A stretch of 64,000 nucleotides of DNA from positions 1 through 64,000 of the IMG/VR virus record IMGVR_UViG_3300037470_001029; one strand, written 5' to 3'. Numbering within the stretch: the first letter of the stretch is position 1; each line of letters begins with the position of its first letter. The translations under genes were made by a program, and so were the position numbers. The notes beneath the pieces are model-generated. The model searched no databases and had not been told where the DNA came from. It worked only from the letters and a program-made list of their open reading frames with translations. The DNA is from a virus. This document shows positions 1-64,000 of this stretch, one piece after another.

Positions 1-195
1 CCCGACCGGATCCATACGGCCTACCTGACGGTCCAGCCGTGCTTCCGGTGCGCGAAGACGATGCTCAACACCGGCGCCAGGCGCCTGGTCTTCGGCGAGC
101 TGTACGCGGACGAGCCCCAGGCCCTGGAGCTTTGGCAGCGCGCCGGCCGCGAGGCCTGGCTGGGCGGCCCGGATGGCCTCCGCCGGCTTTTCTGA
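1..195 (+). CDS. dCMP deaminase, C-terminal part (5' truncated by window edge)
   Basis: Not in ORF track. Frame 1 reads PDRIHTAYLTVQPCFRCAKTMLNTGARRLVFGELY...RRLF*; the PCxxC Zn motif and flanks match cytidine/dCMP deaminases. Confidence 0.8.
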   Translation, partial: PDRIHTAYLTVQPCFRCAKTMLNTGARRLVFGELYADEPQALELWQRAGREAWLGGPDGLRRLF

Positions 196-352
196 GCGCA
201 GGCCCGCGGCGAGTCCCCGCCGCTGCCTGCTGCCCGGGCAGGCCGTTTTCCCGGCGGACGCGGCGGGGGAGCCCGAAGGCCGAAAGGTTTTTGATTTCGG
301 GCTCCGCCGCCGGGGCTACGGCGGAGACCCGCTTGCCTTGGTGCCGCGGGCT

Positions 353-370
353 TATATAGAGCTATATAAT
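353..370 (+). promoter_or_regulatory. possible -10 box overlapped by an inverted repeat
   Basis: TATAAT at 365-370; TATATAG-AG-CTATATA at 353-368; no clear -35. Confidence 0.35.
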
Positions 371-420
371 TTCAGTGCTGCCCTTCGTAGGCAGCTTCTA
401 ACTGGGAAGGAGTCTGCAAA

Positions 421-603
421 ATGAGTGCACCGAAATTCGCCAACAAGGTCCAGATCGTCGGCCGGCAGATAGACATCTACGCTCCGACGAACGTCGCCAA
501 GACCTTCGACCGCGTCCGCAAACAGCAAAAGGCCGAGGCCGAGGCCAAGGCGAAGATCCGGCAGGAGCAGGACTTGAAGGTCCGCAAGCTCGGGGTCAAA
601 TAA
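421..603 (+). CDS. hypothetical protein
   Basis: 60-aa ORF with AAGGAG RBS. Confidence 0.65.
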   Translation: MSAPKFANKVQIVGRQIDIYAPTNVAKTFDRVRKQQKAEAEAKAKIRQEQDLKVRKLGVK

Positions 604-607
604 AAAA

Positions 608-1024
608 ATGAGCGGCAGCGCCGCCACCCGCAAGGCTTACCAGTTCCACTGGCGTCTCAACGAGATGAGCGCGGCCCTTCGCCGCGACCGTCCGATCGGC
701 GAGCTTCGCGAGCTCGCGCGGAGGATCTGGCGGGAGGAAGGGACTTCCATCCCATTCCCTAACATTGTCTGCGGCCGCGGGTGGGAGCTGGAGTACTGGA
801 AGCTGTGCAGCTACGTCGAGGCGCTCGTCCCGGCGCGGATCGTGCTCTCCAGGGACATGCGCTCCGTGCTGGTGCTGATCCACGAGCTGGCGCACGTGCT
901 CGGGCCTTGGGATAAGCTGGACCACGGCCCCGCCTTCCAGGCTCGAAACTTCCACCTGCTCTCCAGGTACGGCGGCGCGTCGCCTGCCGACCTGATCGCA
1001 GCGGCCCTCGAGGCCAGGCTTTAG
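608..1024 (+). CDS. SprT/YgjP-like zinc metallopeptidase-fold protein
   Basis: VLIHELAH...DHGPAF (HExxH plus a downstream His). Confidence 0.6.
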   Translation: MSGSAATRKAYQFHWRLNEMSAALRRDRPIGELRELARRIWREEGTSIPFPNIVCGRGWELEYWKLCSYVEALVPARIVLSRDMRSVLVLIHELAHVLGPWDKLDHGPAFQARNFHLLSRYGGASPADLIAAALEARL

Positions 1025-1026
1025 CC

Positions 1027-1506
1027 CTACGGGCGGCAGGCAGGGTCCACGACGGCGACGGCCAGGGGAGGCCGGCCGGCAATCTCCACGGTGCACGCCC
1101 CCGAGGTAACGCCCGGCAGCGCGCTGACGCTCGGGACCGTCTGCGGGGACGCGGCGCCGTCGCCGTAGATCACGGCGGGCGTCGACAGCACGCAAGGCCC
1201 GCTCGTCACCTTCAGCTCGGCGCTCAGCGGGCCGTTCGCCCCGCCGGCCCTCACGAAGGGAAGCTGCCCGACGGAGCCGTAGTTGAACTCCGTCGCGGCC
1301 TTGCTGAAGCCGATCACGCCGGCGGCCAGCAGGTTGGGGCCGCACGGGATGTCGGCTGCCCCGTCGGGCGTGACCGTGACGTCGCCGGTGCGCTCGCATT
1401 CGTGGATCAGAATGCCGGCGGCGTCGAACATCCTGACCCGGGCCGCGGCTGCGTCTGAGCTGAATGCCAGGAGCAGGGCGGCAACCGCAGAGGCGGTCTT
1501 GTTCAT
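1027..1506 (-). CDS. putative secreted protein
   Basis: Sec-type signal MNKTASAVAALLLAFSSDAAAA; several Cys; beta-rich. Confidence 0.6.
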   Translation of the reverse strand: MNKTASAVAALLLAFSSDAAAARVRMFDAAGILIHECERTGDVTVTPDGAADIPCGPNLLAAGVIGFSKAATEFNYGSVGQLPFVRAGGANGPLSAELKVTSGPCVLSTPAVIYGDGAASPQTVPSVSALPGVTSGACTVEIAGRPPLAVAVVDPACRP

Positions 1507-1508
1507 GG

Positions 1509-2324
1509 TCAGCGTCCCGTGAGCCGCTTGCCGGCCGCGCGGTAGGCATCCGCCATCCCGTTCTCCTTGATCCCTTGGTACGTGTTACCGCGGTCCTCCA
1601 CGGACTGCCACAGGAAAGGCACGACGGCGACCACGACCGGGTTGGCGTGCGCGTAGTCCTCGAAGCACGCCGGGTCTTGCCGCCACGGCGAGCCCCCGCC
1701 TGGAATGATCATCAAGCGCTGGGTCAACGTCATGGCGCCGCGCAGGGACGCAGTTGCTTGCCCGAGCACGCCGCAGCCGCTGTCGTAGTCGTCGCAGCCG
1801 ACCCAGTCGAACGTGTGAAGGCCAGGGCGCATCCCCGACTTGCAGGCGTAGAACACCGCCAGCTTGGTGTCCTTCATCTCCGGGAACCGGGCGAGCGACC
1901 GGCGCAGCATCGCGCTCGCCTCGACGACGAAAGACTCCTGGAGATCCATCAAGTCCGGCTCGTCGAAGTAGTAGAGCGCCGCAACGGGGCCGAGCAGGTC
2001 CAGGTTCTTGAGCCGCTCCAGGAAGGCGGAGACCTGCTCCTCCGTCATGCCGTGCCACAGCATGAGCACGACGCGCTGCCCGGCGGCCTTAGCCGCCCTG
2101 ATCCCTTCGACCTGCGCCGGCTCCCCGTAGCCGAACGTCGCCCAATAGAGGTTCGCGTGGTCGGCCGTCTCCGAGGCCGCGGCGGCGTTTCCCCAGTAGT
2201 AGCCGAGCAGCACATCGGTGCGCTTCGCCACCGGTGGTTGGGGGATCGGGTCCGGGCGGGAACCGCCGCCGCCCCCGCAGCCTGCGACCAGCAACAAGAT
2301 GACTGCTACTAGCAACGGTTTCAT
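1509..2324 (-). CDS. lipoprotein with putative glycoside-hydrolase-like TIM barrel
   Basis: Start reassigned to ATG 2324 (AAAGGAG RBS). Lipobox LVAGC, G/P linker, ALYYFDEPD and DWVGCDDY motifs. Confidence 0.6.
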   Translation of the reverse strand: MKPLLVAVILLLVAGCGGGGGSRPDPIPQPPVAKRTDVLLGYYWGNAAAASETADHANLYWATFGYGEPAQVEGIRAAKAAGQRVVLMLWHGMTEEQVSAFLERLKNLDLLGPVAALYYFDEPDLMDLQESFVVEASAMLRRSLARFPEMKDTKLAVFYACKSGMRPGLHTFDWVGCDDYDSGCGVLGQATASLRGAMTLTQRLMIIPGGGSPWRQDPACFEDYAHANPVVVAVVPFLWQSVEDRGNTYQGIKENGMADAYRAAGKRLTGR

Positions 2325-2719
2325 TTCGCTTCTCCTTTGGAAATCATCGTGTGGATGGCTATACGCCCACCGCAATGAGGGCACGTATTCGGCCGGCGCT
2401 GGCTGTACGTGCGGGTGCCGATCTTCAATCGGCGGACAATCTCGCTGATACGTGAACGGCTGATATGCACTTTTTCCGAGACCTCGGCCTGGGTCAATCC
2501 TTGATCGAACAGCGGGGAGAGCAGGTCTACCCACTGCTGGTCGGCCCATATCCGCCTCTTCCTGGTGCTCTCCTTCTGCTTCTTGGGGAAAGCCTTCTCG
2601 ATCAGCTCCACGATGTGATCTGATTGCTCGGGAGCAGCAGGCGGTGGCGATGTGACCACGGCTAAATGACGAGGAGCTTTTGGCTCCTCGTCACTGATCC
2701 GATGGACCCTGCGGATCAC
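2321..2719 (-). CDS. HTH DNA-binding protein with C-terminal CxxC
   Basis: GLTQAEVSEKVHISRSRISEIVRR; CPHCGG; overlaps both neighbours by 4 nt. Confidence 0.6.
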   Translation of the reverse strand: MIRRVHRISDEEPKAPRHLAVVTSPPPAAPEQSDHIVELIEKAFPKKQKESTRKRRIWADQQWVDLLSPLFDQGLTQAEVSEKVHISRSRISEIVRRLKIGTRTYSQRRPNTCPHCGGRIAIHTMISKGEAK

Positions 2720-2916
2720 CGGCCTTCGGCGCGTGCCTTGGCGATTGCTGCCTCGAGGTTGGTGCGCGCGGCATCGTCATCGCGGGCGAGCTGGTCCAGC
2801 TCGGCGGTGGAAATGTCGCGGCCCTCGGAAACGGCGTTCTTGATCAGGGCGCCGATGGCACCGGCGCGGTCCATCAGCGCGGTGAGCAGTTGGATGGCGA
2901 TCAGTACGTTTCCCAT
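2716..2916 (-). CDS. small lysis-cassette protein (possible spanin component)
   Basis: 66 aa, AAGGAG RBS, amphipathic; directly follows a lipoprotein gene. Confidence 0.55.
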   Translation of the reverse strand: MGNVLIAIQLLTALMDRAGAIGALIKNAVSEGRDISTAELDQLARDDDAARTNLEAAIAKARAEGR

Positions 2917-2950
2917 GTGCTTCTCCTTTTCAGGTGTGGTGTGGTGGAAC

Positions 2951-3298
2951 TTAGCTGCCGGCGCGCGTGGCGAGGTAGTTCGCCAGGGCGTTCAGCGCGA
3001 TCATAACGCTGTTGAGCTTGGCGTCGCCCGCCTTGGGATCCAGGGTGCTGATCTTGCGCGCCGTCTCGATCCCGACCCTGGCGACGTCCGCGCTGATCTG
3101 GACGTTGGCCGCGTCGTCGCTGCTGATCTTCTTGACCTCGAGCAGTTGGGTCGCCGTGGTGCGGACCTGCGTCACCGTGGCGTAGGCGACGGCGACCTTC
3201 TGGTTGAACGTTTCGGGCTTCGGGATGCCGAGCTGGGCGCAGGACGCCAGCGCGAACGCGAAGATCAACAGGGTGAAGCTGCGGTAGATCTGTCTCAT
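2951..3298 (-). CDS. lipoprotein (possible spanin component)
   Basis: Start ATG 3298; MRQIYRSFTLLIFAFALASC lipobox; helical; follows holin. Confidence 0.65.
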   Translation of the reverse strand: MRQIYRSFTLLIFAFALASCAQLGIPKPETFNQKVAVAYATVTQVRTTATQLLEVKKISSDDAANVQISADVARVGIETARKISTLDPKAGDAKLNSVMIALNALANYLATRAGS

Positions 3299-3696
3299 TT
3301 CACTTCTCCTTTGGGAGGTTTGTCGACTACGTCTGCTGCGGGAACGACCCCGTCCGGATTCTCGGGGCCGGGTGTTACTACGGGCACTTCGGCTTTTGGC
3401 GATGCGGCGGCGACCACGCGCTCGCTCACGACGCTCGGAGCCAGCGGGGAGGCCGCGGCCATGTTGCTGATCGCATCGTCCTTCGCCTTCGAGCCGCGCG
3501 TGGTTCCGAACTCGAATGCGTAGACGTTGTCCACGTAGCCGAGGAAGCGCCCGAGGATGATCGTGATGATCCCCTTGGCGAACTCGTCCGTGATGGTCAG
3601 AAGGACCACCATCACGAGGCACAGGATCACGACCACGAACGCCGCGGCGGCCAGGATGTTGACGCGCCAGTTCTTGTACACAGTCTTCTCGTCCAT
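3295..3696 (-). CDS. putative holin
   Basis: Start ATG 3696 coupled to endolysin stop; two hydrophobic segments then FEFGTTRGSKAKD (FG[ST][ST]xGSxxKD holin-like motif). Confidence 0.6.
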   Translation of the reverse strand: MDEKTVYKNWRVNILAAAAFVVVILCLVMVVLLTITDEFAKGIITIILGRFLGYVDNVYAFEFGTTRGSKAKDDAISNMAAASPLAPSVVSERVVAAASPKAEVPVVTPGPENPDGVVPAADVVDKPPKGEVK

Positions 3697-4211
3697 CAGG
3701 AATCCTCCGCCCCGTACATCAGGTTGCCGGCGATCCGGCGAGCCCACCCCTTGCTCGCGTCCACCCAGTTGCTGCGGTAGGTGAGCCAGTCGAGCCGCTT
3801 GGCGTTGAGCCGCATGATCTGACGATGCTCAAGCATTGTGTCGGCCGCGGCCTGGCTGATCGGCCCCCAGATACCGTCGTCGGAGACGCCGAGCGCCTTC
3901 TGGAAGACGCGGATCGCGTTGCCGTAACCGCTGTGATACGCGAAGTCAGAGAGCTGGTAGGCGACGCCGTCGTAGAGCTTGTCGCCGTGGATCTTCGTCC
4001 AGAAGTCGCGGCTCCACAGGAACTTGGCGCGCTTGACGGTCAGGCCGGCGATGTTCTCGCGAGGGTACGTCGCGGAGCTGATCCCGTACTTCGTCCCCTT
4101 GAGGACACCGACGCCGATAGCACCACCGGTCCAATTGCCGGGGTCCTTCGGGTTCATGCTCAGGCCACCCTCGTGGAGCATCAACCGGTCGAATGCCATG
4201 TCGACGTTCAT
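3696..4211 (-). CDS. endolysin, glycoside hydrolase family 108 with C-terminal PG-binding region
   Basis: HEGG...DPGNWTGG...GTKYGIS; DGIWGP; KGWARRIA. Confidence 0.9.
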   Translation of the reverse strand: MNVDMAFDRLMLHEGGLSMNPKDPGNWTGGAIGVGVLKGTKYGISSATYPRENIAGLTVKRAKFLWSRDFWTKIHGDKLYDGVAYQLSDFAYHSGYGNAIRVFQKALGVSDDGIWGPISQAAADTMLEHRQIMRLNAKRLDWLTYRSNWVDASKGWARRIAGNLMYGAEDS

Positions 4212-4456
4212 GGAAGTGGAGCTCTCATCAGCGGGATGCGCTCGCGGATGTCATCGAGCTTCGCCGAGATAGCACGCAGCTCCGCGCGGATCTCTATCCG
4301 CTCCCGCTCCAGGTTCTCCACGCGACTGTCGACGCGAGCCGCCCACGCAATCAGCGGGATGGTCATCACCACCAGCCCAAGCGTGACCCGGCTGTTGATG
4401 GAGATCGGGTGGTCGGGGCGCTTCGTCGCGGGGCAGTCATCGGGCAGCGGCGACAT
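4208..4456 (-). CDS. single-TM coiled-coil protein (holin/antiholin-like)
   Basis: Start ATG 4456 with AAGGAG; one TM then coiled coil; upstream of endolysin. Confidence 0.55.
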   Translation of the reverse strand: MSPLPDDCPATKRPDHPISINSRVTLGLVVMTIPLIAWAARVDSRVENLERERIEIRAELRAISAKLDDIRERIPLMRAPLP

Positions 4457-4522
4457 TTCTTCTCCTTGCTGGCGAGCGGGCATTGCGAAACGCCCTGTGA
4501 ACACGAGCGCGGCGGCGGTAGT

Positions 4523-4681
4523 TCACAGCTTGCCCGCGAGCACAAGGACAAGCAGGATGACGACGACGATCACCAGCGCCCCGCTCGGGCCATATCCCCA
4601 GCCCTGGCTGTGCGGCCACGTCGGGATGACGCCTATCACGACCAGAATGAGGACGATCAGCAGGACGGTTCCGATGCTCAT
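4523..4681 (-). CDS. DUF3309-family small membrane protein
   Basis: MSIGTVLLIVLILVVIGVIPTWPHSQGWGYGPSG signature; start ATG 4681. Confidence 0.85.
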   Translation of the reverse strand: MSIGTVLLIVLILVVIGVIPTWPHSQGWGYGPSGALVIVVVILLVLVLAGKL

Positions 4682-5256
4682 TTGATGCTCCTTTCGGTCT
4701 GGGAGGCGCTTCTCTCGGTGGTAACGGATTGCGATGGACTTTGCGACGGAACGTAGATTACCTGCGGAGCAGGTACTGGCAGCGGTTGCGGCGCCGGATT
4801 CCTTATCAGGACGAACGCGGCAACGAGAACGCCGAACAGGCCGAACGCGGCGCCAAGCGTCGCGAAGATATAACCCCACGTCTTGTCGGTGCCGGTGTCC
4901 TTCCCGCGCTGCGCGGCGACGAATTCGACCAGCGGCCGGATGATCTCTTCGAGCCGGCTGACGGCAGCTTCAAGATCGGTTTTCGACGCGTACTCTAACC
5001 TCTCCCGGCCAAGCTGTTCGCGCAGCTCGTTCGCCTTCTCGTCCTTGTAAGTCTGAATCTCGCGGGCGAGTTGGAGAGCCTCGGCGCGAGCTGTCTTCTC
5101 GATCTCCAGCGCCTTCTCGCGCTCCGTAGCGACCTCGGCGTAGCGGCGGTCGCGCTCATGCTGAAACTTCTCCTCGGACAAACGGAGCGCCTCGTTATGG
5201 ACCCGGTAAGTGTCCACCGTCCATCCGCTGATGTCGCGCTCCGTTTCACCGGTCAT
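4678..5256 (-). CDS. coiled-coil protein with C-terminal TM
   Basis: Start ATG 5256; GWTVDT...ERDRRY coiled coil; hydrophobic WGYIFATLGAAFGLFGVLVAAFVLI. Confidence 0.65.
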   Translation of the reverse strand: MTGETERDISGWTVDTYRVHNEALRLSEEKFQHERDRRYAEVATEREKALEIEKTARAEALQLAREIQTYKDEKANELREQLGRERLEYASKTDLEAAVSRLEEIIRPLVEFVAAQRGKDTGTDKTWGYIFATLGAAFGLFGVLVAAFVLIRNPAPQPLPVPAPQVIYVPSQSPSQSVTTERSASQTERSIK

Positions 5257-5257
5257 G

Positions 5258-5563
5258 TCAACCCCCTTGGTCGACTCTTGAGACATACTCGGCAAGCTTC
5301 GCTGCATTCATGGCGGTGATCACGTCGAGCATCAGCAGGGAGAACGTCTGCGCCTGCTGCGCAGCGGTATCCCCACCCTGGATGTCGATGAAGCCGAGCT
5401 CCTTGGCGACGTGCGCCCAGTCGAAAGGCGAAGGGCCAGCCATCTGCGTCATCACCAGCTCGAGGCGCTTGCTCAACTGCTGGGCCTTGTAGATCGTGTC
5501 GGCGAGCTCCACCGAGAGCTTGCCGTGCGGAGTGGCGGGATTGACCAACAGTCGATTCATCAT
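5258..5563 (-). CDS. hypothetical protein
   Basis: 101-aa ORF in tightly packed operon. Confidence 0.6.
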   Translation of the reverse strand: MMNRLLVNPATPHGKLSVELADTIYKAQQLSKRLELVMTQMAGPSPFDWAHVAKELGFIDIQGGDTAAQQAQTFSLLMLDVITAMNAAKLAEYVSRVDQGG

Positions 5564-5832
5564 TTGACGAGTCCTTTATCCAGTAGAGCCTTCAGCGTCG
5601 GATTGGTCTTTGCCTCCTCTTCCAGTCGACGACGATCGAGCGCGGCGCCGGCCTTGACGAAATCGAACTGCGCTGCCGGGGGCGTAACGACAACTGGAGC
5701 CGGCATCGGGTCCGGCACGTTGTGCTCTCCAAGCCATGCCTGGTACTGCTTCCACTCCGCCATCTTCGGCGTGATTACCAGGCCAGATGGGCGGTGGAAG
5801 ACGCCGACCATGCGCAGTTCGTAATCGGCCAT
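5560..5832 (-). CDS. tail fibre assembly/chaperone-like protein
   Basis: Start ATG 5832; EWKQYQAWLGEHNVPDP motif typical of small fibre-associated proteins. Confidence 0.5.
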   Translation of the reverse strand: MADYELRMVGVFHRPSGLVITPKMAEWKQYQAWLGEHNVPDPMPAPVVVTPPAAQFDFVKAGAALDRRRLEEEAKTNPTLKALLDKGLVK

Positions 5833-6755
5833 CACACGACCCCTCCCTTGACCTGCGACGCGTTGTTGCCGCCGAGCCAGGTGATGACGACGCCGTTGGT
5901 GCCGATCGCCAGACCTGTGGAACCGCCAGCGCCCGCATCGTATGTACCCGAGCCGCTCTGTCCGCTCTCCCCGCACATCCCGCCGTTGCCGGCGTTATGC
6001 CCACCGAAGCCGTAAAAAGTCTCGTCGCCAGAGGAACCTGTTTGATCGGGTTCGAGTGCATTAGACGGTGCCCCTCCCTGACCACCAACGAGTCCTTGCC
6101 CGCCACCGCCGCCGCCAATAGTGCGCTCCAAACCGGTTGTCCATCCACCTCCGCCGCCTCCGCCGCCTCCACCCCAGATGTAGCCGTTCGTATTGTCTAT
6201 GGAAAGACCTGACGGGCACGTGGTGAGGGCGATGGCCCGAACACCGAGCCCGGCGCCAGAAAACGCAGCTCCACCGCCGCCGCCCTGGCCCATGATGTTG
6301 CCGTTATTGATCAGCCTCAGGTCGCTGCCAACGGAGAACGTCGCCCAGACCATCGAGTAATCGGTCACGCCGGGAGAGGCTTCATTCCCGACGTATATGC
6401 CGGAGTTCACGGTGACCCAGATGCGGGCCGGCGTGCCCGACACCCACCCGGCGACCTGCGCGGCAGCATTCACGTCGTAGCGATAGGAGGTCGACGCGAT
6501 GGTGAGCAGGAAGGTAGGTAGCCCGCCGCCGCGCGCCATCTTCATCATGCCGAAGCCGACGAACATCCCGTGCTGGAAGATGACCGTGAACCGGTCGGCC
6601 TGCGCCCACCCGGCCTTCTCCCGGTACTCGGCGACCAGCCGCTGCTCCGGCGGCATGGCGGCATGCACCAGCGACGGCAGCAGCACCGGGACCGTGAGAA
6701 GCGCGGCGGCGATGCGCCTCGCGCAGCGCGCGCGGACCTTGTCGATGGTGCTCAT
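5832..6755 (-). CDS. glycine-rich receptor-recognition protein (T-even gp38-like polyglycine motifs)
   Basis: Start ATG 6755; INNGNIMGQGGGGG, IDNTNGYIWGGGGGGGGGG. Confidence 0.55.
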   Translation of the reverse strand: MSTIDKVRARCARRIAAALLTVPVLLPSLVHAAMPPEQRLVAEYREKAGWAQADRFTVIFQHGMFVGFGMMKMARGGGLPTFLLTIASTSYRYDVNAAAQVAGWVSGTPARIWVTVNSGIYVGNEASPGVTDYSMVWATFSVGSDLRLINNGNIMGQGGGGGAAFSGAGLGVRAIALTTCPSGLSIDNTNGYIWGGGGGGGGGGWTTGLERTIGGGGGGQGLVGGQGGAPSNALEPDQTGSSGDETFYGFGGHNAGNGGMCGESGQSGSGTYDAGAGGSTGLAIGTNGVVITWLGGNNASQVKGGVV

Positions 6756-7723
6756 CCGCGCTTGCCCATGTGCATGACGTCCCAGACGGTCCCGCCGTCG
6801 CGCGTCGTCGCCGAGAACAGGTTGCGGCCAGCGGCCTCGAGAGTCGTGTCGTTCGGTCGATTGGACGAGCCGCCCATCCACTTAAAGGACGCCGGCCAGG
6901 TGATGCGGCCGTCGATGTCGCGGTCGCCGTTGATGATCTCGAACATGATGGTCTGAGACTTTCCGGCCGCCGGCGGGTTGGAGACGGCGACCGTCATGGT
7001 GTGTGAGAGCGTCGCGCTCGGCGTCATCGCGAAGTGGCCGTACAGGGAGGCGTTCATCGTCGCTGTGGCGCCGTTGCCGATCGCTCCGAGGTCGACGAAG
7101 TTCTCACGGACCCGCGTGGCATCGACCGGCACGGCCGTGCTGTTTCCGACCCCGGTAGAGCCGTTGAAGCTCGACGTGCCGGCGATCGCCATCGCCGTCA
7201 GGCTCGCCGTCGATGCAGAGCCGAGCCCGTGCACCGAGGTTCCTGTGGCGGCGACGTGCGTCGCCAGGCCGGCTACGACGCGCAGGCACTTCGCCCAGAT
7301 CTCGAAGATCAGCGTGGTGATCCCGCCGCTGAAGGTCGTCACCGTGATGTTGTCGTTGGCGTCGAACGTGTTCGACTGCGTGGATCCCATCTGCGTCCAC
7401 ACCGCGGACTCCGGTGTCGCGTTCCAGTCGGCGCCGCTCGTCCAGAACCAGCCGACGGTCAGCGGCTGCACCGTGCCCGTGCCGCCCCAGGTCATCTGCA
7501 TCTTGAAGCCGATGGAGAGCGTGGCGTTCATCCAGTAGAGCCGCTGCGGACGGTCGACGCCGGGGCCGGTGCCCGTCACGCGCGACTGCACCCACCCCGG
7601 GATGCGCCCGGTGATCACGCCGTCGCGCAGGGCGCGCAGGTCGTTCAGCGCGCTGGTCGAGAACGGCGTCGGTGCTTGTGAGGCCTGCGGGTTTGCTGAG
7701 TCGAATTCGGTGTAGGCGGGCAT
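6752..7723 (-). CDS. minor tail/fibre-associated virion protein
   Basis: 323 aa, beta-rich, ITWPASFKW motif; follows tail-tip gene. Confidence 0.6.
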   Translation of the reverse strand: MPAYTEFDSANPQASQAPTPFSTSALNDLRALRDGVITGRIPGWVQSRVTGTGPGVDRPQRLYWMNATLSIGFKMQMTWGGTGTVQPLTVGWFWTSGADWNATPESAVWTQMGSTQSNTFDANDNITVTTFSGGITTLIFEIWAKCLRVVAGLATHVAATGTSVHGLGSASTASLTAMAIAGTSSFNGSTGVGNSTAVPVDATRVRENFVDLGAIGNGATATMNASLYGHFAMTPSATLSHTMTVAVSNPPAAGKSQTIMFEIINGDRDIDGRITWPASFKWMGGSSNRPNDTTLEAAGRNLFSATTRDGGTVWDVMHMGKRG

Positions 7724-7724
7724 T

Positions 7725-10451
7725 TTAGAATCCCTTGAATGCGTACTGCGTCTTCTCTAGTCCTGATGGGGCTTGGGTGATCGCCGTCCCGGCGGCGTCG
7801 AACACGTAAAGCTTGAAGGAGTTGGCTGGGCCGACGCGGGAGTTGGTAACCAAAGAATTTGCGCTAAGTGAGTTTACGGCGGGCTCCCCACTAGACCAAA
7901 TAGAAAGCCTGTCGGCGCCCGCGCCGTCAGTGACGCGAATGCTTCGGTAAAGAATCTTCGCCGCTCCCGATGCTGCATTGCCGTGATTTACAAGCTGCCA
8001 CAGGTTTACGGTCTTCCCGACATACGCCGCCAAAGAAATCTTGCGCGAGTACCACTGCCCGCGTGCAATGGCGTCCATCGCCACGCTCGGTGCGTAGCCG
8101 TTGTAACCGTTCTGATCGGTAGCTAAGTTGGTGTCCGTCACGTCCGTGAATGTCACCCTCATGCCACCGTTAGAGAATGACGCCACAACTGGATTTGATG
8201 GATCAATAAATACGTCGTACTCAAGGTAGTCGCCAGAGGCTATTACGCGGGCGGAATTGTGAATGTTCCAGAACAGATAGTTATCGCCGCTGCCGTTGAA
8301 GTCATAAGCGACCACCAAGCCGTCTTGCGGGTGCAGCAGCACGCGGTCAGCGACCGGCATGCGAGCACGGTTGAGCGCGCCACCGAGATCCACCGGGTTG
8401 AGCACCGTCAACTGCAAGTCCTGAGCACCGACGTAAGCGCCATCCAGCTCCACGAGGGTGCCTGCGGCGTCCACGGCGATCTGGCCAGACTCGCTGCGGG
8501 CGAGCGCTATCAGCGAGATCTTCGGCGGCTGGTCGACCAGCATCGTGCTCGTCGTCAGTGCCTCGATCACGGGGCGGATGAATCGCGTGGCGCCCTTCCA
8601 CGTCTGCCCGGGCTGGCGCGTCCAGTCTGAGCCGTTGTCGCTCGTCTCCAGATAATAGTCGAGCGAGCCGCTGAGCGCCGTTGCGTTCGGCGTCAACTGC
8701 CAGTCGCCGGTGACCGTCGTGCCGATGTCCCACGACTCGCCGACGAATTTCGACGTGGCGGAGGCGTGGTAGGAGGCGACCGGGTTGGCTCCGGAGCTCA
8801 GCGGGTCTGGCATCACCGTACCCCACTGGTCCGAGGCGACCGACGTCGCCCAGCGCTGCTTCCAGACGCCCTCGAGCATCGGGATGGCAACGAGGTTGGC
8901 GCCGGTGAGGTTCGGGTTGACGAACTCGCGGTCCTGAATGAATGCGTCCGAGTCGCTGGTGATCGTCACGTCGACCGTCGTCGCCGTCGGGCTGCGCAGG
9001 CCAACGGAGTCAAGGGCCTTGACGCCGAACCGCCACGTGCCAATCGGCAGGCCGCTGAACTGCGCGCGCAGGCCGTCGATCCGGTCGATCAAGGTGGCGG
9101 TGTCGTAGTTGAAGCTGCCGGGGTCGCCGTACTTCCACTCGTAGCGGTCGATGTCGATGTCGACGGCCGCCTCGATCCGAAAGTAGACGGTGCCGCCGAC
9201 CTCGAACGCAGACAGGATCGACGGCACGTTGCCTGGAGGCAGCAGCTTGCCGAGCGCCGTGATGGTGTCTGAGAGGATTGAGCTGACGAAGCCGGGGTCG
9301 TTGAAGGCCGTGACCTCGACCGTGTAGCCGCGGCCCTGCTGCGCAGGCGGCGAGGAATAGGAGAGCCCTTTCGTGGTCCTCTCGTCGACGACCAAGAGGC
9401 CGTCCATCAGGCGCACGCGGTAGGTGACCGGGTAGTAGTGCGTCGAGGCCGTCCACGAGACCTTGACCCGGCTCTGGTAGATGAAGCCGCGGCTGAGGGA
9501 GTCGCTCGCCTGGTCCTTCTCGAGGTAGACCTCCTCCGCTAGCACCAGAGACGTCGGCGCCGCGACCGACGTGATGGAAGGCAGCCCGGTGTCAGGCGTA
9601 TCCGGCGTCGTCTGTACCGTGTCGCTGAACACGTTGGCGTCGTATTTCCTGAGGCCGATCAGCCAGCGGCCGTAGCCGCGATCCACGCGCCCCATCCCAC
9701 GCATCGGCGTGGCGGTGAGGCCGATGTCGTCTGTGACCGTGAAGCGGTCACCAAGCGTCACCTTGAGGCCGTCCTCGAACACGCCTAGAACCGTCTCGAT
9801 CGCCTCGAGGTTGTAGTGATTCAACCGCTCGACGGCGAACCGGTACGCCTGCGAGTAGCGGCGGATGCCAGGCATGTTGATCCGCGCCTTGCGCCGCGTG
9901 GTGGGCGACATGTCGGCAACGGCGTAGTCCATCGCCCACGGCTTGACGTCCGTTTTAAAATAACCAATCTCGACCACGTTCGGGCGGTTGCGGATTCCTC
10001 GCTTGAAGATCGCCGGCAGCGGGTCCTGATCGATGTTTGCGGCCGTCAGCACGTGGTCAGCCGCGGCGCGCGGCATGTCGGCGATCAGCAAGGCGGTGTG
10101 GCCGTGGTAGTCAACCCACGCCGGCACGTACCCTCGCATCACGTCGATCCACTCCTCGACGTTCCTGGACTCGGCGATCGTCAGCGTGATTAAGCAGCGC
10201 TTCTCCCCGCCGATGATTCCGTCATCGTAGTCGGCGGCCTCAATCACGAGCTGCCAGTCCACGGGGCGACGCGCACCGTAAACCGTGCTGTTCAGCCAGT
10301 CTGCCGTGCACAACGCCGGGTTGTCGCTCCACAGGTACGCGGCGGCGGACTGAGCGTAGTAGTTGAGCACAGGCTCCGGGCCGACGGGAACGTAAGGTCC
10401 GGCCGAGGAGCCGGCCTCGAGTTGCGCGTAGGTGATGGTGCCAACGGTCAA
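7725..10451 (-). CDS. tail-tip/central fibre (gpJ-like) protein, C-terminal part with FN3-like domains
   Basis: WSDNPALC, RPNVVEIGY, FN3-like motifs (VSWTAS, YTVEVTAFN, WRFGVKALD); TTG start overlaps upstream stop. Confidence 0.75.
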   Translation of the reverse strand: MTVGTITYAQLEAGSSAGPYVPVGPEPVLNYYAQSAAAYLWSDNPALCTADWLNSTVYGARRPVDWQLVIEAADYDDGIIGGEKRCLITLTIAESRNVEEWIDVMRGYVPAWVDYHGHTALLIADMPRAAADHVLTAANIDQDPLPAIFKRGIRNRPNVVEIGYFKTDVKPWAMDYAVADMSPTTRRKARINMPGIRRYSQAYRFAVERLNHYNLEAIETVLGVFEDGLKVTLGDRFTVTDDIGLTATPMRGMGRVDRGYGRWLIGLRKYDANVFSDTVQTTPDTPDTGLPSITSVAAPTSLVLAEEVYLEKDQASDSLSRGFIYQSRVKVSWTASTHYYPVTYRVRLMDGLLVVDERTTKGLSYSSPPAQQGRGYTVEVTAFNDPGFVSSILSDTITALGKLLPPGNVPSILSAFEVGGTVYFRIEAAVDIDIDRYEWKYGDPGSFNYDTATLIDRIDGLRAQFSGLPIGTWRFGVKALDSVGLRSPTATTVDVTITSDSDAFIQDREFVNPNLTGANLVAIPMLEGVWKQRWATSVASDQWGTVMPDPLSSGANPVASYHASATSKFVGESWDIGTTVTGDWQLTPNATALSGSLDYYLETSDNGSDWTRQPGQTWKGATRFIRPVIEALTTSTMLVDQPPKISLIALARSESGQIAVDAAGTLVELDGAYVGAQDLQLTVLNPVDLGGALNRARMPVADRVLLHPQDGLVVAYDFNGSGDNYLFWNIHNSARVIASGDYLEYDVFIDPSNPVVASFSNGGMRVTFTDVTDTNLATDQNGYNGYAPSVAMDAIARGQWYSRKISLAAYVGKTVNLWQLVNHGNAASGAAKILYRSIRVTDGAGADRLSIWSSGEPAVNSLSANSLVTNSRVGPANSFKLYVFDAAGTAITQAPSGLEKTQYAFKGF

Positions 10452-11620
10452 GGAAGCTCTGCTCCGGTGAATATCAGGGAACCGCTTGCATTGGTGTAGT
10501 AGGGGAAATACCCGTCACCAGCCGTCAACCCCCCGGCCACCGTGATGACGATAAAGGACGCCCACTGACTACTCGGTGCGCCCCAGGAGATTGCTGTCGC
10601 GGCAATACCACCAGATCCCGTCGATAGCGAAATGTGGGTTGGATCGGAAACAACGATGCCCGTCACACGAACCCTCGTATGAACCGGGAATGTGATGCTT
10701 GCCACACAGGCTGTAGATCCAGTTGCGCGCCCAGCTCCCGGGATCATGTCGGCGGTAGAAGTCGACCGGAAAGCGGGCAGGTAGCGCTGACAGAGTGCTA
10801 GCTCTTCCTGTGAATCTCTAACCTCGACCAGCCCATTTGGAAGTTCACCCAGAAAAAGGCGCACATCGGCGATCTGGAAGATGTTGCCAATGGTGTCGAC
10901 GCAGTTGACTTGATTCGCAGTGCCAACTAGTGAGCCTGTCTGCCAGCCGGCGACGCCCTGCGAATTCGTCCCGACGCCAAGCACGAAGTCCAAGCGAGCA
11001 CCTGTGCCATTGGCGTAGTCCCACGTACCCGCCGAGGGTGACGCAGGAATTTGAATGACGGCCTCCTCCCAAGTGTTCGTCGTGGTCTGGGTGTATTCCG
11101 CGATGAACGAGCGGTCGTAAGCGCCATTGCGGAGCGAGATGCAGTAGGTGCCGGTCTTGGTGTGCTTGTGCCAGAAGCGAAGCGTCAGTGGGAGCTGGGC
11201 ATACCCAAGCCAGCGGTAGCCCTCTATTCTGGTCTGCAGGTTTACGATGTCCGCCGCAGCCATCGCAGCATCTGCTGTGGTTACGGCAACCTTCATGCTG
11301 TGCGTTATCAGCCGCCCGGCTTGCGCCATGGTAGGCGCATCCGCTTCCCGGGTGATTGTGAACACGGCATCTTGGGTGAATGAAATCCACATGTCGGCCG
11401 AACGACCACCGGATGCAATTGCAGGGAAGCTCGTTCCGCGCTGCCACGGGTTCGTCGAAAAATCGCCGCCGATAACGGCGTTGCGCAATCCACGTCCGAG
11501 AGCCAGGATTGCCTCTAGCGTTGTGCGGTAGTTCGCGCCCGCCCGCGCTATCGGAATGATGTCGGCGCTCGGGTCGAGAACCCCCGCGCTACCCCAATCA
11601 GACCACTTGTCGTTTGCCAT
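10448..11620 (-). CDS. tail fibre/spike-like protein inserted within tail-tip gene
   Basis: RNAVIGGDFSTNPWQRG and EELALCQRY fibre motifs; visibly more AT-rich than flanks. Confidence 0.7.
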   Translation of the reverse strand: MANDKWSDWGSAGVLDPSADIIPIARAGANYRTTLEAILALGRGLRNAVIGGDFSTNPWQRGTSFPAIASGGRSADMWISFTQDAVFTITREADAPTMAQAGRLITHSMKVAVTTADAAMAAADIVNLQTRIEGYRWLGYAQLPLTLRFWHKHTKTGTYCISLRNGAYDRSFIAEYTQTTTNTWEEAVIQIPASPSAGTWDYANGTGARLDFVLGVGTNSQGVAGWQTGSLVGTANQVNCVDTIGNIFQIADVRLFLGELPNGLVEVRDSQEELALCQRYLPAFRSTSTADMIPGAGRATGSTACVASITFPVHTRVRVTGIVVSDPTHISLSTGSGGIAATAISWGAPSSQWASFIVITVAGGLTAGDGYFPYYTNASGSLIFTGAELP

Positions 11621-11621
11621 G

Positions 11622-12614
11622 TCACGCCTCTTTCAGCATTGAAGAAGTGCCGTCCTCTTTCAGCATGATCTCGCCGTTCTCCTTGAGCATCACGCTGTTC
11701 GGCTCGAACACCTCGTAGATCGGGTCCACGACGACGTTGCCTTCGCGAGTAACGGTGAAGGTCTTTGGCGCCGCCTGCGTGGCCATCGCGTCGCCGATGG
11801 CGTCAGTGACCGCAGGGGTTGTCTCGCCGTAGCTCAGCTCGAGGTAACCAGTGCCGGCCATCGACAACGTGTGCTCTCCAACCGGCAGGAAGATCGTCTG
11901 CTTCGTCGGGGCTCCGGAATTGATGAAGCGGTAGCCGCCGATCACCGTTTCCAGCCGGGGGTCGTACACCTTCTTGCCCTTGACGAGCACGGTCAGCGCG
12001 GGGAACCCCGGCGTCAGCCCAGCGGGGAAGCGGGCGACGATGTACGCGGTGCCCGGCATCGTCTCGTCGAAGCCGGGGATCGCTGCTGCGAGCGTCGGAT
12101 CGATGCCCTGCGTCGCGGTGCCGAGGTAGGTGGCGATGTAGACCGCCTTGTCGGCCTGCATGTGGTCGGGGTGCAGGTACGCCTGCGTGTTGCCGACGGG
12201 CGCGAGGTAAGGCACCAACGTGTCGTCACCGAGGTCGGGGTCAGTGATCGACTCGATCTCCCCCTCGCACAGGATAAGGCAGACCACCAGGTAGCCGGCG
12301 TGCACGCGGATCGTGTAGATCAGGCCCGCCGTGCGCTCCGGGCCGCCGTAGATCACCGGGATGACGCTGTCGGCCGATGCCGCAACGATCTGGACCTCGC
12401 TCGACTGCGCGACGGTCTGGTTGATCCTGTTCGGCGTCGCCTGCCCGGTCGGGTCGTCCGGGAGAAGTGAGGCGTCCGGAATGACGTTTGGCCGGCGGCC
12501 GATCCCGGTCTGCCGGTTCGGGCCGAGGGAAGGCCCGCCGCCGCGGCCGAGCGGGCTCCTGCCGACCCCTTCGGGGTTGGTGTCGGCGGGTGTGATGGGG
12601 CCGGAGACAGCCAC
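11622..12614 (-). CDS. tail-tip (gpJ-like) protein, N-terminal part
   Basis: IPVIYG, LCEGEIESI, VKGKKVYDPR motifs of tail-hub N-termini. Confidence 0.7.
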   Translation of the reverse strand: MAVSGPITPADTNPEGVGRSPLGRGGGPSLGPNRQTGIGRRPNVIPDASLLPDDPTGQATPNRINQTVAQSSEVQIVAASADSVIPVIYGGPERTAGLIYTIRVHAGYLVVCLILCEGEIESITDPDLGDDTLVPYLAPVGNTQAYLHPDHMQADKAVYIATYLGTATQGIDPTLAAAIPGFDETMPGTAYIVARFPAGLTPGFPALTVLVKGKKVYDPRLETVIGGYRFINSGAPTKQTIFLPVGEHTLSMAGTGYLELSYGETTPAVTDAIGDAMATQAAPKTFTVTREGNVVVDPIYEVFEPNSVMLKENGEIMLKEDGTSSMLKEA

Positions 12615-12615
12615 G

Positions 12616-12966
12616 CTAAACCTCGATCAGTTCAAGGTTGCACTCGTACTGCCCGATGTCGAGCATCGGCAGGTCGATGTCGTTCGGCCCGAAGATCATG
12701 GTGTGGTTCGTCACGACCAGCACACCGTTGACCTCCCGCGAATAAATGTAGTTGAAAGTGATGGCGCGGTTTGCGTCGTAGAACGCCCTCAACGTCTCGT
12801 AGGCGGCTCCCTTGAGCCAGAGGTGCAGGCTGAGATCCAGCTTGCGCCCCGTGCTCGTCATGCGCGCCTTGACGCTGTTCGCCCGCGTGAGCGAGACGAT
12901 TTTCGGGTCGCGCCACCGCTCCGACGTGCCCCTGGCGATGGTCGGAAGGGTCGGGAAATCAGCCAC
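12616..12966 (-). CDS. minor tail protein (distal-tail-like)
   Basis: Position after TMP; 116 aa ending LELIEV. Confidence 0.55.
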   Translation of the reverse strand: MADFPTLPTIARGTSERWRDPKIVSLTRANSVKARMTSTGRKLDLSLHLWLKGAAYETLRAFYDANRAITFNYIYSREVNGVLVVTNHTMIFGPNDIDLPMLDIGQYECNLELIEV

Positions 12967-13492
12967 GGTGCGGCTCCAGAATGAAGGTAGTGGTTCCCCA
13001 AGGAATCTTCGAGCCGCGCGGCAGCGCGTACTTGAAGCCGTTGTAGACGTCCACGCGGCGCCGCGGCCCCTTCGCGTAAGCCGACTGATTCGAAATGAGC
13101 CTCGAATCGATGTAGTCGGGGTTTATCGTCGTGTCGTCGAACACGAGCTGGCCGAGATACTGCGGGTGATCGAGTACCTCGCGGTCGACCTGGTAGATGT
13201 CAATCGTAACGTCCGCCATGTCAGCGTTGAGGAAGGCGCTGCCCAGCTCGTTGCCGTGGTTCGCCGCGCGCAGGCGGCCGGAGATCAGGGCACCGGCCTC
13301 CCACTTGAGCCCGGTGACCTCGAAGTCCAGATCGGCCCACGGCACCACGCCGCCGGCCGAAATGGAGACGTCCACCGAGCCGCCGTTGGACCACCGCATC
13401 ACCAGGTCGGCGTTAATCTGGATCAGGTAAAAGATCTGCGTGATGACCTGGTCGAACCGGGTCTGCAGCGTGGCCGGGATCAGGCGCGGCAT
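12959..13492 (-). CDS. minor tail protein
   Basis: Immediately follows TMP; beta-rich 177 aa ending IPWG region. Confidence 0.55.
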   Translation of the reverse strand: MPRLIPATLQTRFDQVITQIFYLIQINADLVMRWSNGGSVDVSISAGGVVPWADLDFEVTGLKWEAGALISGRLRAANHGNELGSAFLNADMADVTIDIYQVDREVLDHPQYLGQLVFDDTTINPDYIDSRLISNQSAYAKGPRRRVDVYNGFKYALPRGSKIPWGTTTFILEPHRG

Positions 13493-13494
13493 CG

Positions 13495-16400
13495 TCAGCC
13501 CCCGTCGTTCACGACGGTCGTGTTGACCCGGTTATCTTCGACGCTGATCCCGACATCGACGCGGTGTGTGGTGTTCGCGTTGGTGTTCGCGGCCTGGAGC
13601 TGCGTGTTCGCCGCAGCCGTCTGCGTCGCCGCCCCGGCGGTGATCGCCTCCTTGATGGCGTCCAGCGCCGATTGCATCTGCGTCGCGGCCGTGGTCTGGA
13701 TGTCGGTCAGGTGCGTGGTGATCGCGCTCTGCGCCGCGCGGCCGTCCTCGAGGAATTGGGTGCGCAGCGCCGTCTGCTGCTCGGGCGAGAGCAGGCTCCA
13801 CGCCGACGAGATCGACGAGGTTACGATCCCGGCCTGACGCTGGATCTCCGCCGGGTCAGTCGAGAGCAGCGCCGCGTCCCGCGCATCGTTGGCCTGCCGC
13901 TGGTAGAACTCATACTGCTGCTGCGCCGTCATCCCGGACAGCTCGATGGACTGGAGTACCGTGTCGAACATCCCAGTGACCGCCAGCCTGACCTGCTCGA
14001 TGCTTGCGAGCAACTGGACCTGCGCGTTGTAGTAGTCGACCGTCGCCTGCGCGAGCGCCTGCGTTGATTCGAGACTTCCGTCGTACGCTTCGAGCTGGGC
14101 GCGGATCGCCCGGTCGTTGTTGCTCAGCGCGGTCTGGAATTGGTTCGACGACTCGTAGAGCATCGTCGCCACGTCCTCCATCGGGCTGCGGCTGACCACT
14201 TCGAAGATGGTCACCAACGCAACGATCCCGTCGATCAGCTCCGCCTGGGTTCCCCTGAACTTGTCGATGTAGCTCCGGATGTAGCCGGTCGCCTCTCCAA
14301 GGACGAGCGCCGCCTGCTCGACGAACACGTCATTCAAGAACTGCGCGATAGCAGCGTCCACTTCCTCTTGCCCGGAGGTGCTCGTGAGCTGGAGGACGAA
14401 CTCGTGCGTGTAGTTCTCCAGGATCGCGGCGGCGTCCACCCCGATCAGCTTGCCGAGCGCGACCATCTGCTTGTGGATCTGGGCGAGCGCATCGGTGAAC
14501 GGCGCTGCCTGATCCGCCGTCAGCTCCTCGCTCTCCGTCCAGCGGCGGTCGCTGCGGAACCAGCCGCCGGCCTGCGAATAGTCCTGCCACGACCTCCCAC
14601 CCTCGATCTCACCGGCGCCGGTGACCGTGCCACTGATCCCGGATGCGTCGGCCTGCGTCGCACGGCGGCCCCAGATCCGCGTGTGCAGGGACGAGCCGCT
14701 GAGCAGCGAGGCCGCGCGGTCGCCGAGGCCCAGGCTGCGCAGGAGGCGGTCGCCGGTCAAAGGACCGCCAGGCATATCGGCAATCCCGCTCTGGTCGTCC
14801 GCCCGCCAGCCGCGCTGGTACATGGCGTCGTTTGCGATCATCGCTGCGATGACAATCGCCACAATACCGGCAACGGCCATCCCGCTCATCGGTGTTGCAC
14901 CAGCCGCGGCCGTCGAAGAACCGCCGCCGACCACGTTGCCGAATGTAGCGGCCGTAACCTGCCCGCCTGCCGCCGTAGTAGCCCCAGTGCCGGTCAGCGC
15001 ACCCCACGCAGTCGAACCGCCCTGGTAGGCGCTCCATGCGCCGCTCGCATACTCGTACACCGCGCCGGCCGTGCTACCCTGCCCAGCAGCACTAGCCGCA
15101 ATCGACAGAGCGCCGTTGCCGGTGATGTTCGCAGCAAGGTTCAGCACCATCTTCGTCGCGAACAGTTGGATTAGCTCGGCGAAGAACTGCTTCCACATCC
15201 GCTTGAGCATATCAACAGCGTTCTCGTTGTCGACGATCACAGCGGTCAGGAACGTACCGATGTAGTTGCCGACCTCGGCCCATAACGAGATCTGGTCTTG
15301 AACATGCCGGCGCAGCTCCTTCTCGCTCTGCTTATTCGCCTCCTTCTCGTCGATCAAGCGCTGCTCGGCCGCGGACTTGCTCATCTTGCCCATTGCGATT
15401 AAGCCGTCCTCATACTCCTTGATCTGCGCCTCGATGTACTTGACCCACCCAGCGTCATCGAGGTCGCGCATCTTGTTCTGTTCCGCGTGAAAGGCTTCAA
15501 GCGCCTTCAGCTCGTCCGCGAGCGCCTTGCTCTGCTCTCGCCTCAGCTCGTCCGCGGATTTCTTCGCCTCCTGAAGACGCTTCGCGTACATCGCCTTCTC
15601 TTTGGCTTGCCTTGCCAGGATAGCGGCCTCCTGCCCGGCGATTGCCTTGGCGTCCTGCTCCGCTATCAGTTTCGCGTGGGCCACGTGGGCCGCCTGCGCC
15701 GCGTCGGCGGCGACCTTGTCCTTGTCGGCGGCGAGCCCGAGCGCCTGGCGAAGCCGGAGGGAGATTTCGAGCACAGCGTTCGCCGCCTTGATCGGCGCCG
15801 TGTCGCCGATTACCTTCAGGAATTCGGCCCACCAGTCCTTCGCCGTGCGCACCGCGTCGGCCATCAGGCTGACGTTGTGGGCGAGGTTGTCCATCATCGT
15901 GTTGACCTTCTCGCCCTCCTCCGGTGTGCCGCGCCAGGCGCGGAGCAGATCGTCCCACGCCTTCTGCAACGGGGTCAGCCCCTCGTTATGCAGGCCGTCG
16001 ATCCGCCCGTGGAGCGCCTCGAGCGCGATAGCCTGGATCCCGGCGGCATCGCCAACCTCGACCATCGCCTGGACCTGCTTGTACTGGTCGAAGGTCAAGA
16101 TGTTGTACTTCTCGTCGAGCGCGATCACGCCGGTCAACGGCTTGCCGAGAGCCGCGGCGAGCTCCTCGGCGGCGCCGGCCGCATCCACGCCCATCGCGCG
16201 CGCGAAGTCCGGGACCATTCCCGTCAGCTCGCCGAACATCTCCCGACCGATGGCTCCCTGCTTGGCGAAGGACTGCACGACCTTCATCGCCATCTCTTCC
16301 GAGACGTTGCTCACCTTCTTGAGGGTCTCGACGTAAGTAGACAGCTCGCCGCTCGAGACTATCCCAGCGCGGCCGGTGCCGGCAAGCAGAGCCCCGGTTG

Positions 16401-17055
16401 CGCCGATGCTCTGGTTGAACTTTTCGATGTCGACGCCGTGCTTTATCCAGACGCCGAATGCGGCGCCGACCGCCAGCGCCGGGGCAAGCATCGCCGCGAG
16501 CCCCTTAACCGCCGCCCACGAATGGGTGGCAAGCTGGGCGAGCTGGCGCAGCGCCATCGGGAAATCGCCGCGCATCAGGGCCTGGGCCATCTGCATGAGG
16601 TCCGTCTTGGCGCGCTGGGAGAACGAGCCCACCTTTGCTCCGGTCTCGTCCACGACGCCACCCATGTCCTGGAGGACCTTGATCGCCTGTTCAGTCTCCT
16701 TGTTGTAGCTGCCTTGCGCACCACGCAATGCCGCAATCGCGGCCGTCGCCTCATCGGCCGACATCTTGTAGTTCTTGAGGGCGCTTGCCGCGACCTCCTC
16801 GGCCTTCGCCTGCTGCTGCACCGCCTGCGTGGCGCTGTCGATCGACCTTGTCGTGTGCTCGAAACGGGCCTTGACCTGTTCGAGAGTCTCGCCGGTGCGC
16901 TTCATGACACTTTGGTATGCCATGTCTTCGTTGGATAGCCGCTTGACCTGCGCCTCGGTGCGCCCGCCCGCCTCGGTCACCGAGTCGAGCGCCGACTTCG
17001 CCGTGACGGCGGACGTGGAGTCGATCTCGATGCCCAGGGAAGCGATGTCGGTCAT
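13495..17055 (-). CDS. tail tape measure protein
   Basis: 1186 aa, Ala-rich helical, MTDIASLGIEIDS start; follows chaperone pair. Confidence 0.9.
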   Translation of the reverse strand: MTDIASLGIEIDSTSAVTAKSALDSVTEAGGRTEAQVKRLSNEDMAYQSVMKRTGETLEQVKARFEHTTRSIDSATQAVQQQAKAEEVAASALKNYKMSADEATAAIAALRGAQGSYNKETEQAIKVLQDMGGVVDETGAKVGSFSQRAKTDLMQMAQALMRGDFPMALRQLAQLATHSWAAVKGLAAMLAPALAVGAAFGVWIKHGVDIEKFNQSIGATGALLAGTGRAGIVSSGELSTYVETLKKVSNVSEEMAMKVVQSFAKQGAIGREMFGELTGMVPDFARAMGVDAAGAAEELAAALGKPLTGVIALDEKYNILTFDQYKQVQAMVEVGDAAGIQAIALEALHGRIDGLHNEGLTPLQKAWDDLLRAWRGTPEEGEKVNTMMDNLAHNVSLMADAVRTAKDWWAEFLKVIGDTAPIKAANAVLEISLRLRQALGLAADKDKVAADAAQAAHVAHAKLIAEQDAKAIAGQEAAILARQAKEKAMYAKRLQEAKKSADELRREQSKALADELKALEAFHAEQNKMRDLDDAGWVKYIEAQIKEYEDGLIAMGKMSKSAAEQRLIDEKEANKQSEKELRRHVQDQISLWAEVGNYIGTFLTAVIVDNENAVDMLKRMWKQFFAELIQLFATKMVLNLAANITGNGALSIAASAAGQGSTAGAVYEYASGAWSAYQGGSTAWGALTGTGATTAAGGQVTAATFGNVVGGGSSTAAAGATPMSGMAVAGIVAIVIAAMIANDAMYQRGWRADDQSGIADMPGGPLTGDRLLRSLGLGDRAASLLSGSSLHTRIWGRRATQADASGISGTVTGAGEIEGGRSWQDYSQAGGWFRSDRRWTESEELTADQAAPFTDALAQIHKQMVALGKLIGVDAAAILENYTHEFVLQLTSTSGQEEVDAAIAQFLNDVFVEQAALVLGEATGYIRSYIDKFRGTQAELIDGIVALVTIFEVVSRSPMEDVATMLYESSNQFQTALSNNDRAIRAQLEAYDGSLESTQALAQATVDYYNAQVQLLASIEQVRLAVTGMFDTVLQSIELSGMTAQQQYEFYQRQANDARDAALLSTDPAEIQRQAGIVTSSISSAWSLLSPEQQTALRTQFLEDGRAAQSAITTHLTDIQTTAATQMQSALDAIKEAITAGAATQTAAANTQLQAANTNANTTHRVDVGISVEDNRVNTTVVNDGG

Positions 17056-17467
17056 TTCTTCGCCTTGTTCTTTATGGACAGGTACACGGCCTCTAGCGCG
17101 TCGAGCATGTCGTTCTCAAAGGGGGTGAAAACGATCCCGCGCCTGCGCGCCCAAGCCTCGACCCCCTCATCGGTGATCGGGTTGACCGAGTAGCCATTGG
17201 TTGTGCGCCGCTTGTTCATCCTCTTGAAATACTCCCAAAGATACTTGACCTCTTCCGGGCATGGAATGAACGTGAGCTGCTCTGGCATGCGCTCAGGGGC
17301 AAAGTCGTGCTGCCTCCAGTAGCTGTACAATTGCTCCCTGAGCGTCGATCCATCTTCCTGTACCTCCGATAACGTGGTCTCCTGTCCTGCGTGGCCGATC
17401 AGGCCACTGTCTGGGATTGCTTGCCCTTCACCGTCGACGGCTCCCCAGAATCCGACGAGGTATTCGT
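17052..17467 (-). CDS. tail assembly chaperone, frameshift extension (gpT-like)
   Basis: -1 frame continuing from GGTTTTT; YLWEYFKRM...NPITDEGVEAW...ENDMLDALE. Confidence 0.65.
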
Positions 17468-17869
17468 AAAAACCTGCTCGGCTTCGATTGCCTGGAGCGT
17501 CTTGAACCGCCACGTCGGACGCTTGGCGAAGATCTTCTTCAGGGTGTCTTCGTTGGGCGGCATCGGCTTGCCGTCATCGAGGAAGCCGTACACCTCCTTG
17601 AGGCACGCCGAGACGAGGGCGAGCTCCCGCTTCTCGGTCAGCAGGACCAGCTCCTGCGCGCCGGGCTTCGTCGCCGCCTCGATCGCACGGCCGCGGCGAG
17701 CCGCCTTCTGCACGTTGCGCACGCGCCACGCGCGATCGGCCTCCTGGTACTCGTCCGAATTGACGCCGACGACCTTGAAGCCGTCGGTCGGGTTACCATC
17801 CTCGTCGAACAAGAGAGGTACGTCGATCAGGTCTTCCTCGCTGCTTTCCTTCAGGTCTTTCAGGTCCAT
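17399..17869 (-). CDS. tail assembly chaperone (gpG-like)
   Basis: Start ATG 17869 with AAGGAG; between tube and TMP. Confidence 0.75.
   Translation of the reverse strand: MDLKDLKESSEEDLIDVPLLFDEDGNPTDGFKVVGVNSDEYQEADRAWRVRNVQKAARRGRAIEAATKPGAQELVLLTEKRELALVSACLKEVYGFLDDGKPMPPNEDTLKKIFAKRPTWRFKTLQAIEAEQVFTNTSSDSGEPSTVKGKQSQTVA
17468..17474 (-). other. putative -1 frameshift slippery site G GTT TTT
   Basis: CAG GTT TTT ACG near end of gpG-like ORF; -1 shift enters the downstream ORF. Confidence 0.6.
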
Positions 17870-17983
17870 CGTCTTCTCCTTGGTTGCTTCCGGTGACCGG
17901 CCCACCTCCTCCTTGCAAGGGGGAGAAGGGTCCCGAGCGAAAAGTCGGCAGGCCGGGCCGGAAGCGGGTTGAAGCGGCCGGCA

Positions 17984-19264
17984 TTACGCCGCCGCGGAAT
18001 CCTGCACGGTCAAAATGGTCTTGTCCCACGCGAGCGCCGCATCGCCATCGCCGTTGATCTCGGCGGTGAACGGGTAGGTGCGCATGATCGCCTTCAGCCC
18101 GTCGTCCGGCGTGTCGCCCATCAGGGCGATCTTGCCGAGCGTGAACGCCATGAAGTCCGCCGTCGCGCTCGTGTCGACCGCGGCGACCACGGCGAGGCTC
18201 ACCTTGGTGCCGGCGTCGAAGATCGCCTGCAGGACCGTGTCGTCGAACATCGCGGTGAACGATCCGTTCACCTTGACGTTGCCGTGGTTGAAGTCCGGCG
18301 AGGCCGGGTTGCCGATGGAAGCGCCCACCGGGGTCAGGCTGCGGTCGACGGACAGCGACAGGCCGGTCACGTGCTCGACCAGAACACCGTTGATGTAGAT
18401 CGCGCCGTTGACGGCCTGCGAAACGCCGGTCGTCGTCTCGGCCGCCGGGGTAGTGAGCACCTGCGAACTGCCGAGCGTGCGAACCCCGAGCCCTACCAGG
18501 TCGAACGCGACCCCCGACGCGCCCGCGGCCGGGATCGAGAAGTCGATCTTGTTGGACTTGATGTCCGGGAACAGCTCGCTGCGCGCCTTGTCGCTGTACC
18601 ACTCTTCCCAGGTGAAGAAGTCGTTCGTGTGCGCCGTGAGCGGGGCGAGCGAGATCTTGCCGACGACGGTGAACGTGACTGAGCCGGTCTCCGGGGCCTT
18701 CGGCGCGACTGCGGTGCCGTCCAGGAACTTGCCGGTCATGTCGCCGGCGGTCAGCGCCGTGATCCAGAAGTTGCGGTCGTTGTTCGCCGTCGCCGTGGTG
18801 GTGAAGCCTGTCCAGCGCCCGACCATCCCGACCTTGAGCCCTGCGGCGAGGAACCCGGCAGAGCCATCGACGAACTGCGGCCCCGCAGCCTGCGACGTGA
18901 TGTCGGTCCCGGCGACCAGCGGCGTCACCGCCGCGAAATCGGCCATCAGCACAGAGGCGATGATCGGCGAATAGGTGCCGGCCGAGAGCAGGCAATCGAG
19001 CTTGAGCCCGGTGTCCTTCTGCCCGAACACCACGCCGGTATCCTGGCGGTGGCTCACGATCTCGTCGAGGGTCGTCGACTGGCGCGTCGCGGTGGCGACC
19101 GACGTGCGACGGCGGACGATCTGCCCTCCGGCGCCGGACTCCGGCACGCCCAGGCCACCGGCCTGTTTCTTGAAAACCGTCTGCTTGTAGAGGCCCTGCG
19201 CGGGCGACAAACCGAGGAGGAGCCCCGCGCGCTGGAGATACTGAACGATCAACTTGAGTTTCAT
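17984..19264 (-). CDS. major tail tube protein (with N-terminal leader)
   Basis: 426 aa upstream of chaperones; FTWEEWYSD, GSFTAMFDD; AAGGAG RBS. Confidence 0.8.
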   Translation of the reverse strand: MKLKLIVQYLQRAGLLLGLSPAQGLYKQTVFKKQAGGLGVPESGAGGQIVRRRTSVATATRQSTTLDEIVSHRQDTGVVFGQKDTGLKLDCLLSAGTYSPIIASVLMADFAAVTPLVAGTDITSQAAGPQFVDGSAGFLAAGLKVGMVGRWTGFTTTATANNDRNFWITALTAGDMTGKFLDGTAVAPKAPETGSVTFTVVGKISLAPLTAHTNDFFTWEEWYSDKARSELFPDIKSNKIDFSIPAAGASGVAFDLVGLGVRTLGSSQVLTTPAAETTTGVSQAVNGAIYINGVLVEHVTGLSLSVDRSLTPVGASIGNPASPDFNHGNVKVNGSFTAMFDDTVLQAIFDAGTKVSLAVVAAVDTSATADFMAFTLGKIALMGDTPDDGLKAIMRTYPFTAEINGDGDAALAWDKTILTVQDSAAA

Positions 19265-19288
19265 TTGCGTGACTCCTTCGTCTTTGGT

Positions 19289-19654
19289 TTACTTTTCGGG
19301 CGTCGCGTTACGCCGCGCCACGTGCACTTCGCTCGGGTCTCCGCCGTCCGCCGCAGCGACTTGGGCCTCACCCTTGGCGATCTTCTCCCTGGCCGCCGCT
19401 GCCTTGGCCTCGTTCTCCTTGAGCAGCTTCTCGCCCGCGGCCCTGCGCTTGGCATGCACGCGGGCCTGCTCCGGCGTGGGCTCGACAGGAGAGTTCGCCT
19501 CGTCCGTCTTGACGAGCCGCTCGAACTCAGCCTTCTCCGCAGCCGGCGTGCCCTTCGGCCACAGTGCGGAGAATCCGCCCTTGTCGCTGAGCATGCCCTT
19601 GGCATTCTCGATCGTCGCCTCGGTTTTCTTGCCCTTTGCATCGAAGATCCACAT
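19289..19654 (-). CDS. hypothetical protein
   Basis: 121 aa, AAGGAG RBS. Confidence 0.6.
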   Translation of the reverse strand: MWIFDAKGKKTEATIENAKGMLSDKGGFSALWPKGTPAAEKAEFERLVKTDEANSPVEPTPEQARVHAKRRAAGEKLLKENEAKAAAAREKIAKGEAQVAAADGGDPSEVHVARRNATPEK

Positions 19655-19676
19655 GGCCGTCTCCTTCGTTGGAAAA

Positions 19677-20081
19677 TTAAGCTACCCAGGCGTGAAAAGG
19701 AACCCTTACGACGAGCGACCATCGGTCGCCGTCAGGGACGCCGTTGCCTACCTCGGCAGGCTTGTTAATAGAAGTGTTGATCCCCGAATGCGTCAGCGTC
19801 AACGCCTTCGGGAACCAGTCGCCGATCGCCTTTGCGCGGGCCGCGGCGTTGATCGAGCCCTGGTTCTGCGGGTACATCAGCGTCACCTGCAGGTAGCCTT
19901 GCTCGAACCGGCCCTTGCCCCATTCCGCGTTGTCGGGGCGCGCGAACAGGACGTGCGACTTCTGGTAAGGAACCGTTACCGCCGGCGGCGCGAAGGAGAC
20001 GTTCTCCCACGCGGTAGCCAGCGACGGCGCCATCGCGTTCAGGCGGTTTTCGAGCGCGGAGCGGACGGCGGCCTGGCTCAT
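19677..20081 (-). CDS. tail terminator-like protein (DUF4128-like)
   Basis: Start ATG 20081; AWENVSFAPP...GYLQVTLMYP. Confidence 0.75.
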   Translation of the reverse strand: MSQAAVRSALENRLNAMAPSLATAWENVSFAPPAVTVPYQKSHVLFARPDNAEWGKGRFEQGYLQVTLMYPQNQGSINAAARAKAIGDWFPKALTLTHSGINTSINKPAEVGNGVPDGDRWSLVVRVPFHAWVA

Positions 20082-20551
20082 GCCAGTCCTTGCGCGGCGC
20101 CGGCGACAATCTGCTGGAACTCGATCACAGTAATGTGCACCATGCCGGCCGGCGCCTGCGTAGACCACCCGTCCTCGAGCCTTTGCCCGTAAGGCAAGTT
20201 GTTCGTGATGATGAAATTGCCGCCGGCGACCCTCTCAGGGATCGCGCCGATTATCCTCATCGTCGAGACGTTGCTCTCTGCCGGGCTCGGGTCGATGTCG
20301 GGCAGCTCGTTCGACGGCACCGAGTTGTTCCCCCCCTGCCAGTTCGCGCGGAACCTGCCGCCGACGTAGCCGGGAGGGGGCGGAGACTTCCACAAGTCGC
20401 CGTCTCCGACCGGCGAGAGCTCTACCAGCCGCGTGCCGACGTCGATGATCGTCTTGCGCACCGCGGTGTCCGCGTTCTTCCCCGCCTTGGCGGCGAACGC
20501 CGCGAGCTGAAGGCTGAACGAGTCGGACCGGTTGTAGTAGCCGCGAGCCAT
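20078..20551 (-). CDS. HK97 gp10-like neck protein
   Basis: SPV...GRFRANW...NNLPYGQRLEDGWSTQAPAGMV. Confidence 0.8.
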   Translation of the reverse strand: MARGYYNRSDSFSLQLAAFAAKAGKNADTAVRKTIIDVGTRLVELSPVGDGDLWKSPPPPGYVGGRFRANWQGGNNSVPSNELPDIDPSPAESNVSTMRIIGAIPERVAGGNFIITNNLPYGQRLEDGWSTQAPAGMVHITVIEFQQIVAGAAQGLA

Positions 20552-20874
20552 TATCTCCGCTTCTTCTTGAAGATAGACGACGACTTCTTCTTGGACATCG
20601 GTCCGGTGGCAGGCAAATGCAGCGCCCCGCGGGTAAGCGGATTCGGGCGACGCAGGTCGGGCACGCCGGGACCACGCGTGATTGGATTCGGTCTGCGCAG
20701 GTCAGGCACTCCAGGGCCGCGTCGGATGGGGTTTGGACGCCGCAGGTCAGGAATCCCGGCCCCTCGCGTTATGGGGTTTGGCCGGCGAAGGTCCGGCACC
20801 CCGCGACCGCGGCTCAGCGGATTCCGTTGCCGCGCTACCTTTGCCGCCCTTCTTGCCGCTTCGCTCCAAGCCAT
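20551..20874 (-). CDS. MAWS(D/E)AAR-family basic protein with 15-aa tandem repeats
   Basis: Start ATG 20874 (CAGGAG RBS); MAWSEAARRAA then NPxxRGxGxPDLRRP repeats; Lys-rich tail. Confidence 0.7.
   Translation of the reverse strand: MAWSEAARRAAKVARQRNPLSRGRGVPDLRRPNPITRGAGIPDLRRPNPIRRGPGVPDLRRPNPITRGPGVPDLRRPNPLTRGALHLPATGPMSKKKSSSIFKKKRR
20626..20823 (-). repeat. 45-bp / 15-aa coding tandem repeat, about 4.4 copies
   Basis: NPLSRGRGVPDLRRP NPITRGAGIPDLRRP NPIRRGPGVPDLRRP NPITRGPGVPDLRRP NPLTRG. Confidence 0.9.
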
Positions 20875-20935
20875 GTCGATCTCCTGTGGTTCTTGCGCGC
20901 CCAATAAAAAGGCGGTCATGAATATGGAAAGCATT

Positions 20936-21304
20936 TCATTTTCTCAAATGAAGCATGTACAGCACCACGGTTCCTGCGGGGTTCGTCTCTCCGATTCCCT
21001 TAATCACGTAGACCGCGCCGTCGGCGAGGATGATCAGATCCTCGAGCCCTGGCACGATGCCCTTTTCCATCAGCAACTTCTTGTCGCCGACGAGGATTAA
21101 CCCGCCCGGGCCATTCTCCTGTCCTGCCCTGAAGTCGAACAGCGCTGCCTTGCGCGCTACATCCACCGGCCCGCCACCGGTCATCCCACCCGTGTCCGGG
21201 TCGTAGGTGCCAGGCGCGTTATTGCGCAGCGTCACAACCTGACCGAATTCCTCTAGCAGATCGGCGGAAACAACGGCAAGTTCGTCGTAGAGAGGATTCG
21301 TCAT
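20936..21304 (-). CDS. head closure protein
   Basis: LLEEFGQVVTL...YDPDTG...GDKKLL...NPAGTVVLY. Confidence 0.75.
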   Translation of the reverse strand: MTNPLYDELAVVSADLLEEFGQVVTLRNNAPGTYDPDTGGMTGGGPVDVARKAALFDFRAGQENGPGGLILVGDKKLLMEKGIVPGLEDLIILADGAVYVIKGIGETNPAGTVVLYMLHLRK

Positions 21305-21828
21305 GCGCGTGCCACCCGCATATTAAGGGCGCTGCCGGTCAGGTAAGGCGAGAGCATTGCATCGATCGCCCTAAAACGCGGATATTCGCTCGAAGCCGGG
21401 TCGTAGGTCACACTGATTTCTCCGACGCGCACAGAAGACTTCGAGCGCGTCAGATCTGGGGAAAGCTCACCGGCCGCGGCGCGCAGCGCCAGCTCGGCGC
21501 AGGCGTTCTTGACCTCGGCAGGCACGATGTTGTCGGCAACGAGGTAAGGTTGCTCGCCGACGCCGCCCTGGATGAACGGCTCTAAGTAGACGTAAGCCCT
21601 AGGCCAATCGAGGGCCTGCGTAGCATCCTTGCGGAACCCTTTCCAGCGACCGCGGAACATCTGCAACATGTAGTCAGTCGCGCGGCGCAGTGCTTGCTCC
21701 ATCTGCGCCTCGGTAAGCAGTGCCCACGTCGATGCGCCGCGCGCCGCGTGGTATGCGGAGACGTCGGCGACCGAGACGTAGCTCTCGGCGTTCGCCTTCG
21801 CGGTGCCGTCTTCGACTTCGAGGCTCAT
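21301..21828 (-). CDS. head-tail adaptor (DnaT-like annotated family)
   Basis: VEDGTAKANAESYVSVAD...QALDWPR...VKNACAELAL. Confidence 0.8.
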   Translation of the reverse strand: MSLEVEDGTAKANAESYVSVADVSAYHAARGASTWALLTEAQMEQALRRATDYMLQMFRGRWKGFRKDATQALDWPRAYVYLEPFIQGGVGEQPYLVADNIVPAEVKNACAELALRAAAGELSPDLTRSKSSVRVGEISVTYDPASSEYPRFRAIDAMLSPYLTGSALNMRVARA

Positions 21829-23579
21829 GGATAGTCTCTCTGAATCGCAGCAAGCGGATATTGCGCACTTGTTCCGGTGAGCGGGAATTTATCTGATGGC
21901 ACAACACCGATCAGTGGGTACCTATGGCTAGCAGGCACCAGAGCGATGCACTGATCAGTCGCATTGCACGCCTCGTCGACCGAGGCAGCAATGGTCCCTG
22001 GAGGCAGGTCGATCTCGCCGGACAACAGATCGAGCGCGGAGCCTGCCTCGACGGTGATCCCCAAGGTGAGTCGAGAACCACTTGGGGTGTCGATGCAGGT
22101 TGCCGGTTCGGTGACCGAAGCAAGAAGGGTCCCCGTGGCCGCAGGCGCATCCGTACCGCTAGCCGCTTCCGCAACCGCGGCGTCGGCGTCCCTGGAGGCG
22201 CTTGGCGACTCGGATGCGGACGACGCCTCCGCGGTGGCCACAAAATGGGCCTCGTTCAGCCACCCGGGCTCGTCCACGGCTGTCGCCGCTTCAAAGGCCC
22301 CGGAATTCAGGCTCGCTGCTGCGCCAGGAGCATCCGTGGCCGCCGCAGGCTCGTTCACCGCAGCTACGCCCGCCACAAACGACTGTGGGGAATCCATGGC
22401 CGCTGCGGGCTCGCCCACATCGGCTTGGAACGTGGCGATGGCAGACGGCGAATCGGTGGCGGCCGCAAGTTCGTCGCCGGCCGCGGTGATGCCACCCAAG
22501 ATAGCGCTCGGGTCGTCGGTCGCCGCGGCGCTCTCGGTCTGCTCGACCTGCCTCGAGGCAAAGGACTCCGGCGCATCGGTGACAGACGCGGACTCGGCCT
22601 GAGCAGCTTCCCGTAAGGCCTGACTTGTCGGATCGTCGGTCGCAACTGCCGATTCAGTCGTGTCCGCGACGGCGGAGGTCTGGGCGCTCGAGGAGTCAGC
22701 CGAAGCACCCGTCTCTCCCGTCGCCGCGGCATGCACGACCACCGCGCTGGGGGAATCTGCGGCAGACGAAGTCTCCGTTGTATCGCCTGCAACCGCGCCT
22801 CCTCCTGCCTCGATGGAAGCATCCAAGCTGTCAGCAGCAGAGGCCGACTCGTCTGCCGCCGAGTTCAGGGTAGACGCGCCGCTTGGGGAGTCAGTTGCGC
22901 TCGCCGCCTCGCTACTGTCGGCATCGATCGCCGGATCTGTCCAGGTAAGGACCACGATCCCGGCGGCGCCAGCGCCGCCGATCTTGTTCGCCGCCTGGTT
23001 TGTGTTCCCTCCTGAGCCTGCGCCGCCGTAGATGCTGCCAGCCGTGCCTACGACTCGGACCGCTACGCCTGCGCCAGAGGCCCCGCTGTAGCTGTTGCCG
23101 TCGAGGAAGGCGCTCGTCTCTGGCGTGCCTGCCGTGTCGGCCGAAGCCGCACCACCGACACCGCCAGGCCCTGCCGCGCCGCCGCCTGCCCCAGAGACGG
23201 TGTTCGTCCCGGTCGCGTTCCCGCCGTTCCCGCCCGCAAAGGTGACGTCACCGGTATTCGCCCCGACTAGGGCCGAGGCGCCAGTCGCGCTGTTCGCGGC
23301 AACTGTTGCACCGCCAGCGGCCGACAGGACGGTTGATGCGCCCTGCACTACCGTGGATGCTGCTGCCGCCCCGCCGACCGTGATGTCGAGAGTGCTCTCG
23401 CCGCCTTTGGTAATGGCGACCTTCGCGTAGCTGCCGCCCTTGCCGCCCCCGCAGTTCGCGGGGTTGTTCGTGGCATCTCCACCCGCACCGCCGCCCCCCA
23501 ACGCCTCGGCGGTGAGTTGTGTGACGCCGGCAGGCCACGCCCACGCGGCGTCAGATGCGGTGAGGACGGCAGAGCCCAA
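21825..23579 (-). CDS. virion-associated protein: Gly-rich N-domain plus acidic repeats
   Basis: WPAGVT...GGGGAGG domain, then about 16 ExAxAxD-S/A-P repeats of ~21-22 aa period. Confidence 0.65.
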   Translation of the reverse strand: MGSAVLTASDAAWAWPAGVTQLTAEALGGGGAGGDATNNPANCGGGKGGSYAKVAITKGGESTLDITVGGAAAASTVVQGASTVLSAAGGATVAANSATGASALVGANTGDVTFAGGNGGNATGTNTVSGAGGGAAGPGGVGGAASADTAGTPETSAFLDGNSYSGASGAGVAVRVVGTAGSIYGGAGSGGNTNQAANKIGGAGAAGIVVLTWTDPAIDADSSEAASATDSPSGASTLNSAADESASAADSLDASIEAGGGAVAGDTTETSSAADSPSAVVVHAAATGETGASADSSSAQTSAVADTTESAVATDDPTSQALREAAQAESASVTDAPESFASRQVEQTESAAATDDPSAILGGITAAGDELAAATDSPSAIATFQADVGEPAAAMDSPQSFVAGVAAVNEPAAATDAPGAAASLNSGAFEAATAVDEPGWLNEAHFVATAEASSASESPSASRDADAAVAEAASGTDAPAATGTLLASVTEPATCIDTPSGSRLTLGITVEAGSALDLLSGEIDLPPGTIAASVDEACNATDQCIALVPASHRYPLIGVVPSDKFPLTGTSAQYPLAAIQRDYP

Positions 23580-23582
23580 CGC

Positions 23583-23762
23583 TTACTCCTCGACCGACTC
23601 GACCTGGTCCTCGGTGAACGACCTCTCCTGCCCGTCCTCGGTCTTGACGATCACGCCGACCTCGCCGGTTTCCTGGTTGAACACGAAGCGCTCGATCACA
23701 CCCTCAACCGGCGCTGGGAGGACTTGGCGAACCGCGTCGCCCTTCTTGAACTTCGTTGCCAT
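23583..23762 (-). CDS. small hypothetical protein (59 aa, SH3/KOW-like)
   Basis: Not in ORF track; AAGGAG RBS; MATKFKKGDAVRQVLPAPVEGVIERF...ERSFTEDQVESVEE*. Confidence 0.7.
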   Translation of the reverse strand: MATKFKKGDAVRQVLPAPVEGVIERFVFNQETGEVGVIVKTEDGQERSFTEDQVESVEE

Positions 23763-23773
23763 GTGCCTTCTCC

Positions 23774-24496
23774 TTACAGCGAGGAGCTGTAGCTGACGTT
23801 GAGGGTATCGGAGACGTCCACGACCTTGTCACCGCCGGTGAACACGCCGGCCGACCAGAGCTTGCCGTTCACGTCGGCGATGGTCGAGAGGGCGCCGGTG
23901 CCGAAGATGATGAAGCAGCCCTTGACCGTGCCGCCTGTGGTGATGATCGGGAACGACAGCGCAGCCGAAAGAGCCTTCGACTTCGCCGCCGCTGCCGACC
24001 ACGCGCACGTCTTGCGCGGTGTGGTATACAGCGGGAAGTTCGTCGAGGACCCGGCCTCCTTCCAGCCGTTCGTGCCGTTGATCTGCGCGGCGGTGTCACC
24101 GATCGCCGTGGTCGTATAGCTGACCGAGCTGATCAGCCCCATGTAGGGGCCGACGACGGTGTAAGCAGAACCCGCGAGGAACGTATCCAGCGCGAGGTTC
24201 GCGCCCTCGGTCGTCACGTGGTTCGGTGCCTCGCCGCGCCACTTCTCCTCGAGCGGGATCTCCGCGAGCGCCTTCCGAAGGGAGCGAGCGCGCAAGACCA
24301 GCGAGCCAGGCTTGAAGCAGAGCAGCTCGTCGTTGATCTCGGTATACTCGCGGCGGAGATGTTCGACCGGACCAACGTTGACGGCGCGGAATATCCCGAC
24401 GGCCTTCGCAGCCTCGACGACGACCAGGTTCTTGGAAATTCCTGCGAGAGCAGAGGATCGACCATTTGCCCTTTCGTTCGTTTCCTTGCGTTCCAT
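23774..24496 (-). CDS. virion structural protein
   Basis: NHVTTEGANLALD...GDKVVDVSDTLNVSY; AAGGAG RBS. Confidence 0.6.
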   Translation of the reverse strand: MERKETNERANGRSSALAGISKNLVVVEAAKAVGIFRAVNVGPVEHLRREYTEINDELLCFKPGSLVLRARSLRKALAEIPLEEKWRGEAPNHVTTEGANLALDTFLAGSAYTVVGPYMGLISSVSYTTTAIGDTAAQINGTNGWKEAGSSTNFPLYTTPRKTCAWSAAAAKSKALSAALSFPIITTGGTVKGCFIIFGTGALSTIADVNGKLWSAGVFTGGDKVVDVSDTLNVSYSSSL

Positions 24497-24510
24497 CTGC
24501 GTCTCCTTAG

Positions 24511-24553
24511 AAAGAGAAAAGGGGTTGGGCCGTTGCGCAGCCCAACCCCTTTG
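24511..24553 (-). terminator. intrinsic terminator after capsid cluster
   Basis: Minus strand GGGGTTGGGC-loop-GCCCAACCCC followed by TTTTCTCTTT. Confidence 0.75.
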
Positions 24554-24570
24554 GGCTTTTGATCGGCGGA

Positions 24571-25254
24571 CTAGCCTTTCTTGTCCGCCTTCTTCAGCTT
24601 TTTGATCAGCTCATCCTTGTTCTCGCCCTGCGTGTAATCCACGCCGGCGGCGTCAAGGCGCTCCTGCAGCTCGGACTTGGTCAGGGTCTCGAGGTCCTCG
24701 TCGGCGGGAGGAGCCGCGGTGCCCTTGCCGGCGCCCTTGCCCGACGCAGCCTTGGCTTCCTTCTCCTGGCGGGCCTTGAGTGCCTCGTTGGCGGCCGCGG
24801 CGTCCTTCTCGGCCTTGTCGGCATCGGCCTCGGCCTTCTCCGCGGCCTTTTCTTTCGCCGCGGCGTCGGCCTTCAGCTTCGCCAGGCTCGCGGGCGTCGC
24901 GGTAACGTTGACGCCGGGGTTGCCGCCGTTGGCGGCGAGCGCGGCGGCGCTGTCGGCGGCGGTGCGCGCAGCGACGGCGGCGGCGCGGGCCTTCATCGCC
25001 GGGTTCGTCTCGGCCATCTTCCGGTGGTCCTGGACTTCGGTCGAGGCGGCGTGCTGCTCGTACTGCGAGCGCATGTTCTCCTTGCGCCGCTCCTCTTCGG
25101 AGGCGCGGAGCACCTCGCCGGCGGTCTTGGCGGGCGGGTCGCCCTTGGCAGCGTTCGGGTCGTCGAACGTGTACTCGCCGGTCTCGACCATCTCTTTCGC
25201 GTCGACGGCTTCGTGGTGGGAGACGGCGCCGGTTTCCTTGTGGAAGACTTTCAT
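24571..25254 (-). CDS. Ala/Lys-rich protein with C-terminal HeH/LEM (Rho-N-like) domain
   Basis: DLETLTKSELQERLDAAGVDY...NKDELIKKL. Confidence 0.65.
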   Translation of the reverse strand: MKVFHKETGAVSHHEAVDAKEMVETGEYTFDDPNAAKGDPPAKTAGEVLRASEEERRKENMRSQYEQHAASTEVQDHRKMAETNPAMKARAAAVAARTAADSAAALAANGGNPGVNVTATPASLAKLKADAAAKEKAAEKAEADADKAEKDAAAANEALKARQEKEAKAASGKGAGKGTAAPPADEDLETLTKSELQERLDAAGVDYTQGENKDELIKKLKKADKKG

Positions 25255-25337
25255 GTTCTCTTACTCCTTCGGGTGTTCTCTTACGTTGGGAGGCCCCGCC
25301 GCCGGGCTTGGAAAGCCGAGCGGCGGGGAGGGCGGGA

Positions 25338-25841
25338 CTAGCGCTTCGCCAGGAAGGCGAGGTAGGTGATGCTGTTCGCCACGGCGCCGACGTTCACCGT
25401 GCGGATGCGCAGGTAGCGGAAGGTCGTGCCGCCCTTCTCGTTGCGCACCGGCATGATGTAGCGGCCGACGACGTCGTCGTAACCCTGGCCGTCCGCGACG
25501 TGGCGCGCCGACAGCGCCGCGCCGAGCGTGATGCTGCCCAGCGAGGCAATGTTGGCGGCCGTGCCGAAGGTGGCATCCGGAGAACCCTGGACGATGATCT
25601 CGTAGCTCTCGTCGGTCGTCACCACGTCGATCGCGGAGACGTCGACGACGAGGTCCATCGCGGCCAGCCCGTTGCCGATGTCGACGATCAGCGTGCCGTC
25701 CGCGGAGGCGGTGACCGCGGCCGACGCCTTGAGCAGCAGCGCGTTGTCGTAGGTCTTGCTGGAGTAGAGAGCGGAGAGCACCGTTCCCGTCCACGCCATG
25801 TAGGCGGCGATGCCCGCCAGGAAGTGCTTGATGCTTTTCAT
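25338..25841 (-). CDS. capsid cement/decoration protein (with N-terminal leader)
   Basis: Start ATG 25841 (GAAAGGA RBS); jelly-roll-like YDNALLLK...YEIIVQGS...RYLRI; directly after MCP. Confidence 0.7.
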   Translation of the reverse strand: MKSIKHFLAGIAAYMAWTGTVLSALYSSKTYDNALLLKASAAVTASADGTLIVDIGNGLAAMDLVVDVSAIDVVTTDESYEIIVQGSPDATFGTAANIASLGSITLGAALSARHVADGQGYDDVVGRYIMPVRNEKGGTTFRYLRIRTVNVGAVANSITYLAFLAKR

Positions 25842-25869
25842 GAGCTTTGTCCTTTCGGTGGGTGGCAGG

Positions 25870-26895
25870 TTACGCGACGACGGCGAGGTTGCCGATGTGG
25901 CGCAGGCGGGTGAGGGAGCGGCCGTTGTAGACGGCGAACCCGTTGTACCACTCGACGCGGGTCCGATACATCGGAGAAGCCTCCAGCTCGCCCAGGTCGC
26001 GCACGTCGACGCCGCCATTCTGGATGCCCTGGATCGCGCCATCGCCCATGCTCAGCACGTAGATCGACGTCGCCGTCGCGGTGCCGGAGGCCGCGGCCTC
26101 GTTGAAGCCGAGGATCGCCGCCTGCGTGTTGTCCAGGTCCACCGTCAGGATCGGCAGGTCGTTGTAGATGGTGATGCGCTTGCCGAAGGAGTCCTTGTCG
26201 TAGGTGATGAAGCCGCCGACGGTGTAGTTGCGCGCGGCCGCGGTGATGAGCCGGCGCATCGCCTTGCTCATCAGCAGGTGGGTCGGGTTCAGCGTCTGGT
26301 CGATCGCCTCATCGAGCTTGCCGAGCGAGAGCGCGGCGCCGTTGGCCGTCGAGCCTGCGCTGATCACCTGCGCTCCGGTGGCTCGCGTCTGCAGCCCGTC
26401 GAACTCGCGCGGATCGGTGGCGGTGTCGCCCTTGATGAACTTCTTCGTCCACGCCAGCGCCAGGGCGCGGACCTTCATGGCCTCGTGGGTGGAGCGCTGG
26501 GCCATGCCCATCGTGTCGACGATGAACTTGTCGACGTCGAGGTCGCCGCCGGCGATCACCAGCGACTCGGTGAGGGGATTCAGCACGCCGGTCGAGGGCG
26601 TGTAGGCCTCGTTCACCCCGCGGAAGCCGACGCCGGGCAGCGACTCTTCCCGGTTGTACTTCATCGCGTTGCCGGGGATCGTGTCGAAGGGCAGATTGGC
26701 GAGGATGTCGCTGGAGCCCGCGTAGAGCTCGATGATGGCCTGGCGGATCACGTCGCCGGTCTCGAGCTTCGCAGCCTCGACGAGAGTCAGGCCGCCGAGC
26801 ACGACGCCCTGGCGGTACATCAGGTTGTTGAGGAACGCGGAGAGCGCTGCGATGACCAGCATGACCGCGAGATGGAGTTTCTTGAGGGCAGCCAT
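25870..26895 (-). CDS. major capsid protein (with N-terminal leader)
   Basis: Start ATG 26895 (AAAGGAG RBS); LTLVEAAK...LPGVGFRGVNE...GGDLDVDKFI...EFDGL. Confidence 0.88.
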   Translation of the reverse strand: MAALKKLHLAVMLVIAALSAFLNNLMYRQGVVLGGLTLVEAAKLETGDVIRQAIIELYAGSSDILANLPFDTIPGNAMKYNREESLPGVGFRGVNEAYTPSTGVLNPLTESLVIAGGDLDVDKFIVDTMGMAQRSTHEAMKVRALALAWTKKFIKGDTATDPREFDGLQTRATGAQVISAGSTANGAALSLGKLDEAIDQTLNPTHLLMSKAMRRLITAAARNYTVGGFITYDKDSFGKRITIYNDLPILTVDLDNTQAAILGFNEAAASGTATATSIYVLSMGDGAIQGIQNGGVDVRDLGELEASPMYRTRVEWYNGFAVYNGRSLTRLRHIGNLAVVA

Positions 26896-27138
26896 GGAGG
26901 CTCCTTTCGAATCGGTTGAATGGGAAAATCGTTTGCCGCTCGCCCATCCCGGACGATTCGCCGAAGTCCCCGCATCCCGCGGATCTCCAAGCAACTTCTT
27001 TTCTGGGTTCGCAGGCCAAAGCACCTGTCCCAGATGCTTTGGCCTTGACCCCAGTGCGTCGGGAACTCCTAGGCTCTCCCGACCAAGCCTGAGCCGGCAG
27101 CATATACCTGCCGGAGCGGCGCTGTAACCCAGTGCCTT

Positions 27139-28185
27139 TTAGCGCTTGGCCCCTGCCTGCAATTCGCGCGCTTTCGTCAGCCGATCGGTCGGAGACAATC
27201 CCGAGAAATCGGGCGCGCCGCGCACGGTGCGCTTGTCGCCCTTGGCGTCGCCGCCGCTCCCGCCTGCCGGGAACCAGTGTGGGCAGTCCGCGCGGCGCTC
27301 CTCGATCCAGTCCTCGACCGAGAAGGGCGCCTTGCCCTCCTTGTTGAGCACGACCGTCTCGCCGTCCTCCTCGAACTGGACAGCCTTGAGCTCGTCGTTC
27401 AGCGAGAAGATCTGCCTGGCGCGCAGCAGCGCATCCTCGATCGCGCCCGGGAACATCCCCGCGTTGGTCGCCGCGGCGCGCACCTTGTTGTCGATCGCGT
27501 GCTCCATCAGCGTCGAGGCCACCTCCAGCGCGCCGTCGCGCTCCTCGCCCGCGGTCTGCGCCTGGCTCATCAGCTCCTCGCGCATCTTCTGGGTGCGGGC
27601 CTCCATCACCTTGTCGATGTGGCCGGCCTGGATCATCTTGCGCTCTTCCTCGCTGGCGAACTGCGACAGGAGCTCGCGGGTCTTGACCGGGTCGATGCCG
27701 TCGAACTGCTTGAGCTGCGTCTCGTACTCCTCCCTAACCTTCTTGATCTTGTCTTCCGAGTTACGGCGCTCGTTCTCCGCGACCTTCTTGAGCCCGGTGA
27801 CATCTTCGACGTCGACCTTGGAGTGGTCCAGCTTGAACTTCTTCGTCGCCGGGTCCTCGGCGTACCAGGCGCGCATGAACTCCGGCACCGCCTCGAGCTT
27901 GTCGACCTCGGGGGCGATGGCGCCGAGAGACAGCCCGCAGCGCTCGATCCATGACGGCTCGAACGGGTCCGCCGCCATCAGCTTCAGCGGCTGGAGGGGA
28001 CGCCCGAACGTCAGGACGCTGAGCCACAAGCGGCCGGTGAACAGGAGGTAGATCCGCTCGCGGAGCGTCAAGCCCCAGCACGAGATGGCCTGCCCGTTGT
28101 CGCCGACGTGCGCCGGCAACGGGATGTACGGCTTCTGGTCCTTCGCGATCACGATGTTCTGCTGCTTGAATTCGACCGGCTTCAT
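27139..28185 (-). CDS. capsid scaffolding protein with extra N-terminal domain
   Basis: VDKLEAVPE...EDVTGLKK...coiled coil...PHWFPA-GGSGG; position upstream of MCP. Confidence 0.8.
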   Translation of the reverse strand: MKPVEFKQQNIVIAKDQKPYIPLPAHVGDNGQAISCWGLTLRERIYLLFTGRLWLSVLTFGRPLQPLKLMAADPFEPSWIERCGLSLGAIAPEVDKLEAVPEFMRAWYAEDPATKKFKLDHSKVDVEDVTGLKKVAENERRNSEDKIKKVREEYETQLKQFDGIDPVKTRELLSQFASEEERKMIQAGHIDKVMEARTQKMREELMSQAQTAGEERDGALEVASTLMEHAIDNKVRAAATNAGMFPGAIEDALLRARQIFSLNDELKAVQFEEDGETVVLNKEGKAPFSVEDWIEERRADCPHWFPAGGSGGDAKGDKRTVRGAPDFSGLSPTDRLTKARELQAGAKR

Positions 28186-28252
28186 GCTCTTCTCCTTTGA
28201 TGGAGTTGCCCGCGCATCCCGCGCGGTAAGGTTTGCCCGAATCCCTCGAGCC

Positions 28253-28372
28253 CTACTTGCTTTTTTTCTTGCCCTTCTGGAACGGCGGCAGCTTGCCCTT
28301 GCCCTTCGGAGCTTCGGACTTGCCTCTGCTGCCCTTCTGGTAGTTCTTCAGCCCTTCAGGTACCTTTCCCAT
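28253..28372 (-). CDS. 39-aa Lys/Gly-rich peptide
   Basis: Not in ORF track; AGGAGG RBS; MGKVPEGLKNYQKGSRGKSEAPKGKGKLPPFQKGKKKSK*. Confidence 0.6.
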   Translation of the reverse strand: MGKVPEGLKNYQKGSRGKSEAPKGKGKLPPFQKGKKKSK

Positions 28373-28829
28373 GATCGCCTCCTAAGTTTTGCTCGCGCGA
28401 TCCCTGCGCGTAGGGTTCACTTCTGAGAGTATATCCTGGCTTGTTCTCCAGCCGACGCGCCCGCACGTTGTCGGTCGCGTCGAAGCCCAGCTTGCGCAGC
28501 GCGCTGGCCAGCGCCATCGGATCTCCGTGGCTCGCCGCGTAATCGTCTGCCTCGAGTTCTTGCCTGTAGCGGCGCGACGGCGACGCGCGCATGAAGAAGC
28601 AGACCAGCAGGAGATTCTTCCAGATGTGGCGGTGGTGGCGGTGCCCCTCCTCGTGCAGACGCACGGCGTGCCACTCGTCCGGCGTGAGGCGGTCTACGTA
28701 ATCGTCTGGGATGATGATGCGGAAGCCGTTGAAGGATGCGCCCTGCGGATTGGCGTAATACATGCCGACTAGATGCAGCGCGATCCACAAGACCCAGATG
28801 ACGGCGAAGACTGTTCCGGCAATGACCAT
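28356..28829 (-). CDS. M48/M56-like zinc metallopeptidase with N-terminal TM
   Basis: LTPDEWHAVRLHEEGH...RQELEADDYA...LASALRKL. Confidence 0.75.
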   Translation of the reverse strand: MVIAGTVFAVIWVLWIALHLVGMYYANPQGASFNGFRIIIPDDYVDRLTPDEWHAVRLHEEGHRHHRHIWKNLLLVCFFMRASPSRRYRQELEADDYAASHGDPMALASALRKLGFDATDNVRARRLENKPGYTLRSEPYAQGSREQNLGGDHGKGT

Positions 28830-29902
28830 CAGGCGTATCTCGCGCGCAGTTGTCCGACGGTCATTATGCGCGTCCCGTCGAGCGACAGCAACTGCTCCAG
28901 TGTCAGCTTATTGTCGCGCCAAAGGTCTGCGCGCCCGGGTCCGAGCGCCTCGTCCTGCCATGCCTTGCCCTTGCGGCGCAGGAAGGCCTCGAAGTCCATG
29001 CCAGCCGACACGGGACCGTCGCTCGATGCGCGGCGGCCGGGCTTGGCCTCCTCGGCGTCGATCCCTAGCTCCTTGTAGGTCTTCGTCACCGCGACCGCCA
29101 CGCACCGGCAGCCCCAGTGGATGACGCCCGGCCCGCCCTCCCACGCGAGGGAGTGGCCCTGCGGTTTCGGCGGGTCGTCGAGCAGAGTGTACCGCTTGCG
29201 ATCGCGCGGCCCGCAGATCGGGCATGTGTGGACATCGAGCGTCGCGAGCCAGCGGATTCCCGAGAGCGCGTCTGCATTCCTGCGGAATGTCTCCATGCGC
29301 GCCTCATTGGCGGCCGCCTGGATGCTTGTGTGCACGAGCGAGCGGGCATTGCTGCGCGCCACATCCATAACTCCTGGAATGCCGAGCCGCGGCGACCCGA
29401 CAACGCGGCGAACAATTTGTTCGTTGGCCTCGCCTGCGGCGATCCCCTGGCGGACGGCGGTGGAGAACCGCCAGGCGGTGTCCTGCGACTGCCGCAGCCA
29501 CCAGTCGGCCGACGACGAACCCAGCAGCAGAGCGTTGGACGCCACGCGGGCGAGGAACGTCTCCGTAGGCAGGCCGACCGCCAGCACGATGCGGAGCGCA
29601 GGCCCGAGCGCCTGCGCGGTGGTCTCCGCCGTGGCTCGCGCCGCGCCGGCCATCGACGTGCTGAGGACGGCCTGCCCGGTCGCGTAGTAGCGGTCGATCA
29701 CGGCCGTGGCCTGGCGCAGCATCTGTTGCGTGCGCGCCTTGGTGAACTCGGTCAGGTCTCCGCCCGCAAGCGTCTGCGCCAGCTCGGCCTGCAGCCGGTT
29801 GAGTACGGCGAGCACGCGGGCGCGCACGCCGGCCTCGAACCTGAGCAGGTCGATCTGGTGCTCGAGGATGAGGTCGATCAGCGCCTGGTCTATGGTTCCC
29901 AC
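28829..29902 (-). CDS. MuF / SPP1 gp7-like minor head protein
   Basis: ARSLVHT, WLATLDVHTCPIC, IHWGCRC. Confidence 0.85.
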   Translation of the reverse strand: MGTIDQALIDLILEHQIDLLRFEAGVRARVLAVLNRLQAELAQTLAGGDLTEFTKARTQQMLRQATAVIDRYYATGQAVLSTSMAGAARATAETTAQALGPALRIVLAVGLPTETFLARVASNALLLGSSSADWWLRQSQDTAWRFSTAVRQGIAAGEANEQIVRRVVGSPRLGIPGVMDVARSNARSLVHTSIQAAANEARMETFRRNADALSGIRWLATLDVHTCPICGPRDRKRYTLLDDPPKPQGHSLAWEGGPGVIHWGCRCVAVAVTKTYKELGIDAEEAKPGRRASSDGPVSAGMDFEAFLRRKGKAWQDEALGPGRADLWRDNKLTLEQLLSLDGTRIMTVGQLRARYA

Positions 29903-30090
29903 TAGCAAGAGCTCCGCGGTTTAGGCGCAATGATAATGCGGCGATCAGTGACCTGCGTACGCAACCTGAGGCTGTTGTCGCGCCAACCACACTTTGAGGC
30001 TTCGAGAGCATCAAACCTCTCATCGATGTCCTTCATCATGCTCACGGCAAGATTTCTAGCCAACTGCTGAAGTAGCTCTTTGAGCATCAA
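29902..30090 (-). CDS. hypothetical protein
   Basis: 62 aa filling the gap with overlapping start/stop codons. Confidence 0.45.
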   Translation of the reverse strand: MMLKELLQQLARNLAVSMMKDIDERFDALEASKCGWRDNSLRLRTQVTDRRIIIAPKPRSSC

Positions 30091-30557
30091 AACCTCCTCT
30101 GCCGCTGCATAGGGTCGGGCTTGACGCGCGTCGTCTCGATGCCGCGGGCACTCATGCTCTTGAACACAGGGTCAGCCGACGGCGCAGCCTGGTTCGGCAG
30201 GTACGCCGGGTCCGAGAAATTCTTCGCCAGCAGCACCGGCTCCGGGAACCAGCCGTTGCACATGGTCGTCAGCTCGCGCAGCACCTTCTGCGGCAGCTTG
30301 CTCGGCGTGACCGTCGTGATGATCCGGCACTTCGACAGGTGCCGGTACAGGCACACGCGCGGCAGCGTAGCGTCGCTCTTGCATTCATTGTCGAGGTACG
30401 CGATGTCCTCTATCACAGACCACTGGTGCTTCTCCATCGGCTCGGTGACCTTGACCCACTTGATCGGCGGCCCTCCCTCGACCGGCGGGACCTGCGCGAA
30501 CGAAACCGCGATCACGAAGTAGGGAAGCGACAGCATCGTCAAAATGATGGCTCTCAT
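30087..30557 (-). CDS. putative secreted Cys-containing protein
   Basis: Start ATG 30557; signal-like MRAIILTMLSLPYFVIAVSFA; 4 Cys. Confidence 0.55.
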   Translation of the reverse strand: MRAIILTMLSLPYFVIAVSFAQVPPVEGGPPIKWVKVTEPMEKHQWSVIEDIAYLDNECKSDATLPRVCLYRHLSKCRIITTVTPSKLPQKVLRELTTMCNGWFPEPVLLAKNFSDPAYLPNQAAPSADPVFKSMSARGIETTRVKPDPMQRQRRF

Positions 30558-30805
30558 CGTTGGCCCTCCGCGGCGCGCTGCCGCGCTTCGTAGGCGTCGC
30601 CCAATTGCTTCGCCAGCGGGTGCTTGACCCACGCCAGCACCATCCGGTTCAGCTCTATATCGCACTCCACGCACAGCGGGCGGTGGAGGTTGCCGTCCGA
30701 GCAGATCTGCCAGGTGGCGTGCGCCCTGCGCGGGCAGCGCACGCACTTGAGACGGCGGACGCCCGCGTCGGTGTACGGCCGGCGCCGACCGATCAGTCCC
30801 ACCAT
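30554..30805 (-). CDS. small Zn-finger-like protein
   Basis: CVRC...C...CVEC. Confidence 0.55.
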   Translation of the reverse strand: MVGLIGRRRPYTDAGVRRLKCVRCPRRAHATWQICSDGNLHRPLCVECDIELNRMVLAWVKHPLAKQLGDAYEARQRAAEGQR

Positions 30806-31236
30806 TCCGCCTTCTTCATTCTGTTGGTCATGCCCTCTTGCAGCATCAGGCAGGAGCCGTAGTCGTGGCAGACGAGCCTGCCCTTGAGCATTCCATAGTT
30901 GTACCGCTTGAAGTCGGTCAGGTAAGCGGGCATTCTCTCGGGGAACTTCGTTGCCATCGTCGTGCGGCGCTGCATCAAGATCCCGCCGCTCTGCGAGATC
31001 CAGACACACGGGGCGAACCACCTGGCATGGGGAGTTCCCTTGACCATATCCCACACCTGCCACTCGAAGATATTCTGGAAACGGTCCTTGTTCTGGTCTT
31101 CGATCTTAATAACGATGCCATCGTCGATCGCAGACTCGTACACGTGCCGCGTCAGCCCGGTGCCGATCAGGGCGCCCGTTACGCTGACTGCCAGCTCGTG
31201 CTGAAGCGACGGGTTGTACAGGTGCGTATTGCTCAC
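30793..31236 (-). CDS. minimal protein-kinase-like fold protein
   Basis: GTG start coupled to portal stop; IGTGLTRHVY, VIK, QNIFE, DFKRYNYG, HDYG. Confidence 0.7.
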   Translation of the reverse strand: MSNTHLYNPSLQHELAVSVTGALIGTGLTRHVYESAIDDGIVIKIEDQNKDRFQNIFEWQVWDMVKGTPHARWFAPCVWISQSGGILMQRRTTMATKFPERMPAYLTDFKRYNYGMLKGRLVCHDYGSCLMLQEGMTNRMKKAEWWD

Positions 31237-32795
31237 GCGATCGCCTTGCCAGGCTGGCCGCCGCCGGCCCCCGATTCGCCGAAAATCTCCTGCTGCAGGG
31301 CAAGCGCCGCGGCGTTCTGCTCCTGGATCTGCTGCTGGCGCTCGGCGATGCGCGCCTGCTCCTCTTCGAGGGTGACCTCCTCGGCCACGATCTCGCCGGC
31401 CTTCAGCAGGTTGAACAGCCCCTGGTCGGAGAGGCCCGGCGCGCCCTGCTGCCAGCCGCCCAGCAGCGCGGAGAGCATGGCGGGATCCATCGGGGCCGGG
31501 TAGAAGTCGCGGTTGAGCTCGACGAGAACCTTCGACGGGTCGGCCTCCGCCCACTCGGTGAACCACTTGAGCGCCTGCGTCATGCCGAGCGAGATGGCCT
31601 GCGCCATGCTCGACAGCGTCGACTCCTCGCCCTTGCGGTGGATGCTCGACGACTCGGCTGTCTCCACCGCCTTCTTCTGCGGCTCCAGCATGCGGGCGCC
31701 GAGGATGGCCATCTGCTGCTCCTCGCGGTTGAGCTTGTTCTCGAGGGTGCTCAGGCCCGCCCCGCTGAACTCGACGAAGGACGCCTGCGCCTTCTCGTTG
31801 GCAGAGACGATCGCCGTCTCGCTGCCGATGTAGACGTCCTTGGGGTTCCCCGCGGCGTCGAGCTCACGCTTGAACCCGGCGAGGAACAGGGTGGGCAGCG
31901 CCGTGAAGTGGCAGCCGTGCGCGTAGTCGGCGCTCGTGCGGTAGTGCGCGAGGTTCAGGTCGACCAGATCGATCAGCGGCGGCTCGTCGACGTCGGGCCC
32001 GACCTCGTCGGTGCCCATGATCACGAGCGGGATGAAGCCGAGCTTCATACTGCGCATTTCCGGGTAGATCGGCGGGCCGGGAACGTAGGCCGTCGCATTG
32101 CCCTTCATCCCGGTAGTCGACTTGGTTAGCTGCGGCTTGAACACGCGCTGCCGGTAGACCGGCGACGCGGGGGTGTTGTCGCCGGGGCTCGCCGGCAACT
32201 GCTCCAGGTCGAGCACGCGATACGTGTCCTGCTCCTTGGACTCGAACTCGTCCTTCGGATTGTCGACGCTCTCGGGCTCCTTCAGCACGACCTGCGTCAG
32301 CACCGTCTGGTTGTTGACCCGCCCGGTGCGCCAGTTGATGACCGACTCCGCGCGGTAGAGCAGCATCGTCGGGCGAAGGTTCATCCGCCTGGCGTCGGCC
32401 TGCGTCAGTCCCTTAGGGGCGGTCGGGTAGTCGACCAGCACGGCGATGCGCCCGACCGTCAGCGCGTTCTCGCTCACGTCCTGGAGGAGGAGCTGGAACG
32501 GCTGGCCCGCGGCGTCCACGTCCTTGAGCAGCTCCTCTACCGCGGCAGGGACCTCCACCTTTGGGGGCTTGCGGAACATCATCCCGAGCAGACCGGAGAT
32601 AGTACGCCACGTGGCGTTGTAAAACGTGGAGCGCAGCACCATCGCCTTGTAATCATTGGAGGTCTGCGCCTTTAGCTTCGGCAGGTACTTCTCGCCGGCC
32701 TGGTGCACGGCGTCCTGGCCTGCGGCCACGTCGCGGCAGCGCTCCCACTTCTTGGAAAACTCCTGATACTGCCTGTGCTGAGTATTGACGGGCAT
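31233..32795 (-). CDS. portal protein (DUF4055 family)
   Basis: KYLPK...FYNAT...LNLAHYRTSADY...LGARML; between terL and MuF. Confidence 0.9.
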   Translation of the reverse strand: MPVNTQHRQYQEFSKKWERCRDVAAGQDAVHQAGEKYLPKLKAQTSNDYKAMVLRSTFYNATWRTISGLLGMMFRKPPKVEVPAAVEELLKDVDAAGQPFQLLLQDVSENALTVGRIAVLVDYPTAPKGLTQADARRMNLRPTMLLYRAESVINWRTGRVNNQTVLTQVVLKEPESVDNPKDEFESKEQDTYRVLDLEQLPASPGDNTPASPVYRQRVFKPQLTKSTTGMKGNATAYVPGPPIYPEMRSMKLGFIPLVIMGTDEVGPDVDEPPLIDLVDLNLAHYRTSADYAHGCHFTALPTLFLAGFKRELDAAGNPKDVYIGSETAIVSANEKAQASFVEFSGAGLSTLENKLNREEQQMAILGARMLEPQKKAVETAESSSIHRKGEESTLSSMAQAISLGMTQALKWFTEWAEADPSKVLVELNRDFYPAPMDPAMLSALLGGWQQGAPGLSDQGLFNLLKAGEIVAEEVTLEEEQARIAERQQQIQEQNAAALALQQEIFGESGAGGGQPGKAIA

Positions 32796-32801
32796 CTTAA
32801 A

Positions 32802-33305
32802 TTACTCCTCGAGCATTGCGAGTAGGGCCCCCTGCCGCAGGGCGCGGGTGACCAGTCCCGTGGGCGTCGGCGCGTCGCCGAAGTCCTCGAGCAGAAGCTT
32901 TGAGCGAATGAAGGCCGCGGCCTCGGCGCACTGCCACTTCTCGTTCGCGCCCGGCACCACCTTCGTGATGGCGGACTTGATAGCCTCCACCTTGGAGTAC
33001 CGCTGGCCGACGATCGCCATAGCGGTGAGCTCGGCCTTGTTGTCCCATTGCTCGCGGATCTCGTCGCGCAGCCAGTAGCACGGCAGCAGGCGGGACAGCG
33101 GGAAGATCCGCACCGCGGGCACCACGGCCTCGATCACCAACACGCGCTTGCCGACGCACCAGGCGACGCCGACGTGCGCGTACTCGCTCCTCGTGAACAC
33201 GCGAACGAACTGCACCTCGAGGTCGTGCCACGTGCGCCACGCCTCGTGACCCCACGCCAGAAGATCGCCGGAGCGGAGAAACGGGCGCGCGGCAGGGTAG
33301 TTCAC
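32802..33305 (-). CDS. permuted papain-like NlpC/P60 protein (YiiX/YebB-like)
   Basis: RSGDLL...SEYAHVG...IEAV...VGQRYS...WQCAE. Confidence 0.75.
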   Translation of the reverse strand: MNYPAARPFLRSGDLLAWGHEAWRTWHDLEVQFVRVFTRSEYAHVGVAWCVGKRVLVIEAVVPAVRIFPLSRLLPCYWLRDEIREQWDNKAELTAMAIVGQRYSKVEAIKSAITKVVPGANEKWQCAEAAAFIRSKLLLEDFGDAPTPTGLVTRALRQGALLAMLEE

Positions 33306-33661
33306 GGCTGCTGCACCTTGACGCGCAGCTCGCGGTTGACATCGTCCAGCTCAGCCTTGTAGCGGAAGAACTGCTTCAGCTCCCACTGGTTGATCATGCG
33401 CGCGTCGCGCTTTGCCTCCAGCTCGAACACCTTGTCCTCGAGCGAGTTCTTGCGCTGGCGCAGGAACCCCGCGTCGGTGTACGCGCGCTGGGCGGCCAGC
33501 TCTTTTTTGAGCTCCTTCTTCGCCGCGGCGACGGCCTCCTCGGCCCTCTTGACGTCGGCGGCCTTTGCGTAGCGCGCGTCGATCGCCAGGGTGGCAATCA
33601 CGATCGCGGCGACCAAGCTGGCGAGCCACCAGATAGTCTTCTTCACTGCGGGATCGATCAT
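33302..33661 (-). CDS. single-TM coiled-coil protein
   Basis: N-terminal TM followed by charged coiled coil. Confidence 0.6.
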   Translation of the reverse strand: MIDPAVKKTIWWLASLVAAIVIATLAIDARYAKAADVKRAEEAVAAAKKELKKELAAQRAYTDAGFLRQRKNSLEDKVFELEAKRDARMINQWELKQFFRYKAELDDVNRELRVKVQQP

Positions 33662-34371
33662 TGTGGCCTCGCAGTCATCTTTTGCTCGACTGCCGCGCAG
33701 GCCTCACCCTCCTCGTGGATCAGGCGCTCCAGGTCGGCGAGCGGCATGTAGAAGGCGCCGGCCTTGCCCCAGTTGTCGCCCCACGAATTCTCGAGGGTGG
33801 CGAGCGAGCGCGTGGCGTTGATCCCCCGGAGCAGGTAGGCGTGGCCGCCGAGGACCGCGGCGCCCGGCTCGATCTTAACGATCCCCTCGGGATCCGGGTG
33901 CTCGAACGAGCTGTACCAGTTGGTGCCGACGACGCACGGACCGTTGGTCAGCACCCACTCGACCACGGTGGACAGGTCGAACGCCCAGAGGTAGCTCTTG
34001 AGGTGCCCGAGGTCGGTCAGCACTTTGGCGCCGGCGCGCACGCTCGTGCCCCCATCCATGGAAGGGTCCCAGTCGCCCATCGCGGCCTCGGCATCGTTGT
34101 CCGCCCACGGATCGATCGCGACCGCCCTGCGGTAGATGTCGAACGGCGACGGCCCGCTCTTCTCGGTCTGCATCGGCGCGCAGCGCAGGAAGTTCTTCCA
34201 CGCGTGGCCGACGCAGGTGCTGGTCAGGCCCTGGTCGAGCGAGCGCCCGTTGACCCGCCACGTCTTCGCGCTCGGAAGCAGCACCTTGTCCGCGGTGGCG
34301 AGCTTGCGGCGCATCAGGTACTCGCGGTCGCGCGGGTCGACGGCGATCCGGCGGCCCAGTCCCTTGTTCAT
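33658..34371 (-). CDS. papain-family (C1) cysteine peptidase
   Basis: DQGLTSTCVG, GGHAY, ENSWGDNWG. Confidence 0.85.
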   Translation of the reverse strand: MNKGLGRRIAVDPRDREYLMRRKLATADKVLLPSAKTWRVNGRSLDQGLTSTCVGHAWKNFLRCAPMQTEKSGPSPFDIYRRAVAIDPWADNDAEAAMGDWDPSMDGGTSVRAGAKVLTDLGHLKSYLWAFDLSTVVEWVLTNGPCVVGTNWYSSFEHPDPEGIVKIEPGAAVLGGHAYLLRGINATRSLATLENSWGDNWGKAGAFYMPLADLERLIHEEGEACAAVEQKMTARPQ

Positions 34372-34685
34372 AGTTGTCGTCCTCCCAAGCGATGCAGCGG
34401 GTGGTTCTTGAGATAGCCAATCCGCACGCGGCCGTACCTGGCGACGTACTCGATCTGGCCGTTCGCGATCCCCGCGACGCAGTGAACCTCGCCGAGCTGC
34501 TCGTCGGCGAAGACGCAGCGCCGGATCTGCGCGCCATCCAGCATCACGACGGCATAGGAGAAGTAGGGATCGTACGCGGGGTGATCCTTATTCGTCGAGA
34601 TCCTGCGCCCGCGAGGCTGCGAGCCGACGGCGAACGGCAGCAGCGCCGCGGCGGCCGGAAGCTGCACGAAGCGGCGGCGGTTCAC
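34368..34685 (-). CDS. hypothetical protein with twin-arginine-like leader
   Basis: MNRRRFVQLPAAAALLP. Confidence 0.5.
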   Translation of the reverse strand: MNRRRFVQLPAAAALLPFAVGSQPRGRRISTNKDHPAYDPYFSYAVVMLDGAQIRRCVFADEQLGEVHCVAGIANGQIEYVARYGRVRIGYLKNHPLHRLGGRQL

Positions 34686-35005
34686 GCGAGCCCCTTCAGC
34701 GCGTCCTCGAGGTCGTGCGCCTCTTTCGCCTGCCTGTTGCCCTCCCTGGAGACCTGCACGGCGCGGGCGGCCTTGACGAGCCGGCGCACCTTGACGGCGT
34801 GGTCGGCGTCCGCGAGCGCGGCCTTGATCGAAGGCTCGTCGTAGTCGAGCGCCTCGTCGATGATGGCGACGGCCTGGTCCCTGGCCTCGTCGCTGGATGC
34901 CGAGGTGGATAGGCCCGCCACCAGGTCGCGCGCCGCTTTCAGCGCGTTGTGCATCTGCGCGGTGAGCTGGCGGGACGCGGCGAGCTGCAGTTCGGTTTCG
35001 TGCAT
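34682..35005 (-). CDS. hypothetical protein
   Basis: Start ATG 35005 just after terL, AGGAG RBS. Confidence 0.55.
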   Translation of the reverse strand: MHETELQLAASRQLTAQMHNALKAARDLVAGLSTSASSDEARDQAVAIIDEALDYDEPSIKAALADADHAVKVRRLVKAARAVQVSREGNRQAKEAHDLEDALKGLA

Positions 35006-35007
35006 GG

Positions 35008-36291
35008 TCAGACTCCTCTTATGACGACGCGCTCGATGCGGTCGTGGACGATCGGGTGCTCGTAGGCTATCGGGTAGGTCGAGGCGTCGTTCTGATGGTC
35101 GTGCCCGCTCTTCTTGTCGGGCTCGCCGTTCTCGTCGTAGGCCTGGCTCTCGAAGCAGCGCGCCACGGTCGGGCACTCGCGATCGTTGACCCAGAGCCTG
35201 GCGATCTCGAACTGCTTGTTGGTGGCGTTGACGCGGTCCTTCACGGCTGGGTTGGCGTTATCGGCGCGCACCTCGAACCCTGCCTGGTCGAGCAGCGCCA
35301 GGTCGGACTTGCTGGCGTCGACCGTCTCGCGGTTCTTGCCGCTCGGGTCCGGGTAGACGATGATGCGGTGCCCCTCGTCCTTCCAGCGCTCCGTGATGAT
35401 GCGGATCATGTCGGGCGTGTCGAGCACGTCCTTCAGCTCGGCGACCGCGTGCCACCCGTTCGCCCGCGGCACGTAGACCGTCGCGGCCATCTTCGTGACG
35501 TTGAAGTCCATGCCGATCAGCAGCGCCTCGGCGTCCGCGCCATTCTTGCGCGCGCGGATGGTCTCCCTCGACCTGCACCGGACTCGGTCGTAGTTCCTGT
35601 AGACGGTGCCCGCGGTGAGGTTGACGAACTTGCCGTCCAGGTACGCCTGCCGCAGCTCCTCGGTGTAGGCCTCGTAGAGAGACTGGATGTAGTCGTCCGG
35701 CAGGTTCTCCTCGTTGTCGTAGGTCGACGCCTGGACCAAGCCGTAGTTCTCCTTGAGCGCGGGCCGCTCCTCCGGGTCGGAGACGAAGAGCTTGTGCGTC
35801 GCGCGGAAGCCCTCCGGCGTCGTCGTGACGTCGATGCCGTTGCGCAGCCCGGGCCGCTTGATCCGCATGCGCGCCAGGATCTTGCGCCACGCAAGACGGG
35901 CCTTGTTCATCGGCAGCGTGTCGAGTTCGTCGACCAGGGCGTGGCCCACGTTGAAGCCGATGATGGTCTCCGGCTTCTCCATGGAGCGGCAGATCGTCGT
36001 GCCGCGGTAGCGGGCGCCGCTGTAGAAGTGGACCTCCTTGTTGCCCTCCATGGCCTTCGTACGCAGGCCGAACTCGAAAGCGACCTCGTCGATCGTCGGG
36101 TAGAAGATGTCGCGGATAAGCGAGTAGGTCGGCGCGAAGTACCCAGAGTTCACGCGCGGCCACTCGAGGTGGTGGGTGCAGGTCGCCATGCTGCCCGCCC
36201 AGGTCTTGCCCGAGCCGAAGCCCCCGACGTAGGCGCGGTTCTTGGTTTCGAGCGCCAGGAACTCGCACTGCGGGAGGTTTGCGTGGGGCAT
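35008..36291 (-). CDS. terL: terminase large subunit
   Basis: GGFGSGKT Walker A, LVDELD Walker B, TTTPEG, IGMDFN, DHQNDA. Confidence 0.95.
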   Translation of the reverse strand: MPHANLPQCEFLALETKNRAYVGGFGSGKTWAGSMATCTHHLEWPRVNSGYFAPTYSLIRDIFYPTIDEVAFEFGLRTKAMEGNKEVHFYSGARYRGTTICRSMEKPETIIGFNVGHALVDELDTLPMNKARLAWRKILARMRIKRPGLRNGIDVTTTPEGFRATHKLFVSDPEERPALKENYGLVQASTYDNEENLPDDYIQSLYEAYTEELRQAYLDGKFVNLTAGTVYRNYDRVRCRSRETIRARKNGADAEALLIGMDFNVTKMAATVYVPRANGWHAVAELKDVLDTPDMIRIITERWKDEGHRIIVYPDPSGKNRETVDASKSDLALLDQAGFEVRADNANPAVKDRVNATNKQFEIARLWVNDRECPTVARCFESQAYDENGEPDKKSGHDHQNDASTYPIAYEHPIVHDRIERVVIRGV

Positions 36292-36650
36292 CAGAGCTTT
36301 GCCGCCTCGTCCTCTAGCTGCGCAGCTCTCCTCAGATAAGCCCTAGGCTTTAGCCCGCGCTGCGCCAGCCCGCGGAGCTCGGCCGCCTGACGCAGGAGCG
36401 CGTCGCGCCTAGCAGGCTGCGCAGCGGACGCGCGCCTCAGGCCGCCCTTGCCGAACAGCTGAACCCTGACGCGCTCCTGCGCCCTGGCCAGGGCGGCCTT
36501 AGACATCCGGCCGCTCGGAGAGTCGAGCGCGAGCGCATCGGAGAAGGCCCTCGGCCCTCCGCGCTTGGGCCGCAGGCGCCACGGCTTTCCAGCCGCGCGC
36601 CTGCGGCGCATTTCAAGGGCGGCGGCTCGCGCCGCGTCGGACCAGGCCAT
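36291..36650 (-). CDS. MAWSDAARAAA-family Arg-rich protein 5
   Basis: Shared N-terminal tag; TGATG coupling on both sides. Confidence 0.75.
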   Translation of the reverse strand: MAWSDAARAAALEMRRRRAAGKPWRLRPKRGGPRAFSDALALDSPSGRMSKAALARAQERVRVQLFGKGGLRRASAAQPARRDALLRQAAELRGLAQRGLKPRAYLRRAAQLEDEAAKL

Positions 36651-36949
36651 CAGTATCCGTACCTTCTGCGATGCGGATCTTTGGGCCCGTACTTGAGCTC
36701 GAATTTACGGGCTTTTTCCGCGACGATGTTAGCCTTGAGCCGCTTGAGCACCTTCGAGTAACGCTCGACGTTGCGGTTCGCGGCGCCCGCCGGGTAGCGG
36801 CCGCCCACGCCCATCGATTGGAGCTCGCCCAGGTTGCGCTTCGCCGCGGAGATCTGCGCCGCGTAGGAGCGAGGGCCCCTCTTGCGGCCCTTCGCCCTGC
36901 GGCGCCTGGCCTCCGCGGCCGCGGCCCGGGCCGCGTCTGACCAGGCCAC
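36650..36949 (-). CDS. MAWSDAARAAA-family Arg-rich protein 4
   Basis: GTG start with GGAGG RBS; shared tag. Confidence 0.75.
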   Translation of the reverse strand: MAWSDAARAAAAEARRRRAKGRKRGPRSYAAQISAAKRNLGELQSMGVGGRYPAGAANRNVERYSKVLKRLKANIVAEKARKFELKYGPKDPHRRRYGY

Positions 36950-36952
36950 GGC

Positions 36953-37489
36953 TCAGCGCCTCCCGCCGATCGGGCCGAACTCCGCCTGCACCATGCGCCC
37001 GGCGATCACCCTGGCGTGCAAGTTCCTGTACCTGGCGTCGCCGCCCGACCTGCGCGCCTGCGCCCTGGCAGCCTTGAGCGTCCTGGCGAAGACGTCGCGC
37101 CTCTGGAAGACGCCGGGCGCGGCCTCGTGCATCGACTGCGACCGCAGGCCGCGGAGCCTGGCGGCCGCCTCGAGGTGCCTGGCCGAGTCCCTCTTGACCA
37201 GTTGCCCGAGCCTGGCGTGGAGCCTGGCCGTGGCCGCGTACCTGGAGGCGGTCATGCCGCCCATGCCGCCGACCAGCTCGGAGGACGGGTGGCGCGCCTC
37301 GCGCTCCGCCATCGCCAGCAGCGTATTGGACCCGACCCTGGCGCGCAGCCTGGCGCCGTCCTTGCCGGGCGTCGCGAGCAGCCTGGCCATTTCGTCCCGG
37401 TTCTGCCCGACCGTGGGCACCTTGCGCCGCCTGGCATTCCTGCGCCTGGCTTCCAGTGCCGCCGCCCTCGCCGCGTCGCTCCATGCCAT
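36953..37489 (-). CDS. MAWSDAARAAA-family Arg-rich protein 3
   Basis: GGAG RBS; shared tag. Confidence 0.75.
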   Translation of the reverse strand: MAWSDAARAAALEARRRNARRRKVPTVGQNRDEMARLLATPGKDGARLRARVGSNTLLAMAEREARHPSSELVGGMGGMTASRYAATARLHARLGQLVKRDSARHLEAAARLRGLRSQSMHEAAPGVFQRRDVFARTLKAARAQARRSGGDARYRNLHARVIAGRMVQAEFGPIGGRR

Positions 37490-37490
37490 G

Positions 37491-37922
37491 TCAGTTCTCC
37501 CCGGGAGTTCTGCGGCCGGCCCGCCTGGCCGCGGCGCGAACCTTAGAATTTACCTTCGAGCTGTCCCCGCCGAAATTCCTGGCGGCCAGCACGGCGCGCC
37601 TCGCCGCGGCCTTGCGATTGCGGCCGCGCTGCCTGAGGAGTTCTGCCTTGTCGGAGAACCTGCCCGGCGGCCGCACCGCGCGCAGGTCGGAGGGCCTCAG
37701 CGTCTCGACCGGGACTATGCGGCCGCGCGTGCCCTGGACCGCGGCGTGGACGCGGTCGAACCCGCCGGTGTCGTAGTGCGCTTCCCTCACGGTAAACCTG
37801 ATCCCGCGCTCGCCTGGCCCGGGCCTGGCGTATCTGGCCGTCTGGCCTGGCTTTAGCCTCCGCGCGAGGCGGCGTCGCCTCGCCTCCAGTGCCGCCGCCC
37901 TCGCCGCGTCGCTCCAGGCCAT
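37491..37922 (-). CDS. MAWSDAARAAA-family Arg-rich protein 2
   Basis: Start reassigned to ATG 37922 (GAGGAGG RBS); shared tag; possible SH3-like middle (LKPGQTARY...FTVRE). Confidence 0.75.
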   Translation of the reverse strand: MAWSDAARAAALEARRRRLARRLKPGQTARYARPGPGERGIRFTVREAHYDTGGFDRVHAAVQGTRGRIVPVETLRPSDLRAVRPPGRFSDKAELLRQRGRNRKAAARRAVLAARNFGGDSSKVNSKVRAAARRAGRRTPGEN

Positions 37923-37924
37923 AG

Positions 37925-38278
37925 CTAGATCCTCCTCTTCATGCGCCGGACGCGCTCGGCCAGCGTCGAGCTGCCCCAGTGCCGGTCGCGGTGAAAGTTC
38001 CGCGCAGCGGTCGATTGCCGCGCCGAGTCCATCACTTGCGAGGTAGAGCGGCCCTCGACTATCCAGCCGCGGCTCGTGAGGATGCTCTCCCCGGTCTTCT
38101 TGCCCTTCCTGATGGCGCGGATTTTGCGCGCCAGCTCTGCGCGGAACGCGGGCTCGCCGGGTCCGGCGTTGTACTTCGTCAGGCTTCGCAGCGCATGCTG
38201 GGGAAAGCGCTGCTTTGACTTCGAGTGCGCCCTGCGCGCTTCCAGCGCCGCCGCCCTCGCCGCATCTGACCATGCCAT
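37925..38278 (-). CDS. MAWSDAARAAA-family Arg-rich protein 1
   Basis: Starts 4 nt after terS stop; shared tag. Confidence 0.75.
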   Translation of the reverse strand: MAWSDAARAAALEARRAHSKSKQRFPQHALRSLTKYNAGPGEPAFRAELARKIRAIRKGKKTGESILTSRGWIVEGRSTSQVMDSARQSTAARNFHRDRHWGSSTLAERVRRMKRRI

Positions 38279-38282
38279 GGTG

Positions 38283-38891
38283 TCACCCCTTCCGACGCCG
38301 CGCGTCCTTGAACTCGATTGTCACCGCGACGGGAGGCGGGGCCTCGCCGTCGTCCTCTGGCTGCGCGCCCTTGTCCTTGGAGTAGAGGCCGAAGTGCTTC
38401 ATGGCCTGGTCGCGGGCCGCGTGCCTGGCGGGGAACTTGACCTTGGCGGTGGTGACGCTCAGGAGGGTCACCTCGTCCTTCGAGCCCTTCTTTCCCTTCA
38501 AGACCTTAGAAACCTGGTCGACGTCGACGCCCTCTAACTCGAGGCGCACCTCGTCGGGCATGTCCTGCACCCTCTTCAGGGTCCCATCCTCGTTGTACAT
38601 CAGGCCTGGGTCGAAGCGCATCGCCCTGGCGAGCGACCTGATGACCTCCTCCGCGGTGAGGGCAACCATATCCCCAAGTTCTTTGGAGCGGAACTCGATC
38701 ATTTCCTTGACCCAAGGGTCTTTGAGAATCGCGTAGGCGCATTCTCCGGCGGTTTTCGGGCTGTAGCCCACTGCCCTGGCCGCGGCGCTCGCGTTGCGGT
38801 TGTTCGCGAAGTATGCATCCACGAACAAGCGCTTGCGCTCCTGCGACCTAGTCTTTGATGTTCCTGCCTTCGCCCGCTTTGCTGCCGCCAC
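38283..38891 (-). CDS. terS: terminase small subunit
   Basis: FVDAYFANNRNASAAARAVGYSPKTA HTH; first gene of the late arm. Confidence 0.88.
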   Translation of the reverse strand: MAAAKRAKAGTSKTRSQERKRLFVDAYFANNRNASAAARAVGYSPKTAGECAYAILKDPWVKEMIEFRSKELGDMVALTAEEVIRSLARAMRFDPGLMYNEDGTLKRVQDMPDEVRLELEGVDVDQVSKVLKGKKGSKDEVTLLSVTTAKVKFPARHAARDQAMKHFGLYSKDKGAQPEDDGEAPPPVAVTIEFKDARRRKG

Positions 38892-39091
38892 ATTCCCGCC
38901 TTCCTATCCCAATATTTCCGTTCGCCTCTCCATGCCGCAGCATCATGCACCTGCCCGGCAGCAGGTGTAACCCATGCCGAGGCGCGGCGCAGGCCGAAAT
39001 TTTGTGTTATTTGGAGGAGGTCTGCTATGGCGGCGGGGCCGAACGGAGGCCGAAATTAACGCAATCCTAACGGAATAATGGGACTTTCGTT

Positions 39092-39121
39092 ATCGCGATT
39101 TCTCATAGCGGAAATCGCGAT
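39092..39121. repeat. 11-bp inverted repeat in AT-rich divergent control region
   Basis: ATCGCGATTTC-N8-GAAATCGCGAT. Confidence 0.7.
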
Positions 39122-39326
39122 TTCATAACAGAATTAACAGTTTATTCTTTATCTATATATAAGAGTAAAAATAGTAAGGTAGTAATAATAGCAGAGTAAA
39201 AGAGAAATAATAGCTATAAGCTTGGTGCGTTTTTCCGATTTCTGTTTTCGCGACCTGGGAGCCTTGGTCGCCGACCCGCGTCCGAAGTCCGTTTCCATAG
39301 CGGAAAATGCCGAAATATCTAACTGG

Positions 39327-39356
39327 TTTACAAGTTGCTCGTTGAAAAAATATAAT
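39327..39356 (+). promoter_or_regulatory. sigma70-like promoter for the replication arm
   Basis: TTTACA-18-TATAAT upstream of 39415. Confidence 0.6.
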
Positions 39357-39414
39357 GTCGGTTCACTGAAATTCGTGCTTTGGATGCGCCTCCGGGCGCC
39401 TTGGGAAGACAAAA

Positions 39415-39849
39415 ATGCCGAACGTGCTGATCGCCATACCCGACCTAGTGCTGGGCGAAATAGACGCCGAAGTGGCGAGGGAGAACGCGAAGAGGGCGGC
39501 CGAGGCGCCGAGGCCGCGGGCCAGGACGAAGGCCAAGGTGCCGCCGCTCAGCAAAGCGGAGCTGGATGACCTGACGCTCAGAGCGCACGAGATCCGCAGG
39601 GAAAAGGGGCTCGCTGCCGCGAACGAATTCCTGAAAGGGGAGAGCCAGAAAAGGAAGGACGCGCATTGTGCGAAGCGAGCAGCCGAGCGTGCACTTGATC
39701 GGGCGCCGAAGAAGCTCACCCGCACGGCGCTGGCGACGCGTCTGCTGATACTGGGCTTCGACACGCACCAGGCCGACAGGAAGAGGAGCGGCAACGGCAA
39801 AGTGCCAGGCAGGCGCAGGCCGACCAAGGCGCAGGCCGCAGGCGCGTGA
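39415..39849 (+). CDS. hypothetical basic protein
   Basis: 144 aa; first gene after promoter; overlaps primase start. Confidence 0.55.
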   Translation: MPNVLIAIPDLVLGEIDAEVARENAKRAAEAPRPRARTKAKVPPLSKAELDDLTLRAHEIRREKGLAAANEFLKGESQKRKDAHCAKRAAERALDRAPKKLTRTALATRLLILGFDTHQADRKRSGNGKVPGRRRPTKAQAAGA

Positions 39850-41909
39850 AGAAGGCCAACGGGGCGCGCGGCCCTCTGGCCGCGACGGATTTCTCCCCGC
39901 GCGCCCTAGGTCTCGCCGACCTGAGGCGCTCGGGCCTGGACGAGTCCGATGCCGCGCGCATGCGCCTGAGCTTTTTATCCGGCAGGCAGACCGCGGCCCT
40001 CGGGGCAAATTTCAAGGACCGCCCGAGCCTGAAGATACCGTACCACGACGCGGCCGGCAAGCCGACAGGGTTCTTCCGCGTCAGGTACCTGGGGCCGGAA
40101 GAGGGGCTCGACGCGCTCGCGAGGAAGCCGCAGCGCTACGCGCAGCGCGAGGGGACGAAGCCCGAGCTGTACTTGCCGCTCGGCGTACCGTGGAAGAAGC
40201 TCTCCGGCAGCGAAGCGGTCACGGTGTGGATCACGGAGGGGGAGAAGAAGGCGGCGAGCGCCTGCAAGTCGGGCGTCGCGACGGTGGGGCTCGGCGGCGT
40301 CTGGTCGTGGAAATCCACGAGGGAGGGCATACCGTTCCTGCCGGCGCTCGAGGCGATCGGGTGGAAGGGGCGCCAGGCGCGCATCGCCTTCGACTCCGAC
40401 GTCGCGACGAACTCGCAGGTCCTGCGCGCCCTGCTGGCGCTGGCCCGCGAGCTGACCGGGCGCGGGGCGCAGGTCAAGATAGTGGAGATCGGCGACGGGC
40501 CGGAGGGCAAGAAGCGCGGCATCGACGACCTGATCGCCGAGGAGGGCAGGGGCGCCCTCGTCGACCTTGAAGAATCGGCCAAGCACTTCAGCGAGTCCGA
40601 GGAGCTGTGGCGGCTCAACGAGGAGGTGGTCTACATCAAGGACCCGGGCCTCATCGTCGTGCTGGCCGACGGGCGCAAGATGAGCGCGGCCGCGTTCAAA
40701 GAGCATGCCTACGCGAATCGCTCATACACGGAGACGCGAGTCGACAAAGACGGCAACCCGAGCCAGGTCGAGAAGCCGATCGCGCCGGCATGGCTGGCGT
40801 GGCCCCACCGCGCGGAGCTGGCGCGCGTCACCTACGAGCCGGGGGCGCCGCGCGTCACCGCCGGCCGCGGCTACAACTACTGGAAGGGCTGGGGGTGCGA
40901 GCCGCGCGCGGGGGACACCAGGCTCTGGTCGGAGCTGCTCGACTTCATGTTCGGAAAGAACGTGGGCACGCGGACGTGGTTCGAGCGCTGGTGCGCCTGG
41001 CCCCTGCAGCACCCGGGCGACAAGCTCTACACCGCGGCAGTCATCTGGGGCGTCGCGACGGGCACGGGAAAATCCCTGATAGGCTACTCGCTGGCGAAGA
41101 TATACGGCGAGAACTTCTCCGAGATCACCGACCAGGACCTGCAGAACCAGTTCAACGAGTGGGCCGAGGGCAAGCAGTTCGTGATGGGCGACGACGTCGC
41201 GGGCAGCGAGCACAAGAAGGGCACCGCCGACCGGCTCAAGTTCATGGTGACCCGCCAGCAGATCAGGCTGAACCCGAAGTACGTGCCATCGTTCGTGTTG
41301 CCGGACCGCATCAACTACTACTTCAATTCCAACCACCCGGACGCTTTCTTCGTCGAAGACGACGACAGGCGCTACTTCGTGCACGAAGCGCCGCCAGAGC
41401 CCATCGAGGGCGATTTCTACAGGCGCTACGACGACTGGCTGCGGTCGAAGGCCGGGCCTCCAGCGCTGTTCCACCACCTGCTGCAACTCGACACCGGGGA
41501 CTTCGATCCGAAGGCCCGCGCCTTCGAGACGCGGGCAAAGCGCGCCATGATCTCGGATGCGAAGTCCGACGTCGCCGCGTGGGTGGCCCGCCTGGCAGAG
41601 GACCCGGATTCGGTGCTGCGGCTCGGGGAGGTGAGGCTGGAGCGCGACCTGTTCACCAACGCGCAACTGCTGGCGCTGTACGATCCGGAGGGCAAGGGGC
41701 GGGTGACCGCGAACGGGCTGGGGCGCGAGCTCAAGCGCGCCGGCGTCAGGCAGGCGCTCGAGGGGCAGGTCGTGGCCGCGGCGTCGGGCGCCGGCCGCTA
41801 CTACGCGGTCAGGAACGCGGGTCGCTGGCTGCGGGCCGACCACGCGGAGGTCGCGGCGCACCTGTCGGGCGCGTCCAGGCCAGAGAAGAAAAGGGGGAAG
41901 TACGCGTGA
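39846..41909 (+). CDS. primase-helicase (DUF3854 Toprim + DUF5906/SF3-like NTPase)
   Basis: ITEGEKKA, AFDSD, RGIDD; GVATGTGKS; NSNHPDA...DDRRY. Confidence 0.85.
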   Translation: MKKANGARGPLAATDFSPRALGLADLRRSGLDESDAARMRLSFLSGRQTAALGANFKDRPSLKIPYHDAAGKPTGFFRVRYLGPEEGLDALARKPQRYAQREGTKPELYLPLGVPWKKLSGSEAVTVWITEGEKKAASACKSGVATVGLGGVWSWKSTREGIPFLPALEAIGWKGRQARIAFDSDVATNSQVLRALLALARELTGRGAQVKIVEIGDGPEGKKRGIDDLIAEEGRGALVDLEESAKHFSESEELWRLNEEVVYIKDPGLIVVLADGRKMSAAAFKEHAYANRSYTETRVDKDGNPSQVEKPIAPAWLAWPHRAELARVTYEPGAPRVTAGRGYNYWKGWGCEPRAGDTRLWSELLDFMFGKNVGTRTWFERWCAWPLQHPGDKLYTAAVIWGVATGTGKSLIGYSLAKIYGENFSEITDQDLQNQFNEWAEGKQFVMGDDVAGSEHKKGTADRLKFMVTRQQIRLNPKYVPSFVLPDRINYYFNSNHPDAFFVEDDDRRYFVHEAPPEPIEGDFYRRYDDWLRSKAGPPALFHHLLQLDTGDFDPKARAFETRAKRAMISDAKSDVAAWVARLAEDPDSVLRLGEVRLERDLFTNAQLLALYDPEGKGRVTANGLGRELKRAGVRQALEGQVVAAASGAGRYYAVRNAGRWLRADHAEVAAHLSGASRPEKKRGKYA

Positions 41910-42448
41910 GCCTCAATACTGAACCATCGGCTTATGCTTTTGACTTATTCGCTGATATAAAGCATGCACCAAACAGAAAAGCTACGCCCTCTCAAATAGT
42001 GCAGAAAGTTTTGCTTTCGCGTGAAAACGTCCATAGCTTAGGGTTTAACAGGGCTCTCCTTAGAGCTACTATTGACGACGCAATCGAAGAAGATCGCGGA
42101 GAGGCTTACCTGCGCAGGCTGAATAAATGGGTCGGAGCAAGAACTAAGCTTAGAAGTGCTTCAGAGAATATTGCCCTCTTGAGCGAGGTTAAGTACTACG
42201 GCTCTCGTATAGTGCCAGACGCTTTTTTGCTTTGCCCTAGCAAGAAGACCGTCGTTTGCTATGAAGTAGAAGACCGTCACGCGCTTCCAGCTAGGACATT
42301 AAGCAATTACCTACAGTTATGGTTTGCCCTTGAGTATCTTTATTGGGATCTTCATTTGATCTCTTACGATACTTTTGGCAACCCTAGAATTATAGAAGTT
42401 TTAAGCACTGGTATGAGTGCTCTGCGCTTGCTAGGAGAAGATTGGTGA
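41906..42448 (+). CDS. AT-rich PD-(D/E)xK-like protein
   Basis: GTG start; IVPDAFL...CYEVED; base composition differs from flanks. Confidence 0.5.
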   Translation: MSLNTEPSAYAFDLFADIKHAPNRKATPSQIVQKVLLSRENVHSLGFNRALLRATIDDAIEEDRGEAYLRRLNKWVGARTKLRSASENIALLSEVKYYGSRIVPDAFLLCPSKKTVVCYEVEDRHALPARTLSNYLQLWFALEYLYWDLHLISYDTFGNPRIIEVLSTGMSALRLLGEDW

Positions 42449-42535
42449 AGCCTACCTACGAGCAGATGAAGCAAATGATGGCCGGCAGCGCGGGTGCTGG
42501 ATATTTTGTGAGTCATCTTTAAAGGGGAAATTTGC

Positions 42536-42820
42536 ATGAAATACACCTTCGACAGCGTGCCAGACTCGAAAGATTGGAAGTTCGTCGACGCGCGTACCGG
42601 ACTGCAGCCCGTCGGCGACGACTACGTCGCGCTGGAGATAGACGACGCTGCCAACACGGTGGAATTCCAGCACCGCGACACATACGAGGTGACGACGGTT
42701 CACGCGCCGATGGTGGTGGTCAGCCTGGGCAGGAAGTGCGTTCTGCTGAACTACGACCCGCCCGGCGACGGCCTGGCAGAGGCGTTTGCGGACGCGCGCA
42801 CCGCGAAGGCGGGGGAGTAA
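42536..42820 (+). CDS. hypothetical protein
   Basis: 94 aa with RBS. Confidence 0.6.
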   Translation: MKYTFDSVPDSKDWKFVDARTGLQPVGDDYVALEIDDAANTVEFQHRDTYEVTTVHAPMVVVSLGRKCVLLNYDPPGDGLAEAFADARTAKAGE

Positions 42821-42821
42821 G

Positions 42822-43937
42822 GTGGCCATCCTGCCTTACATGACGGAGCAGGAGCGCCGGGCCCTGCTCGAGTTCGAGGCGCCCGCGAAGCTGCTCGGAA
42901 AGTTTCACCTGTGGAAGCCGTGCATGGCGCAGAACCCGGCGAGGCCCGACGAAGCGTGGGTGCAGTCGCGCTGCGGCAGGATGGAGAGGGCGAGCATAGT
43001 GAAGATATTCGGCATCGGGGCCAGGGGAGACGTCAAGTGCGTCGCCTGCTTCGGGCCGCCGGTTCAACCAAAGGAGAAGACGATGGCTACGAAAATTGGC
43101 GGCGCGGGCAACCTCGCCGAAGACGACCTGCCCGGCATGCTGGCGGTGCAGAAGGCGACCGCGGAGAAGCAATGGCCGCACACCGACGACGCGCAGGAGT
43201 GGGCGCGGCGCTGGGCCGAGCAGTTTGGGACGAACCCCGCCATGGCCGCGGACGAGGGCACGATGATCGCCTGGTTCGCCAACGCGCTCGTGGCCGGGAA
43301 GGATGCCGCCGCGGCGGCGTCGCCCTCGCCCTCGCCGGGCTTCGTGCTGCTGCCCTGGCTGGCGCGCTGCTCGTGGAAGGAGCAGACCTGCGTCCTGTGC
43401 GCGCTGCGCGGACCGGACGCCGGCGCCTCGGCCAAGGTGAAGTCGTGGACGCGCTTCCTGCGCGCGGCCGCCTGCCGCAACGCGGACCCGTCAGACCGGT
43501 TCATGCGGCCCGAGGAGCGCCAGACGTTCGTCGAGATCGAGAGCACGTCGCAGGACCTGCTCAACATGCTGCCGGTCCACTACCTGGCGCACCTCATGCA
43601 CGCCCTGCAGATCATCGGGCTGAGGCACGACGACGCGCAGACCTCGCGCGTCGCGCGCTGCGCCTACCTTGACTTGTGCGGCTACCTGCACCTGAAGCCG
43701 GAGCCGGACGGCGAGATGGAGATCAGGCTCTCGGACCGGGTCCAGCTTGCGACGAGCAATCTCGAGCATGCCAGCCTGGGCAACGAAGTGACGCCGGACG
43801 GCATCGTGCACCGCTGCTCTTGCGGGTGGGTTTCGCGCCCGTGCTTTTCGAACATGGTCGCGTCGAATCTCGGCGCTGATCACCGCGAGGCTGTCACGCG
43901 GAACCCTACGCTGGTCGACAAGCACATGACGCCGTGA
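42822..43937 (+). CDS. mosaic multi-domain hypothetical protein (internal start at 43083 likely)
   Basis: Open frame with a strong internal AAAGGAG-ATG at 43083; several Cys/His motifs. Confidence 0.5.
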   Translation: MAILPYMTEQERRALLEFEAPAKLLGKFHLWKPCMAQNPARPDEAWVQSRCGRMERASIVKIFGIGARGDVKCVACFGPPVQPKEKTMATKIGGAGNLAEDDLPGMLAVQKATAEKQWPHTDDAQEWARRWAEQFGTNPAMAADEGTMIAWFANALVAGKDAAAAASPSPSPGFVLLPWLARCSWKEQTCVLCALRGPDAGASAKVKSWTRFLRAAACRNADPSDRFMRPEERQTFVEIESTSQDLLNMLPVHYLAHLMHALQIIGLRHDDAQTSRVARCAYLDLCGYLHLKPEPDGEMEIRLSDRVQLATSNLEHASLGNEVTPDGIVHRCSCGWVSRPCFSNMVASNLGADHREAVTRNPTLVDKHMTP

Positions 43938-43947
43938 AGCTGCGCGC

Positions 43948-44238
43948 GTGAGCGTTTACGTCGACCGCTCGGCCAACCCGTTCGGGAGGATGGTGATGTG
44001 CCACATGCTCGCCGACACTCCCGAAGAGCTCCTCGCGATGGCCAGGAAGATCGGCGTCGCGGCGCGCTGGTTCCAGGGCAAGGGAAGCGCGCCGCACTTC
44101 GACATCTGCAAATCAAAGCGGGCCCTGGCGGTCGCGGCTGGGGCCAGGGAGATCGACCGCGCGGAACTGTCTAAGGTGCTGGCGCGCGTCCGCGCGTCGT
44201 GGCCGAGGGATGCCGCCTCGAAGAACTGGTTGCTCTAA
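43948..44238 (+). CDS. DUF4031-family protein
   Basis: VYVD...MCHMLADT-EEL...WFQ...PHFDI. Confidence 0.8.
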   Translation: MSVYVDRSANPFGRMVMCHMLADTPEELLAMARKIGVAARWFQGKGSAPHFDICKSKRALAVAAGAREIDRAELSKVLARVRASWPRDAASKNWLL

Positions 44239-44249
44239 AAGGAAAGTCA

Positions 44250-44492
44250 ATGCCTGATCTCAATCCGACCGAATTCGAGTACGCCGATACCTACGCACCG
44301 GGCACGCGCATCGCGTCGCGACTGACGCGCCGCAAGGGCACGGTCCTGGGATGGCCGGACGGGCGCGCGTACCCGCCGGGCCACGGCAGCGACTCGCCCA
44401 TCCGCGGGCAGGTCTACGGAGCCATCTGGGTCCGCTGGGACGACACCGGCGACTGCCACCACGCCTGGCGCCACCAGGTGCACAGGATATGA
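44250..44492 (+). CDS. hypothetical protein (SH3-like)
   Basis: PGTRI...GTV...IWVRWD. Confidence 0.55.
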   Translation: MPDLNPTEFEYADTYAPGTRIASRLTRRKGTVLGWPDGRAYPPGHGSDSPIRGQVYGAIWVRWDDTGDCHHAWRHQVHRI

Positions 44493-44779
44493 AGAAGACA
44501 ACAAAAGCGAAGGCCAAGCCGAAAAAAGTCCAAGGGCCGAAGGGGCAAGGCGCGCTCGACCTGCGGCCGCCGCAGGCGCCGAAGGGCGCCGCGCAGAAAA
44601 AGCTCGGCCCGGTATTCTACTCGGTGACCATCTTCGTCTCGCGGCACGAGGGGGAGAAGGCGGCCATGCTCAGGCACTACGAATTCAACCGCGACCCGGT
44701 GACCTTTTACCCGACGGAGAAGGCGATGCGCGAGGCGCAGGAAGCCGCCTGCCTGGCGTCGTTCGGGAAGAAGCGGTGA
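44489..44779 (+). CDS. hypothetical protein
   Basis: ATGA-coupled, 96 aa. Confidence 0.5.
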   Translation: MKKTTKAKAKPKKVQGPKGQGALDLRPPQAPKGAAQKKLGPVFYSVTIFVSRHEGEKAAMLRHYEFNRDPVTFYPTEKAMREAQEAACLASFGKKR

Positions 44780-44967
44780 GTAACCTAAGAGCCTGGATGG
44801 CCGTCAGCGAGGCGCTCGTCAGGCTAGAGAGGCCGTTCTACCGCGCCTGCGCCGGCGGGCCGCACTTCGCCACGACTCCAGAGTGGCACGCGGCCCGCGC
44901 CTCTCTGCGAGACGCCGAATTGCGGCTGCGCAGGCTGAGCAGCAAACCCGGAAGGAGGGTGCTATGA
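44776..44967 (+). CDS. hypothetical protein
   Basis: GTGA-coupled, 63 aa. Confidence 0.45.
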   Translation: MSNLRAWMAVSEALVRLERPFYRACAGGPHFATTPEWHAARASLRDAELRLRRLSSKPGRRVL

Positions 44968-45137
44968 GCACCAACAACGGGCGCACATGCGAGCATTGCT
45001 GTTTTTACAACAGTATCCAGAATCAATGCAGGATAAATCCTCCAGTCGTGGTAGCTTTCGCCGACGGGACGCGCACGATAACCGTCTGGCCCGACGTCAG
45101 TCTTACCGATTGGTGCGGGCAGTGGCAAAGCAAGTGA
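44964..45137 (+). CDS. small Cys-rich protein
   Basis: CEHC...CRINPP...WP...DWCGQW; GGAGG RBS. Confidence 0.6.
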   Translation: MSTNNGRTCEHCCFYNSIQNQCRINPPVVVAFADGTRTITVWPDVSLTDWCGQWQSK

Positions 45138-45391
45138 GCCTGGAGAATTACAGCGTCAAACAGTTTGTCTGGCTGCAACGGCCACCGCGCGTGCAATGGG
45201 CTATGAAAGTGATCGTCGAGAGCGAGCATGGCGTCGCTGTAGTCAGAACCTGGTTCCATGAGTACGGCCCGACAGAGCGGCCGCCATGCTCGGTTACCAT
45301 ACCGCTGGCGGAGATGTGCGAACGCGTAGCGCTTGCAGCGCTGGCAAGCAACTTAGAAGACGCAGACCTGCGTCTAGAGATCGTTGCATAA
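45134..45391 (+). CDS. hypothetical protein
   Basis: GTGA-coupled, 85 aa. Confidence 0.4.
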   Translation: MSLENYSVKQFVWLQRPPRVQWAMKVIVESEHGVAVVRTWFHEYGPTERPPCSVTIPLAEMCERVALAALASNLEDADLRLEIVA

Positions 45392-45410
45392 AATCAAAGG
45401 AGTAGAGAAA

Positions 45411-47414
45411 ATGAACGATGTCGTCGTCAATATTCAATTCAAGCGCGCCTTGCCAACGCAATACCAGGAGTTCATCCACCTCAGCCGCTACTCGAGATGG
45501 ATAGAGGCCGAAGGCCGGCGGGAGTCGGCTTGGCCGGAGACGGTAGACCGCTGGGGCAGCTTCTGGAAAAAATACCTGCGCGAGAAGTTTTCGGAGCGCC
45601 TGGACGAGCGGCAGGTCGACGATTTGGTGGAACGCTGCGCGCATGCCATCACGGCGCTGGAAGCCATGCCCTCCATGCGCGGGCTCATGACGGCCGGGCC
45701 GGCGCTCGAGAGGGACCACGCCGCGGGCTACAACTGCGGGTACCTGGCGGCCGACGACCAGGCAGCCTTCTCCGAGCTGATCTACCTGGCCGCCTGCGGC
45801 ACCGGCGACGGCTTCTCCGTCGAGCGCCAGATGACGAACAAGCTGCCGCAGCTTCCGGAGACCCTGCACGACGTCGCGACGACGATCACCGTCGAGGATT
45901 CTAAGGTCGGCTGGGCGGTGGCGCTGCGCCAGCTCGTCGCGATGCTCTTTGTCGGCCAGGTGCCGGGCTGGGACGTCTCCGGCGTGCGCGAGCGCGGATC
46001 CAGGCTCAAGACCTTCGGCGGGCGAGCGAGCGGCCCGGGCCCGCTCGTGGAGCTCTTCGAGTTCGTCATAGCGACGTTCCGCGCAGCCGTCGCGCGCGGC
46101 CAGGAAGAGGGGCTGTCCGCCAGGCTCACGTCGGTGGAGTGCCACGACATCTTCTGCATGGTGGGGGAGTGCATCGTCTCGGGCGGGGTGCGGCGGACGG
46201 CGCTCATCTCGATCTCCAACCTCTCCGATGACCGCATGCGCGACGCCAAGACCGGCGGTTGGCGCGACCGCTCGCCGTGGCGGAGCCTGGCGAACAACTC
46301 GGCCGCGTACACGGAGCGGCCCGACTTCAAGGTGTTCATGCGCGAGATGACGGCGCTCTACGAGAGCTACTCGGGCGAGCGCGGAATCTTCAGCCGCGTC
46401 GCGGCGAGGGCCAAGGCGGCCGAGAACGGCCGGCGCCGGGTGTCGCGCCTCGTCGACGGCAAGGAGACCCCATGGGAGTACGGGACGAACCCTTGCGGCG
46501 AGATCATCCTCCGCCCGATGCAGTTCTGCAACCTCAGCACCGTCGTCGTGAGGCCCGGAGATTCGTTCGACGACGTCGCCGCGAAGGTCGAGATCGCGAC
46601 GGTCATCGGCACGCTGCAATCGACGTTGACAGACTTCAGGTTCCTGCGGAAGGAGTGGAAGAAGAACTGCGACGAGGAGCGGCTGCTGGGAGTCTCCATG
46701 ACTGGTCAGCTCGACCACCCGGTGCTCGGTGACCCCGCTCTGGCCGGCGTCTGGCTCGACAGGCTGAAGGCGCTCGCGATCGACACCAACGCGGCAACGG
46801 CAGATATGCTCGGCATCAACCGCTCGGCTGCCATCACGACCGTGAAGCCGGAGGGCACGGCGTCGCAGATGGTCGGCGCCGGCAGCGGAATGTCTCCGCG
46901 GTGGTCCGAGTTCTACATCCGCCGGGTCACCAACGACGACAAGGATCCGATCACGGCGCTGCTCAAGGAGGCAGGCGTGCCGCACGAGCCGGTGCGCGGC
47001 AAGGAGGGTATCTCCACCGTCTTCGAGTTCCCGATGCGGGCGCCCGCCGGCGCCAGGCTGCGGAAGGACACGCCGGCTCTCGCGCAACTCGAGCTCTACA
47101 AGGTCTACCGCGAGCACTGGTGCGAGCACAACCCGTCGACGACGATCTACTACAAGGATTCGGATTTCTTTGTCGTCGCGCAATGGATCTGGGATAACTT
47201 CGACTCGATCGGCGGGATCGCGCTGCTGCCCGACGACGGCGGTGCGTACAAGCAGGCGCCCTTCGAGGAGATCGACGAGGAGGAGTACGAACGCCGCGCG
47301 GCCGCCATGCCGGTCCTCGACTGGTCGCGGCTGCGCGAGCTTGAGACCGAGGACGGCACGAACCCGCAGGCTGTCGCGGCCTGCGCCGGCGGCGCCTGCG
47401 AGGCTAACATCTGA
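45411..47414 (+). CDS. nrdJ: class II (B12-dependent) ribonucleotide reductase
   Basis: PSMR, YNC, SGGVRRTA, TNPCGEI, TTVKPEGT, C-terminal CAGGACE; no nrdB in window. Confidence 0.9.
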   Translation: MNDVVVNIQFKRALPTQYQEFIHLSRYSRWIEAEGRRESAWPETVDRWGSFWKKYLREKFSERLDERQVDDLVERCAHAITALEAMPSMRGLMTAGPALERDHAAGYNCGYLAADDQAAFSELIYLAACGTGDGFSVERQMTNKLPQLPETLHDVATTITVEDSKVGWAVALRQLVAMLFVGQVPGWDVSGVRERGSRLKTFGGRASGPGPLVELFEFVIATFRAAVARGQEEGLSARLTSVECHDIFCMVGECIVSGGVRRTALISISNLSDDRMRDAKTGGWRDRSPWRSLANNSAAYTERPDFKVFMREMTALYESYSGERGIFSRVAARAKAAENGRRRVSRLVDGKETPWEYGTNPCGEIILRPMQFCNLSTVVVRPGDSFDDVAAKVEIATVIGTLQSTLTDFRFLRKEWKKNCDEERLLGVSMTGQLDHPVLGDPALAGVWLDRLKALAIDTNAATADMLGINRSAAITTVKPEGTASQMVGAGSGMSPRWSEFYIRRVTNDDKDPITALLKEAGVPHEPVRGKEGISTVFEFPMRAPAGARLRKDTPALAQLELYKVYREHWCEHNPSTTIYYKDSDFFVVAQWIWDNFDSIGGIALLPDDGGAYKQAPFEEIDEEEYERRAAAMPVLDWSRLRELETEDGTNPQAVAACAGGACEANI

Positions 47415-47432
47415 CCAAAGGAGGAAATAGCC

Positions 47433-47984
47433 ATGGGAACTTTGAACAGGCCGGGCGACTACGATTGCATGGCCAAGCTGAGGGAAAATCCCGACATGCC
47501 CTACTTCCTGTTGCTGGCGTCGGACCCGCGCAGCGCGGCCCTGGTCTGGCTATGGGCAAGCATGCGCGAGCTGAGCGACGACCAGAACCTCGACAAGGTT
47601 AACGAGGCGCGGCGAGCCTGCGTCGAGATCATGGAATGGCAGGCCGCTAACGGCAGGAAGGCCAGCGGCTTCGGGCAGGCGCTCATGTCCGGTCTCCTGG
47701 AGATGTGCCGCACGATCAACTCCATGGCCAAGGAAGAGCCGAAGAACGAGGCCACGCCGCTGGACGTGGTGCGCCGTTACCTCGCGGCCGTCGAGTTCGG
47801 CGACGAGGAGCAGTTGAGGAAGGCATCGGAAGACGAGAGGGCCCTGTCGGAGGTGATAGGCGAGTACGACAGGGTCATCGAGGGAATCCTGCCCGCCGTC
47901 CTGGCGGAAGACGGCGACGAGGCCGACTTCGTCATTCGCGCGAAGGACTACCGCATTCTCAAGGCAGCCGCGCTGAAGATCTGA
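47433..47984 (+). CDS. hypothetical protein
   Basis: GGAGG RBS; PYFLLLASDP-A-LV-LWA phage motif. Confidence 0.65.
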   Translation: MGTLNRPGDYDCMAKLRENPDMPYFLLLASDPRSAALVWLWASMRELSDDQNLDKVNEARRACVEIMEWQAANGRKASGFGQALMSGLLEMCRTINSMAKEEPKNEATPLDVVRRYLAAVEFGDEEQLRKASEDERALSEVIGEYDRVIEGILPAVLAEDGDEADFVIRAKDYRILKAAALKI

Positions 47985-47997
47985 AAGCTCCAACCGG

Positions 47998-48026
47998 TTT
48001 ACGCGGGCCGGCAGGCCGTTTACAAT
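47998..48026 (+). promoter_or_regulatory. sigma70-like promoter
   Basis: TTTACG-17-TACAAT in AT-rich gap. Confidence 0.55.
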
Positions 48027-48059
48027 TAACTAATTATAAAGTTGGAAAAGGAGATGGAG

Positions 48060-48479
48060 ATGGCTGCAGGCAAGGGGAAGGCGCTGAAAATACCGGCCAC
48101 GCCGGGGCTCGCGGTCGACCTGCTGGACAAGATGCGCGACGCGCGCAAGGCGGTGGCGGAGAGGGCCGCGGAGATGAAGCGGCAGGAGGACGCGCTCGAG
48201 TCCGCCATCTTCGAAAAGTTCAAGAAAGCGGACCTGGAAGGCTGCCGCGGCAAGCGCGCCCAGGCGTCCATCTCGCGCTCGGAGGTGCCGACGCCGGATG
48301 ACTGGGTTGCGACCGACAAGTACATCATCAAGAACAAGGCGCTCGACCTGCTCCAGCGCAGGCTGTCTGTCGAGGCCGTGCGGCTGCGCTGGGCGGACGG
48401 CGTGACGATCCCCGGAGTCGGCAAGTTCACGCGGATCTCGCTGCACCTGTCGAAGGTCAAGAAGTCGAAGGCGAAATAA
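48060..48479 (+). CDS. conserved phage replication-region protein
   Basis: Coiled coil then DW...LDLLQRRLS...IPGV. Confidence 0.65.
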   Translation: MAAGKGKALKIPATPGLAVDLLDKMRDARKAVAERAAEMKRQEDALESAIFEKFKKADLEGCRGKRAQASISRSEVPTPDDWVATDKYIIKNKALDLLQRRLSVEAVRLRWADGVTIPGVGKFTRISLHLSKVKKSKAK

Positions 48480-48489
48480 AGGGGCCGCG

Positions 48490-48879
48490 TTGAGCGCTCT
48501 CGCCAGGTCGCGCCATCCGTCCGTCAGCTCGCTAACGTACGACGCCTACCTGCTCCACTTCGATCGCCCCTTCGGGCACGCGCGCCATTATATAGGGATC
48601 TGCGAGCCCGGCAAGGCGGCCGACAGGCTGGCGACGCACCAGGCAGGCAGGGGCGCAGTCCTTACGAGGCACGCGGCGGCCGCGGGAGCGCGCCTCTTCT
48701 TGGTTAGGACGTGGGAGGGAGTACCTAGGTTCTACGAAATGAGGCTGAAGAAGCAGGGCGGCGCATCGCGGATGTGTCCGGCGTGCAAGGCGGAAATAGC
48801 GGGCTATGCCTACGCCCAGATCAGCCCCGGGATCTTCGGCGCCAGGAGCCTCGCCGAGATTCTGAGCGGCATCCTGTGA
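48490..48879 (+). CDS. GIY-YIG-like nuclease
   Basis: AYLLHF...HYIG...RLATH-AG-GA...E. Confidence 0.7.
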   Translation: MSALARSRHPSVSSLTYDAYLLHFDRPFGHARHYIGICEPGKAADRLATHQAGRGAVLTRHAAAAGARLFLVRTWEGVPRFYEMRLKKQGGASRMCPACKAEIAGYAYAQISPGIFGARSLAEILSGIL

Positions 48880-48911
48880 AATACTTTGCGGCCAAAAAGT
48901 GAGGCGATAAT

Positions 48912-49115
48912 ATGGAGCAGGTAGACGTAAAAGAAGTTCACGCGGTCGTAGGCACGATGCTCGATTTCCTGGAGAACGCGACGGCGACTCGGCCGGAGGT
49001 GCAGGTCGCAGCCTTGCGCGCGACGGCAAACCTGATGGAGGAGACGATGAGCGCCACAAACTCCGTCTCCATGAAGGAGATGGTCAAGGACTTCTGGCGC
49101 CGGAAGAGCAGATGA
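48912..49115 (+). CDS. hypothetical protein
   Basis: GAGG RBS, 67 aa. Confidence 0.55.
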   Translation: MEQVDVKEVHAVVGTMLDFLENATATRPEVQVAALRATANLMEETMSATNSVSMKEMVKDFWRRKSR

Positions 49116-49288
49116 TGGAAGTCGACCGCAGTTCGACGGAGTATCTCGAGAAGTGCGTCGAAGCCGAGAACTGGGAGGGGTTCAGTGATTTCCTTGGAAC
49201 TACCGAGATGAGGGCGGCGACGTGGCTGCTGGTCTCGCTCGTCTACCGCGCGCTGGTGCGCCTGAAAGGGAAGGCAAATGGAGCTTGA
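49112..49288 (+). CDS. hypothetical protein (58 aa)
   Basis: Not in ORF track; coupled start; fills gap. Confidence 0.4.
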   Translation: MMEVDRSSTEYLEKCVEAENWEGFSDFLGTTEMRAATWLLVSLVYRALVRLKGKANGA

Positions 49289-49472
49289 TAAGGGAGCGTT
49301 GAACGAGCTGGAACGCAATATCAGCCCGCCGATGCGCGCGGCGATCACGCTGCCGGTGAGCGGCACCAACGTGACCGTGTACGTGTGCTCCTCGAGGTTC
49401 TCGCCGCCGACGGACGATGCGGTGATCCGCGCCGTGGCCGAGCGCCTGACGATCGCGGAGGCGGGGAAGTGA
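49278..49472 (+). CDS. hypothetical protein
   Basis: 64 aa. Confidence 0.5.
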   Translation: MELDKGALNELERNISPPMRAAITLPVSGTNVTVYVCSSRFSPPTDDAVIRAVAERLTIAEAGK

Positions 49473-49629
49473 GCCGCCTCGAGGCTGCCGGCACGAAGCC
49501 CTGCACCGACACTAACGCGGAGAAAATCGCCTGGGAGAGTGCGATGCGCCGGGCCGCGGCTGTAAAGGCTCCCGTTCTGTGCCAGCGCAAGGCCCCGCGG
49601 CTGCCGCCGCGCAGGCGGGAGTTTGCAAC

Positions 49630-50103
49630 GTGAAGGCGCTCAATCCCGAGCACCCGATGTCGCAGCATGCGCAGGAGAACGCGACGAAGTTCATCGCGCT
49701 CATGATCTGGAAGATGCGGGCGCACCTGAAGAACCTGGAGGTGCGGCTTGAGGTCTCTGACATGGAGGACTTCACGCGCGCGTTCGCCGGGCAGCGCCCG
49801 GTCGTCGCCTCGATAGGCGAGAAGAGCGCCATCATTCTGCGGCTGCTCGACGAGTCCGGCGGCGAGCTCATGCTGAAGTCTCCCGAGGCGTCGCTGGACC
49901 ACCCCGCGGTGAAGGAGATGGAGCTGATGCTCCACGCGCGCAGGCACGCGCCGAATATAGCCAAGGACCTCGGCGCGGTGATCGCCAGGATGGAGCTGGC
50001 GGCCGCAAGGCGCGAGGACATCAATCTGATATACGCGGCGATCGGCGCGCTCAAGGCGCTGTCGGACGACGGACTGCTTGGAGAGAAAAATGCGACAGGC
50101 TGA
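49630..50103 (+). CDS. hypothetical protein
   Basis: GTG start with GGGAG RBS. Confidence 0.55.
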   Translation: MKALNPEHPMSQHAQENATKFIALMIWKMRAHLKNLEVRLEVSDMEDFTRAFAGQRPVVASIGEKSAIILRLLDESGGELMLKSPEASLDHPAVKEMELMLHARRHAPNIAKDLGAVIARMELAAARREDINLIYAAIGALKALSDDGLLGEKNATG

Positions 50104-50467
50104 AGATCCGACGCGGGCGCAGGAGTTCGACTCGGCCCTGGGCCCGGCAGGCGAGGATGTCTTCTACGCCGTGCACAGGCGCGGCGAGCGTGATCCCGAG
50201 TACAGGGAGCGCCGCGTGCTCGACCGCGCCGCCTACCTCGCCAGGCTCCGCCAGGAGTGCGCGACCAACGGCGCGGTGGTGGAAGAGCTGGCAGAGGCCG
50301 AGTACAGGGAGCGCTCCAGCAGCGCGCGTCGCCTGCGCGAGGCGCTGCGAGTGGTGGCCAGGTACGACGCCAAGATCGCGGAGAACGAGGCGAGCGACCC
50401 GACGATGTCGACCGTCAACATGCTCGTCGAGGACTACGCCGCCCTGCGCGCTTTGGTGAAGCGGTGA
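50090..50467 (+). CDS. hypothetical protein
   Basis: GGAG RBS; helical. Confidence 0.5.
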   Translation: MRQAEDPTRAQEFDSALGPAGEDVFYAVHRRGERDPEYRERRVLDRAAYLARLRQECATNGAVVEELAEAEYRERSSSARRLREALRVVARYDAKIAENEASDPTMSTVNMLVEDYAALRALVKR

Positions 50468-50572
50468 TCTGGGATTTCCTGGCGCTGCTCTGCCTCTACC
50501 TGGGCGCGCGGCTATTCTTGTGGGCGCTGCTCGGCAGCAGCGGCCCGCTCGACAACAGAGAGGACAGGCAAA

Positions 50573-50809
50573 ATGAGCGGTAACAGGCAGCAGGAGAGGT
50601 TCCGCGTCGACTGCAGGGAGATTATCCGCGAGACCGACAGGGCGGTGCTCGTCTACGTCGACTACGAGAAGTACGGGCTCGCGCGCGGCGGCAACTGCGA
50701 GATGTGGTTCCCGCTCTCGCAGGTGCACGAGATCCACCAGGCCGGGCTCGAGAGCGGCCCTTACATCGTCGTCACCCCGTGGATAGCCAAGCAGAAGGGC
50801 CTGGAGTGA
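50573..50809 (+). CDS. small phage protein
   Basis: ETDRAVLV...WFPLSQ...WIAKQKGL motif. Confidence 0.7.
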   Translation: MSGNRQQERFRVDCREIIRETDRAVLVYVDYEKYGLARGGNCEMWFPLSQVHEIHQAGLESGPYIVVTPWIAKQKGLE

Positions 50810-51012
50810 ATTCCCTCATGGCGCCTTCCGGCGAGCAGCTCGACTTCATCGCGAGGGAGGTAAAGGAGATCCGCGAGAAGATGCAGGCCTCTCGCGGAGT
50901 CGGCGCCCTGCCCCTGGCCGCGCGCCTGCACATGCTGCTGAGCCTCGCCGAGTCCGTCAAGCAGGCGCGCTACCACAACCTAAACTGCCGCAACCTGGAG
51001 AAGAAGCGATGA
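50806..51012 (+). CDS. hypothetical protein
   Basis: Coupled on both sides. Confidence 0.45.
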   Translation: MNSLMAPSGEQLDFIAREVKEIREKMQASRGVGALPLAARLHMLLSLAESVKQARYHNLNCRNLEKKR

Positions 51013-52190
51013 GCAAGATCGAATGCCCGAAATGCCACCACAAGTTCGAGCTGGACGCGGCGCTCGCCGGCCCGCTGATCGCCCAGGCACGCGCCGAGGC
51101 CGACGAGCAGGCAACGGAGAGGATCGCCGCCGCCCGCGCCGCCTACGAGAAGGCGGCGGATCAGAGGGCGGCCGACGCCGCGGCGGCGCGGGTCACCACG
51201 GCCCTCGCAGACGCGGAGAAGGCCCGCGAGGACGCGGCCCGCCAGGGAGTCAGGGCCCGACAGCTCGAAGAGAAGCTCTCAGAAGCGCAGGCCGTTCAGG
51301 CCGCGGCGCTCAAGGAACGCAGAGAGCTGGAAGACGCCCGCCGCGAGCTGGAGCTGACGGTCGAGCGCAGGACGCAAGAGGGACTCGCCGCGGCCAGGCA
51401 GACAGCCGAGCGCGCAGCAGAAGAGCGGATCGGGATCAAGCTCGCGGAGAGGGACGAGACCATCGCCTCGCTGTCGCGCACGGCCGAAGACCTGCGCCGG
51501 AAGCTAGAGCAGGGAAGCCAGCAGGTGCAGGGCGAGTCGCAGGAGACCGCCTTGGAGGCCGCGCTGCGGGCGCGCTTCCCGCACGACAGGGTAGAACCGG
51601 TGGCCAAGGGCGTCGCCGGCGCCGACTGCCTGCAGGTTCTCGTGACGCCGGCCGGGGAGGAGTTCGGCCGCATACTGTGGGAGTCGAAGCAGACGAAGGC
51701 ATGGTCGCCCTCGTGGCCGGCGAAGCTGCGCGACGACGGGCGCGCGGCCAAGGCCGACCTGCTCGTCCTGGTATCGTCGGCGCTGCCCAAAGGCGTAGAC
51801 CAGTTCGAGCTGGTCGACGGAATCTGGGCCTGCTCGCCGCGCTGCGCCGGGCCGCTGGCCACCGCGCTCAGGGCGGCCCTCGGCGAGGCGCACTCGGCCC
51901 GCAAGTCGGGCGAGGGCCTCGAGACGAAGGCCGGGCTCGTCTACTCGTACCTCGTGGGGCCGAAATTCAGGCAGCGCGTCGGCGCCGTCGTCGAGGCCTG
52001 CGCCTCGATGCAGGAGGACCTCGCGGCGGAGCAGCGCGCCTTCGGCAAGGCGTGGGCCAAGCGCGCCACCCAGATCGAGCGCGCCCTCGTCGGCGCGTCG
52101 GGCATGTACGGAGACCTCCAGGCGATCGCCGGCCGCTCGCTGAAGGAGATCGAGGGCCTGAGCATGGAGAAGATCGGAGGACCGTCGTGA
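51009..52190 (+). CDS. DUF2130-family coiled-coil / PD-(D/E)xK-like protein
   Basis: IECPKC, QGSQQVQGE, FPHD, GADC, ILWESK-TK-W. Confidence 0.85.
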   Translation: MSKIECPKCHHKFELDAALAGPLIAQARAEADEQATERIAAARAAYEKAADQRAADAAAARVTTALADAEKAREDAARQGVRARQLEEKLSEAQAVQAAALKERRELEDARRELELTVERRTQEGLAAARQTAERAAEERIGIKLAERDETIASLSRTAEDLRRKLEQGSQQVQGESQETALEAALRARFPHDRVEPVAKGVAGADCLQVLVTPAGEEFGRILWESKQTKAWSPSWPAKLRDDGRAAKADLLVLVSSALPKGVDQFELVDGIWACSPRCAGPLATALRAALGEAHSARKSGEGLETKAGLVYSYLVGPKFRQRVGAVVEACASMQEDLAAEQRAFGKAWAKRATQIERALVGASGMYGDLQAIAGRSLKEIEGLSMEKIGGPS

Positions 52191-52486
52191 GCCGCGGCAG
52201 CGGACTCTCCGCCGCCGAAGAGGAGCGCCTGGCCCTGGTGATAGAGGAGATGGCAGAGGCCATCCAGATCGCCGCCAAGGCGCTGCGCCACGGCTGGCAG
52301 CCCTTCGACCACGCGGTCGACCCGCCGGTCGAGTACGACAACCGCGCCCTCTTTGAGAAGGAGATGGGCCAGGTGATGCACGCCGCTAAGCTCATGTGCA
52401 CTAAGGGCGACATCAGCGGGGAGAAGATCCAGGAGTCGATGGACGAGAGGGGGCAATCGGTCAAGAAGTACCTTCACCACCAGTAA
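52187..52486 (+). CDS. MazG-like NTP pyrophosphohydrolase-fold protein
   Basis: ERLALVIEEMAEAIQ-AAK-LRHG...EKEMG. Confidence 0.6.
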   Translation: MSRGSGLSAAEEERLALVIEEMAEAIQIAAKALRHGWQPFDHAVDPPVEYDNRALFEKEMGQVMHAAKLMCTKGDISGEKIQESMDERGQSVKKYLHHQ

Positions 52487-52503
52487 ACCAAAGGAGAACT
52501 AGA

Positions 52504-52818
52504 ATGGCAATTTACAGAGTAGCGACGCCTGCCGTCGATGACGTCCACGCAGAGCAGGGCGGAAATACCGGAATCGTGCACGTTCGCTTCGCGCCGAGCG
52601 AGGGCGCAGCCAAGAAGCACCGCCGCGAGCTGGCCGAGGCGCACGGGTTCAAGCTCGACGAGGTGAAGTACGCGACGATCGACGCGAAAGGCGGCAAGGC
52701 CGGCATGATCGCCTACCTGAACGCGTTCCACGCGCAGGCGCCGGCGGGCTACAGCCCGGCAGGCTACTCGAAGATCGCAGTCAAGAAGGTGGCAAAGGCC
52801 AAGGCGAAGAAGCGCTAA
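52504..52818 (+). CDS. hypothetical protein
   Basis: AAAGGAG RBS, 104 aa. Confidence 0.6.
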   Translation: MAIYRVATPAVDDVHAEQGGNTGIVHVRFAPSEGAAKKHRRELAEAHGFKLDEVKYATIDAKGGKAGMIAYLNAFHAQAPAGYSPAGYSKIAVKKVAKAKAKKR

Positions 52819-52847
52819 CGGCTGCGCAACCAAGGGAGAGTTGGCAA

Positions 52848-53006
52848 ATGAAGTCGCGCATCGAAACGCAGATCGACGCCGTCATAGATGCAGCCAAGAC
52901 GGCGCAGGAGGAAGGCCACGGGCCGGATCCGGATTATCGCAAGTCCGCCGAAAAAGAGCTCGAAGAGCAGAAGCAAAAACTGATGGAAATGATCAAGTCG
53001 ATCTGA
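52848..53006 (+). CDS. hypothetical protein (52 aa)
   Basis: Not in ORF track; RBS present; MKSRIETQIDAV... Confidence 0.45.
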   Translation: MKSRIETQIDAVIDAAKTAQEEGHGPDPDYRKSAEKELEEQKQKLMEMIKSI

Positions 53007-53026
53007 CCAACCAAAGGAGAAGCAAA

Positions 53027-53872
53027 ATGGCGAAGGCCAAGAACCTGCCGGCGACGGCGAAGAACACCCTCCCGGTAGACTGGGAGAAGCAGATGGCCGC
53101 GGCGGCCGAGATGTACAAGCAGATGGAGGCGGCGACGGGCGGCGGGCAGTTCATCTCGTACAAGGGCGGCACGATGTCCTTCGACGGGGCGCCGATGAAG
53201 GAGAATACCATCGTCGCGGTACCGGTGGAGGCCATCTTCGAGAACGCCTTCTACGTGCACGAGTTCGACCCCGACGATCCGCACCCGCCGGTGTGCTTCG
53301 CGTTCTCGGACTCGACCAGCACCCTCAAGCCCGGCGAGGACGCGTCAGTGCTGCCGCTGCGCATGAAGCCGCACCCGGATTCTTCCGATCCACAATCGCC
53401 GGACTGCAAGAGCTGCAGGCACGCCCAGTTCGGCTCTGCCGACAAGGGCCGCGGCAAGGCCTGCAAGAACATCCGGAAGATCGGATGGCTCCACTCCGAT
53501 TACCTGAAGAAGCCGGAGGCGATCGCATCGGCGCCGCTCGCCATCTCGAAGGTCCCGGCGACGTCGCTGACGGCCTGGGCCGCCTACGTCAAGAAGGTGT
53601 CGAACGTGCTCGGCAAGGCGTTCTACGCGGTCGTCTGCAAGCACGTGCAGGTGCCCGCCTCGGGGCAGCCCGGGTGGAAGCTGACCTTCGAGCCGAGTTC
53701 CGAGATCCCGAAGGCCCTACTTGGACCGGTGTTCGCCAGGCACCTGCAGGCCTACGCGGAACTCGCGGTTCCGTACCAGGCCGAGGCCTCGGGGGGCAAG
53801 GCGAAGAAGCCGTTCAAGGGAAAAGGCAACGCCGCGACGAAGCCCGCGGCCGGCAAGCGGAAGAAGTACTGA
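53027..53872 (+). CDS. putative Zn-binding ssDNA-binding protein
   Basis: Start ATG 53027; FISYKGG, PPVCFA, CKSC-HAQFGSA-GRGKACKN; upstream of polymerase. Confidence 0.6.
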   Translation: MAKAKNLPATAKNTLPVDWEKQMAAAAEMYKQMEAATGGGQFISYKGGTMSFDGAPMKENTIVAVPVEAIFENAFYVHEFDPDDPHPPVCFAFSDSTSTLKPGEDASVLPLRMKPHPDSSDPQSPDCKSCRHAQFGSADKGRGKACKNIRKIGWLHSDYLKKPEAIASAPLAISKVPATSLTAWAAYVKKVSNVLGKAFYAVVCKHVQVPASGQPGWKLTFEPSSEIPKALLGPVFARHLQAYAELAVPYQAEASGGKAKKPFKGKGNAATKPAAGKRKKY

Positions 53873-53873
53873 C

Positions 53874-54137
53874 ATGGCCGCGCGCGGAACCAAGAAAAGG
53901 AAGGGGGCCAGCGGAGCCGCGCTCGACTTGCAATCCAAGCTCGACGAGAAGCTGCGCAACTGGAACGACCTCAACAAGAAGCTCATGAAGATGGGAGAGG
54001 AGGAGGTGGCCGCGCTGCTGGAGGCGGAGAAGAAGTCGCGCGGCCGCCTCTCCACCCTCCTCCGTCTCCAGTCGCGTCTCAACAGGCTGCGCCGCGAGCG
54101 CGAGCGCCACCAGCTACACCGCAACGCGAAGCGCTAG
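53874..54137 (+). CDS. hypothetical basic protein
   Basis: 87 aa; LLEAE-K-RGR...RL-SR-NRLRRERER. Confidence 0.55.
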   Translation: MAARGTKKRKGASGAALDLQSKLDEKLRNWNDLNKKLMKMGEEEVAALLEAEKKSRGRLSTLLRLQSRLNRLRRERERHQLHRNAKR

Positions 54138-54149
54138 AGGGAGGAAAAT

Positions 54150-54401
54150 ATGGGATTCAAATACGCAATGCTCGGCGGGCCGGTGGCGGTGGTGCTGGAG
54201 GCCGACGACTTCGAGGCCGCGCAGAGGGAGGCGCTCGCGTCTCTCGGCTTCCGCGTCGAGGGGCCCCTGCCGGAGCCGGAGTCGGAGCCGCGCTGCACCT
54301 GCGCGGCTCCGGGCTACCTGCACGACGCGCCCTGCCCGATGCGGCGCGCATTCAGGCAAGACCTGGATGAATACGAGTCGCGCGAAGGACAGCCGCCTTG
54401 A
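54150..54401 (+). CDS. hypothetical protein
   Basis: GGAGG RBS; CTC...H...CP motif. Confidence 0.5.
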   Translation: MGFKYAMLGGPVAVVLEADDFEAAQREALASLGFRVEGPLPEPESEPRCTCAAPGYLHDAPCPMRRAFRQDLDEYESREGQPP

Positions 54402-54607
54402 GCAAGTACGCCGATCTTAAAGTAGGCCAGCAGATCTGGATCCGGGCCCGCGTCAGCGGGCTCTTCAAGCCAGGCACGATGGGCCACCGCGAGGGCCTGC
54501 TCACCGCAGAGATAATCTCCGGCAGCCAGATCCAGGGAGATCAGACGGTCACGGCGCAAGCGCGAGGCGTGCGAGACGAGTATTTCGAGAAGGTGACAGG
54601 CGAATGA
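54398..54607 (+). CDS. hypothetical protein
   Basis: Coupled on both sides. Confidence 0.5.
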   Translation: MSKYADLKVGQQIWIRARVSGLFKPGTMGHREGLLTAEIISGSQIQGDQTVTAQARGVRDEYFEKVTGE

Positions 54608-56577
54608 GAGCTCCGGAAGTCACCACTATCGATTTCGAGACCGAGGCCATAGAGAAGCGGCCGTCCTACCCGCCGGTGCCCGTCGGCGTCGCGATCAAGG
54701 AGCATGGGCAGAAGCCCTTTTACATGGCGTGGGGACACCCTTCGGGGAACAACTGCTCGAAGGCCGACGCGCGCCGCGCGCTGCTGAAGATCTGGAAGGA
54801 CCCGCGCGGGAAGCTCTTCCACAACGAGAAGTTCGACGTCGACGTCGGCGAGGCGCACATGGGCCTGCCGCGCCTGCCGTGGGGCTCCTACCACGACACC
54901 ATGTTCCTGGCCTTCCTAGATGACCCCGACCGGCCGAACGTGAAGCTGAAGGACGTCGGCGAGGAGGTGCTAGGCAAGGTGCCGAAGGAGCGCGACGCGC
55001 TGCGCGACTGGATCCTGGCCAGCGTGCCGGGAGCGACGCGCAAGGAGTGGGCGGCCCACATCAGCAAGGCGCCCGGAGGGCTGGTAGGAAAGTACGCGGG
55101 CCAGGGAGACGCGGAGACCACGGCCAGGCTGTTCGCCAGGCTCTACCCGCAGGTACTCGCCCGCGGAATGGGTCTCGCATACGACCGCGAGCGCCGCTGC
55201 ACCCCCGGTCTAATGGATTCTGAGCGCCGCGGCATACGCGTCGACGTCAAGAAGATGGAAAAGGAGGCGCCGTTCTACGAGGCGCTCCTCGAGCGAGCCG
55301 ACGCGCTTCTCCGCAAGATACTCAAGAGCCCGGGCCTGGACCTCGACAAGAACGAGCAGGTTGCCGATGCCATGGACAAGGCTGGAGTCGTCGACTCGTG
55401 GACGCTGACTCCAGGAGGCAAGCGGGCCACCAACAAGAAGGTCCTGCTCAACGCGGTCAACAACAAGAAGCTGCTGGCGCTGCTCTTCTACCGCAACGCG
55501 CTCGCGACGTCGATCAGGACGTTCATGCGGCCGTGGCTCGCGACGGCGCACGAGGGCGGGGGCGGCCGGATCTTCACGTCCTGGAACCAGGTCAGGCAGG
55601 CCGATCGCGGCAATCCGTTCGGGGCGCGCACCGGGCGCCTCTCGTCGTCTCCGAACTTCCAGAATATCCCCATCTACACGCGTTCGATCCTGATCCTGCC
55701 GAAGCTCATCGAGTCCGGCTACATGGACAAGCTCGTCGACGCTGAGATGATAAAGAGATTTCCGTGGATCAGGCAGGAGTCGTTCGCCATAGAGATGGCC
55801 GACAAGACGAAGCGCACGATCGGACACGCCTGCCCGCTGCCGATGATGAAGGGCTACGTCTTGCCGGAGAAGGGCCACGTGCTCGTCGAGCGCGACTACT
55901 CGCAGCAGGAGTTCCGCATCCTGGCGCACTTCGAGGACGGGGCGCTGCTGCAGGCCTACCGCGAGAACCCCCGCATGGACGTCCACGACGCGGCGCGCGA
56001 CCTGATACACGACATCCTCGGAATCATGCTCGACCGCCGGCCGGTGAAGGACGTCGGCTTCTCTCTCATCTACGGCATGGGCCTCGCGGAGCTGGCGCGC
56101 AAGACCGAGGTGGACCTGGAGCAGGCCAAGAGCTTCAAGGGCGCGTACCTGCAGGCCATGCCCGGGCTCAAAGACCTCATAAAGGGGCTAAAGGAGTGCG
56201 CCGCGGCAAAGCAGCCGATCACCACGTGGGGAGGGCGACAGTACTACTGCGAGAAGCCGCGCATCGTCAAGGGCAGGCTCAGGACCTTCGAGTACAAGCT
56301 CATCAACCGGCTCGTGCAGGGCAGCGCCGCCGACTGCACGAAAGAAGGGAACGCGCGTTACGACGAGCTAGGGGAAGAGGGGCGCCGCGGCGGCCTCTTC
56401 ATGATGACCGTGCACGACTCGACCGTCTCGTCCGTCCCGAAGGAGTGCTGGAGGGAGGCTGACGCGGCGCTCAAGGGCGCGATGGAGTCAGTGGAGTTCG
56501 ACGTCCCCATGCTGACGGACGGGAAGGTCGGCACGAAAAACCTCGGCAACCTTGCGAAGATAAAGGATGCCGCTTGA
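54604..56577 (+). CDS. polA: family A DNA polymerase with 3'-5' exonuclease
   Basis: IDFET, HNEKFD, TGRLSSSPNFQNIP, DYSQQEFR, KDVGFSLIYG, QGSAAD, VHDS. Confidence 0.95.
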   Translation: MRAPEVTTIDFETEAIEKRPSYPPVPVGVAIKEHGQKPFYMAWGHPSGNNCSKADARRALLKIWKDPRGKLFHNEKFDVDVGEAHMGLPRLPWGSYHDTMFLAFLDDPDRPNVKLKDVGEEVLGKVPKERDALRDWILASVPGATRKEWAAHISKAPGGLVGKYAGQGDAETTARLFARLYPQVLARGMGLAYDRERRCTPGLMDSERRGIRVDVKKMEKEAPFYEALLERADALLRKILKSPGLDLDKNEQVADAMDKAGVVDSWTLTPGGKRATNKKVLLNAVNNKKLLALLFYRNALATSIRTFMRPWLATAHEGGGGRIFTSWNQVRQADRGNPFGARTGRLSSSPNFQNIPIYTRSILILPKLIESGYMDKLVDAEMIKRFPWIRQESFAIEMADKTKRTIGHACPLPMMKGYVLPEKGHVLVERDYSQQEFRILAHFEDGALLQAYRENPRMDVHDAARDLIHDILGIMLDRRPVKDVGFSLIYGMGLAELARKTEVDLEQAKSFKGAYLQAMPGLKDLIKGLKECAAAKQPITTWGGRQYYCEKPRIVKGRLRTFEYKLINRLVQGSAADCTKEGNARYDELGEEGRRGGLFMMTVHDSTVSSVPKECWREADAALKGAMESVEFDVPMLTDGKVGTKNLGNLAKIKDAA

Positions 56578-57062
56578 TGGAAGTCTACCTAGGTCCGTGC
56601 GCAATGATACACGCGATGGCTTTCGTGCGCTCGACGCACCGTCGCCTGCCGAAGATTCTAGGCGGTATGTGGGCAATAGGGCTATACGGCAAGCGCGGCG
56701 CGCTGCTGGGAGTTGCCATAGTCGGCAGGCCCTCGGCCCGCCTGCTCGACGACAAAAGGCGTCTGGAGATAACCCGCGTCGCCGTCAGGGCCAAGGTTCC
56801 TAACGGCTGCTCGATTCTCTACGGAGCATGCTCGCGGGCCGCGAGGGCGATGGGCGCCTCGGACCTGATCACCTACATACACTCCGACGAGCTGGGCGCG
56901 AGCGTGCGGTCCGCCAATTTCGTAGAGATGAGCATCGCGGCGAAGGGCCCGCGCGACTGGAGAAGGAGTAGCATCGACTGCGGGCGAACCGCCCCGCACG
57001 ACAACTTGCCGAAGCGCCGATTCCTGGCGCCTTGGTCAGAAATGCTGAAACAAGGAGACTGA
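56577..57062 (+). CDS. XF1762-family / Mom-like GNAT protein
   Basis: FV--HR...GVAIVGRP-AR-LDD...LEITR...NGCSILYGA...ITY...E-GAS. Confidence 0.75.
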   Translation: MEVYLGPCAMIHAMAFVRSTHRRLPKILGGMWAIGLYGKRGALLGVAIVGRPSARLLDDKRRLEITRVAVRAKVPNGCSILYGACSRAARAMGASDLITYIHSDELGASVRSANFVEMSIAAKGPRDWRRSSIDCGRTAPHDNLPKRRFLAPWSEMLKQGD

Positions 57063-57066
57063 AGAT

Positions 57067-57822
57067 ATGCCCACCAAGGCCAAGGCCGCTCTGCTCAGGT
57101 TCACCGCGTGGAGCTGGTCGCGCTTCAACGACCACCGCCGCTGCGCATTCTACGCGTTCTGCAAGTACCTGCGTAAGCTGCCGGAGCCGGGCTCGCCGGC
57201 GATGGACCGCGGCGGCGCGATCCACAAGCTCGCGGAGGACTGGACGCTCGGCAAAGGCGACAAGCTGCCGCCGGAGCTCAAGCTCTTCAAGACGGAATTC
57301 GCGCACCTTCGCAAGATCAAGGCTAATGTCGAGGGCCAGATCGCCGTCGACCGCATGTGGAAGCCGACCGACTGGTTCGGCAAGGACGCCTGGCTCCGCG
57401 TCGTCACCGACGCGCGCTACGAAGAGAACCCGAAGGACGGAAAAGTAGTTTCCGCGATCGACCACAAGACCGGCAAGATCTACGAGGAGAACGACGAGCA
57501 ACTCTCGCTTTACATCCCGGCGCTCTTCTCGCATTACCCGCGCGCCGACGAGATCAACCTGAAGCTCTACTACCTCGACCAAGGCGAGGAGCGCCTGTAC
57601 CGCTACCGCCGCGAGGGCATCGCCAGGCCGCGCGAGCTGCCGCCCGCCAGGAAGGGCGGCGCGCCGGTCGTCGAGAAGGCGCCCTCGCACGTAGCGCTCA
57701 TGAAGATCTGGACAGAGAAGTCCTACCCGATCCTGACCGACAGGCAGTTCGTCGCGACGCCGAACGACAAGTGCCGCTTCTGCCACTACAGGAAGTCGAA
57801 CGGCGGCCCTTGCCGATACTAG
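57067..57822 (+). CDS. PD-(D/E)xK exonuclease (RecB/Cas4-like)
   Basis: WSWS...C...RG--IH...DHKTGK...QL-LY...CRFC...C. Confidence 0.85.
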   Translation: MPTKAKAALLRFTAWSWSRFNDHRRCAFYAFCKYLRKLPEPGSPAMDRGGAIHKLAEDWTLGKGDKLPPELKLFKTEFAHLRKIKANVEGQIAVDRMWKPTDWFGKDAWLRVVTDARYEENPKDGKVVSAIDHKTGKIYEENDEQLSLYIPALFSHYPRADEINLKLYYLDQGEERLYRYRREGIARPRELPPARKGGAPVVEKAPSHVALMKIWTEKSYPILTDRQFVATPNDKCRFCHYRKSNGGPCRY

Positions 57823-57831
57823 GAGGCCTGA

Positions 57832-58368
57832 ATGAGAGACATCATGATAGACCTGGAGACGATGGGGACGCGGGCAGGCTGCGCCCTGGTCTCCATCGGC
57901 GCGGTCGCGTTCGGACCCAAGGGCCTTGGAGAGGAATTCTACGAGGTGGTAAATTCGGCATCTTGCAAGGGGCTCTTCGTCGACGTAGACACGGCCGCCT
58001 GGTGGTCAAAGCAGTCGCAAGAGGCCCGCGAGGTACTGCGGCTCGCATCGCGCAAGGCCAGCAGCCTTCCTCTCCCGAAAGCGCTCTGGAAGTTCCGCGC
58101 CTACGTCCGCGGCGTCAGCGTCGACGCGAGGGTATGGGGCAACGGAGCCGACTTCGACCTGCCGATACTGGCGGCGGCCTACGCGTCGATAGGAGAGGAC
58201 GCTCCCTGGCCGCCGTTCAACGGCCGCTGCTACCGCACGCTGAAAGGCCTGGCCCGCGAGGTCAAGCTAGAACGCGGCGGCACGCACCACAATGCGCTGG
58301 ACGACGCCAAGACGCAGGCCTTGCACCTTATCAAAATATTGAAGAAGCTAAAACTGGAGGTAACATGA
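57832..58368 (+). CDS. DEDDh 3'-5' exo(ribo)nuclease
   Basis: MIDLET, WGNGADFD, HNALDDA. Confidence 0.88.
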   Translation: MRDIMIDLETMGTRAGCALVSIGAVAFGPKGLGEEFYEVVNSASCKGLFVDVDTAAWWSKQSQEAREVLRLASRKASSLPLPKALWKFRAYVRGVSVDARVWGNGADFDLPILAAAYASIGEDAPWPPFNGRCYRTLKGLAREVKLERGGTHHNALDDAKTQALHLIKILKKLKLEVT

Positions 58369-58775
58369 GGAAGGCCGCAAAAAATGCGCCGGGATTTTCT
58401 CGCGCCAAGGGGAAGCCGCTGAAGAGGCCGCGGCGCATCAATCGGACGGAGGCCTCGGTGGAAGGCGCCTGCTGCCGCTACCTGAAGAAGCTCGGGCTCG
58501 TGCACCGCAAGATGAACGGGTTCGGCTTCAACGCCTGGCCCGACAGGATGATCCTGCCGCCGAACATGGGCGCTCCCTGGAGCAAGAACAGCGTCCACGG
58601 GCATGTTCTGTGGGTAGAGCTGAAGAGGCCGCTCGAAGATCCGACTCCGCTGCAGGCCAAGCTGCACGACGACCTGCGATGCAGCGGCCAGGAAGTCTGC
58701 GTCGTCCGCTCGGTGGAAGAATTCAAAGAGGTGGTGAATGCGTTCCACAGAAAATACTGCCCGATCGATATTTAA
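58365..58775 (+). CDS. VRR-NUC domain nuclease
   Basis: Start ATG 58365; EASVE...WPDR...WVELKRP...TPLQ. Confidence 0.85.
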   Translation: MRKAAKNAPGFSRAKGKPLKRPRRINRTEASVEGACCRYLKKLGLVHRKMNGFGFNAWPDRMILPPNMGAPWSKNSVHGHVLWVELKRPLEDPTPLQAKLHDDLRCSGQEVCVVRSVEEFKEVVNAFHRKYCPIDI

Positions 58776-59216
58776 ATGAGCAGATCTCCAGCTCATTGCG
58801 CTTACCAGGCAAAGCTAGAGAAAAAGGGTTTGCGCGAATGCCCTAAATGCAAGAAGATCAAAAAGCTGAGATACTTTGGCCGACATTCGCAAACCAACAA
58901 TGGTCTTTGCTGGTGTCTTAAGTGTAATCGCGCAGCGTCTATTGGATGGCATAGGAAAATCAAGGCAGAGGTCTTTGCGCATTACGGCAGCAAGTGCCGC
59001 AAATGCGGAGAGTCGGATATAGATGTCCTGACCATAGATCACATCGATCAAAAGGGCTCGGTGCACAAAAGAAGCCTGAGTTTGACAAGTGGTAGCAAAA
59101 TGTGGAGGTGGCTCCGCGAAAATAATTATCCAAAAGGCTTCAGGCTGCTATGCTTTAATTGCAACGTCAAAGAGTACCGAAAGTTCCTCTACCGTAAAGA
59201 GAAGGAAATGATATGA
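58776..59216 (+). CDS. HNH-type endonuclease (AT-rich, likely mobile)
   Basis: CPKC, CLKC, CRKC...TIDHI...LCFNCN. Confidence 0.75.
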   Translation: MSRSPAHCAYQAKLEKKGLRECPKCKKIKKLRYFGRHSQTNNGLCWCLKCNRAASIGWHRKIKAEVFAHYGSKCRKCGESDIDVLTIDHIDQKGSVHKRSLSLTSGSKMWRWLRENNYPKGFRLLCFNCNVKEYRKFLYRKEKEMI

Positions 59217-60707
59217 AAGGAGTCGAGCCCTTCCGGGTTGAGGCTCAGGCCTGGGTTCCGGTCCCGTTCATGCTGCGCGCCATGCGCTTCATGCTTGAAC
59301 GCGGCGCGGCTGGCCTGCTCCTTGACCCGGGCTAGTTGAGGCATGCGCAAGACCTCCATCAGCCTGGCGGTGATGAAGATCCTGAAGAAGAACCACCGCC
59401 GCTTCCCGTTCCTGGTGATCGCGCCGCTGCGCGTCTGCCAGCTCGTGTGGCCCAAGGAGCTGAAGAAGTGGAAGGAGTTCTCCGGACTCACGATGGAGAT
59501 ACTGCACGGCCCGAAGAAGGGCGAGGCACTGCGCAGGAAGGCCGACATCTACGTGATAAACCCGGAGGGCCTCGACTGGCTCTTCGAGGAGCTTCGCGGC
59601 ATCAACGGCTGGCCGTTCGAGGGACTGCTCGTCGACGAGTCGACCAAGTTCAAGCGCGCGTCGTCGCTGCGCTCGCGGCTGCTGCGCGGCTACCTGCCGA
59701 TGTTCAGGCGCCGCTACATACTCACGGGCAGCCCGTCGCCCAACGGGCTCATCGACCTCTTCGGGCAGATACTGGTGCTGGACCTCGGCAATGCGCTCGG
59801 CCGCTACGTCACGCACTACCGCCGCGATTACTTCTTCCCTATGGAAGGCCGCTGGATACCCGAGGAGGGCGCGGAGGAGAAGATCTACAAGCGCCTCCGC
59901 CCGCTCGTCGTGCACATGGACGCGGCAGACTACATCAAGCTGCCGCCGCTGATCGGCGACATCACGAGCGACGAGCCGCTCATCACCGAGGTCGAGCTCC
60001 CGCCCGCTGCGCGCAAGATCTACGACGACATGGAGGAGAGCCTCATCGCGATGGTGGACAAGGGCGTGGTCACCGCGGCGAACGCGGCCGTGGCGATGAT
60101 GAAGTGCCGCCAGATCGCCAACGGCGGCATCTACAACGACCCCGAGCGCAAGAGCTGGAGCAAGATACACGACGCAAAGACCGACGCGGTGCTGGAGCTG
60201 GTGGAGTCCCTGCAAGGACAGCCGCTGCTCGTCGCGATCGACTTCAGGCACGACGAGGACAGGCTCTTGCGCGCGCTCCCGCCGGGCACGCCCTCGTTCT
60301 CCGGAGGAAAGTCGCTCAAGGAAGCGCAGCGCATCGAGGCCGCGTGGAACGCCGGCGACCTGCCCGTGCTGCTCGGCAACCCGCAGTCCGTCGCGTGGGG
60401 GCTAAACCTGCAGGAGCACGGACGCGCGGTCGCGTGGCACTCGCAGACCTGGGATTGGGAGCAATACATGCAGTTCATCCGCCGCGTCTGGCGCAGCGGG
60501 CAGAAGGGCCGCGTGTTCGTCCACCACATCGTCGCGCGGCACACGGTGGACAGGCCCATGCTCTCCGCCGTGAAGCGCAAAGGCAAGGACGAGGGCGCGC
60601 TGCTGCACGCGCTGCGCGAGTACGCGGAGGAGAAGCTCGGGCGCCGAGTCAAGGCGCAAAAGAAGAAGGGCGCCGGAGCGCCCTTCAAGGGTCGTGCGAA
60701 GCGCTAG
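59213..60707 (+). CDS. SNF2-family helicase, interrupted by 10 nt inside Walker A
   Basis: 59213-59332 encodes ...GLLLDPG, then TAG; 59343 on encodes MRKT...VDEST...LTGSP...GLNLQ...RRVWRSGQ. Confidence 0.85.
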
Positions 60708-60949
60708 CCCACCGTGTAATCTGGGTGGCCCTTGCTCGCGAGGTAGGCGCACCATCCCTTGTAGCGTGCCTCGTACGCGCTCCCCGCGGAGCCGTGCCAG
60801 TAGAACTTGTCCGGCCCGTGGAACTCCCAGTGGTCCCTGTCGAAGTGGTAGGTCCAGGTCTCCTTGCGCTGCGCCGCGGTCGTGTACTCGCGGACCTCGG
60901 GCATCACCTGCGCGAGCAGCGCGCGTCCGAAGTCGGAATCGAGGCTCAC
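60704..60949 (-). CDS. hypothetical protein
   Basis: 81 aa, aromatic-rich; coupled to upstream gene. Confidence 0.6.
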   Translation of the reverse strand: MSLDSDFGRALLAQVMPEVREYTTAAQRKETWTYHFDRDHWEFHGPDKFYWHGSAGSAYEARYKGWCAYLASKGHPDYTVG

Positions 60950-61434
60950 AGGAGTTCCATCTCGGCGCGGTACTCCGTCAGCATTTCCAACCTTCCCTCG
61001 AAGCGCTGCGCGATGCTGCTCTCGACCGCGGCCTTCTCGCCGTCGACCGCGTTAGAGAAGGCGCTGCTGCTGCCCCGCGTGTACCGGTTATTCGCCGCGT
61101 TTGCACGGAACTGCTGCGCGTGGTAGCTGAGCACCTCGAAGACGGTGTGGCCGCTCGCGATGTCGGAGAGCACTTCTACCGCGATCTGCGCCGCATAGTC
61201 TTCCTTGACTCCGTGGCCCCAAGAGGCTTCGTACACCAGCGAGCCGGCGCTGCTGAGCAGCTTCTTCGACAGCTCTTCGCGCGACTGCTTGCCGATTTCG
61301 ACCAAGTCTTCGAGGTACTTCATGACGCGCGCCTCTGCGTCGCTGTACTTCTGCTCCGGCGTGCGCTCGTCGATCGGCTGCACGAAGGCGGGCTTCGCCA
61401 CTTTGTAGTCACCGGTTCTGCGATGCTTGCTCAT
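60946..61434 (-). CDS. hypothetical early protein
   Basis: Start ATG 61434 with AAGGAG. Confidence 0.65.
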   Translation of the reverse strand: MSKHRRTGDYKVAKPAFVQPIDERTPEQKYSDAEARVMKYLEDLVEIGKQSREELSKKLLSSAGSLVYEASWGHGVKEDYAAQIAVEVLSDIASGHTVFEVLSYHAQQFRANAANNRYTRGSSSAFSNAVDGEKAAVESSIAQRFEGRLEMLTEYRAEMELL

Positions 61435-61467
61435 GATCTTCTCCTTGGGTTGCACTGCAATGAATGA

Positions 61468-61495
61468 AGCATAGCGTAACCATGGGATACCGCAA
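61468..61495 (-). promoter_or_regulatory. leftward early-type promoter
   Basis: TTGCGG-16-TATGCT with A-rich upstream tract. Confidence 0.6.
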
Positions 61496-61679
61496 GCACT
61501 TTATTTTCAGGCATCCTCTGGTTTCTGGCGTGCTTCCGTCCAGGCATCCCCGTACCACATGCTGAAACTGGCTAGTTAGCCGCTTGCTTGCGCTCCGACC
61601 GGTTTGGGTGCATTATATAGGTACGGCAGGCGGCGTGCCAGAGGACTTGGATCGCCACGAAATAAACTTCAAAAAAAGC

Positions 61680-61707
61680 TTGCAGTCTCCCATGGTCGTG
61701 GTATCAT
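61680..61707 (+). promoter_or_regulatory. rightward early-type promoter
   Basis: TTGCAG-16-TATCAT with A-rich upstream tract. Confidence 0.6.
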
Positions 61708-61849
61708 GGGTACATTAGCAGCGCAGCACGAAGGACGAATCCGAGGGGCAGCGGGCGCAGGAGCAGAACAACGCCGAAAGCGCCGCCCTCCAAAAGCCAG
61801 AGCGCGGGCCCCTCGGATTCACCCTCAAAAACAGAATAGGAGCAAGAGC

Positions 61850-62110
61850 ATGAAACCCATCAACGCGACGCGCAGCACGAACAAGTTCTGCATCACCTCA
61901 GGACACCTCTACGCCTTTAAGAAGATCGGCGAGAAGTTTCCCAAGGGGCTGGTCGCTGTCGCCTACGACGACGCCGACGACGAGTACACGGTGCGGGTCG
62001 CGGAGGACGAGAGGCTGGTCGACTACCGCCTCAACCTGATCGCCTGCGGGATGATCGCGGTGGCGGAGGAGCAAGTGGTCGCGAAGTTCTCCAAGTACGC
62101 GTCCCTCTGA
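61850..62110 (+). CDS. hypothetical early protein
   Basis: Start ATG 61850 with AGGAG. Confidence 0.6.
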   Translation: MKPINATRSTNKFCITSGHLYAFKKIGEKFPKGLVAVAYDDADDEYTVRVAEDERLVDYRLNLIACGMIAVAEEQVVAKFSKYASL

Positions 62111-62131
62111 AAAACAGAATAAGGAGCAGAA

Positions 62132-62653
62132 ATGAAAAGCATCTACGCAGTCGGCAGCATCAAGACCTTCCGCGGAAACGAGGGGTACGGCCTGAACGCG
62201 ACGATCACGCGCGACGGGCGCGCGGTAGCCTTCGTCCTCGACGACGCGAGCGGCGGCGAGGTCCGCGTGGACTTCCGCAACCCTCTGCAGACGCCGCGCT
62301 CCTACCAGCTCACCACCGCGGAGGACGCGCTCGCTGAGCAGCAGCAGGCGCATGCGTTCGCGCTGGAATGGTACAAGACGGCGCCGAAGGAGGCGCAGTA
62401 CCTCGGATGCGGAATCCCCGTGACGGGCGAGCGCTGCCTCGCGGTGTGGATCGATGAGCAGGTCGACCTGCACGAGACGCGCAAGCAGTTCGACCGCGAC
62501 GCGAAGAAGACGACGCTGTTCAAGATCAAGGGAGACGACAAGGACGCGTGGCGCACCCTGAAGAATGCGCCCTACTCGCCCGCGGTGCAGGCCTTCCTCG
62601 ACAAGAAGTACGGAGACAGGCTGGAGCGCGTCTACAACAGGGACGGACTCTGA
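62132..62653 (+). CDS. hypothetical early protein
   Basis: TAAGGAG RBS; IKTFRGNEG-G-NA...GGE motif. Confidence 0.7.
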   Translation: MKSIYAVGSIKTFRGNEGYGLNATITRDGRAVAFVLDDASGGEVRVDFRNPLQTPRSYQLTTAEDALAEQQQAHAFALEWYKTAPKEAQYLGCGIPVTGERCLAVWIDEQVDLHETRKQFDRDAKKTTLFKIKGDDKDAWRTLKNAPYSPAVQAFLDKKYGDRLERVYNRDGL

Positions 62654-62862
62654 TGAGAGCGCTTCGCAAGATGGGAGACGCGCAGCGCGCCGCGAGAATC
62701 TTCGGTTGCAGCGTCGAGCAGGCCAAGGCGCTCTACCGCAAGAACGCGGAGCAGCTCGCGCAGATGGCGGAGAAGGCGGAAGACACGGGCGGCAGGTACA
62801 ACGGCTACACTGCCGCCGAGCTGAGGGAGAAGGCCAAGGCCTTCGAAGAGAAAAGCAGGTGA
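62653..62862 (+). CDS. hypothetical protein
   Basis: TGATG-coupled. Confidence 0.55.
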   Translation: MRALRKMGDAQRAARIFGCSVEQAKALYRKNAEQLAQMAEKAEDTGGRYNGYTAAELREKAKAFEEKSR

Positions 62863-62935
62863 CTCCCGCAGCGCCTTCCAAGAGGGCGCTGCGAGGGCAA
62901 ACCCGCCCGCACAAACCTAAAATAGGAGTAACGAC

Positions 62936-63163
62936 ATGAACAAGACCGAGATCCTCAAGAGCACCGTCGAAGCCGCAGGCGTCGCTCTCCGCGCGAAGCG
63001 CGCCGGGCGCAAGCCCGCCACCAAGGGCGCGCTCTGCCGCGGCCTCATCCTCGAGGGCAAGAAGTCCGTGGCCGAGATCGCCAAGGCCGCCAAGACCACG
63101 GAGAACTCCGTGTACTGGTACCGCAGCGAGCTGAAGTCCCTCGGCGCGCGGGTGCCGGCGTGA
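62936..63163 (+). CDS. small HTH-like protein
   Basis: GKKSVAEIAKAAKTTENSVYWYRSEL. Confidence 0.6.
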   Translation: MNKTEILKSTVEAAGVALRAKRAGRKPATKGALCRGLILEGKKSVAEIAKAAKTTENSVYWYRSELKSLGARVPA

Positions 63164-63480
63164 GCAGGTCAGCGACCAAGAAGACGAAGCGGCCCGCCAC
63201 CACGCGGGTCGTCTTCGACTACCTCATCGGCGCTGACGACTTCCGCACGATGTCCGCGATCTGCGCCGACACCGGAGAGCACCCAAACCGCGTGAGCGCC
63301 GCTCTGCACCACCTGCAGAAGCACAGCGCGGCCGACTTCGTCGAGGGCGACGCGCAGGTGCCGCACTGGTATGCGAAGCCCGGCGACGACACGCGCACCA
63401 AGGTCGTCGACGAAGTCCCCGAGCACATCGAGCACCGCGCGAAGCGGCGGGCCCGCATCACGAAGAGGAAGCTGCCATGA
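63160..63480 (+). CDS. winged-HTH-like protein
   Basis: VFDYL...TMSAICADTG--PNRVSAALHHL...WY. Confidence 0.55.
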   Translation: MSRSATKKTKRPATTRVVFDYLIGADDFRTMSAICADTGEHPNRVSAALHHLQKHSAADFVEGDAQVPHWYAKPGDDTRTKVVDEVPEHIEHRAKRRARITKRKLP

Positions 63481-64000
63481 CCATCTACAGCAACAGGCCC
63501 GCCCCCGCGTGGGACAAGTCGGGCGAGAGGAGGATCCCCATGACACACGAGATGGCGAAGAAGCTCGGCGCCGGATCCATCAAGGTCGCGGTCGTCGTGG
63601 CGGCCAAGGACGGCCGCTGGGCGTTCGGCCGCAAGGAGGACGAGGCGAAGCTGCGCGAGAAGAAGCGGGGCGACTTCGACACCGCCCCTGAGGCGGTGGC
63701 CGCAGCCGGGCGCGAGTTCGAGATCATCATCAACACGGCGCCTGCCGCGGCCGCGAAGAAGAAGGGCTGGGAGCTGGGCCCGGCCGCGCGCAGGGTCGCG
63801 GAGAAGGTCGACCTCGCCACGGCGGAGGAGCGCGTCGCGGCGCATGCAGCCAAGGATACCCTTGGCGTGCACCGCTTCGCCGGCAAGAAGCAGGCCGCCG
63901 AGATTTCCAAGAAGGCGACCAAGCCCGGCGCGAAGCCGCGCGGCAAGGGCATCGGCCACTTCTGCGAGGCAATGATCGCCGACGGCAAGACGAACGCGGA
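63477..64000 (+). CDS. hypothetical protein (3' truncated by window edge)
   Basis: ATGA-coupled frame open to window end; Ala/Lys-rich. Confidence 0.55.
   Translation, partial: MTIYSNRPAPAWDKSGERRIPMTHEMAKKLGAGSIKVAVVVAAKDGRWAFGRKEDEAKLREKKRGDFDTAPEAVAAAGREFEIIINTAPAAAAKKKGWELGPAARRVAEKVDLATAEERVAAHAAKDTLGVHRFAGKKQAAEISKKATKPGAKPRGKGIGHFCEAMIADGKTNA

Follow-up and report, generated by a model that had tools for sequence, protein, structure and literature searches.

Tail-tip proteins of the lambda J type are essential and are regarded as single chains. In branched systems of receptor-binding proteins (RBPs), one RBP is attached to another through an anchor domain. Among T4-like phages, nrdA of Aeromonas phage Aeh1 is reportedly split by the free-standing homing endonuclease gene mobE. 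For the split NrdA of an Aeromonas phage, peptides derived from the element are reported to hold the pieces together (PMC3045599). Here we describe a sediment phage, represented by a 64,000-nucleotide stretch of DNA (the window), in which the insertion of a side-fibre gene, together with a short peptide tail, has divided a lambda-J-like tail-tip gene. The locus resembles nrdA/mobE (PMC3045599): in both, an ORF has entered an essential phage gene, the resulting pieces presumably come together again, and a peptide contributed by the insert may participate. In contrast to mobE, the inserted ORF encodes, by PHROG match and predicted fold, a structural fibre whose head is CBM-like and not a homing endonuclease; the interrupted gene codes for a virion protein, and a homing mechanism is not evident. 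As in modular RBP exchange and branched RBP systems, a short N-terminal anchor is combined with an exchangeable head that is found behind many N termini. Unlike in those systems, the proposed socket is a C-terminal repeat peptide of ~20 residues that occurs on many kinds of virion protein and travels with the fibre gene, an arrangement of which we know of no previous description.

The two parts of the tail-tip gene

On the minus strand, the ORF at 11622-12614 encodes 330 aa and ends ...TFTVTREGNVVVDP followed directly by IYEVFEPNSVMLKENGEIMLKEDGTSSMLKEA and a stop, and the ORF at 7725-10451 encodes 908 aa from a TTG start, reading (M)TVGTITYAQLEAG and continuing to WSDNPALC. Between them lies a 390-aa fibre ORF (10448-11620, minus strand), the frame of which differs from that of both gpJ pieces. 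The original prediction placed a gpJ-like N terminus in the first ORF and its continuation in the second; the ORFs and their translations confirm this assignment, and, judged by homology, the two are parts of one lambda-gpJ-like tail-tip protein in a common frame. The conserved core of the N-fragment (residues 1-220, to VKGKKVYDPR; 11955-12614, minus strand) aligns with the N-terminal ~160 residues of unsplit homologues (97 of 108), and the fragment matches PHROG 5616 "tail fiber protein" (E = 4.6e-7). Its AF2 model has pLDDT >90 at about residues 90-210 and <50 across most of 222-330, leaving the cut domain and tail without a usable model. The C-fragment from WSDNPALC to its end (7725-10331, minus strand) comprises the hub domains, FN3-like repeats and a C-terminal domain. 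It has 109 homologues and matches PHROG 31 "central tail fiber J" (E = 5e-18), and a profile built from the C-fragment and 14 homologues matches lambda gpJ (8iyk_J, E = 1.7e-17) over J residues 243-484.

The surrounding genes, like the profile and PHROG 31 matches, resemble those of a lambda gpJ/Phage-tail_3 (PF13550) siphovirus tail tip, with gpJ lying behind a tape measure and two small tail genes. The upstream genes (12616-17055, minus strand) are the tape measure (13495-17055), a 177-aa ORF (12959-13492) and a 116-aa ORF (12616-12966), so that small distal tail genes precede gpJ, and the same order is found ahead of an unsplit gpJ in L050. Directly after gpJ follows a 323-aa ORF (6752-7723, minus strand), which has tblastn matches directly behind gpJ in L049, L050 and L052 and is present also in relatives with an unsplit gpJ. 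The window gene departs from lambda gpJ, a single polypeptide that forms the trimeric tip, in being encoded as two ORFs with the 390-aa gene between them, and in that neither piece matched a Pfam family at E ≤ 0.01 or reached the PF13550 gathering score; PF13550 is present in gpJ homologues by precomputed annotation, and P0002 scores 31.4 bits against a cutoff of 23.

By our homologue survey, an unsplit gpJ is the norm in the family. Both parts lie in one chain in 97 of the 108 C-fragment homologues, so that the halves are not always separate in relatives, which answers the comparison with uninterrupted homologues that the original prediction had proposed. At the DNA level, L049, L050 and L051 have the two parts adjoining in one reading frame, and across the 57 viral loci examined the N-part shares an ORF with the C-part at all 31 where an N-part is detectable.

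The cut domain and the split in relatives

The conserved KVYDPR and WSDNPAL blocks of the family flank a hot spot for insertions that corresponds to lambda J residues ~250-266. Their spacing is ≤20 residues in 83 of the 97 unsplit proteins, and 13 carry 164-576 extra residues; relatives often take up additional domains at this site. In the window, this hot spot holds the first part of an accessory β-sandwich domain (residues 221-298; 11721-11954, minus strand), which matches intact copies in L042-L048 and aligns with an equally cut domain in P0111 and P0221. Residues 1-40 of the C-fragment (10332-10451, minus strand) provide the last strand (TVGTITYAQLEAGSSAGPYVP) and a linker, this opening strand matching ...TGSPSIAQLENGAFATSYVP of the intact domain. 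The uninterrupted copy in L042 reads ...PVTFTVSTAGTVTCTVTGSPSIAQLENGAFATSYVP, with L046 and L047 similar, and where L042 has TFTVSTAGTVTCTV-TGSPSIAQLENGAFATSYVP, the window has TFTVTREGNVVVDP and, across the insert, TVGTITYAQLEAGSSAGPYVP. These intact copies corroborate the earlier claim that one β domain is cut in two. On these alignments the cut is precise, sitting ahead of the last strand of the β-sandwich with zero domain residues lost. L042 also matches, by sequence, the RcGTA head spike fibre Rcc01080 (PDB 6tb9; E = 8e-5, residues 75-274 versus 28-234), a likeness that concerns the accessory domain only, through L042 and not the window's cut domain, and is unrelated to the split or the cassette.

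As predicted, deleting the 1,272 bp at 10449-11720 in silico yields one 1,205-codon frame with zero internal stops. The junction then reads EGNVVVDP/TVGTITYA, and a full-length J would hold the junction peptide ...VVVDPTVGTITY.... That the deletion preserves the frame and restores the domain exactly is what would be expected if the cassette were removed at the DNA or RNA level, by site-specific excision, as an intron or by inversion, so that all particles, or some of them, would contain a 1,205-aa J. We regard such removal, which the original prediction had entertained as an excisable cassette, as very unlikely. Neither at 10449 nor at 11720 is there a direct or inverted repeat, the insert codes for a fibre and not for a recombinase, endonuclease or reverse transcriptase, and its peptide tail is conserved at the protein level. 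The joint from 11721 to 10448, a search for which had been suggested, is absent from the contigs of three runs, in which rare variants are dropped by assembly. In addition, Rfam over 9800-12400 returned no family at gathering score and so no intron or ribozyme match, the only matches at E ≤ 1 being to two eukaryotic models, the miRNA mir-564 (E = 0.045; 29.7 bits against a gathering score of 80) and the snoRNA SNORA49 (E = 0.74; 19.5 bits against 35). The GA microhomology noted in the prediction does exist, with G followed by A at both junctions, but has a chance probability of ~1 in 16 and carries no weight.

A single base separates the TGA of the N-fragment from the fibre ATG. The TTG of the C-fragment (10451-10449) overlaps the fibre TGA (10450-10448) as TTGA (10448-10451, minus strand), the overlap that had been predicted, with a Shine-Dalgarno-like GGAG 10 nt upstream, which is rather far.

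The split recurs in four metagenomic protein clusters, P0111, P0016, P0019 and P0221, at 42-52% identity. P0111 (283 aa, 42% identical) ends ...TTAGTVVVTT followed by FYEVFVALAPINLEDGTDILLMENGTDYLIKEV, and P0221, cut at the same strand, ends ...LLMEDNVSRILLEDGSGFIDLE. P0016 and P0019 start MPTPGTLVYVQLENG... and MAAGTIVYVQVENG..., respectively, at the same point as the window C-fragment; P0111 and P0016 are each on a contig of 8,413 bp. The tail is found in 4 of the 252 gpJ-family proteins examined (three by motif regex, P0111 by eye), always ending a truncated N-part, and P0134/P0253 has the tail at a different site. In the tree, the window C-part falls with eight unsplit proteins in a set of nine rows labelled 99 with an asterisk, and an AU test rejects the window, P0016 and P0019 as one clade (p = 8.5e-10); by these analyses the split forms are not a single clade. 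None of the contigs of the split relatives (8,413, 5,483, 3,454, 4,400 and 4,846 bp) is among those of the 120 listed fibre homologues, and thus their inserts may carry a different gene.

The recurrence of the same split with the same tail type at only 42-52% identity suggests that selection keeps the split, and that it is not a lethal accident. It likewise argues against a recent disruptive insertion, in which a defective phage, or gpJ pseudogenes, would have been sampled as a dead genome in metagenomes. The foreign composition of the insert (below) and its presence in a single spanning assembly are compatible with such an event. Nonetheless, the ORFs of both gpJ pieces (330 and 908 codons) are intact, stop and start overlap tidily and the tail is conserved as protein, and we consider the idea improbable.

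The cassette and its tail-anchor pair in other phages

The first part of the cassette (11622-11720, minus strand) consists of 32 codons (IYEVFEPNSVMLKENGEIMLKEDGTSSMLKEA) and a TGA, and adds to the gpJ N-fragment a C-terminal tail of hLxE[D/N]G repeats. This tail, MLKENGEIMLKEDGTSSMLKEA, fits two such repeats plus half of a third into the last ~27 residues before the stop and aligns with the C termini of 15 unrelated virion proteins (alignment A4); its last codons hold the Shine-Dalgarno-like AAGAGG of the fibre. The second part (10448-11620, minus strand) is the complete 390-aa fibre gene, with an anchor at about residues 1-45 (11486-11620) and a CBM-like jelly-roll head from about residue 46. 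The anchor begins MANDKWSDWGSAGVLDPSADIIPIARAGANYRTT... and follows the pattern M-A-D-x-K-I-S-x-L ... P-I-[VA]-[QR]-x-G; its nearest relatives in alignment A5, L071, L111 and L113, are 32-36% identical across 60 residues. The window contains exactly one tail and one anchor, which adjoin, as judged by the tail scan and by an independent anchor HMM that finds no second anchor.

The fibre matches PHROG 4492 "tail fiber protein" (E = 9e-28), has more than 1,200 homologues and gave no match in Pfam, and its head domain occurs at 41 viral loci with varied N termini in front. In the AF2 model (pLDDT 84) the anchor is disordered. Foldseek matches the modeled head best to CBM4-2 (TMt 0.66-0.73), CBM16 and CBM22 structures, with 4bj0_A at TMt 0.73 and 2y6j at 0.66 (E = 2e-6 to 5e-6) covering one jelly roll of the head, and the predicted fold is accordingly CBM4/16/22-like.

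The insert is compositionally foreign. As had been predicted, the fibre gene is more AT-rich (GC 0.592), and the difference is stronger at third codon positions, with a GC3 of 0.655 versus 0.893 in the gpJ N-part and 0.891 in the first 1.9 kb of the C-part. A lower GC could also arise if an assembler had misplaced a fibre segment inside gpJ, and no independent long contig crosses the junctions: the sole assembly that spans both, a 71,475-bp contig covering 7000-13600 with an even word depth of 13 and zero differences, is probably the window's own source. That contig nonetheless speaks against a chimera, as do independent contigs on which N-pieces ending in this tail, and C-pieces beginning at this start, are encoded separately. 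Moreover, both junctions are codon-exact, like the gene-pair junction in dozens of other phages. An assembly error is thus extremely unlikely.

The tail extends well beyond gpJ. The two-repeat tail DNA pattern was found in at least 123 stretches of viral contigs, versus ~2 expected by chance by our own estimate. Fetching 80 loci gave 78 distinct tail matches, of which 33 lie at the very C-terminal end of an ORF and 45 are internal or N-terminal, with baseplate wedge, tail terminator and virion structural proteins among the carriers. A regex composed after the data had been seen places the anchor at the start of the gene after the tail in 14 of 31 cases (17 of 31 by eye), against a background of 17 of 879 ORFs. 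With an anchor HMM whose seed did not depend on the tail scan, 13 matches were obtained in 3,858 frames, 7 of them directly behind a tail. Conversely, among 70 distinct proteins starting MADTKI[ST]xL, the upstream ORF ends in a two-repeat tail in 14 and a one-repeat tail in 3, and the other 53 anchors have no adjacent tail. The tail and a directly following anchor-fibre gene are, by these scans, a widespread pair behind varied virion genes. Neither element has a family in the Pfam copy searched, literature motif searches returned nothing on phages, and the pair is possibly a general module. The original prediction, which had described a foreign tail, held neither this recognition of tail and fibre N terminus as gene-pair halves nor the presence of the split in other phages and in more than one clade.

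We tentatively suggest, as a possibility short of an even chance, that the hLLxE[D/N]G tail and the MADTKISxL...PIVQxG anchor form a general plug-and-socket for accessory fibres on almost any virion protein, with the "last ~25 codons + stop + fibre gene" as a portable unit landing behind or inside genes. Possible hosts of the tail would be the baseplate wedge, tail terminator, head-completion protein and tail tip. In this phage, such a system would have an essential hub protein split at a permissive loop with both pieces functional.

The tail might instead hold the two gpJ pieces together, or cap the truncated β-sandwich by replacing its last strand, with the fibre attaching elsewhere. Immediately after the cut the window has IYEVF, and P0111 has FYEVF, both similar to the displaced strand (ITYAQLE, LVYVQLE) in its alternating pattern, and PMC3045599 offers a precedent for insert-derived interaction peptides in the split NrdA of an Aeromonas phage. 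We consider such a role unlikely, because the same tail is found at the end of many unsplit proteins, baseplate wedge and tail terminator proteins among them, because anchor-fibre genes follow it far above chance, and because the C-fragment has no insert-derived partner peptide and begins at its native strand.

Proposed organization of the split tail tip

The explanation that we favor, and hold to be probable, is a gene in pieces: a fibre cassette lies inside gpJ, both pieces would be made and reassembled, the tail would dock the fibre and the cassette would be mobile. The ancestral gpJ would have carried the accessory β-sandwich at a site that often takes extra domains in this family, and the 1,272-bp cassette would have inserted just ahead of the last strand of that domain. 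Its first 32 codons close the upstream gpJ piece with the hLxE[D/N]G tail and a stop, followed one base on by the complete short-fibre gene with its N-terminal anchor and CBM-like head. The 330-aa and 908-aa pieces would both be produced, the latter by translational coupling at the TTGA overlap, and would reassemble into a working tail tip, as the conservation of the split in relatives suggests; most likely the two associate non-covalently. The adjacency of the genes makes the tail a candidate docking peptide on the tail tip for the anchor of the co-inserted fibre, and, if so, the phage would have gained an extra, glycan-binding RBP. Recombination may move the cassette, either alone or inside the accessory domain, from one gpJ gene to another. 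Of the two outcomes offered in the original prediction, the gain of an RBP by insertion into a hub gene that works as two polypeptides is thus favored, given the unsplit state of 97 of 108 homologues, the precise cut and the foreign insert.

These findings indicate that a lambda-J-type tail tip can be cut within a surface domain by a receptor-binding cassette, with selection apparently retaining the split in several lineages, and the cut may mark a permissive split site in the hub. Because the cassette pairs a candidate docking peptide with its fibre, a second adhesin could be gained in a single event. Should the two peptides indeed bind each other, the pair would account for the attachment of accessory fibres in many uncultured phages, and would give laboratory systems a small transferable handle by which binding modules could be fixed to phage particles.

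Organization of the interrupted tail-tip gene

The window is from a virus record. Its minus strand carries a siphovirus-type tail module, and the whole window is contained in a 71,475-bp contig of a sediment-metagenome run. ORF calling places on this strand a tape measure gene (13495-17055), two small ORFs (12959-13492 and 12616-12966), a 330-aa ORF encoding the N-terminal part of a lambda gpJ-like tail-tip protein (the N-fragment, 11622-12614), a 390-aa fibre gene (10448-11620), a 908-aa ORF encoding the C-terminal part (the C-fragment, 7725-10451) and a 323-aa ORF (6752-7723). As the original prediction held, the two gpJ parts share one frame; the fibre gene between them is in another. A 1-base gap separates the TGA of the 330-aa ORF from the ATG of the fibre gene, and the TTG start of the C-fragment, preceded by GGAG 10 nt upstream, does overlap the TGA of the fibre gene, as TTGA. 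A promoter and terminator scan of 7000-13600 revealed nothing exceeding shuffled expectation, leaving the module without a promoter-like or convincing terminator-like site.

When the 1,272-bp cassette at 10449-11720, which comprises a 32-codon tail of hLxE[D/N]G repeats with its stop codon and the fibre gene, was removed by script, a single stop-free frame of 1,205 codons resulted, in agreement with the prediction, the junction joining EGNVVVDP to TVGTITYA. The GA microhomology was dropped as a mechanistic clue, being 2 nt long. The cut falls in an accessory domain of about 118 residues located between two conserved gpJ blocks, KVYDPR and WSDNPAL; its first 78 residues close the native part of the N-fragment and its last strand begins the C-fragment. 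That one beta domain has been cut in two is borne out by the strand match to uninterrupted copies in other phage proteins: the intact domain of contig locus L042 reads ...FLNSGTPATQNITLTAGTYTLWMEGTGSIAVAAG...PVTFTVSTAGTVTCTVTGSPSIAQLENGAFATSYVP, those of L043, L044, L046 and L047 read alike, and beside them the window shows ...KTFTVTREGNVVVDP before the cut and TVGTITYAQLEAGSSAGPYVP after it. The cut position is ahead of the last strand and zero residues are lost. The RcGTA head spike fibre 6tb9 is a relative of L042 (E 8e-5). A metagenome scan with the cut domain and tail returned four loci, all intact domains in other proteins, and no additional split gpJ. AF2 modelled both the accessory domain and the tail of the N-fragment at pLDDT <50, too low to be informative. 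The insertion proposed for the gpJ hub gene is seen to break a surface domain precisely and in frame, and the unit inserted there is foreign in composition.

Two further features of the module were observed. The last 825 bases of the C-fragment gene (7725-8549, minus strand) have a GC content of 0.583 and a GC3 of 0.705, compared with a GC3 of 0.891 in its first 1.9 kb, and homologue alignments often end near residue 680-730; this C-terminal domain, probably receptor-binding, looks to have been exchanged as well. In addition, a glycine-rich 349-aa ORF (5832-6881, minus strand) with tail-fibre PHROG matches (phrog_11439, phrog_2056) shares 130 bases with the end of the 323-aa ORF if the first GTG is taken as its start; the true start is probably further in.

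Unsplit homologues and recurrence of the split

The original prediction would have failed had relatives always encoded the two halves separately. For 97 of the 108 homologues of the C-fragment besides itself, BLAST placed matches to both the N-fragment (its residues ~41-220) and the C-fragment (residue ~40 onwards) within a single chain. The spacing between the KVYDPR and WSDNPAL blocks is at most 20 residues in 83 of these unsplit chains, with 23 extra residues in one and 164-576 in 13. The 164-576 extra residues include LamG-like or jelly-roll domains, and the site is therefore an insertion hot spot. The gpJ-family profile matches the lambda tip attachment protein J (E 1.7e-17), and by this alignment the hot spot corresponds to roughly J 250-266. 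The gpJ part of the window has a further match in PHROG 31, "central tail fiber J". A species-genome scan identified four loci, three of which (L049, L050 and L051) hold both gpJ parts contiguous and in frame at the DNA level, with the same neighbouring genes in the same order as in the window; in L052 the N-part was not detected. Similarly, a scan of viral contigs with the C-pieces of split relatives gave 57 loci, none with a split of the window's kind; the N-part was detectable in 31 and lies in the same ORF as the C-part in all 31. Apparent splits in two loci, L188 and L191, were rejected as in-frame TAG codons. The gpJ-like gene of L188 (6909-9134, plus strand, on a viral contig of ~77 kb) has them at 7596-7598 and 7857-7859, with homology running on across both, and L191 is likewise; from sequence, the pair looks like TAG reassignment and not a split gene.

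A phage record collection yielded no match to 7000-13500 by blastn or to the N-fragment by tblastn, viral-contig scans with the N-fragment alone or the C-fragment alone gave no confirmed relative, and a word-based protein search with the N-fragment at "near" lengths gave just six weak matches, missing the split relative P0111. Among 1.84 billion representative proteins, a search recovered the split relative P0111 (283 aa, 42% identical), which is cut at the window's site and has a tail of the same kind at its end, FYEVFVALAPINLEDGTDILLMENGTDYLIKEV and a stop. P0016 (743 aa) and P0019 (736 aa), 50-52% identical to the C-fragment, start exactly where the C-fragment does. P0111 and P0016 each lie on an 8,413-bp contig, so that both pieces probably belong to a single relative. 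In P0221 (498 aa), an extra domain comes ahead of a cut at the same strand as in the window, and the protein ends in LLMEDNVSRILLEDGSGFIDLE and a stop. The gpJ N-parts P0134 and P0253 are cut elsewhere, after WAENPALC...DWDSVGS within the conserved core, and likewise finish in such a tail, CSILAEDGSRLLQEDGARIRKESA and a stop; theirs would be an independent split of a second kind. The contigs encoding P0019 and P0221 measure 5,483 and 3,454 bp, and those for P0134/P0253 4,400 and 4,846 bp. None of the 120 fibre homologues listed is on a contig matching in size those of the split relatives. Two other gpJ relatives, P0030 and P0047, start only 50-65 residues ahead of the WSDNPAL block, have no detectable N-part and open with unrelated N termini (MFGHFALASHPL... 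and MLGHGALGSRPL...); this may reflect a further split or a different architecture.

A tree built on the shared C-part groups the window with eight unsplit proteins (99% SH-aLRT) and places P0016 next to P0019 at another point. With 26 rows, the AU test rejected the hypothesis that the three split forms make up one clade (p 8.5e-10), the group having been named after sight of the first tree and both trees coming from quick searches. Three histories would account for this: repeated entry of the cassette, recombination that passes the accessory region with its cassette between gpJ genes, or several precise losses. The lambda-J-like tail-tip gene of the window is a real, conserved "gene in pieces" made by a fibre cassette.

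The inserted fibre and the tail-anchor gene pair

The 390-aa protein matches tail-fibre PHROGs. Its GC3, 0.655 versus 0.89 in the flanking gpJ parts, agrees with the predicted AT-richness and indicates that the fibre came from elsewhere. The head domain, from residue ~46 (RNAVIGGDF...), ends fibres with many different N termini and is found in 41 viral loci and >1,200 database proteins. The AF2 model of the fibre has a pLDDT of 84, with residues 1-32 disordered, and Foldseek relates it to the carbohydrate-binding modules CBM4-2, CBM16 and CBM22 (TMt 0.5-0.73).

A degenerate DNA pattern encoding a pair of hLxE[D/N]G repeats with a two-residue spacing matched at least 123 stretches in viral contigs, compared with ~2 by our own chance estimate. 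The 80 loci examined contain 78 distinct tail matches, of which 33 lie within 27 residues of an ORF end (e.g., ...LLLEDGSYLLLEDGSYILLE and a stop) and 45 are internal or N-terminal, indicating that the repeat is a structural element more general than a C-terminal tag. A double hLLxE[D/N]G repeat lies inside proteins or near the N terminus in L059, L061, L067, L072, L104, L127 and others, and some families have 85-137 further residues after it. Tail carriers include baseplate wedge subunits, tail terminators, virion structural proteins, collagen-like fibres and ORFs of 43-80 aa.

Judged by a regular expression composed after the data had been seen, 14 of 31 genes that follow a tail open with an anchor, MADTKISALTSAGALAGTEPLPIVQGGVTKK... 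or a variant (17 by eye), against a background of 17 of 879 ORFs for the expression. These genes start at -26 to +15 bases, all but one at -4 to +15. The window, which has one tail and one anchor, adjoining, has a fibre that opens MANDKWSDWGSAGVLDPSADIIPIARAGANYRTT..., with L071, L111 and L113 (MPDTKISALTAGDPAVSTDAIPIARGGANFKVT) as nearest relatives. For a cleaner test, an anchor HMM was seeded with the window and two fibre homologues whose discovery did not depend on the tail scan; it located 13 distinct places in 3,858 frames, seven directly behind a tail. In the reverse test, the DNA pattern MADTKI[ST]xL identified 70 distinct proteins; the ORF upstream has a terminal tail of two repeats in 14 and of one repeat in three more, leaving 53 anchors without an adjacent tail. 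In the ...IARxGANYK... subfamily, nearest to the window, the tail is present in five of eight proteins by our reading. Pfam has no family for tail or anchor; a literature search by motif letters found no phage paper, and one on split tail-fibre genes gave nothing pertinent among the matches listed. Collectively, the cassette is shown to be the stretch where the two members of a common gene pair adjoin, set in frame inside the gpJ surface domain.

The two-way gene adjacency by itself suggests that the tail may be a socket for the fibre anchor. Complex prediction of the tail (46 aa, from the alignment of tail C termini) with the anchor (60 aa, from the alignment of anchors) at 1:1 stoichiometry gave ipSAE values of 0.00 and 0.01, which neither back this docking nor count against it. 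In a competing reading, the tail would cap or clamp the domain that was cut.

Search for excision of the cassette and proposed working of the divided protein

The alternative that the cassette is excisable was not supported: no RNA family around it reaches gathering score, no flanking repeats were found, and no contig joining 11721 to 10448 was found in the runs compared. Among contigs of these three runs, the cassette junctions are spanned by the probable source assembly only. X2 and X3, two other sediment metagenomes from different studies, contain scattered pieces of 151-279 bases at depth 2-4 identical to the gpJ halves and their neighbours (window 7000-13600), and so the same or a near-identical phage is present outside the source sample; 10536-11419 is uncovered in both, a gap that is uninterpretable at such depth. 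A stretch of ~89 bases across the 5′ junction (window ~11696-11784) is matched in X1, X2 and X3 by another contig, which diverges on both sides with identical loose ends in the three runs. Depth in the bin of this stretch is 21.6 versus 13. A co-occurring phage with a related junction may be the source.

We infer that the N-piece (native residues 1-298 and the 32-residue tail) and the C-piece are both produced, the latter probably by re-initiation at the TTGA overlap. The two pieces would reassemble, because they form one fold in unsplit proteins and the split is kept in diverged relatives. The split in the window is a variation on known kinds, namely the splitting of genes by mobile ORFs and the modular swapping of receptor-binding proteins. 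The pairing of tail and anchor, two putative binding partners, is a more novel lead than the split itself. If the tail does serve as the anchor socket, the tail tip would have gained a second, glycan-binding adhesin.

Follow-up and report, generated by a model that had tools for sequence, protein, structure and literature searches.

The window, which is the whole 64,000-nucleotide stretch of viral DNA that was analysed, contains genes for a tail tube protein, a decoration ('cement') protein, a major capsid protein and a scaffolding protein. All four lie on the minus strand, and each begins ahead of the conserved part of its product. A small peptidase gene is found next to the scaffold gene. 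The features are as follows.

17984-19264, minus strand: tail tube gene (leader and mature part)
19211..19264, minus strand: tail tube leader, 18 codons, ending AGLLLG; RBS GAAGGAG, 7 bases to the ATG
17984..19210, minus strand: mature tail tube protein (PF18906, phrog_290)
25338-25841, minus strand: decoration gene (leader and mature part)
25773..25841, minus strand: decoration leader, 23 codons, ending TGTVLS; RBS GAAAGGA
25338..25772, minus strand: mature decoration protein (phrog_427)
25870-26895, minus strand: capsid gene (leader and mature part)
26794..26895, minus strand: capsid leader, 34 codons, basic N-terminus then hydrophobic stretch, ending RQGVVLG; RBS AAAGGAG, 6 bases to the ATG
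25870..26793, minus strand: mature major capsid protein of the epsilon15 gp7 type (PF20911, phrog_212)
27139-28185, minus strand: scaffold gene (passenger domain, linker and mature part)
27976..28185, minus strand: passenger domain of 70 residues, fused ahead of the scaffold; RBS AAAGGAG; stand-alone homologues exist
27922..27975, minus strand: scaffold linker of 18 residues bearing the shared motif, ending CGLSLG; the same motif occurs in other scaffolds
27139..27921, minus strand: mature scaffolding protein (phrog_206)
28356..28829, minus strand: candidate leader peptidase, a mini M48-type zinc peptidase (Pfam M48, Ste24p profile, model fold, co-occurrence)

The four leaders are real and translated. 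Each upstream ATG has AAGGAG, GAAAGGA or GAAGGAG at 6-8 bases on its 5' side. Leader GC3 is of the coding type (capsid 0.88, decoration 0.91, tube 0.78, scaffold 0.95); it is 0.92-0.96 in the mature parts and 0.56 in the scaffold-capsid intergenic stretch. The preliminary description, made from the letters of the window, had placed a leader ahead of the structural core on these four proteins, and both lines of evidence agree with it. On the same two grounds, a translation start downstream of the motif was rejected. It is very improbable that the real starts are internal GTG or TTG codons near the junctions and the upstream frames are chance extensions, common as long chance ORFs are in GC-rich genomes such as this: a GTG does lie three codons ahead of the capsid junction and a TTG at the tube junction, but the internal codons are preceded by no more than weak or misplaced purine runs, and the junction motif is kept in three capsid families and hundreds of sequences.

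The capsid protein matches Pfam PF20911 above the curated cut-off (E 1.4e-11; 44.3 bits, cut-off 27), and phrog_212 (E 1.1e-82) aligns from residue 36. Among the best 120 homologues of the capsid protein, 50 have a variable leader of 26-57 residues; its frame is kept open over 26-57 codons, and its length changes in-frame. Conservation is concentrated at the end of the leader. Glycine is found five residues ahead of the junction in 50/50 of these sequences, the next residue is hydrophobic in 49/50, and leucine lies two residues ahead in 41/50. The residue just ahead of the junction varies (G 21, T 9, N 8, S 3, H 3, A 2, others 4), and the first mature residue is Ala in 32 and Gly in 18. The remainder of the leader varies, with a median of 2 Lys/Arg among the first 8 residues followed by a hydrophobic core. 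Closely related capsid proteins (75-80% identical) have no leader and start exactly at the junction (M-A-LTLVEAAK).

The other virion proteins are built in a similar way. phrog_427 aligns from decoration residue 30, and leaderless decoration relatives start M-(A)-N-L-Y-S-Q; in the related loci L004, L024, L041, L062 and L063, too, the decoration protein has a leader with Gly five residues ahead of the junction. In the tube protein, Pfam PF18906 (Phage_tube_2) aligns from residue 25 and phrog_290 from residue 22. A second leader-bearing tube gene is found in L317, with a different leader which ends SGLALG; other tube relatives are leaderless. An earlier idea, that the leaders coordinate head and tail assembly, is poorly served by a tube leader present in just these two genes. 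For the scaffold, phrog_206 (E 2.7e-31) aligns from residue 93, leaderless relatives start M-A-L-x-L-V-V-D, and the junction motif is also present in L004, L007, L022, L024, L025, L062, L063 and L103. The scaffold extension had been described as a leader like the others. The motif is indeed at its junction, within the 18-residue linker, but the extension is no simple leader: most of it is the 70-residue passenger domain, which exists elsewhere as stand-alone proteins (10 homologues of 75-114 residues). The passenger-scaffold fusion also occurs in L022 and L024.

In leaderless relatives of all four proteins, Met stands immediately ahead of the first post-junction residue; phiCbK, CcrSC and DSS3_MAL1 are among the named phages with such relatives. 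The preliminary description had homologues usually beginning just after this point, and the capsid, scaffold, decoration and tube relatives do begin at that residue. Alignment confirms all four extensions, with the family profiles aligning only after the leaders. Gly five residues ahead of the junction is common to all decoration, scaffold and tube leaders seen. Among the 19,669 residues of crude ORFs in the window there are 9 occurrences of the pattern G[LVIMFT].L[GS]; four of these are the leader ends and four are in probable antisense or otherwise unannotated ORFs. Judged by these sequence comparisons, the leaders are portable modules with a conserved junction motif. The cassette would begin with a segment of variable sequence, basic and either hydrophobic or amphipathic, and end in the conserved junction (R/K)-x-G-hydrophobic-x-L-x, with Ala or Gly next.

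The leaders differ in hydrophobicity. The best 15-residue Kyte-Doolittle window is 2.4 in the capsid leader, 1.4 in the decoration leader and 1.08 in the tube leader, and the scaffold passenger domain looks soluble. Tethering of precursors to the membrane, which had been suggested for the whole set, is thus plausible for the capsid leader only.

The gene at 28356-28829 encodes 157 residues and is located between MuF and scaffold; its start and the MuF stop share one base. HEEGH is found at residues 59-63. In 9/9 aligned members H59, E60 and H63 are invariant, as are the HExGH and a downstream Glu; this is E91, in QExEAD (QELEAD here), probably the third zinc ligand. Pfam PF01435 matches with 22.3 bits (cut-off 20.3, E 1.3e-4) over residues 25-75 only, and profile matches include Ste24p (E 6.2e-8) and ZMPSTE24 (E 1.3e-5). 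An AF2 model (pLDDT 88.5) has one N-terminal hydrophobic helix, at residues 2-25. With VIA-align, the model is closest to ZMPSTE24 (Z 9.2, rmsd 2.8 A, 119 residues aligned), followed by BlaR1 (6.6), Ste24p (6.5), 3c37 (6.4) and BepA (6.4). These five best matches are all M48/M56 enzymes; the same enzymes come first in Foldseek, though their E values exceed 0.3. A common arrangement can account for Z values below about 13 in helical models, so the assignment of an M48-like catalytic fold rests on the model and the sequence profile jointly. HtpX and Ste24 have a multi-pass membrane architecture of 4-7 helices. The phage protein has one helix, and members of its family are 130-190 residues long; it is therefore a minimal M48 derivative rather than a canonical member. 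A tblastn search of 50,697 deposited phage records gave no match to the peptidase, and no cultured relative was found.

The peptidase is associated with the leaders. Among loci with epsilon15-type capsids it is present in 6/12 leader-bearing and 0/44 leaderless cases (Fisher p 2.8e-5, relatedness ignored), and among loci with P22-type coats in 9/18 and 0/40 (Fisher p 4.6e-6, relatedness ignored). Searches seeded with the peptidase only gave 13 further distinct phage loci with a downstream capsid-sized ORF, three of which tested as P22 coat family; 13/13 have a motif-bearing leader. In peptidase-seeded searches, every contig that included a capsid or scaffold gene had it in leader-bearing form. 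A count on the capsid tree weighs on the other side. The tree requires at least 8 changes of the leader and offers only 5 independent pairs; in these the peptidase changes in the same direction in about 2, in the opposite direction in 0, and is unchanged in 3 (sign test p about 0.5).

A sister clade of the peptidase lacks the membrane helix and goes with a shorter leader, ending LFPG-V/I, on 2-3 head proteins. It is present in 52/52 loci with the N4-gp56-type capsid, a third family (only loci with at least 3.5 kb of upstream sequence were counted), and its member in L127 matches Pfam PF01435 with 27.6 bits. The motif changes with the peptidase clade, from G-hydrophobic-x-L-G to LFPG-V/I, which suggests that recognition is direct. 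The peptidase at 28356-28829 is thus tied to the leaders by genome comparisons in three capsid families, in agreement with its earlier nomination as a candidate. A second nominee, the C1-like peptidase at 33658-34371, is not supported; by tblastn over 103 loci it is present in the window alone.

A classical prohead protease was also considered and rejected. PF04586, PF01343 and PF00574 (S78, S49 and ClpP-like) have 0 matches in the complete 72,037-base record (CheckV 100%), while controls matched, and Pfam scans of the 20 ORFs between 17984 and 35176 detected no S78, S49 or ClpP protease.

We propose that the four extensions are translated N-terminal propeptides of one portable cassette, most likely removed near the junction, and in this phage most likely by its own M48-type peptidase; we give this reading a probability of about one half. 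The cut would fall at the junction or a few residues ahead of it, and would produce mature N-termini identical to those of leaderless relatives, whose translation starts at that point. The peptidase, with one membrane helix and a Ste24/ZMPSTE24 catalytic core, would have its active site on the cytoplasmic side of the inner membrane. Cutting of the scaffold gene product, a small polyprotein on this view, would release the 70-residue passenger domain. The variability of the residue just ahead of the junction counts against this proposal, and the topology is awkward for it: a basic N-terminus followed by a hydrophobic helix normally inserts with the N-terminus inside, and a leader inserted this way would have its junction on the opposite side from a cytoplasmic active site.

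The preliminary description attributed cutting to one protease. About half of the leader-bearing phages speak against this: the peptidase gene is absent from 6/12 epsilon15-type and 9/18 P22-type leader-bearing loci, where the MuF-scaffold slot is empty or holds unrelated ORFs. Two records which are complete by CheckV (100%) and encode leader-bearing capsids (G001 and G003) gave no match to the peptidase profile, Pfam M48 or S78, and an HExxH scan returned a single unrelated 212-residue ORF. A host enzyme may therefore cut the leaders, and the phage mini-M48 would then be an accessory that such phages can do without: either their copy of a host M48 enzyme, which speeds processing, or a peptidase which clears released hydrophobic leader peptides from the membrane. 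Leaders occur without the peptidase but the peptidase never without leaders, a pattern which fits an enzyme dependent on leaders rather than leaders dependent on the enzyme. Enzymes of this kind are usual in hosts, as Pfam M48 matched 12/14 control bacterial genomes. We nevertheless consider this explanation rather unlikely. The junction motif covaries with the peptidase clade, and the peptidase occupies the usual head-protease slot, with the start overlapping the MuF stop. We know of no host substrate with the junction motif, which also counts against a host enzyme, and of no host model for a junction of G-hydrophobic-x-L-x followed by A or G. There is a precedent for host cutting in phage 80alpha: the host cysteine protease Prp trims the capsid and scaffold leaders, and the same tag is present on the major tail protein of phi13 (PMC5744158).

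Leaders which are never removed seem less probable still. They would be permanent N-terminal helices, serving during assembly to contact the membrane, a chaperone or one another, or else hiding N-termini from host sensors, with the conserved motif as a hinge or binding site. A protease is evident in only half of the phages, and in 80alpha the capsid leader need not be cleaved, and assembly requires an uncut scaffold leader (PMC5744158). However, the close capsid relatives that start at the junction manage without a leader, a hydrophobic appendage of 26-57 residues on each capsid, decoration and tube subunit is hard to fit in the same lattices, and permanent retention leaves the peptidase linkage unexplained.

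It is scarcely credible that signal peptidase I cuts the leaders as ordinary Sec signal peptides. Capsid leaders do have a basic N-terminus and a hydrophobic core, and those of the P22 type have A-x-A-like sites after ~22 residues, but capsid proteins have to remain cytoplasmic and the tube and scaffold leaders are insufficiently hydrophobic. Signal peptidase I needs small residues at -1 and -3 and does not accept T, N or H before the junction; position -1 is T, N or H in 20/50 capsid leaders.

Removal of the leaders by the phage peptidase, if correct, may represent a previously undescribed maturation system, and our literature search found no published description of a leader-peptidase system of this kind. 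We advance this wider reading tentatively. A portable leader cassette, placed on capsid, scaffold, decoration and tail-tube proteins in three or more unrelated capsid families, would be removed by a dedicated minimal M48 zinc peptidase, the first metalloprotease among head- or virion-maturation enzymes. In the membrane-anchored clade, the inner membrane would be the place where virion subunits are retained, or from which they are licensed, ahead of assembly, and the fused scaffold would be a mini-polyprotein. Such a pair would be a third, mechanistically distinct solution to trimming beside prohead serine proteases and Prp, and would bring decoration and tail-tube proteins under proteolytic licensing as well. 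A simple sequence rule would predict mature N-termini in many uncultured phages and prophages, start-codon calls in the capsid, scaffold, decoration and tube families would be corrected in both directions, and the compact protease-tag pair might serve as a tool. The cutter in the peptidase-less half of the phages could reveal a host processing enzyme, as the 80alpha work revealed Prp.

Classical prohead maturation uses serine proteases packaged within the prohead: HK97 gp4 (S78) with a delta domain, lambda gpC (S49/ClpP-like), and T4 gp21 with capsid-targeting sequences. The present system resembles these in a shared N-terminal site on head proteins and a (candidate) protease gene among the head genes. 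It differs in that the candidate is a metallopeptidase with a membrane helix, and in that the tail tube and an external decoration protein are among its putative substrates. Ste24/ZMPSTE24 (M48A) shares the catalytic core and a flanking membrane helix with the phage peptidase, and Ste24 reportedly trims the N-terminal extension of a precursor; however, it has seven membrane helices around a chamber and ~450 residues, whereas the phage form has a single helix within 130-190 residues. The LFPG-V/I system of N4-gp56-type Burkholderia-like phages is alike in having a leader common to several head proteins and a tiny M48 peptidase adjoining the portal gene. It is unlike in that its peptidase has no membrane helix, its leaders are 12-26 residues long, and both the junction motif and the capsid family are different.

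The analogy with 80alpha, which was drawn at the outset, fits, the tail-protein leader included. In both cases one short leader motif is common to non-homologous virion proteins (capsid, scaffold and tail), and a single site-specific protease which is not a classical prohead protease is at work there and has a candidate here. The two differ in site, putative enzyme and leader: an F-A junction which mimics ribosomal protein L27 there, and G-hydrophobic-x-L-x before A or G, which is not an L27 mimic, here; the host-encoded Prp there, and a candidate phage-encoded, membrane-anchored M48 zinc peptidase here; leaders of 13-14 residues there, and of 18-57 residues, often hydrophobic, here (PMC5744158). 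The hosts here are probably also different, being proteobacterial; related loci are found in Betaproteobacteria, Burkholderiales and Janthinobacterium records.

The window is part of a 72,037-base virus record rated 100% complete by CheckV, and it contains the late operon of a siphophage. All of the operon genes listed here lie on the minus strand.

Late operon genes in the window (coordinates, strand, assignment)
31233-32795, minus, portal protein, DUF4055 (profile matches)
28829-29908, minus, MuF-like protein (profile matches)
28356-28829, minus, HExxH protein of 157 residues (candidate peptidase)
27139-28185, minus, scaffold (profile matches)
25870-26895, minus, major capsid protein, epsilon15 gp7 type (profile matches)
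25338-25841, minus, decoration or 'cement' protein (profile matches)
between decoration and tail tube in operon order, minus, connector and tail-terminator genes
17984-19264, minus, tail tube (profile matches)
13495-17055, minus, tape measure (profile matches)

The stretch that separates the connector genes from the decoration-side genes contains a 584-residue ORF (21825-23579, minus strand) with a very high content of Ala, Ser, Thr, Gly and Asp and many loosely repeated A-x-D-S-P-S-like units. The stop codon of the MuF gene and the start codon of the peptidase gene share one base (28827-28831), an overlap which suggests that translation of the peptidase is coupled to that of MuF.

The preliminary description had placed N-terminal leaders on the capsid, scaffold, decoration and tail tube proteins. 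These are borne out by ribosome binding sites, codon signature, family-profile boundaries and the starts of homologues. AAGGAG, GAAAGGA or GAAGGAG lies 6-8 bases 5' of all four upstream ATGs. Third-position GC in the extensions is 0.88 (capsid), 0.91 (decoration), 0.78 (tube) and 0.95 (scaffold) in a genome of 65% GC; the mature parts have 0.92-0.96, compared with 0.56 in the scaffold-capsid intergenic stretch. The extensions therefore show the codon signature of translated sequence, and it is nearly certain that they are translated. Family profiles first align at residue 36 of the capsid, 93 of the scaffold, 30 of the decoration protein and 22-25 of the tube. The pattern G[LVIMFT].L[GS] occurs nine times in the 19,669 residues of crude window ORFs, and four of the nine are the four leader ends.

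Alignment to homologues, which the same description had called for, places the start of leaderless relatives of all four proteins at the junction between leader and mature protein. The capsids of the named phages CcrSC, DSS3_MAL1 and phiCbK start M-A-A-(L/V)-T-L-L or V-I-T-L-L, aligned with the first mature residues of the window capsid. Leaderless decoration, scaffold and tube proteins in related loci have Met followed directly by the residue after the junction. In Caulobacter phage phiCbK (JX100813.1; locus L003, 2917-3936) the deposited capsid CDS begins at a GTG 28 codons upstream, giving an Arg/Gly/Pro-rich extension. An ATG with AAGAGGAG 7 bases 5' gives the start M-A-A-V-T-L-L, the same as in CcrSC; the GTG is probably a wrong start call.

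Leaders are widespread among relatives of the capsid. In the best 120 of 3,606 homologues at E 1e-20 or better (the window protein counted in), 50 have a leader of 26-57 residues (median 39); the remaining 70 start no more than a few residues from the core and are mostly 308 residues long. The body of the leader varies in sequence and length among the 50. Its N-terminus is basic, with a median of two Lys/Arg in the first eight residues, and it is hydrophobic: for the best 15-residue Kyte-Doolittle window of each leader, the median score is 2.38, and 40 of the 50 score at least 1.6. The end of the leader is far more uniform, and the Gly five residues before the junction is also present in every decoration, scaffold and tube leader observed.

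Residues around the junction in the 50 leader-bearing capsid proteins
seven and six before: often R/K, then Q
five before: Gly 50
four before: L, M, V, F or I 49
two before: Leu 41
one before: G 21, T 9, N 8, S 3, H 3, A 2, others 4
first mature residue: Ala 32, Gly 18

The leader is a portable cassette, which occurs on one to four virion proteins depending on the locus: on four in the window, on three in loci L004, L022, L024, L062 and L063, on two in L007 and L025, and on the capsid only in L006, L023 and L027. The tube gene of locus L317 provides a second tube leader, with another sequence and the same ending. In the scaffold ORF, residues 1-70 (27976-28185, minus strand) form a domain that in 10 matches is a separate protein of 75-114 residues; it has a weak match to phrog_11885 and matched no Pfam family. 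The window, L022 and L024 share an in-frame fusion of this domain to the scaffold, with the motif located in an 18-residue linker between the two. There is an internal Met at scaffold residue 70, immediately ahead of the linker.

Capsids of the P22 coat type also have leaders. Those of L109 (9493-10827), L113 (2474-3772), L114 (2108-3439) and their relatives resemble complete Sec signal peptides, with MKK, a hydrophobic core and an A-x-A-like site near residue 22. An amphipathic segment of 30-35 residues, sometimes with two Cys, separates this site from the shared junction motif.

Since close relatives function without leaders and start exactly at the junction, the leaders are likely to be removed; we put the probability at about 0.75. 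As for the enzyme, the mini-M48 encoded at 28356-28829 is a candidate with slightly better than even odds of being the leader-cutting enzyme of this phage. It has a single N-terminal hydrophobic helix, the zinc-peptidase motif HEEGH and a conserved Glu within QELEAD. Pfam Peptidase_M48 matches it with 22.3 bits, just above the cut-off of 20.3, and a nine-member profile of the family matches the solved structures of Ste24p (E 6.2e-8) and ZMPSTE24 (E 1.3e-5). The best structural alignment of its AlphaFold model (pLDDT 88.5) is to ZMPSTE24 (Z 9.2, rmsd 2.8 A over 119 residues), followed by BlaR1, Ste24p, 3c37 (a putative M48 peptidase) and BepA. Foldseek ranks the same enzymes at the top, weakly, with nothing in the PDB at E 0.001 or better. 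On the basis of the Pfam score, profile matches, structural alignment and single helix, the protein can be assigned as a predicted minimal M48 peptidase, non-canonical in having one membrane helix and a catalytic core rather than multiple membrane passes.

The peptidase family is small: among 1.84 billion representatives it has 54 clusters at a threshold of E 1e-30 and 107 at E 1e-10, and most members have 130-190 residues. Queries with two members found nothing in 50,697 deposited phage genomes. In 401 sampled genomes from the order of genome record G006, with 10 candidates scored per genome, the profile had no match at E 1e-12, which indicates rarity at best and not absence. The 72,037-base record contains no S78, S49 or ClpP-type protease.

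The peptidase gene is tied to leaders in one direction. In both capsid types it was found only in leader-bearing loci.

Leader and peptidase in distinct loci with enough upstream sequence (P22-coat-type loci not deduplicated; Fisher p ignores relatedness)
epsilon15 type: both 6, leader only 6, peptidase only 0, neither 44, p 2.8e-5
P22 coat type: both 9, leader only 9, peptidase only 0, neither 40, p 4.6e-6

Leaderless members of the P22 coat family begin M-A-N-T-(L/I)-T, at the junction. Searches seeded with the peptidase alone gave 13 further distinct phage loci with a capsid-sized ORF downstream, and in all 13 this ORF has a leader of ~30-85 residues with the same motif ending. Three of these were tested and fall in the P22 coat family; its profile begins right after the junction. 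The count leaves out L129/L130, L132, L141 and L143 (contigs too short), L140 (peptidase-like ORF away from the head genes) and L146 and L147 (cellular M48 proteins at full length, 417-445 residues). In L115 (metagenome copy L135) and L137, which are distinct loci, the contig ends before the capsid gene and the motif is on the scaffold.

Half of the leader-bearing loci lack the peptidase. In these, either nothing or unrelated ORFs lie between MuF and scaffold; no consistent replacement gene specific to this class was found there, and in its gene content the slot resembles a site of variable cargo. In leader-bearing P22-type loci without peptidase, unrelated ORFs occupy the slot in L168 (4277-4900, 207 residues), L177 (3996-4841, 281 residues) and L165 (3834-4064, 76 residues), and in L173 it is empty. 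Genome records G001 and G003, CheckV 100% complete and with leader-bearing capsids, have no match to the peptidase profile, Pfam M48 or S78. An HExxH scan of the two gave just one ORF, of 212 residues and unrelated to the peptidase; this HELYH ORF (in the complete provirus G003, the record of L072, 31347-31985, minus strand) is the only credible one there and lies far from the head genes. Proviruses in isolate genomes are the source of L072 and also of L102, L110, L121 and L122, which have the peptidase. The mini-peptidase profile is likewise unmatched at E 1e-5 in the whole Janthinobacterium genome carrying L006. On the capsid tree at least eight gains or losses are needed for the leader and four for the peptidase; just five contrasts are independent, of which about two go the same way, none the opposite way and three show no change (p about 0.5).

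Because half of the leader loci lack the peptidase and no locus compared has the peptidase without a leader, it is a firm reading of these gene contents that the peptidase is found only where leaders are, and that leaders do not need a phage peptidase. Such a pattern fits a phage enzyme that takes over from a host enzyme or backs it up, in the way that some phages depend on host Prp, or else one that handles leaders after release.

A sister system is found in L126 (7935-11500) and L127 (674-4631), where a more distant mini-M48 without a membrane helix (Pfam score 27.6 bits) adjoins the portal gene. Two or three head proteins have a short leader ending LFPG-V/I; one is acidic and scaffold-like, one is the capsid protein (N4-gp56 type), and there is one more. 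Read by eye, the N-termini of nearly all 120 best N4-gp56-type capsid homologues have such leaders, of ~12-26 residues; a strict pattern matched only 19 of the 120. All 52 related loci (among L238-L316) that extend 3.5 kb or more upstream encode the sister peptidase; they are close relatives, compared without leaderless loci. Peptidase clade and junction motif thus change in step, an argument that the peptidase recognises the junction directly.

The cut may fall at the junction, and the Ala or Gly left there would be the residue that leaderless forms present once Met is removed. Ste24-type enzymes prefer aliphatic residues following the scissile bond; from this preference, the cut may instead fall directly after the invariant Gly, ahead of aliphatic residues. 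It had also been proposed that leaders might tether precursors to the membrane. This is plausible for the capsid leader, with a best hydrophobicity score of 2.4, similar to the 2.57 of the peptidase helix; the tube leader (1.08) and this phage's scaffold are not plausible tethers. A helix with a basic N-terminus is expected to take an orientation that does not clearly place the junction near a cytoplasmic active site.

Other proteolytic routes were considered and rejected. Type IV prepilin-like processing was suggested by the mature capsid start, which resembles G|hydrophobic-T-L-x-E; it was dropped because this feature is missing from the other three proteins, and leaderless capsids share the start. 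Rhomboid-type sites were dropped because N, H, K or R frequently precedes the junction. The ORF at 33658-34371 (minus strand), upstream of the portal gene, is papain-like (Peptidase_C1, weak; phrog_16701 'peptidase', E 1.8e-47). It had been named as a possible leader protease, but is ruled out as a shared enzyme by its absence from the other 102 of 103 loci; a weak match in leaderless L009 from a smaller search did not reappear among the 103 loci.

The analogy drawn in the preliminary description to Staphylococcus phage 80alpha holds as the closest known case. According to passages of PMC5744158, cleavage between F and A by the host cysteine protease Prp takes 13-14 residues off the 80alpha capsid and scaffold, the phi13 major tail protein bears the same tag, and capsid cleavage is dispensable. 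No account of a leader or peptidase system like the present one turned up in full-text literature searches; on comparative evidence, the system appears to be a variation on an 80alpha-like theme. As far as those passages describe 80alpha, the logic is the same in both phages; they differ in motif, in how long the leaders are and of what character, in taxa and in the class of the candidate enzyme.

Follow-up and report, generated by a model that had tools for sequence, protein, structure and literature searches.

A membrane-anchored mini-M48 metallopeptidase encoded among phage head genes is a candidate leader peptidase for head proteins

Canonical capsid maturation proteases (HK97 gp4 of family S78, T4 gp21 of S77, the ClpP-like enzymes of S14 and lambda C of S49) are encoded between the portal and the scaffold or coat genes and remove N-terminal parts of the coat and scaffold proteins. 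All of these are serine proteases that are active inside the prohead, and P22-type head modules are treated by textbooks as protease-free. To our knowledge, serine proteases account for every established capsid maturation protease of tailed phages and of herpesviruses; the single known exception in kind is Prp, a cysteine protease that staphylococcal phages borrow from the host and that is shared with ribosomal protein L27. In phage 80alpha, a non-canonical protease of the host trims the N-termini of both the capsid and the scaffold protein, a cleavage that is described as not essential (PMC5744158). Full-text searches of the literature, in the portions accessible to them and with subscription journals outside their reach, returned neither an M48 or other metallopeptidase acting as a capsid maturation protease nor signal-peptide-like leaders on tailed-phage coats.

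The closest described enzymes to the one considered here belong to the M48 and M56 peptidases and their minimal relatives. ZMPSTE24 (M48A), a protein of about 475 aa, forms a membrane chamber from seven helices and cuts prenylated CAAX proteins, and HtpX (M48B) is a membrane-anchored protease with a cytoplasmic active site that cuts membrane proteins. The minigluzincins (proabylysin, 4jiu; selecase/projannalysin, 4qhf), whose catalytic domains of about 100-110 aa represent a minimal M48/M56 core, are archaeal and soluble, and we know of no link between them and viruses.

We analysed a window of 64,000 nucleotides (positions 1 to 64,000 of IMG/VR record IMGVR_UViG_3300037470_001029) in which a small gene of this kind lies among the head genes:

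28829..29908, minus strand: MuF-like head morphogenesis protein (Pfam Phage_Mu_F E 1.8e-11; phrog_241 E 2.4e-91)
28356..28829, minus strand: mini M48-like zinc metallopeptidase P0001 (ORF of 157 aa, ATG start)
28755..28826, minus strand: presumed membrane anchor of P0001, residues 2-25, a hydrophobic helix
28641..28655, minus strand: HEEGH, residues 59-63, zinc-binding and catalytic motif, read directly from the sequence
28542..28562, minus strand: QELEADD, residues 90-96, glutamate helix, read directly from the sequence
28253..28372, minus strand: unannotated lysine-rich ORF of 39 aa with a GGAGG ribosome-binding site
27139..28185, minus strand: scaffolding protein precursor, 348 aa (phrog_206 E 2.7e-31 over residues 93-345)

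The protease gene thus sits between the MuF and scaffold genes, upstream of the latter, as the preliminary description of this DNA had placed it. At its 5' end the protease ATG begins on the final base of the MuF stop codon (junction TGATG), and an AAAGGAG-type ribosome-binding site precedes the ATG of the scaffold gene. The same slot, between MuF or portal and scaffold, holds the gene in 10 of 13 close loci, and the gap to the upstream gene is 3-16 nt in four loci (L003, L007, L032 and L033); in the other three of the 13 (L002, L008 and L009) the gene is found away from the head module, close to terminase or replication genes. No HK97- or ClpP-type prohead protease had been recognised in the window, and this extends to the whole record of 72,037 bases, rated 100% complete by CheckV, which gave no Pfam match to S78, ClpP (S14) or S49 in searches whose controls matched in 4, 13 and 14 of 14 genomes, respectively. 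The candidate resembles the canonical maturation proteases in being encoded within the head-gene operon, and differs from them as a predicted zinc protease with a membrane anchor in P22-type head modules.

P0001 consists of an N-terminal anchor helix, a minimal gluzincin catalytic core and a low-confidence tail of about 30 aa. Residues 2-25, described earlier as an N-terminal TM helix, reach a maximum Kyte-Doolittle value (17-residue) of 2.54, the AF2 model (pLDDT 92, pTM 0.80) shows them as one helix, and W12 and W15 within this helix are nearly invariant among 80 aligned family members. H59, E60, H63, E91, A94, D95 and R123 are invariant in all 80 sequences, so the HEEGH and QELEADD motifs, which had likewise been pointed out from the sequence, are not chance occurrences. 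By analogy with ZMPSTE24, in which the equivalent Glu binds zinc, E91 is the presumed third zinc ligand, and P0001 is predicted to be a zinc-dependent peptidase.

The assignment to M48-like zinc peptidases made in the preliminary description was also borne out by comparisons with known families. P0001 matched Pfam Peptidase_M48 (PF01435) at 22.3 bits against a gathering cut-off of 20.3 (E 1.3e-4), 11 of 11 close homologues matched the same family (best E 4.8e-10), and a PDB profile search aligned both of its zinc motifs with those of ZMPSTE24 (E 4.6e-9), HEEGH to HELGH and QELEADD to the E-F-Q-A-D segment; the HtpX fragment 3cqb matched at E 0.0023. ZMPSTE24 (6bh8) was also the top VIA match (Z 9.2, rmsd 2.9 over 119 residues), followed by BlaR1 (8exp, Z 6.9), Ste24p (4il3, 6.4), BepA (6sar, 6.3) and 3c37 (6.3), so that the top five were all M48 or M56 proteins, with the sixth row at Z 5.0. 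Foldseek against the PDB returned no match at E <=0.001, its top rows still being ZMPSTE24 (best E 0.12). Helix 2-25 superposes on the TM helix N-terminal to the catalytic domain of both ZMPSTE24 and BlaR1.

These likenesses are partial in each case. With ZMPSTE24 and Ste24p, P0001 shares the HExxH motif and a downstream Glu in an E-x-x-A-D helix, whereas it has one helix in place of the chamber, and its presumed substrates are the N-terminal leaders of capsid proteins. HtpX and BepA are bacterial M48 proteases, but they serve host quality control, are larger, have additional TM segments or TPR domains and are encoded outside phage head operons. BlaR1 and MecR1 (M56) show the same order of TM helix and gluzincin domain, whereas P0001 has no sensor domain and ends about 60 residues past the glutamate helix, and its Pfam M56 (PF05569) score of 15.7 bits falls under the 31-bit cut-off. 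Matches to minigluzincins were weak (profile E 0.31 for MJ1213; Z 4.2 for 4jiu and 3.8 for 4qhf). Typical M48 members have a multi-pass chamber or extra domains and exceed 250 aa; at 157 aa and with one hydrophobic helix, P0001 is a minimal offshoot of M48 rather than a typical member. The homologues of the protease comprise 125 representatives. Since tblastn found none in 50,697 cultured-phage records, there was no annotated or studied homologue to draw on.

The presumed substrates are three head proteins with N-terminal extensions:

27922..28185, minus strand: scaffold pro-region, residues 1-88, ending G-L-S-L-G (from homologue alignment)
25870..26895, minus strand: major capsid protein precursor, 341 aa (phrog_212 E 1.6e-82; Pfam GP7)
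26794..26895, minus strand: coat leader, residues 1-34, comprising K-K, a 16-residue hydrophobic stretch and then G-V-V-L-G
25338..25841, minus strand: phrog_427 protein directly after the coat gene (phrog_427 E 3.3e-8)
25773..25841, minus strand: leader of the phrog_427 protein, residues 1-23, ending G-T-V-L-S (from homologue alignment)

All three extensions end in G-x-x-L-(G/S) and reach beyond the start Met of most homologues. The true start of the coat is M44 of the longest ORF, with AAAGGAG 6 nt before that ATG, and its leader has a KD(17) of 2.14. About 68 of 80 coat relatives begin M-A-L-T-L-V-E at the leader junction, where the coats of phiCbK and Cp1R7A-A1 likewise begin; G30 is the only invariant residue inside the leader, whereas the mature part of the coat is 72-79% identical. 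The scaffold pro-region includes an N-domain of about 70 aa common to L065 and L067, shorter scaffold leaders with the same end motif occur in L095, L068, L233, L235, L030 and L004, and leaderless scaffold homologues (e.g., L085) begin exactly at aligned residue 89. Leaderless homologues of the phrog_427 protein similarly begin M-A-N-L-Y-S at the junction; this protein occupies the position of the phiCbK 'minor capsid protein' gp069, a likeness by position alone. The G-x-x-L-(G/S) leaders of the preliminary description are thus real on the coat, the scaffold and the phrog_427 protein, and the alignments make them look like detachable N-terminal segments of head proteins. We dropped a prepilin-peptidase-like site (G before L-T-L-V-E), since L-T-L-V-E is also the mature N-terminus of leaderless coats and since the scaffold junctions differ. 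As in 80alpha, the capsid and the scaffold protein both carry an N-terminal leader, here presumably also the substrate of a non-canonical protease; compared with 80alpha and Prp, the candidate here is phage-encoded and predicted to depend on zinc, and the leaders of the coats are long and hydrophobic.

The distribution of the protease gene followed that of the leaders closely in one direction and loosely in the other. When loci were collected by the protease, all 12 with the coat start on the fragment (L001, L003, L004, L005, L006, L008, L010, L030, L032, L033, L233 and L235) had a hydrophobic coat leader ending G-[LFVM]-x-x-G, and when they were collected by the coat, such a leader was carried by 7 of 7 M48-bearing loci, so that the gene implied the leader in 19 of 19. 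Among leaderless loci with enough upstream DNA, an M48-like gene was present in 0 of 46 of the phrog_212 type and 0 of 58 of the phrog_283 type (0/104). Fisher p values were 0.003 (phrog_212 type) and 1.8e-6 (phrog_283 type), on rows that are not independent and counts that include near-duplicate contigs. The pairing of leader and gene was seen with phrog_212 coats and with phrog_283 coats, which are annotated 'P22 coat protein' and have phrog_784 or phrog_206 scaffolds, as well as in P22-like modules with a phrog_156 portal and a phrog_648 scaffold, where the protease gene lies upstream of the terminase genes, outside the head slot. In a coat tree, which was a quick one, leader-bearing and M48-bearing rows fell in at least three separate places among leaderless rows. 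Because the gene was never found with leaderless coats and occurs with leaders in two coat families, we suggest a functional link to the leaders rather than an unrelated moron.

In the other direction, all four leader-bearing phrog_283-type loci had the gene, as did 3 of the 9 leader-bearing phrog_212-type loci for which 3 kb or more of upstream sequence was available; an M48-like gene was absent from the remaining six (L066, L068, L069, L071, L072 and L100). Searches of whole records found it in 0 of 5 of the gene-lacking leader-bearing relatives, two of them rated 100% complete, with a positive control of 5/5. In one of the complete records, no peptidase family was found in 66 ORFs searched against Pfam, with ORFs of GC3 <0.7 pre-filtered. 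A substitute small HExxH protease was also sought among all ORFs of at least 60 aa in the two complete gene-lacking phages and rejected: they had 4 and 3 HExxH ORFs, respectively, none of which combined an anchor with a gluzincin core. One of these ORFs was a phrog_513 transposase. The preliminary description had named this protease the best positional candidate for removing the leaders and proposed co-occurrence as a check; what stands is that the gene tracks leaders across coat families and was never found without them, and what does not is a strict pairing, given the 6 of 9 phrog_212-type relatives, two complete records among them, that bear leaders without the gene. The ground for refutation given in that description, leader-bearing relatives that routinely lack the gene, thus applies in part. 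The enzyme is therefore not the only or obligatory way in which the leaders are handled, and cleavage is probably dispensable or can be done by a host enzyme, as in staphylococcal phage 80alpha.

On balance, we favour a role for the mini-M48 as a phage-encoded leader peptidase for head proteins, one that may be backed up by a host enzyme or be dispensable. The small zinc protease would then probably represent a new, metal-dependent kind of capsid maturation protease. In the mechanism that we propose, a stripped-down M48-type protease would be held at the inner membrane by its one N-terminal helix with its active site in the cytoplasm, and little of it would be produced, through translational coupling to MuF. 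The coat, the scaffold and the small post-coat protein would be made as precursors whose leaders end in G, three hydrophobic residues and G or S, and the coat leader appears sufficiently hydrophobic to be embedded in the membrane or to lie on it. We infer that the protease cuts directly after the motif, which would generate N-termini that match those of the leaderless relatives, and that release of the leader may serve to let P22-style, scaffold-dependent assembly proceed. It is possible, if doubtful, that the coat, and partly the scaffold and minor capsid protein, are parked at the inner membrane by the signal-peptide-like leader until the mini-M48 releases them for assembly. If this were true, parking and release would add a membrane-gated checkpoint to P22-type, otherwise protease-free, capsid assembly; more generally, hydrophobic signal-peptide-like coat leaders together with a membrane-anchored enzyme raise the question of whether capsid assembly starts at the membrane.

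A different and rather unlikely explanation is that the leaders are taken off by the host's signal peptidase I, HtpX or another of its membrane proteases, or stay on the proteins, and that the mini-M48 has an accessory, leader-tied role. Such a role could be the clearing of cut-off leader peptides or of stalled membrane-inserted precursors, or a back-up with which processing would no longer depend on the host. The leader-bearing phages without any M48-like gene, two of them complete and one of these without a recognisable peptidase, are consistent with this, as is 80alpha, which relies on a protease of its host and for which capsid protein that stays uncleaved is tolerable (PMC5744158). Additionally, M48-lacking loci have H, G, T, C or F before the junction, where M48-bearing coats almost always have G; a third class of leaders, which end A-A-Y, is found without a protease gene in the head module; and the phrog_283-type leaders resemble Sec signal peptides, with MKK, a hydrophobic core and A-x-A. 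By the positive-inside rule, these signal-like leaders would place the mature protein on the wrong face of the membrane, which makes processing by host signal peptidase, or some other route, possible for them. However, the protease gene occurs only alongside G-x-x-x-G leaders, and does so across different head-gene families, so the leader junction as substrate is the simpler explanation.

The accessory role is further weakened by a TM-less sister family of mini-M48 proteins (108-113 aa), which is encoded directly after a portal-like gene in L011-L027 and L029, falls in the same size class as the minigluzincins and had no homologue in the 50,697 cultured-phage records (tblastn). Three downstream head proteins in these loci have a common, different leader of about 18 aa that ends L-F-P-(G/A). 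These leaders are non-hydrophobic, so a role in clearing the membrane alone does not extend to the sister family.

The preliminary description had also allowed for an unrelated moron, which we now consider improbable. Such a gene would merely occupy a permissive slot of the head operon, and its membrane metalloprotease would exclude superinfecting phages or abort infection (Lit-like), set the timing of lysis or remodel host membrane proteins. The protease gene has a GC3 of 0.77, compared with 0.93-0.95 for the scaffold, coat, portal and TerL genes, as expected for later acquisition; its presence among close relatives is patchy, and in L002, L008 and L009 it has the location near terminase or replication genes described above. 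The homologue P0004 also carries a precomputed label for PF10463, which we take to be Peptidase_U49/Lit, and PADLOC gave weak capP matches in 3 of 11 family members (E 0.006). On the other hand, PADLOC returned nothing for P0001, and PF10463 was absent from the Pfam matches of P0001 at E <=0.01 and of 11 members at E <=0.1. The gene also appears to have no expression signals of its own, with no promoter-like site found in 25000-31500 and no terminator-like site found on its strand, and its start overlaps the MuF stop. A moron also fits poorly with the absence of the gene from all 104 leaderless head modules and its constant association with leaders, even away from the head slot.

The only other protease in PHROG and Pfam scans of 44 ORFs in the window was the following:

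33658..34371: papain-like peptidase between TerL and portal (phrog_16701 'peptidase' E 1.8e-47; weak Pfam Peptidase_C1)

That this enzyme is the leader protease, acting like a C39 double-glycine leader peptidase, is suggested by its peptidase matches and by the G-G of some junctions but is highly improbable, as tblastn returned no homologue from the 62 M48-related loci, the 160 coat-related loci or the two complete leader-bearing records, and it thus does not track the leaders.

If the mini-M48 is indeed a leader peptidase, a phage zinc protease for coat, scaffold and minor capsid leaders would be a new enzyme class in virus assembly. Should the doubtful membrane-checkpoint reading also be right, the mini-M48 and its soluble sister family would be the first capsid maturation proteases of tailed phages to form a metal-dependent class, with a separate leader 'address' for each. 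The pairing also offers an annotation rule in which a mini-M48 gene and common N-terminal leaders mark precursor head proteins, so that the mature protein would start after the motif. The finding can be tested directly by inducing prophages of Duganella and Janthinobacterium strains that grow in culture; prophages with the same pair of genes are present in Duganella phyllosphaerae T54 (L031) and Janthinobacterium sp. SUN073 (L032).

The 39-aa lysine-rich ORF between the protease and scaffold genes had no PHROG match and overlaps the 3' end of the protease gene by 17 nt.

The window takes up 64 kb of the 72,037 bases of a virus record rated complete by CheckV, and its head and tail genes follow the order small terminase, TerL, papain-like peptidase, portal, MuF, M48-like gene, scaffold, coat, phrog_427 and connector/tail, all on the minus strand:

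35008-36291, minus strand, TerL
33658-34371, minus strand, papain-like peptidase between TerL and portal (phrog_16701, E 1.8e-47; weak Pfam Peptidase_C1 match)
31233-32795, minus strand, portal
28829-29908, minus strand, MuF
28356-28829, minus strand, M48-like protein of 157 aa
27139-28185, minus strand, scaffold
25870-26895, minus strand, coat
25338-25841, minus strand, phrog_427 protein
past the phrog_427 gene, minus strand, connector and tail genes, the tape measure among them

This order bears out the earlier placement of the M48-like gene between MuF and scaffold, and the lack of an HK97/ClpP-type prohead protease noted in the preliminary description extends to the whole 72,037-base genome, where S78, ClpP and S49 gave no hits. 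The MuF stop overlaps the protease ATG in a TGATG junction, no promoter-like sites were detected within 25000-31500, and the sole terminator-like site in that region sits on the strand opposite the head genes. GC3 was 0.77 in the protease gene versus 0.93-0.95 in scaffold, coat, portal and TerL.

The transmembrane helix and the HEEGH and ELEAD motifs first read from the sequence were all recovered: residues 2-25 form a single strongly hydrophobic helix (KD(17) 2.54) that is also present in the AF2 model (pLDDT 92, pTM 0.80), HEEGH occupies residues 59-63 and QELEADD residues 90-96. When 80 family members are aligned, H59, E60, H63, E91, A94, D95 and R123 are invariant. The protein passes the Pfam Peptidase_M48 cut-off narrowly (22.3 vs 20.3 bits), and all 11 close homologues match the same family (best E 4.8e-10). 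Searched against the PDB, the family profile matched ZMPSTE24 (E 4.6e-9), whose two zinc-binding segments align with the HExxH and E-x-x-A-D of the family. Foldseek by itself gave weak matches, and the top five fold matches were all M48/M56 enzymes, led by ZMPSTE24 (Z 9.2, rmsd 2.9, 119 residues) and followed by BlaR1 (Z 6.9), Ste24p (6.4), BepA (6.3) and 3c37 (6.3), after which Z drops to 5.0. Together, the motifs and the Pfam, profile and fold matches argue that this is a minimal M48 offshoot with a single anchor, assigned to M48 by sequence and modelled fold but lacking the usual architecture of that family, and its predicted active-site residues suggest that it is catalytically intact. Ste24 and HtpX are both far larger, whereas the catalytic core of archaeal minigluzincins is similar in size. 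Membership of M56 was rejected on a Pfam score under the cut-off, and that of Lit/U49 on zero matches in family scans.

We found that three head proteins carry N-terminal leaders ending at a common motif. The coat starts at an ATG behind AAAGGAG (M44 of the longest ORF), and its 34-residue leader, which has no counterpart in most relatives, consists of K-K, a hydrophobic stretch of 16 residues, a brief linker and G-V-V-L-G. Among the 80 closest relatives from viral contigs (68-80% identical), about 68 have M-A-L-T-L-V-E as their first residues, precisely at the junction; phiCbK and Mesorhizobium phage Cp1R7A-A1 have coats that begin in the same way. Nine leader-bearing coats are 72-79% identical to ours in the mature part, and the first Gly of the motif is the sole invariant residue of their leaders. 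The 88-residue scaffold N-terminal region ends in G-L-S-L-G, right after which leaderless scaffolds begin, and shorter scaffold leaders with the same kind of end were present in six related loci (L095, L068, L233, L235, L030 and L004). The phrog_427 leader (23 residues) ends in G-T-V-L-S, where leaderless homologues begin M-A-N-L-Y-S. Because these junctions match the starts of leaderless homologues, the G-x-x-L-(G/S) motif proposed earlier is a genuine junction shared by coat, scaffold and phrog_427. Scaffold residues 1-70 (27976-28185, minus strand) form a conserved N-terminal domain of ~70 aa with no Pfam or PHROG match, also found in the protease-carrying loci L065 and L067; the scaffold leader is just ~34 aa in other leader-bearing loci.

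Homologues of the protease are rare: a 5.8-billion-sequence search gave 11 clusters, an exhaustive search gave 125 representatives (E no higher than 1e-3; mostly 130-160 aa), and none occurred in 50,697 cultured-phage records. The 13 close loci that we examined came from collections of viruses and of genomes, those from genomes being prophages of Duganella, Janthinobacterium and a betaproteobacterial MAG. In 10/13 the direct neighbours of the gene are scaffold on one side and MuF or portal on the other, despite differing neighbour families (portal phrog_145/phrog_156, scaffold phrog_206/784/648, coat phrog_212/phrog_283); the remaining three (L002, L008 and L009) carry it close to terminase or ParB-like genes.

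The co-occurrence of gene and leader held in one direction and only partly in the other. Starting from the protease, a hydrophobic coat leader ending G-[LFVM]-x-x-G was present in 12/12 loci with the coat start on the fragment (L001, L003, L004, L005, L006, L008, L010, L030, L032, L033, L233 and L235, some of them near-duplicates); eight more gave no information, either because the contig stops short or because no coat could be recognised. Locus L008 is a telling case: its protease gene is upstream of TerL, and the coat 6 kb downstream still has a leader ending G-L-V-L-G. Starting from phrog_212-type coats (80 loci; 55 with at least 3 kb upstream kept, 25 dropped), the gene was found in 3/9 leader-bearing versus 0/46 leaderless loci (Fisher p 0.003, rows not independent). 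For phrog_283-type coats, annotated as the P22 coat type and with leaders resembling Sec signal peptides (80 loci; 62 with at least 2.2 kb upstream kept, 18 dropped), it was found in 4/4 loci with a G-L-V-L-G leader versus 0/58 others (p 1.8e-6, rows not independent). A quick maximum-likelihood coat tree, with two partial coats left out, put leader-bearing rows at several points among leaderless rows that are almost identical to them, and M48-bearing rows at three points or more. The gene is thus restricted to leader-bearing head modules.

Conversely, the gene is lacking from 6/9 leader-bearing phrog_212-type loci. A whole-record search that recovered the gene in 5/5 positive controls found no M48-like sequence in 5/5 records of these loci, two of them rated 100% complete. 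One complete gene-lacking record had no Pfam peptidase family among 66 ORFs scanned (those with GC3 <0.7 filtered out beforehand, three duplicates from overlapping stretches left out) and no small anchored HExxH protein. Similar leaders occur in L235, where the order is portal, protease, scaffold and coat, and in L068, where portal, scaffold and coat follow one another with no protease gene. The residue before the junction is H, G, T, C or F in gene-lacking loci versus Gly in nearly all coats with the gene. One complete leader-bearing phage without the protease, L227 (G002), encodes the anti-defence proteins Acb3 (2057-2911, E 9.9e-67) and Tad3 (6665-7219, E 5.4e-36).

On balance, we favour the mini-M48 as a candidate phage-encoded protease that would cut head-protein leaders at their shared junction. 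The restriction of the gene to leader-bearing modules fits the maturation role first proposed, while the six relatives without it hold this reading back, and cleavage itself is predicted. By analogy with BlaR1 and ZMPSTE24, in which a transmembrane helix precedes the domain, the anchor would leave the catalytic domain facing the cytoplasm; the hydrophobic coat leader would carry the substrate to the membrane-bound enzyme, and cutting behind the fifth motif residue would yield N-termini that correspond to the starts of leaderless relatives. The leaders might serve to delay assembly, to localise it or for targeting. Since some leader-bearing relatives do without the gene, a host enzyme may perform the cleavage, or the phage may not need it. 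Phage 80alpha is a precedent: its capsid and scaffold proteins are both trimmed by host Prp, and it is viable with an uncleavable capsid protein (PMC5744158). An accessory leader-linked role for the mini-M48, with a host enzyme doing the cutting, would agree with the gene-lacking loci, and we regard it as possible but less likely. That the gene is an unrelated moron is improbable given its confinement to leader-bearing modules, even with the gene-lacking relatives counted in its favour. The papain-like peptidase is very unlikely to be the real leader protease; it had no homologue in 222 related loci examined and is therefore probably a moron or lysis-related. Canonical capsid maturation proteases are serine enzymes unrelated to the M48-like protein, although the role would be alike. 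In the portions of papers covered by a full-text literature search, we found no description of a metallopeptidase as capsid maturation protease or of tailed-phage coat proteins with leaders resembling signal peptides. That a dedicated protease processes capsid proteins is known in kind; the enzyme class and leader type would be new, if the mini-M48 has the role proposed here.

A sister family of 108-113 aa without a transmembrane helix is 41-47% identical across the catalytic core, and had no homologue in cultured-phage records. Its gene lies immediately behind a ~725-aa portal-like gene (L011-L027, L029), and three head proteins encoded downstream of it in these loci, a 168-aa protein, an acidic scaffold-like protein of ~240 aa and a 473-aa coat (phrog_1357), share a leader of ~18 residues ending L-F-P-(G/A), at whose end point a distant leaderless coat begins. 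In L019, for example, the protease is at 7959-8288 and the head proteins are at 10115-10621, 10631-11365 and 11381-12802. The sister leaders (KD 0.7-1.2) are too weakly hydrophobic for a membrane and their enzyme has no anchor; the anchored enzyme pairs with coat leaders of KD 1.4-2.7. A third leader class, short, partly hydrophobic and ending A-A-Y or similar directly before the conserved mature start, was seen on P22-type coats and scaffolds of L196, L202/L203, L216 and L220, with no protease-like gene between TerL, portal, scaffold and coat.

Several further minus-strand ORFs lie in or beside the head-gene cluster. A lysine-rich, unannotated ORF of 39 aa (28253-28372) with a GGAGG ribosome-binding site and no PHROG match overlaps the end of the protease gene by 17 nt and occupies most of the 170-nt gap before scaffold. 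The ORF at 30793-31566 (phrog_4301) has a GC3 of just 0.66 versus about 0.93 in its neighbours and may be a recent insertion; as called it overlaps the 3' end of the portal gene, and its true start is probably further downstream. Between the head-tail adaptor and the head genes, a 584-aa Gly/Ala/Ser-rich ORF (21825-23579) with many short A-x-D-x-P-S-like repeats and no PHROG family may encode a decoration protein or a head fibre. Finally, among the head genes, an Ala/Lys/Glu-rich protein of 227 aa (24571-25254) gave weak SAP/Ish1-like and 'Arc-like repressor' PHROG profile matches in its C-terminal ~40 residues.
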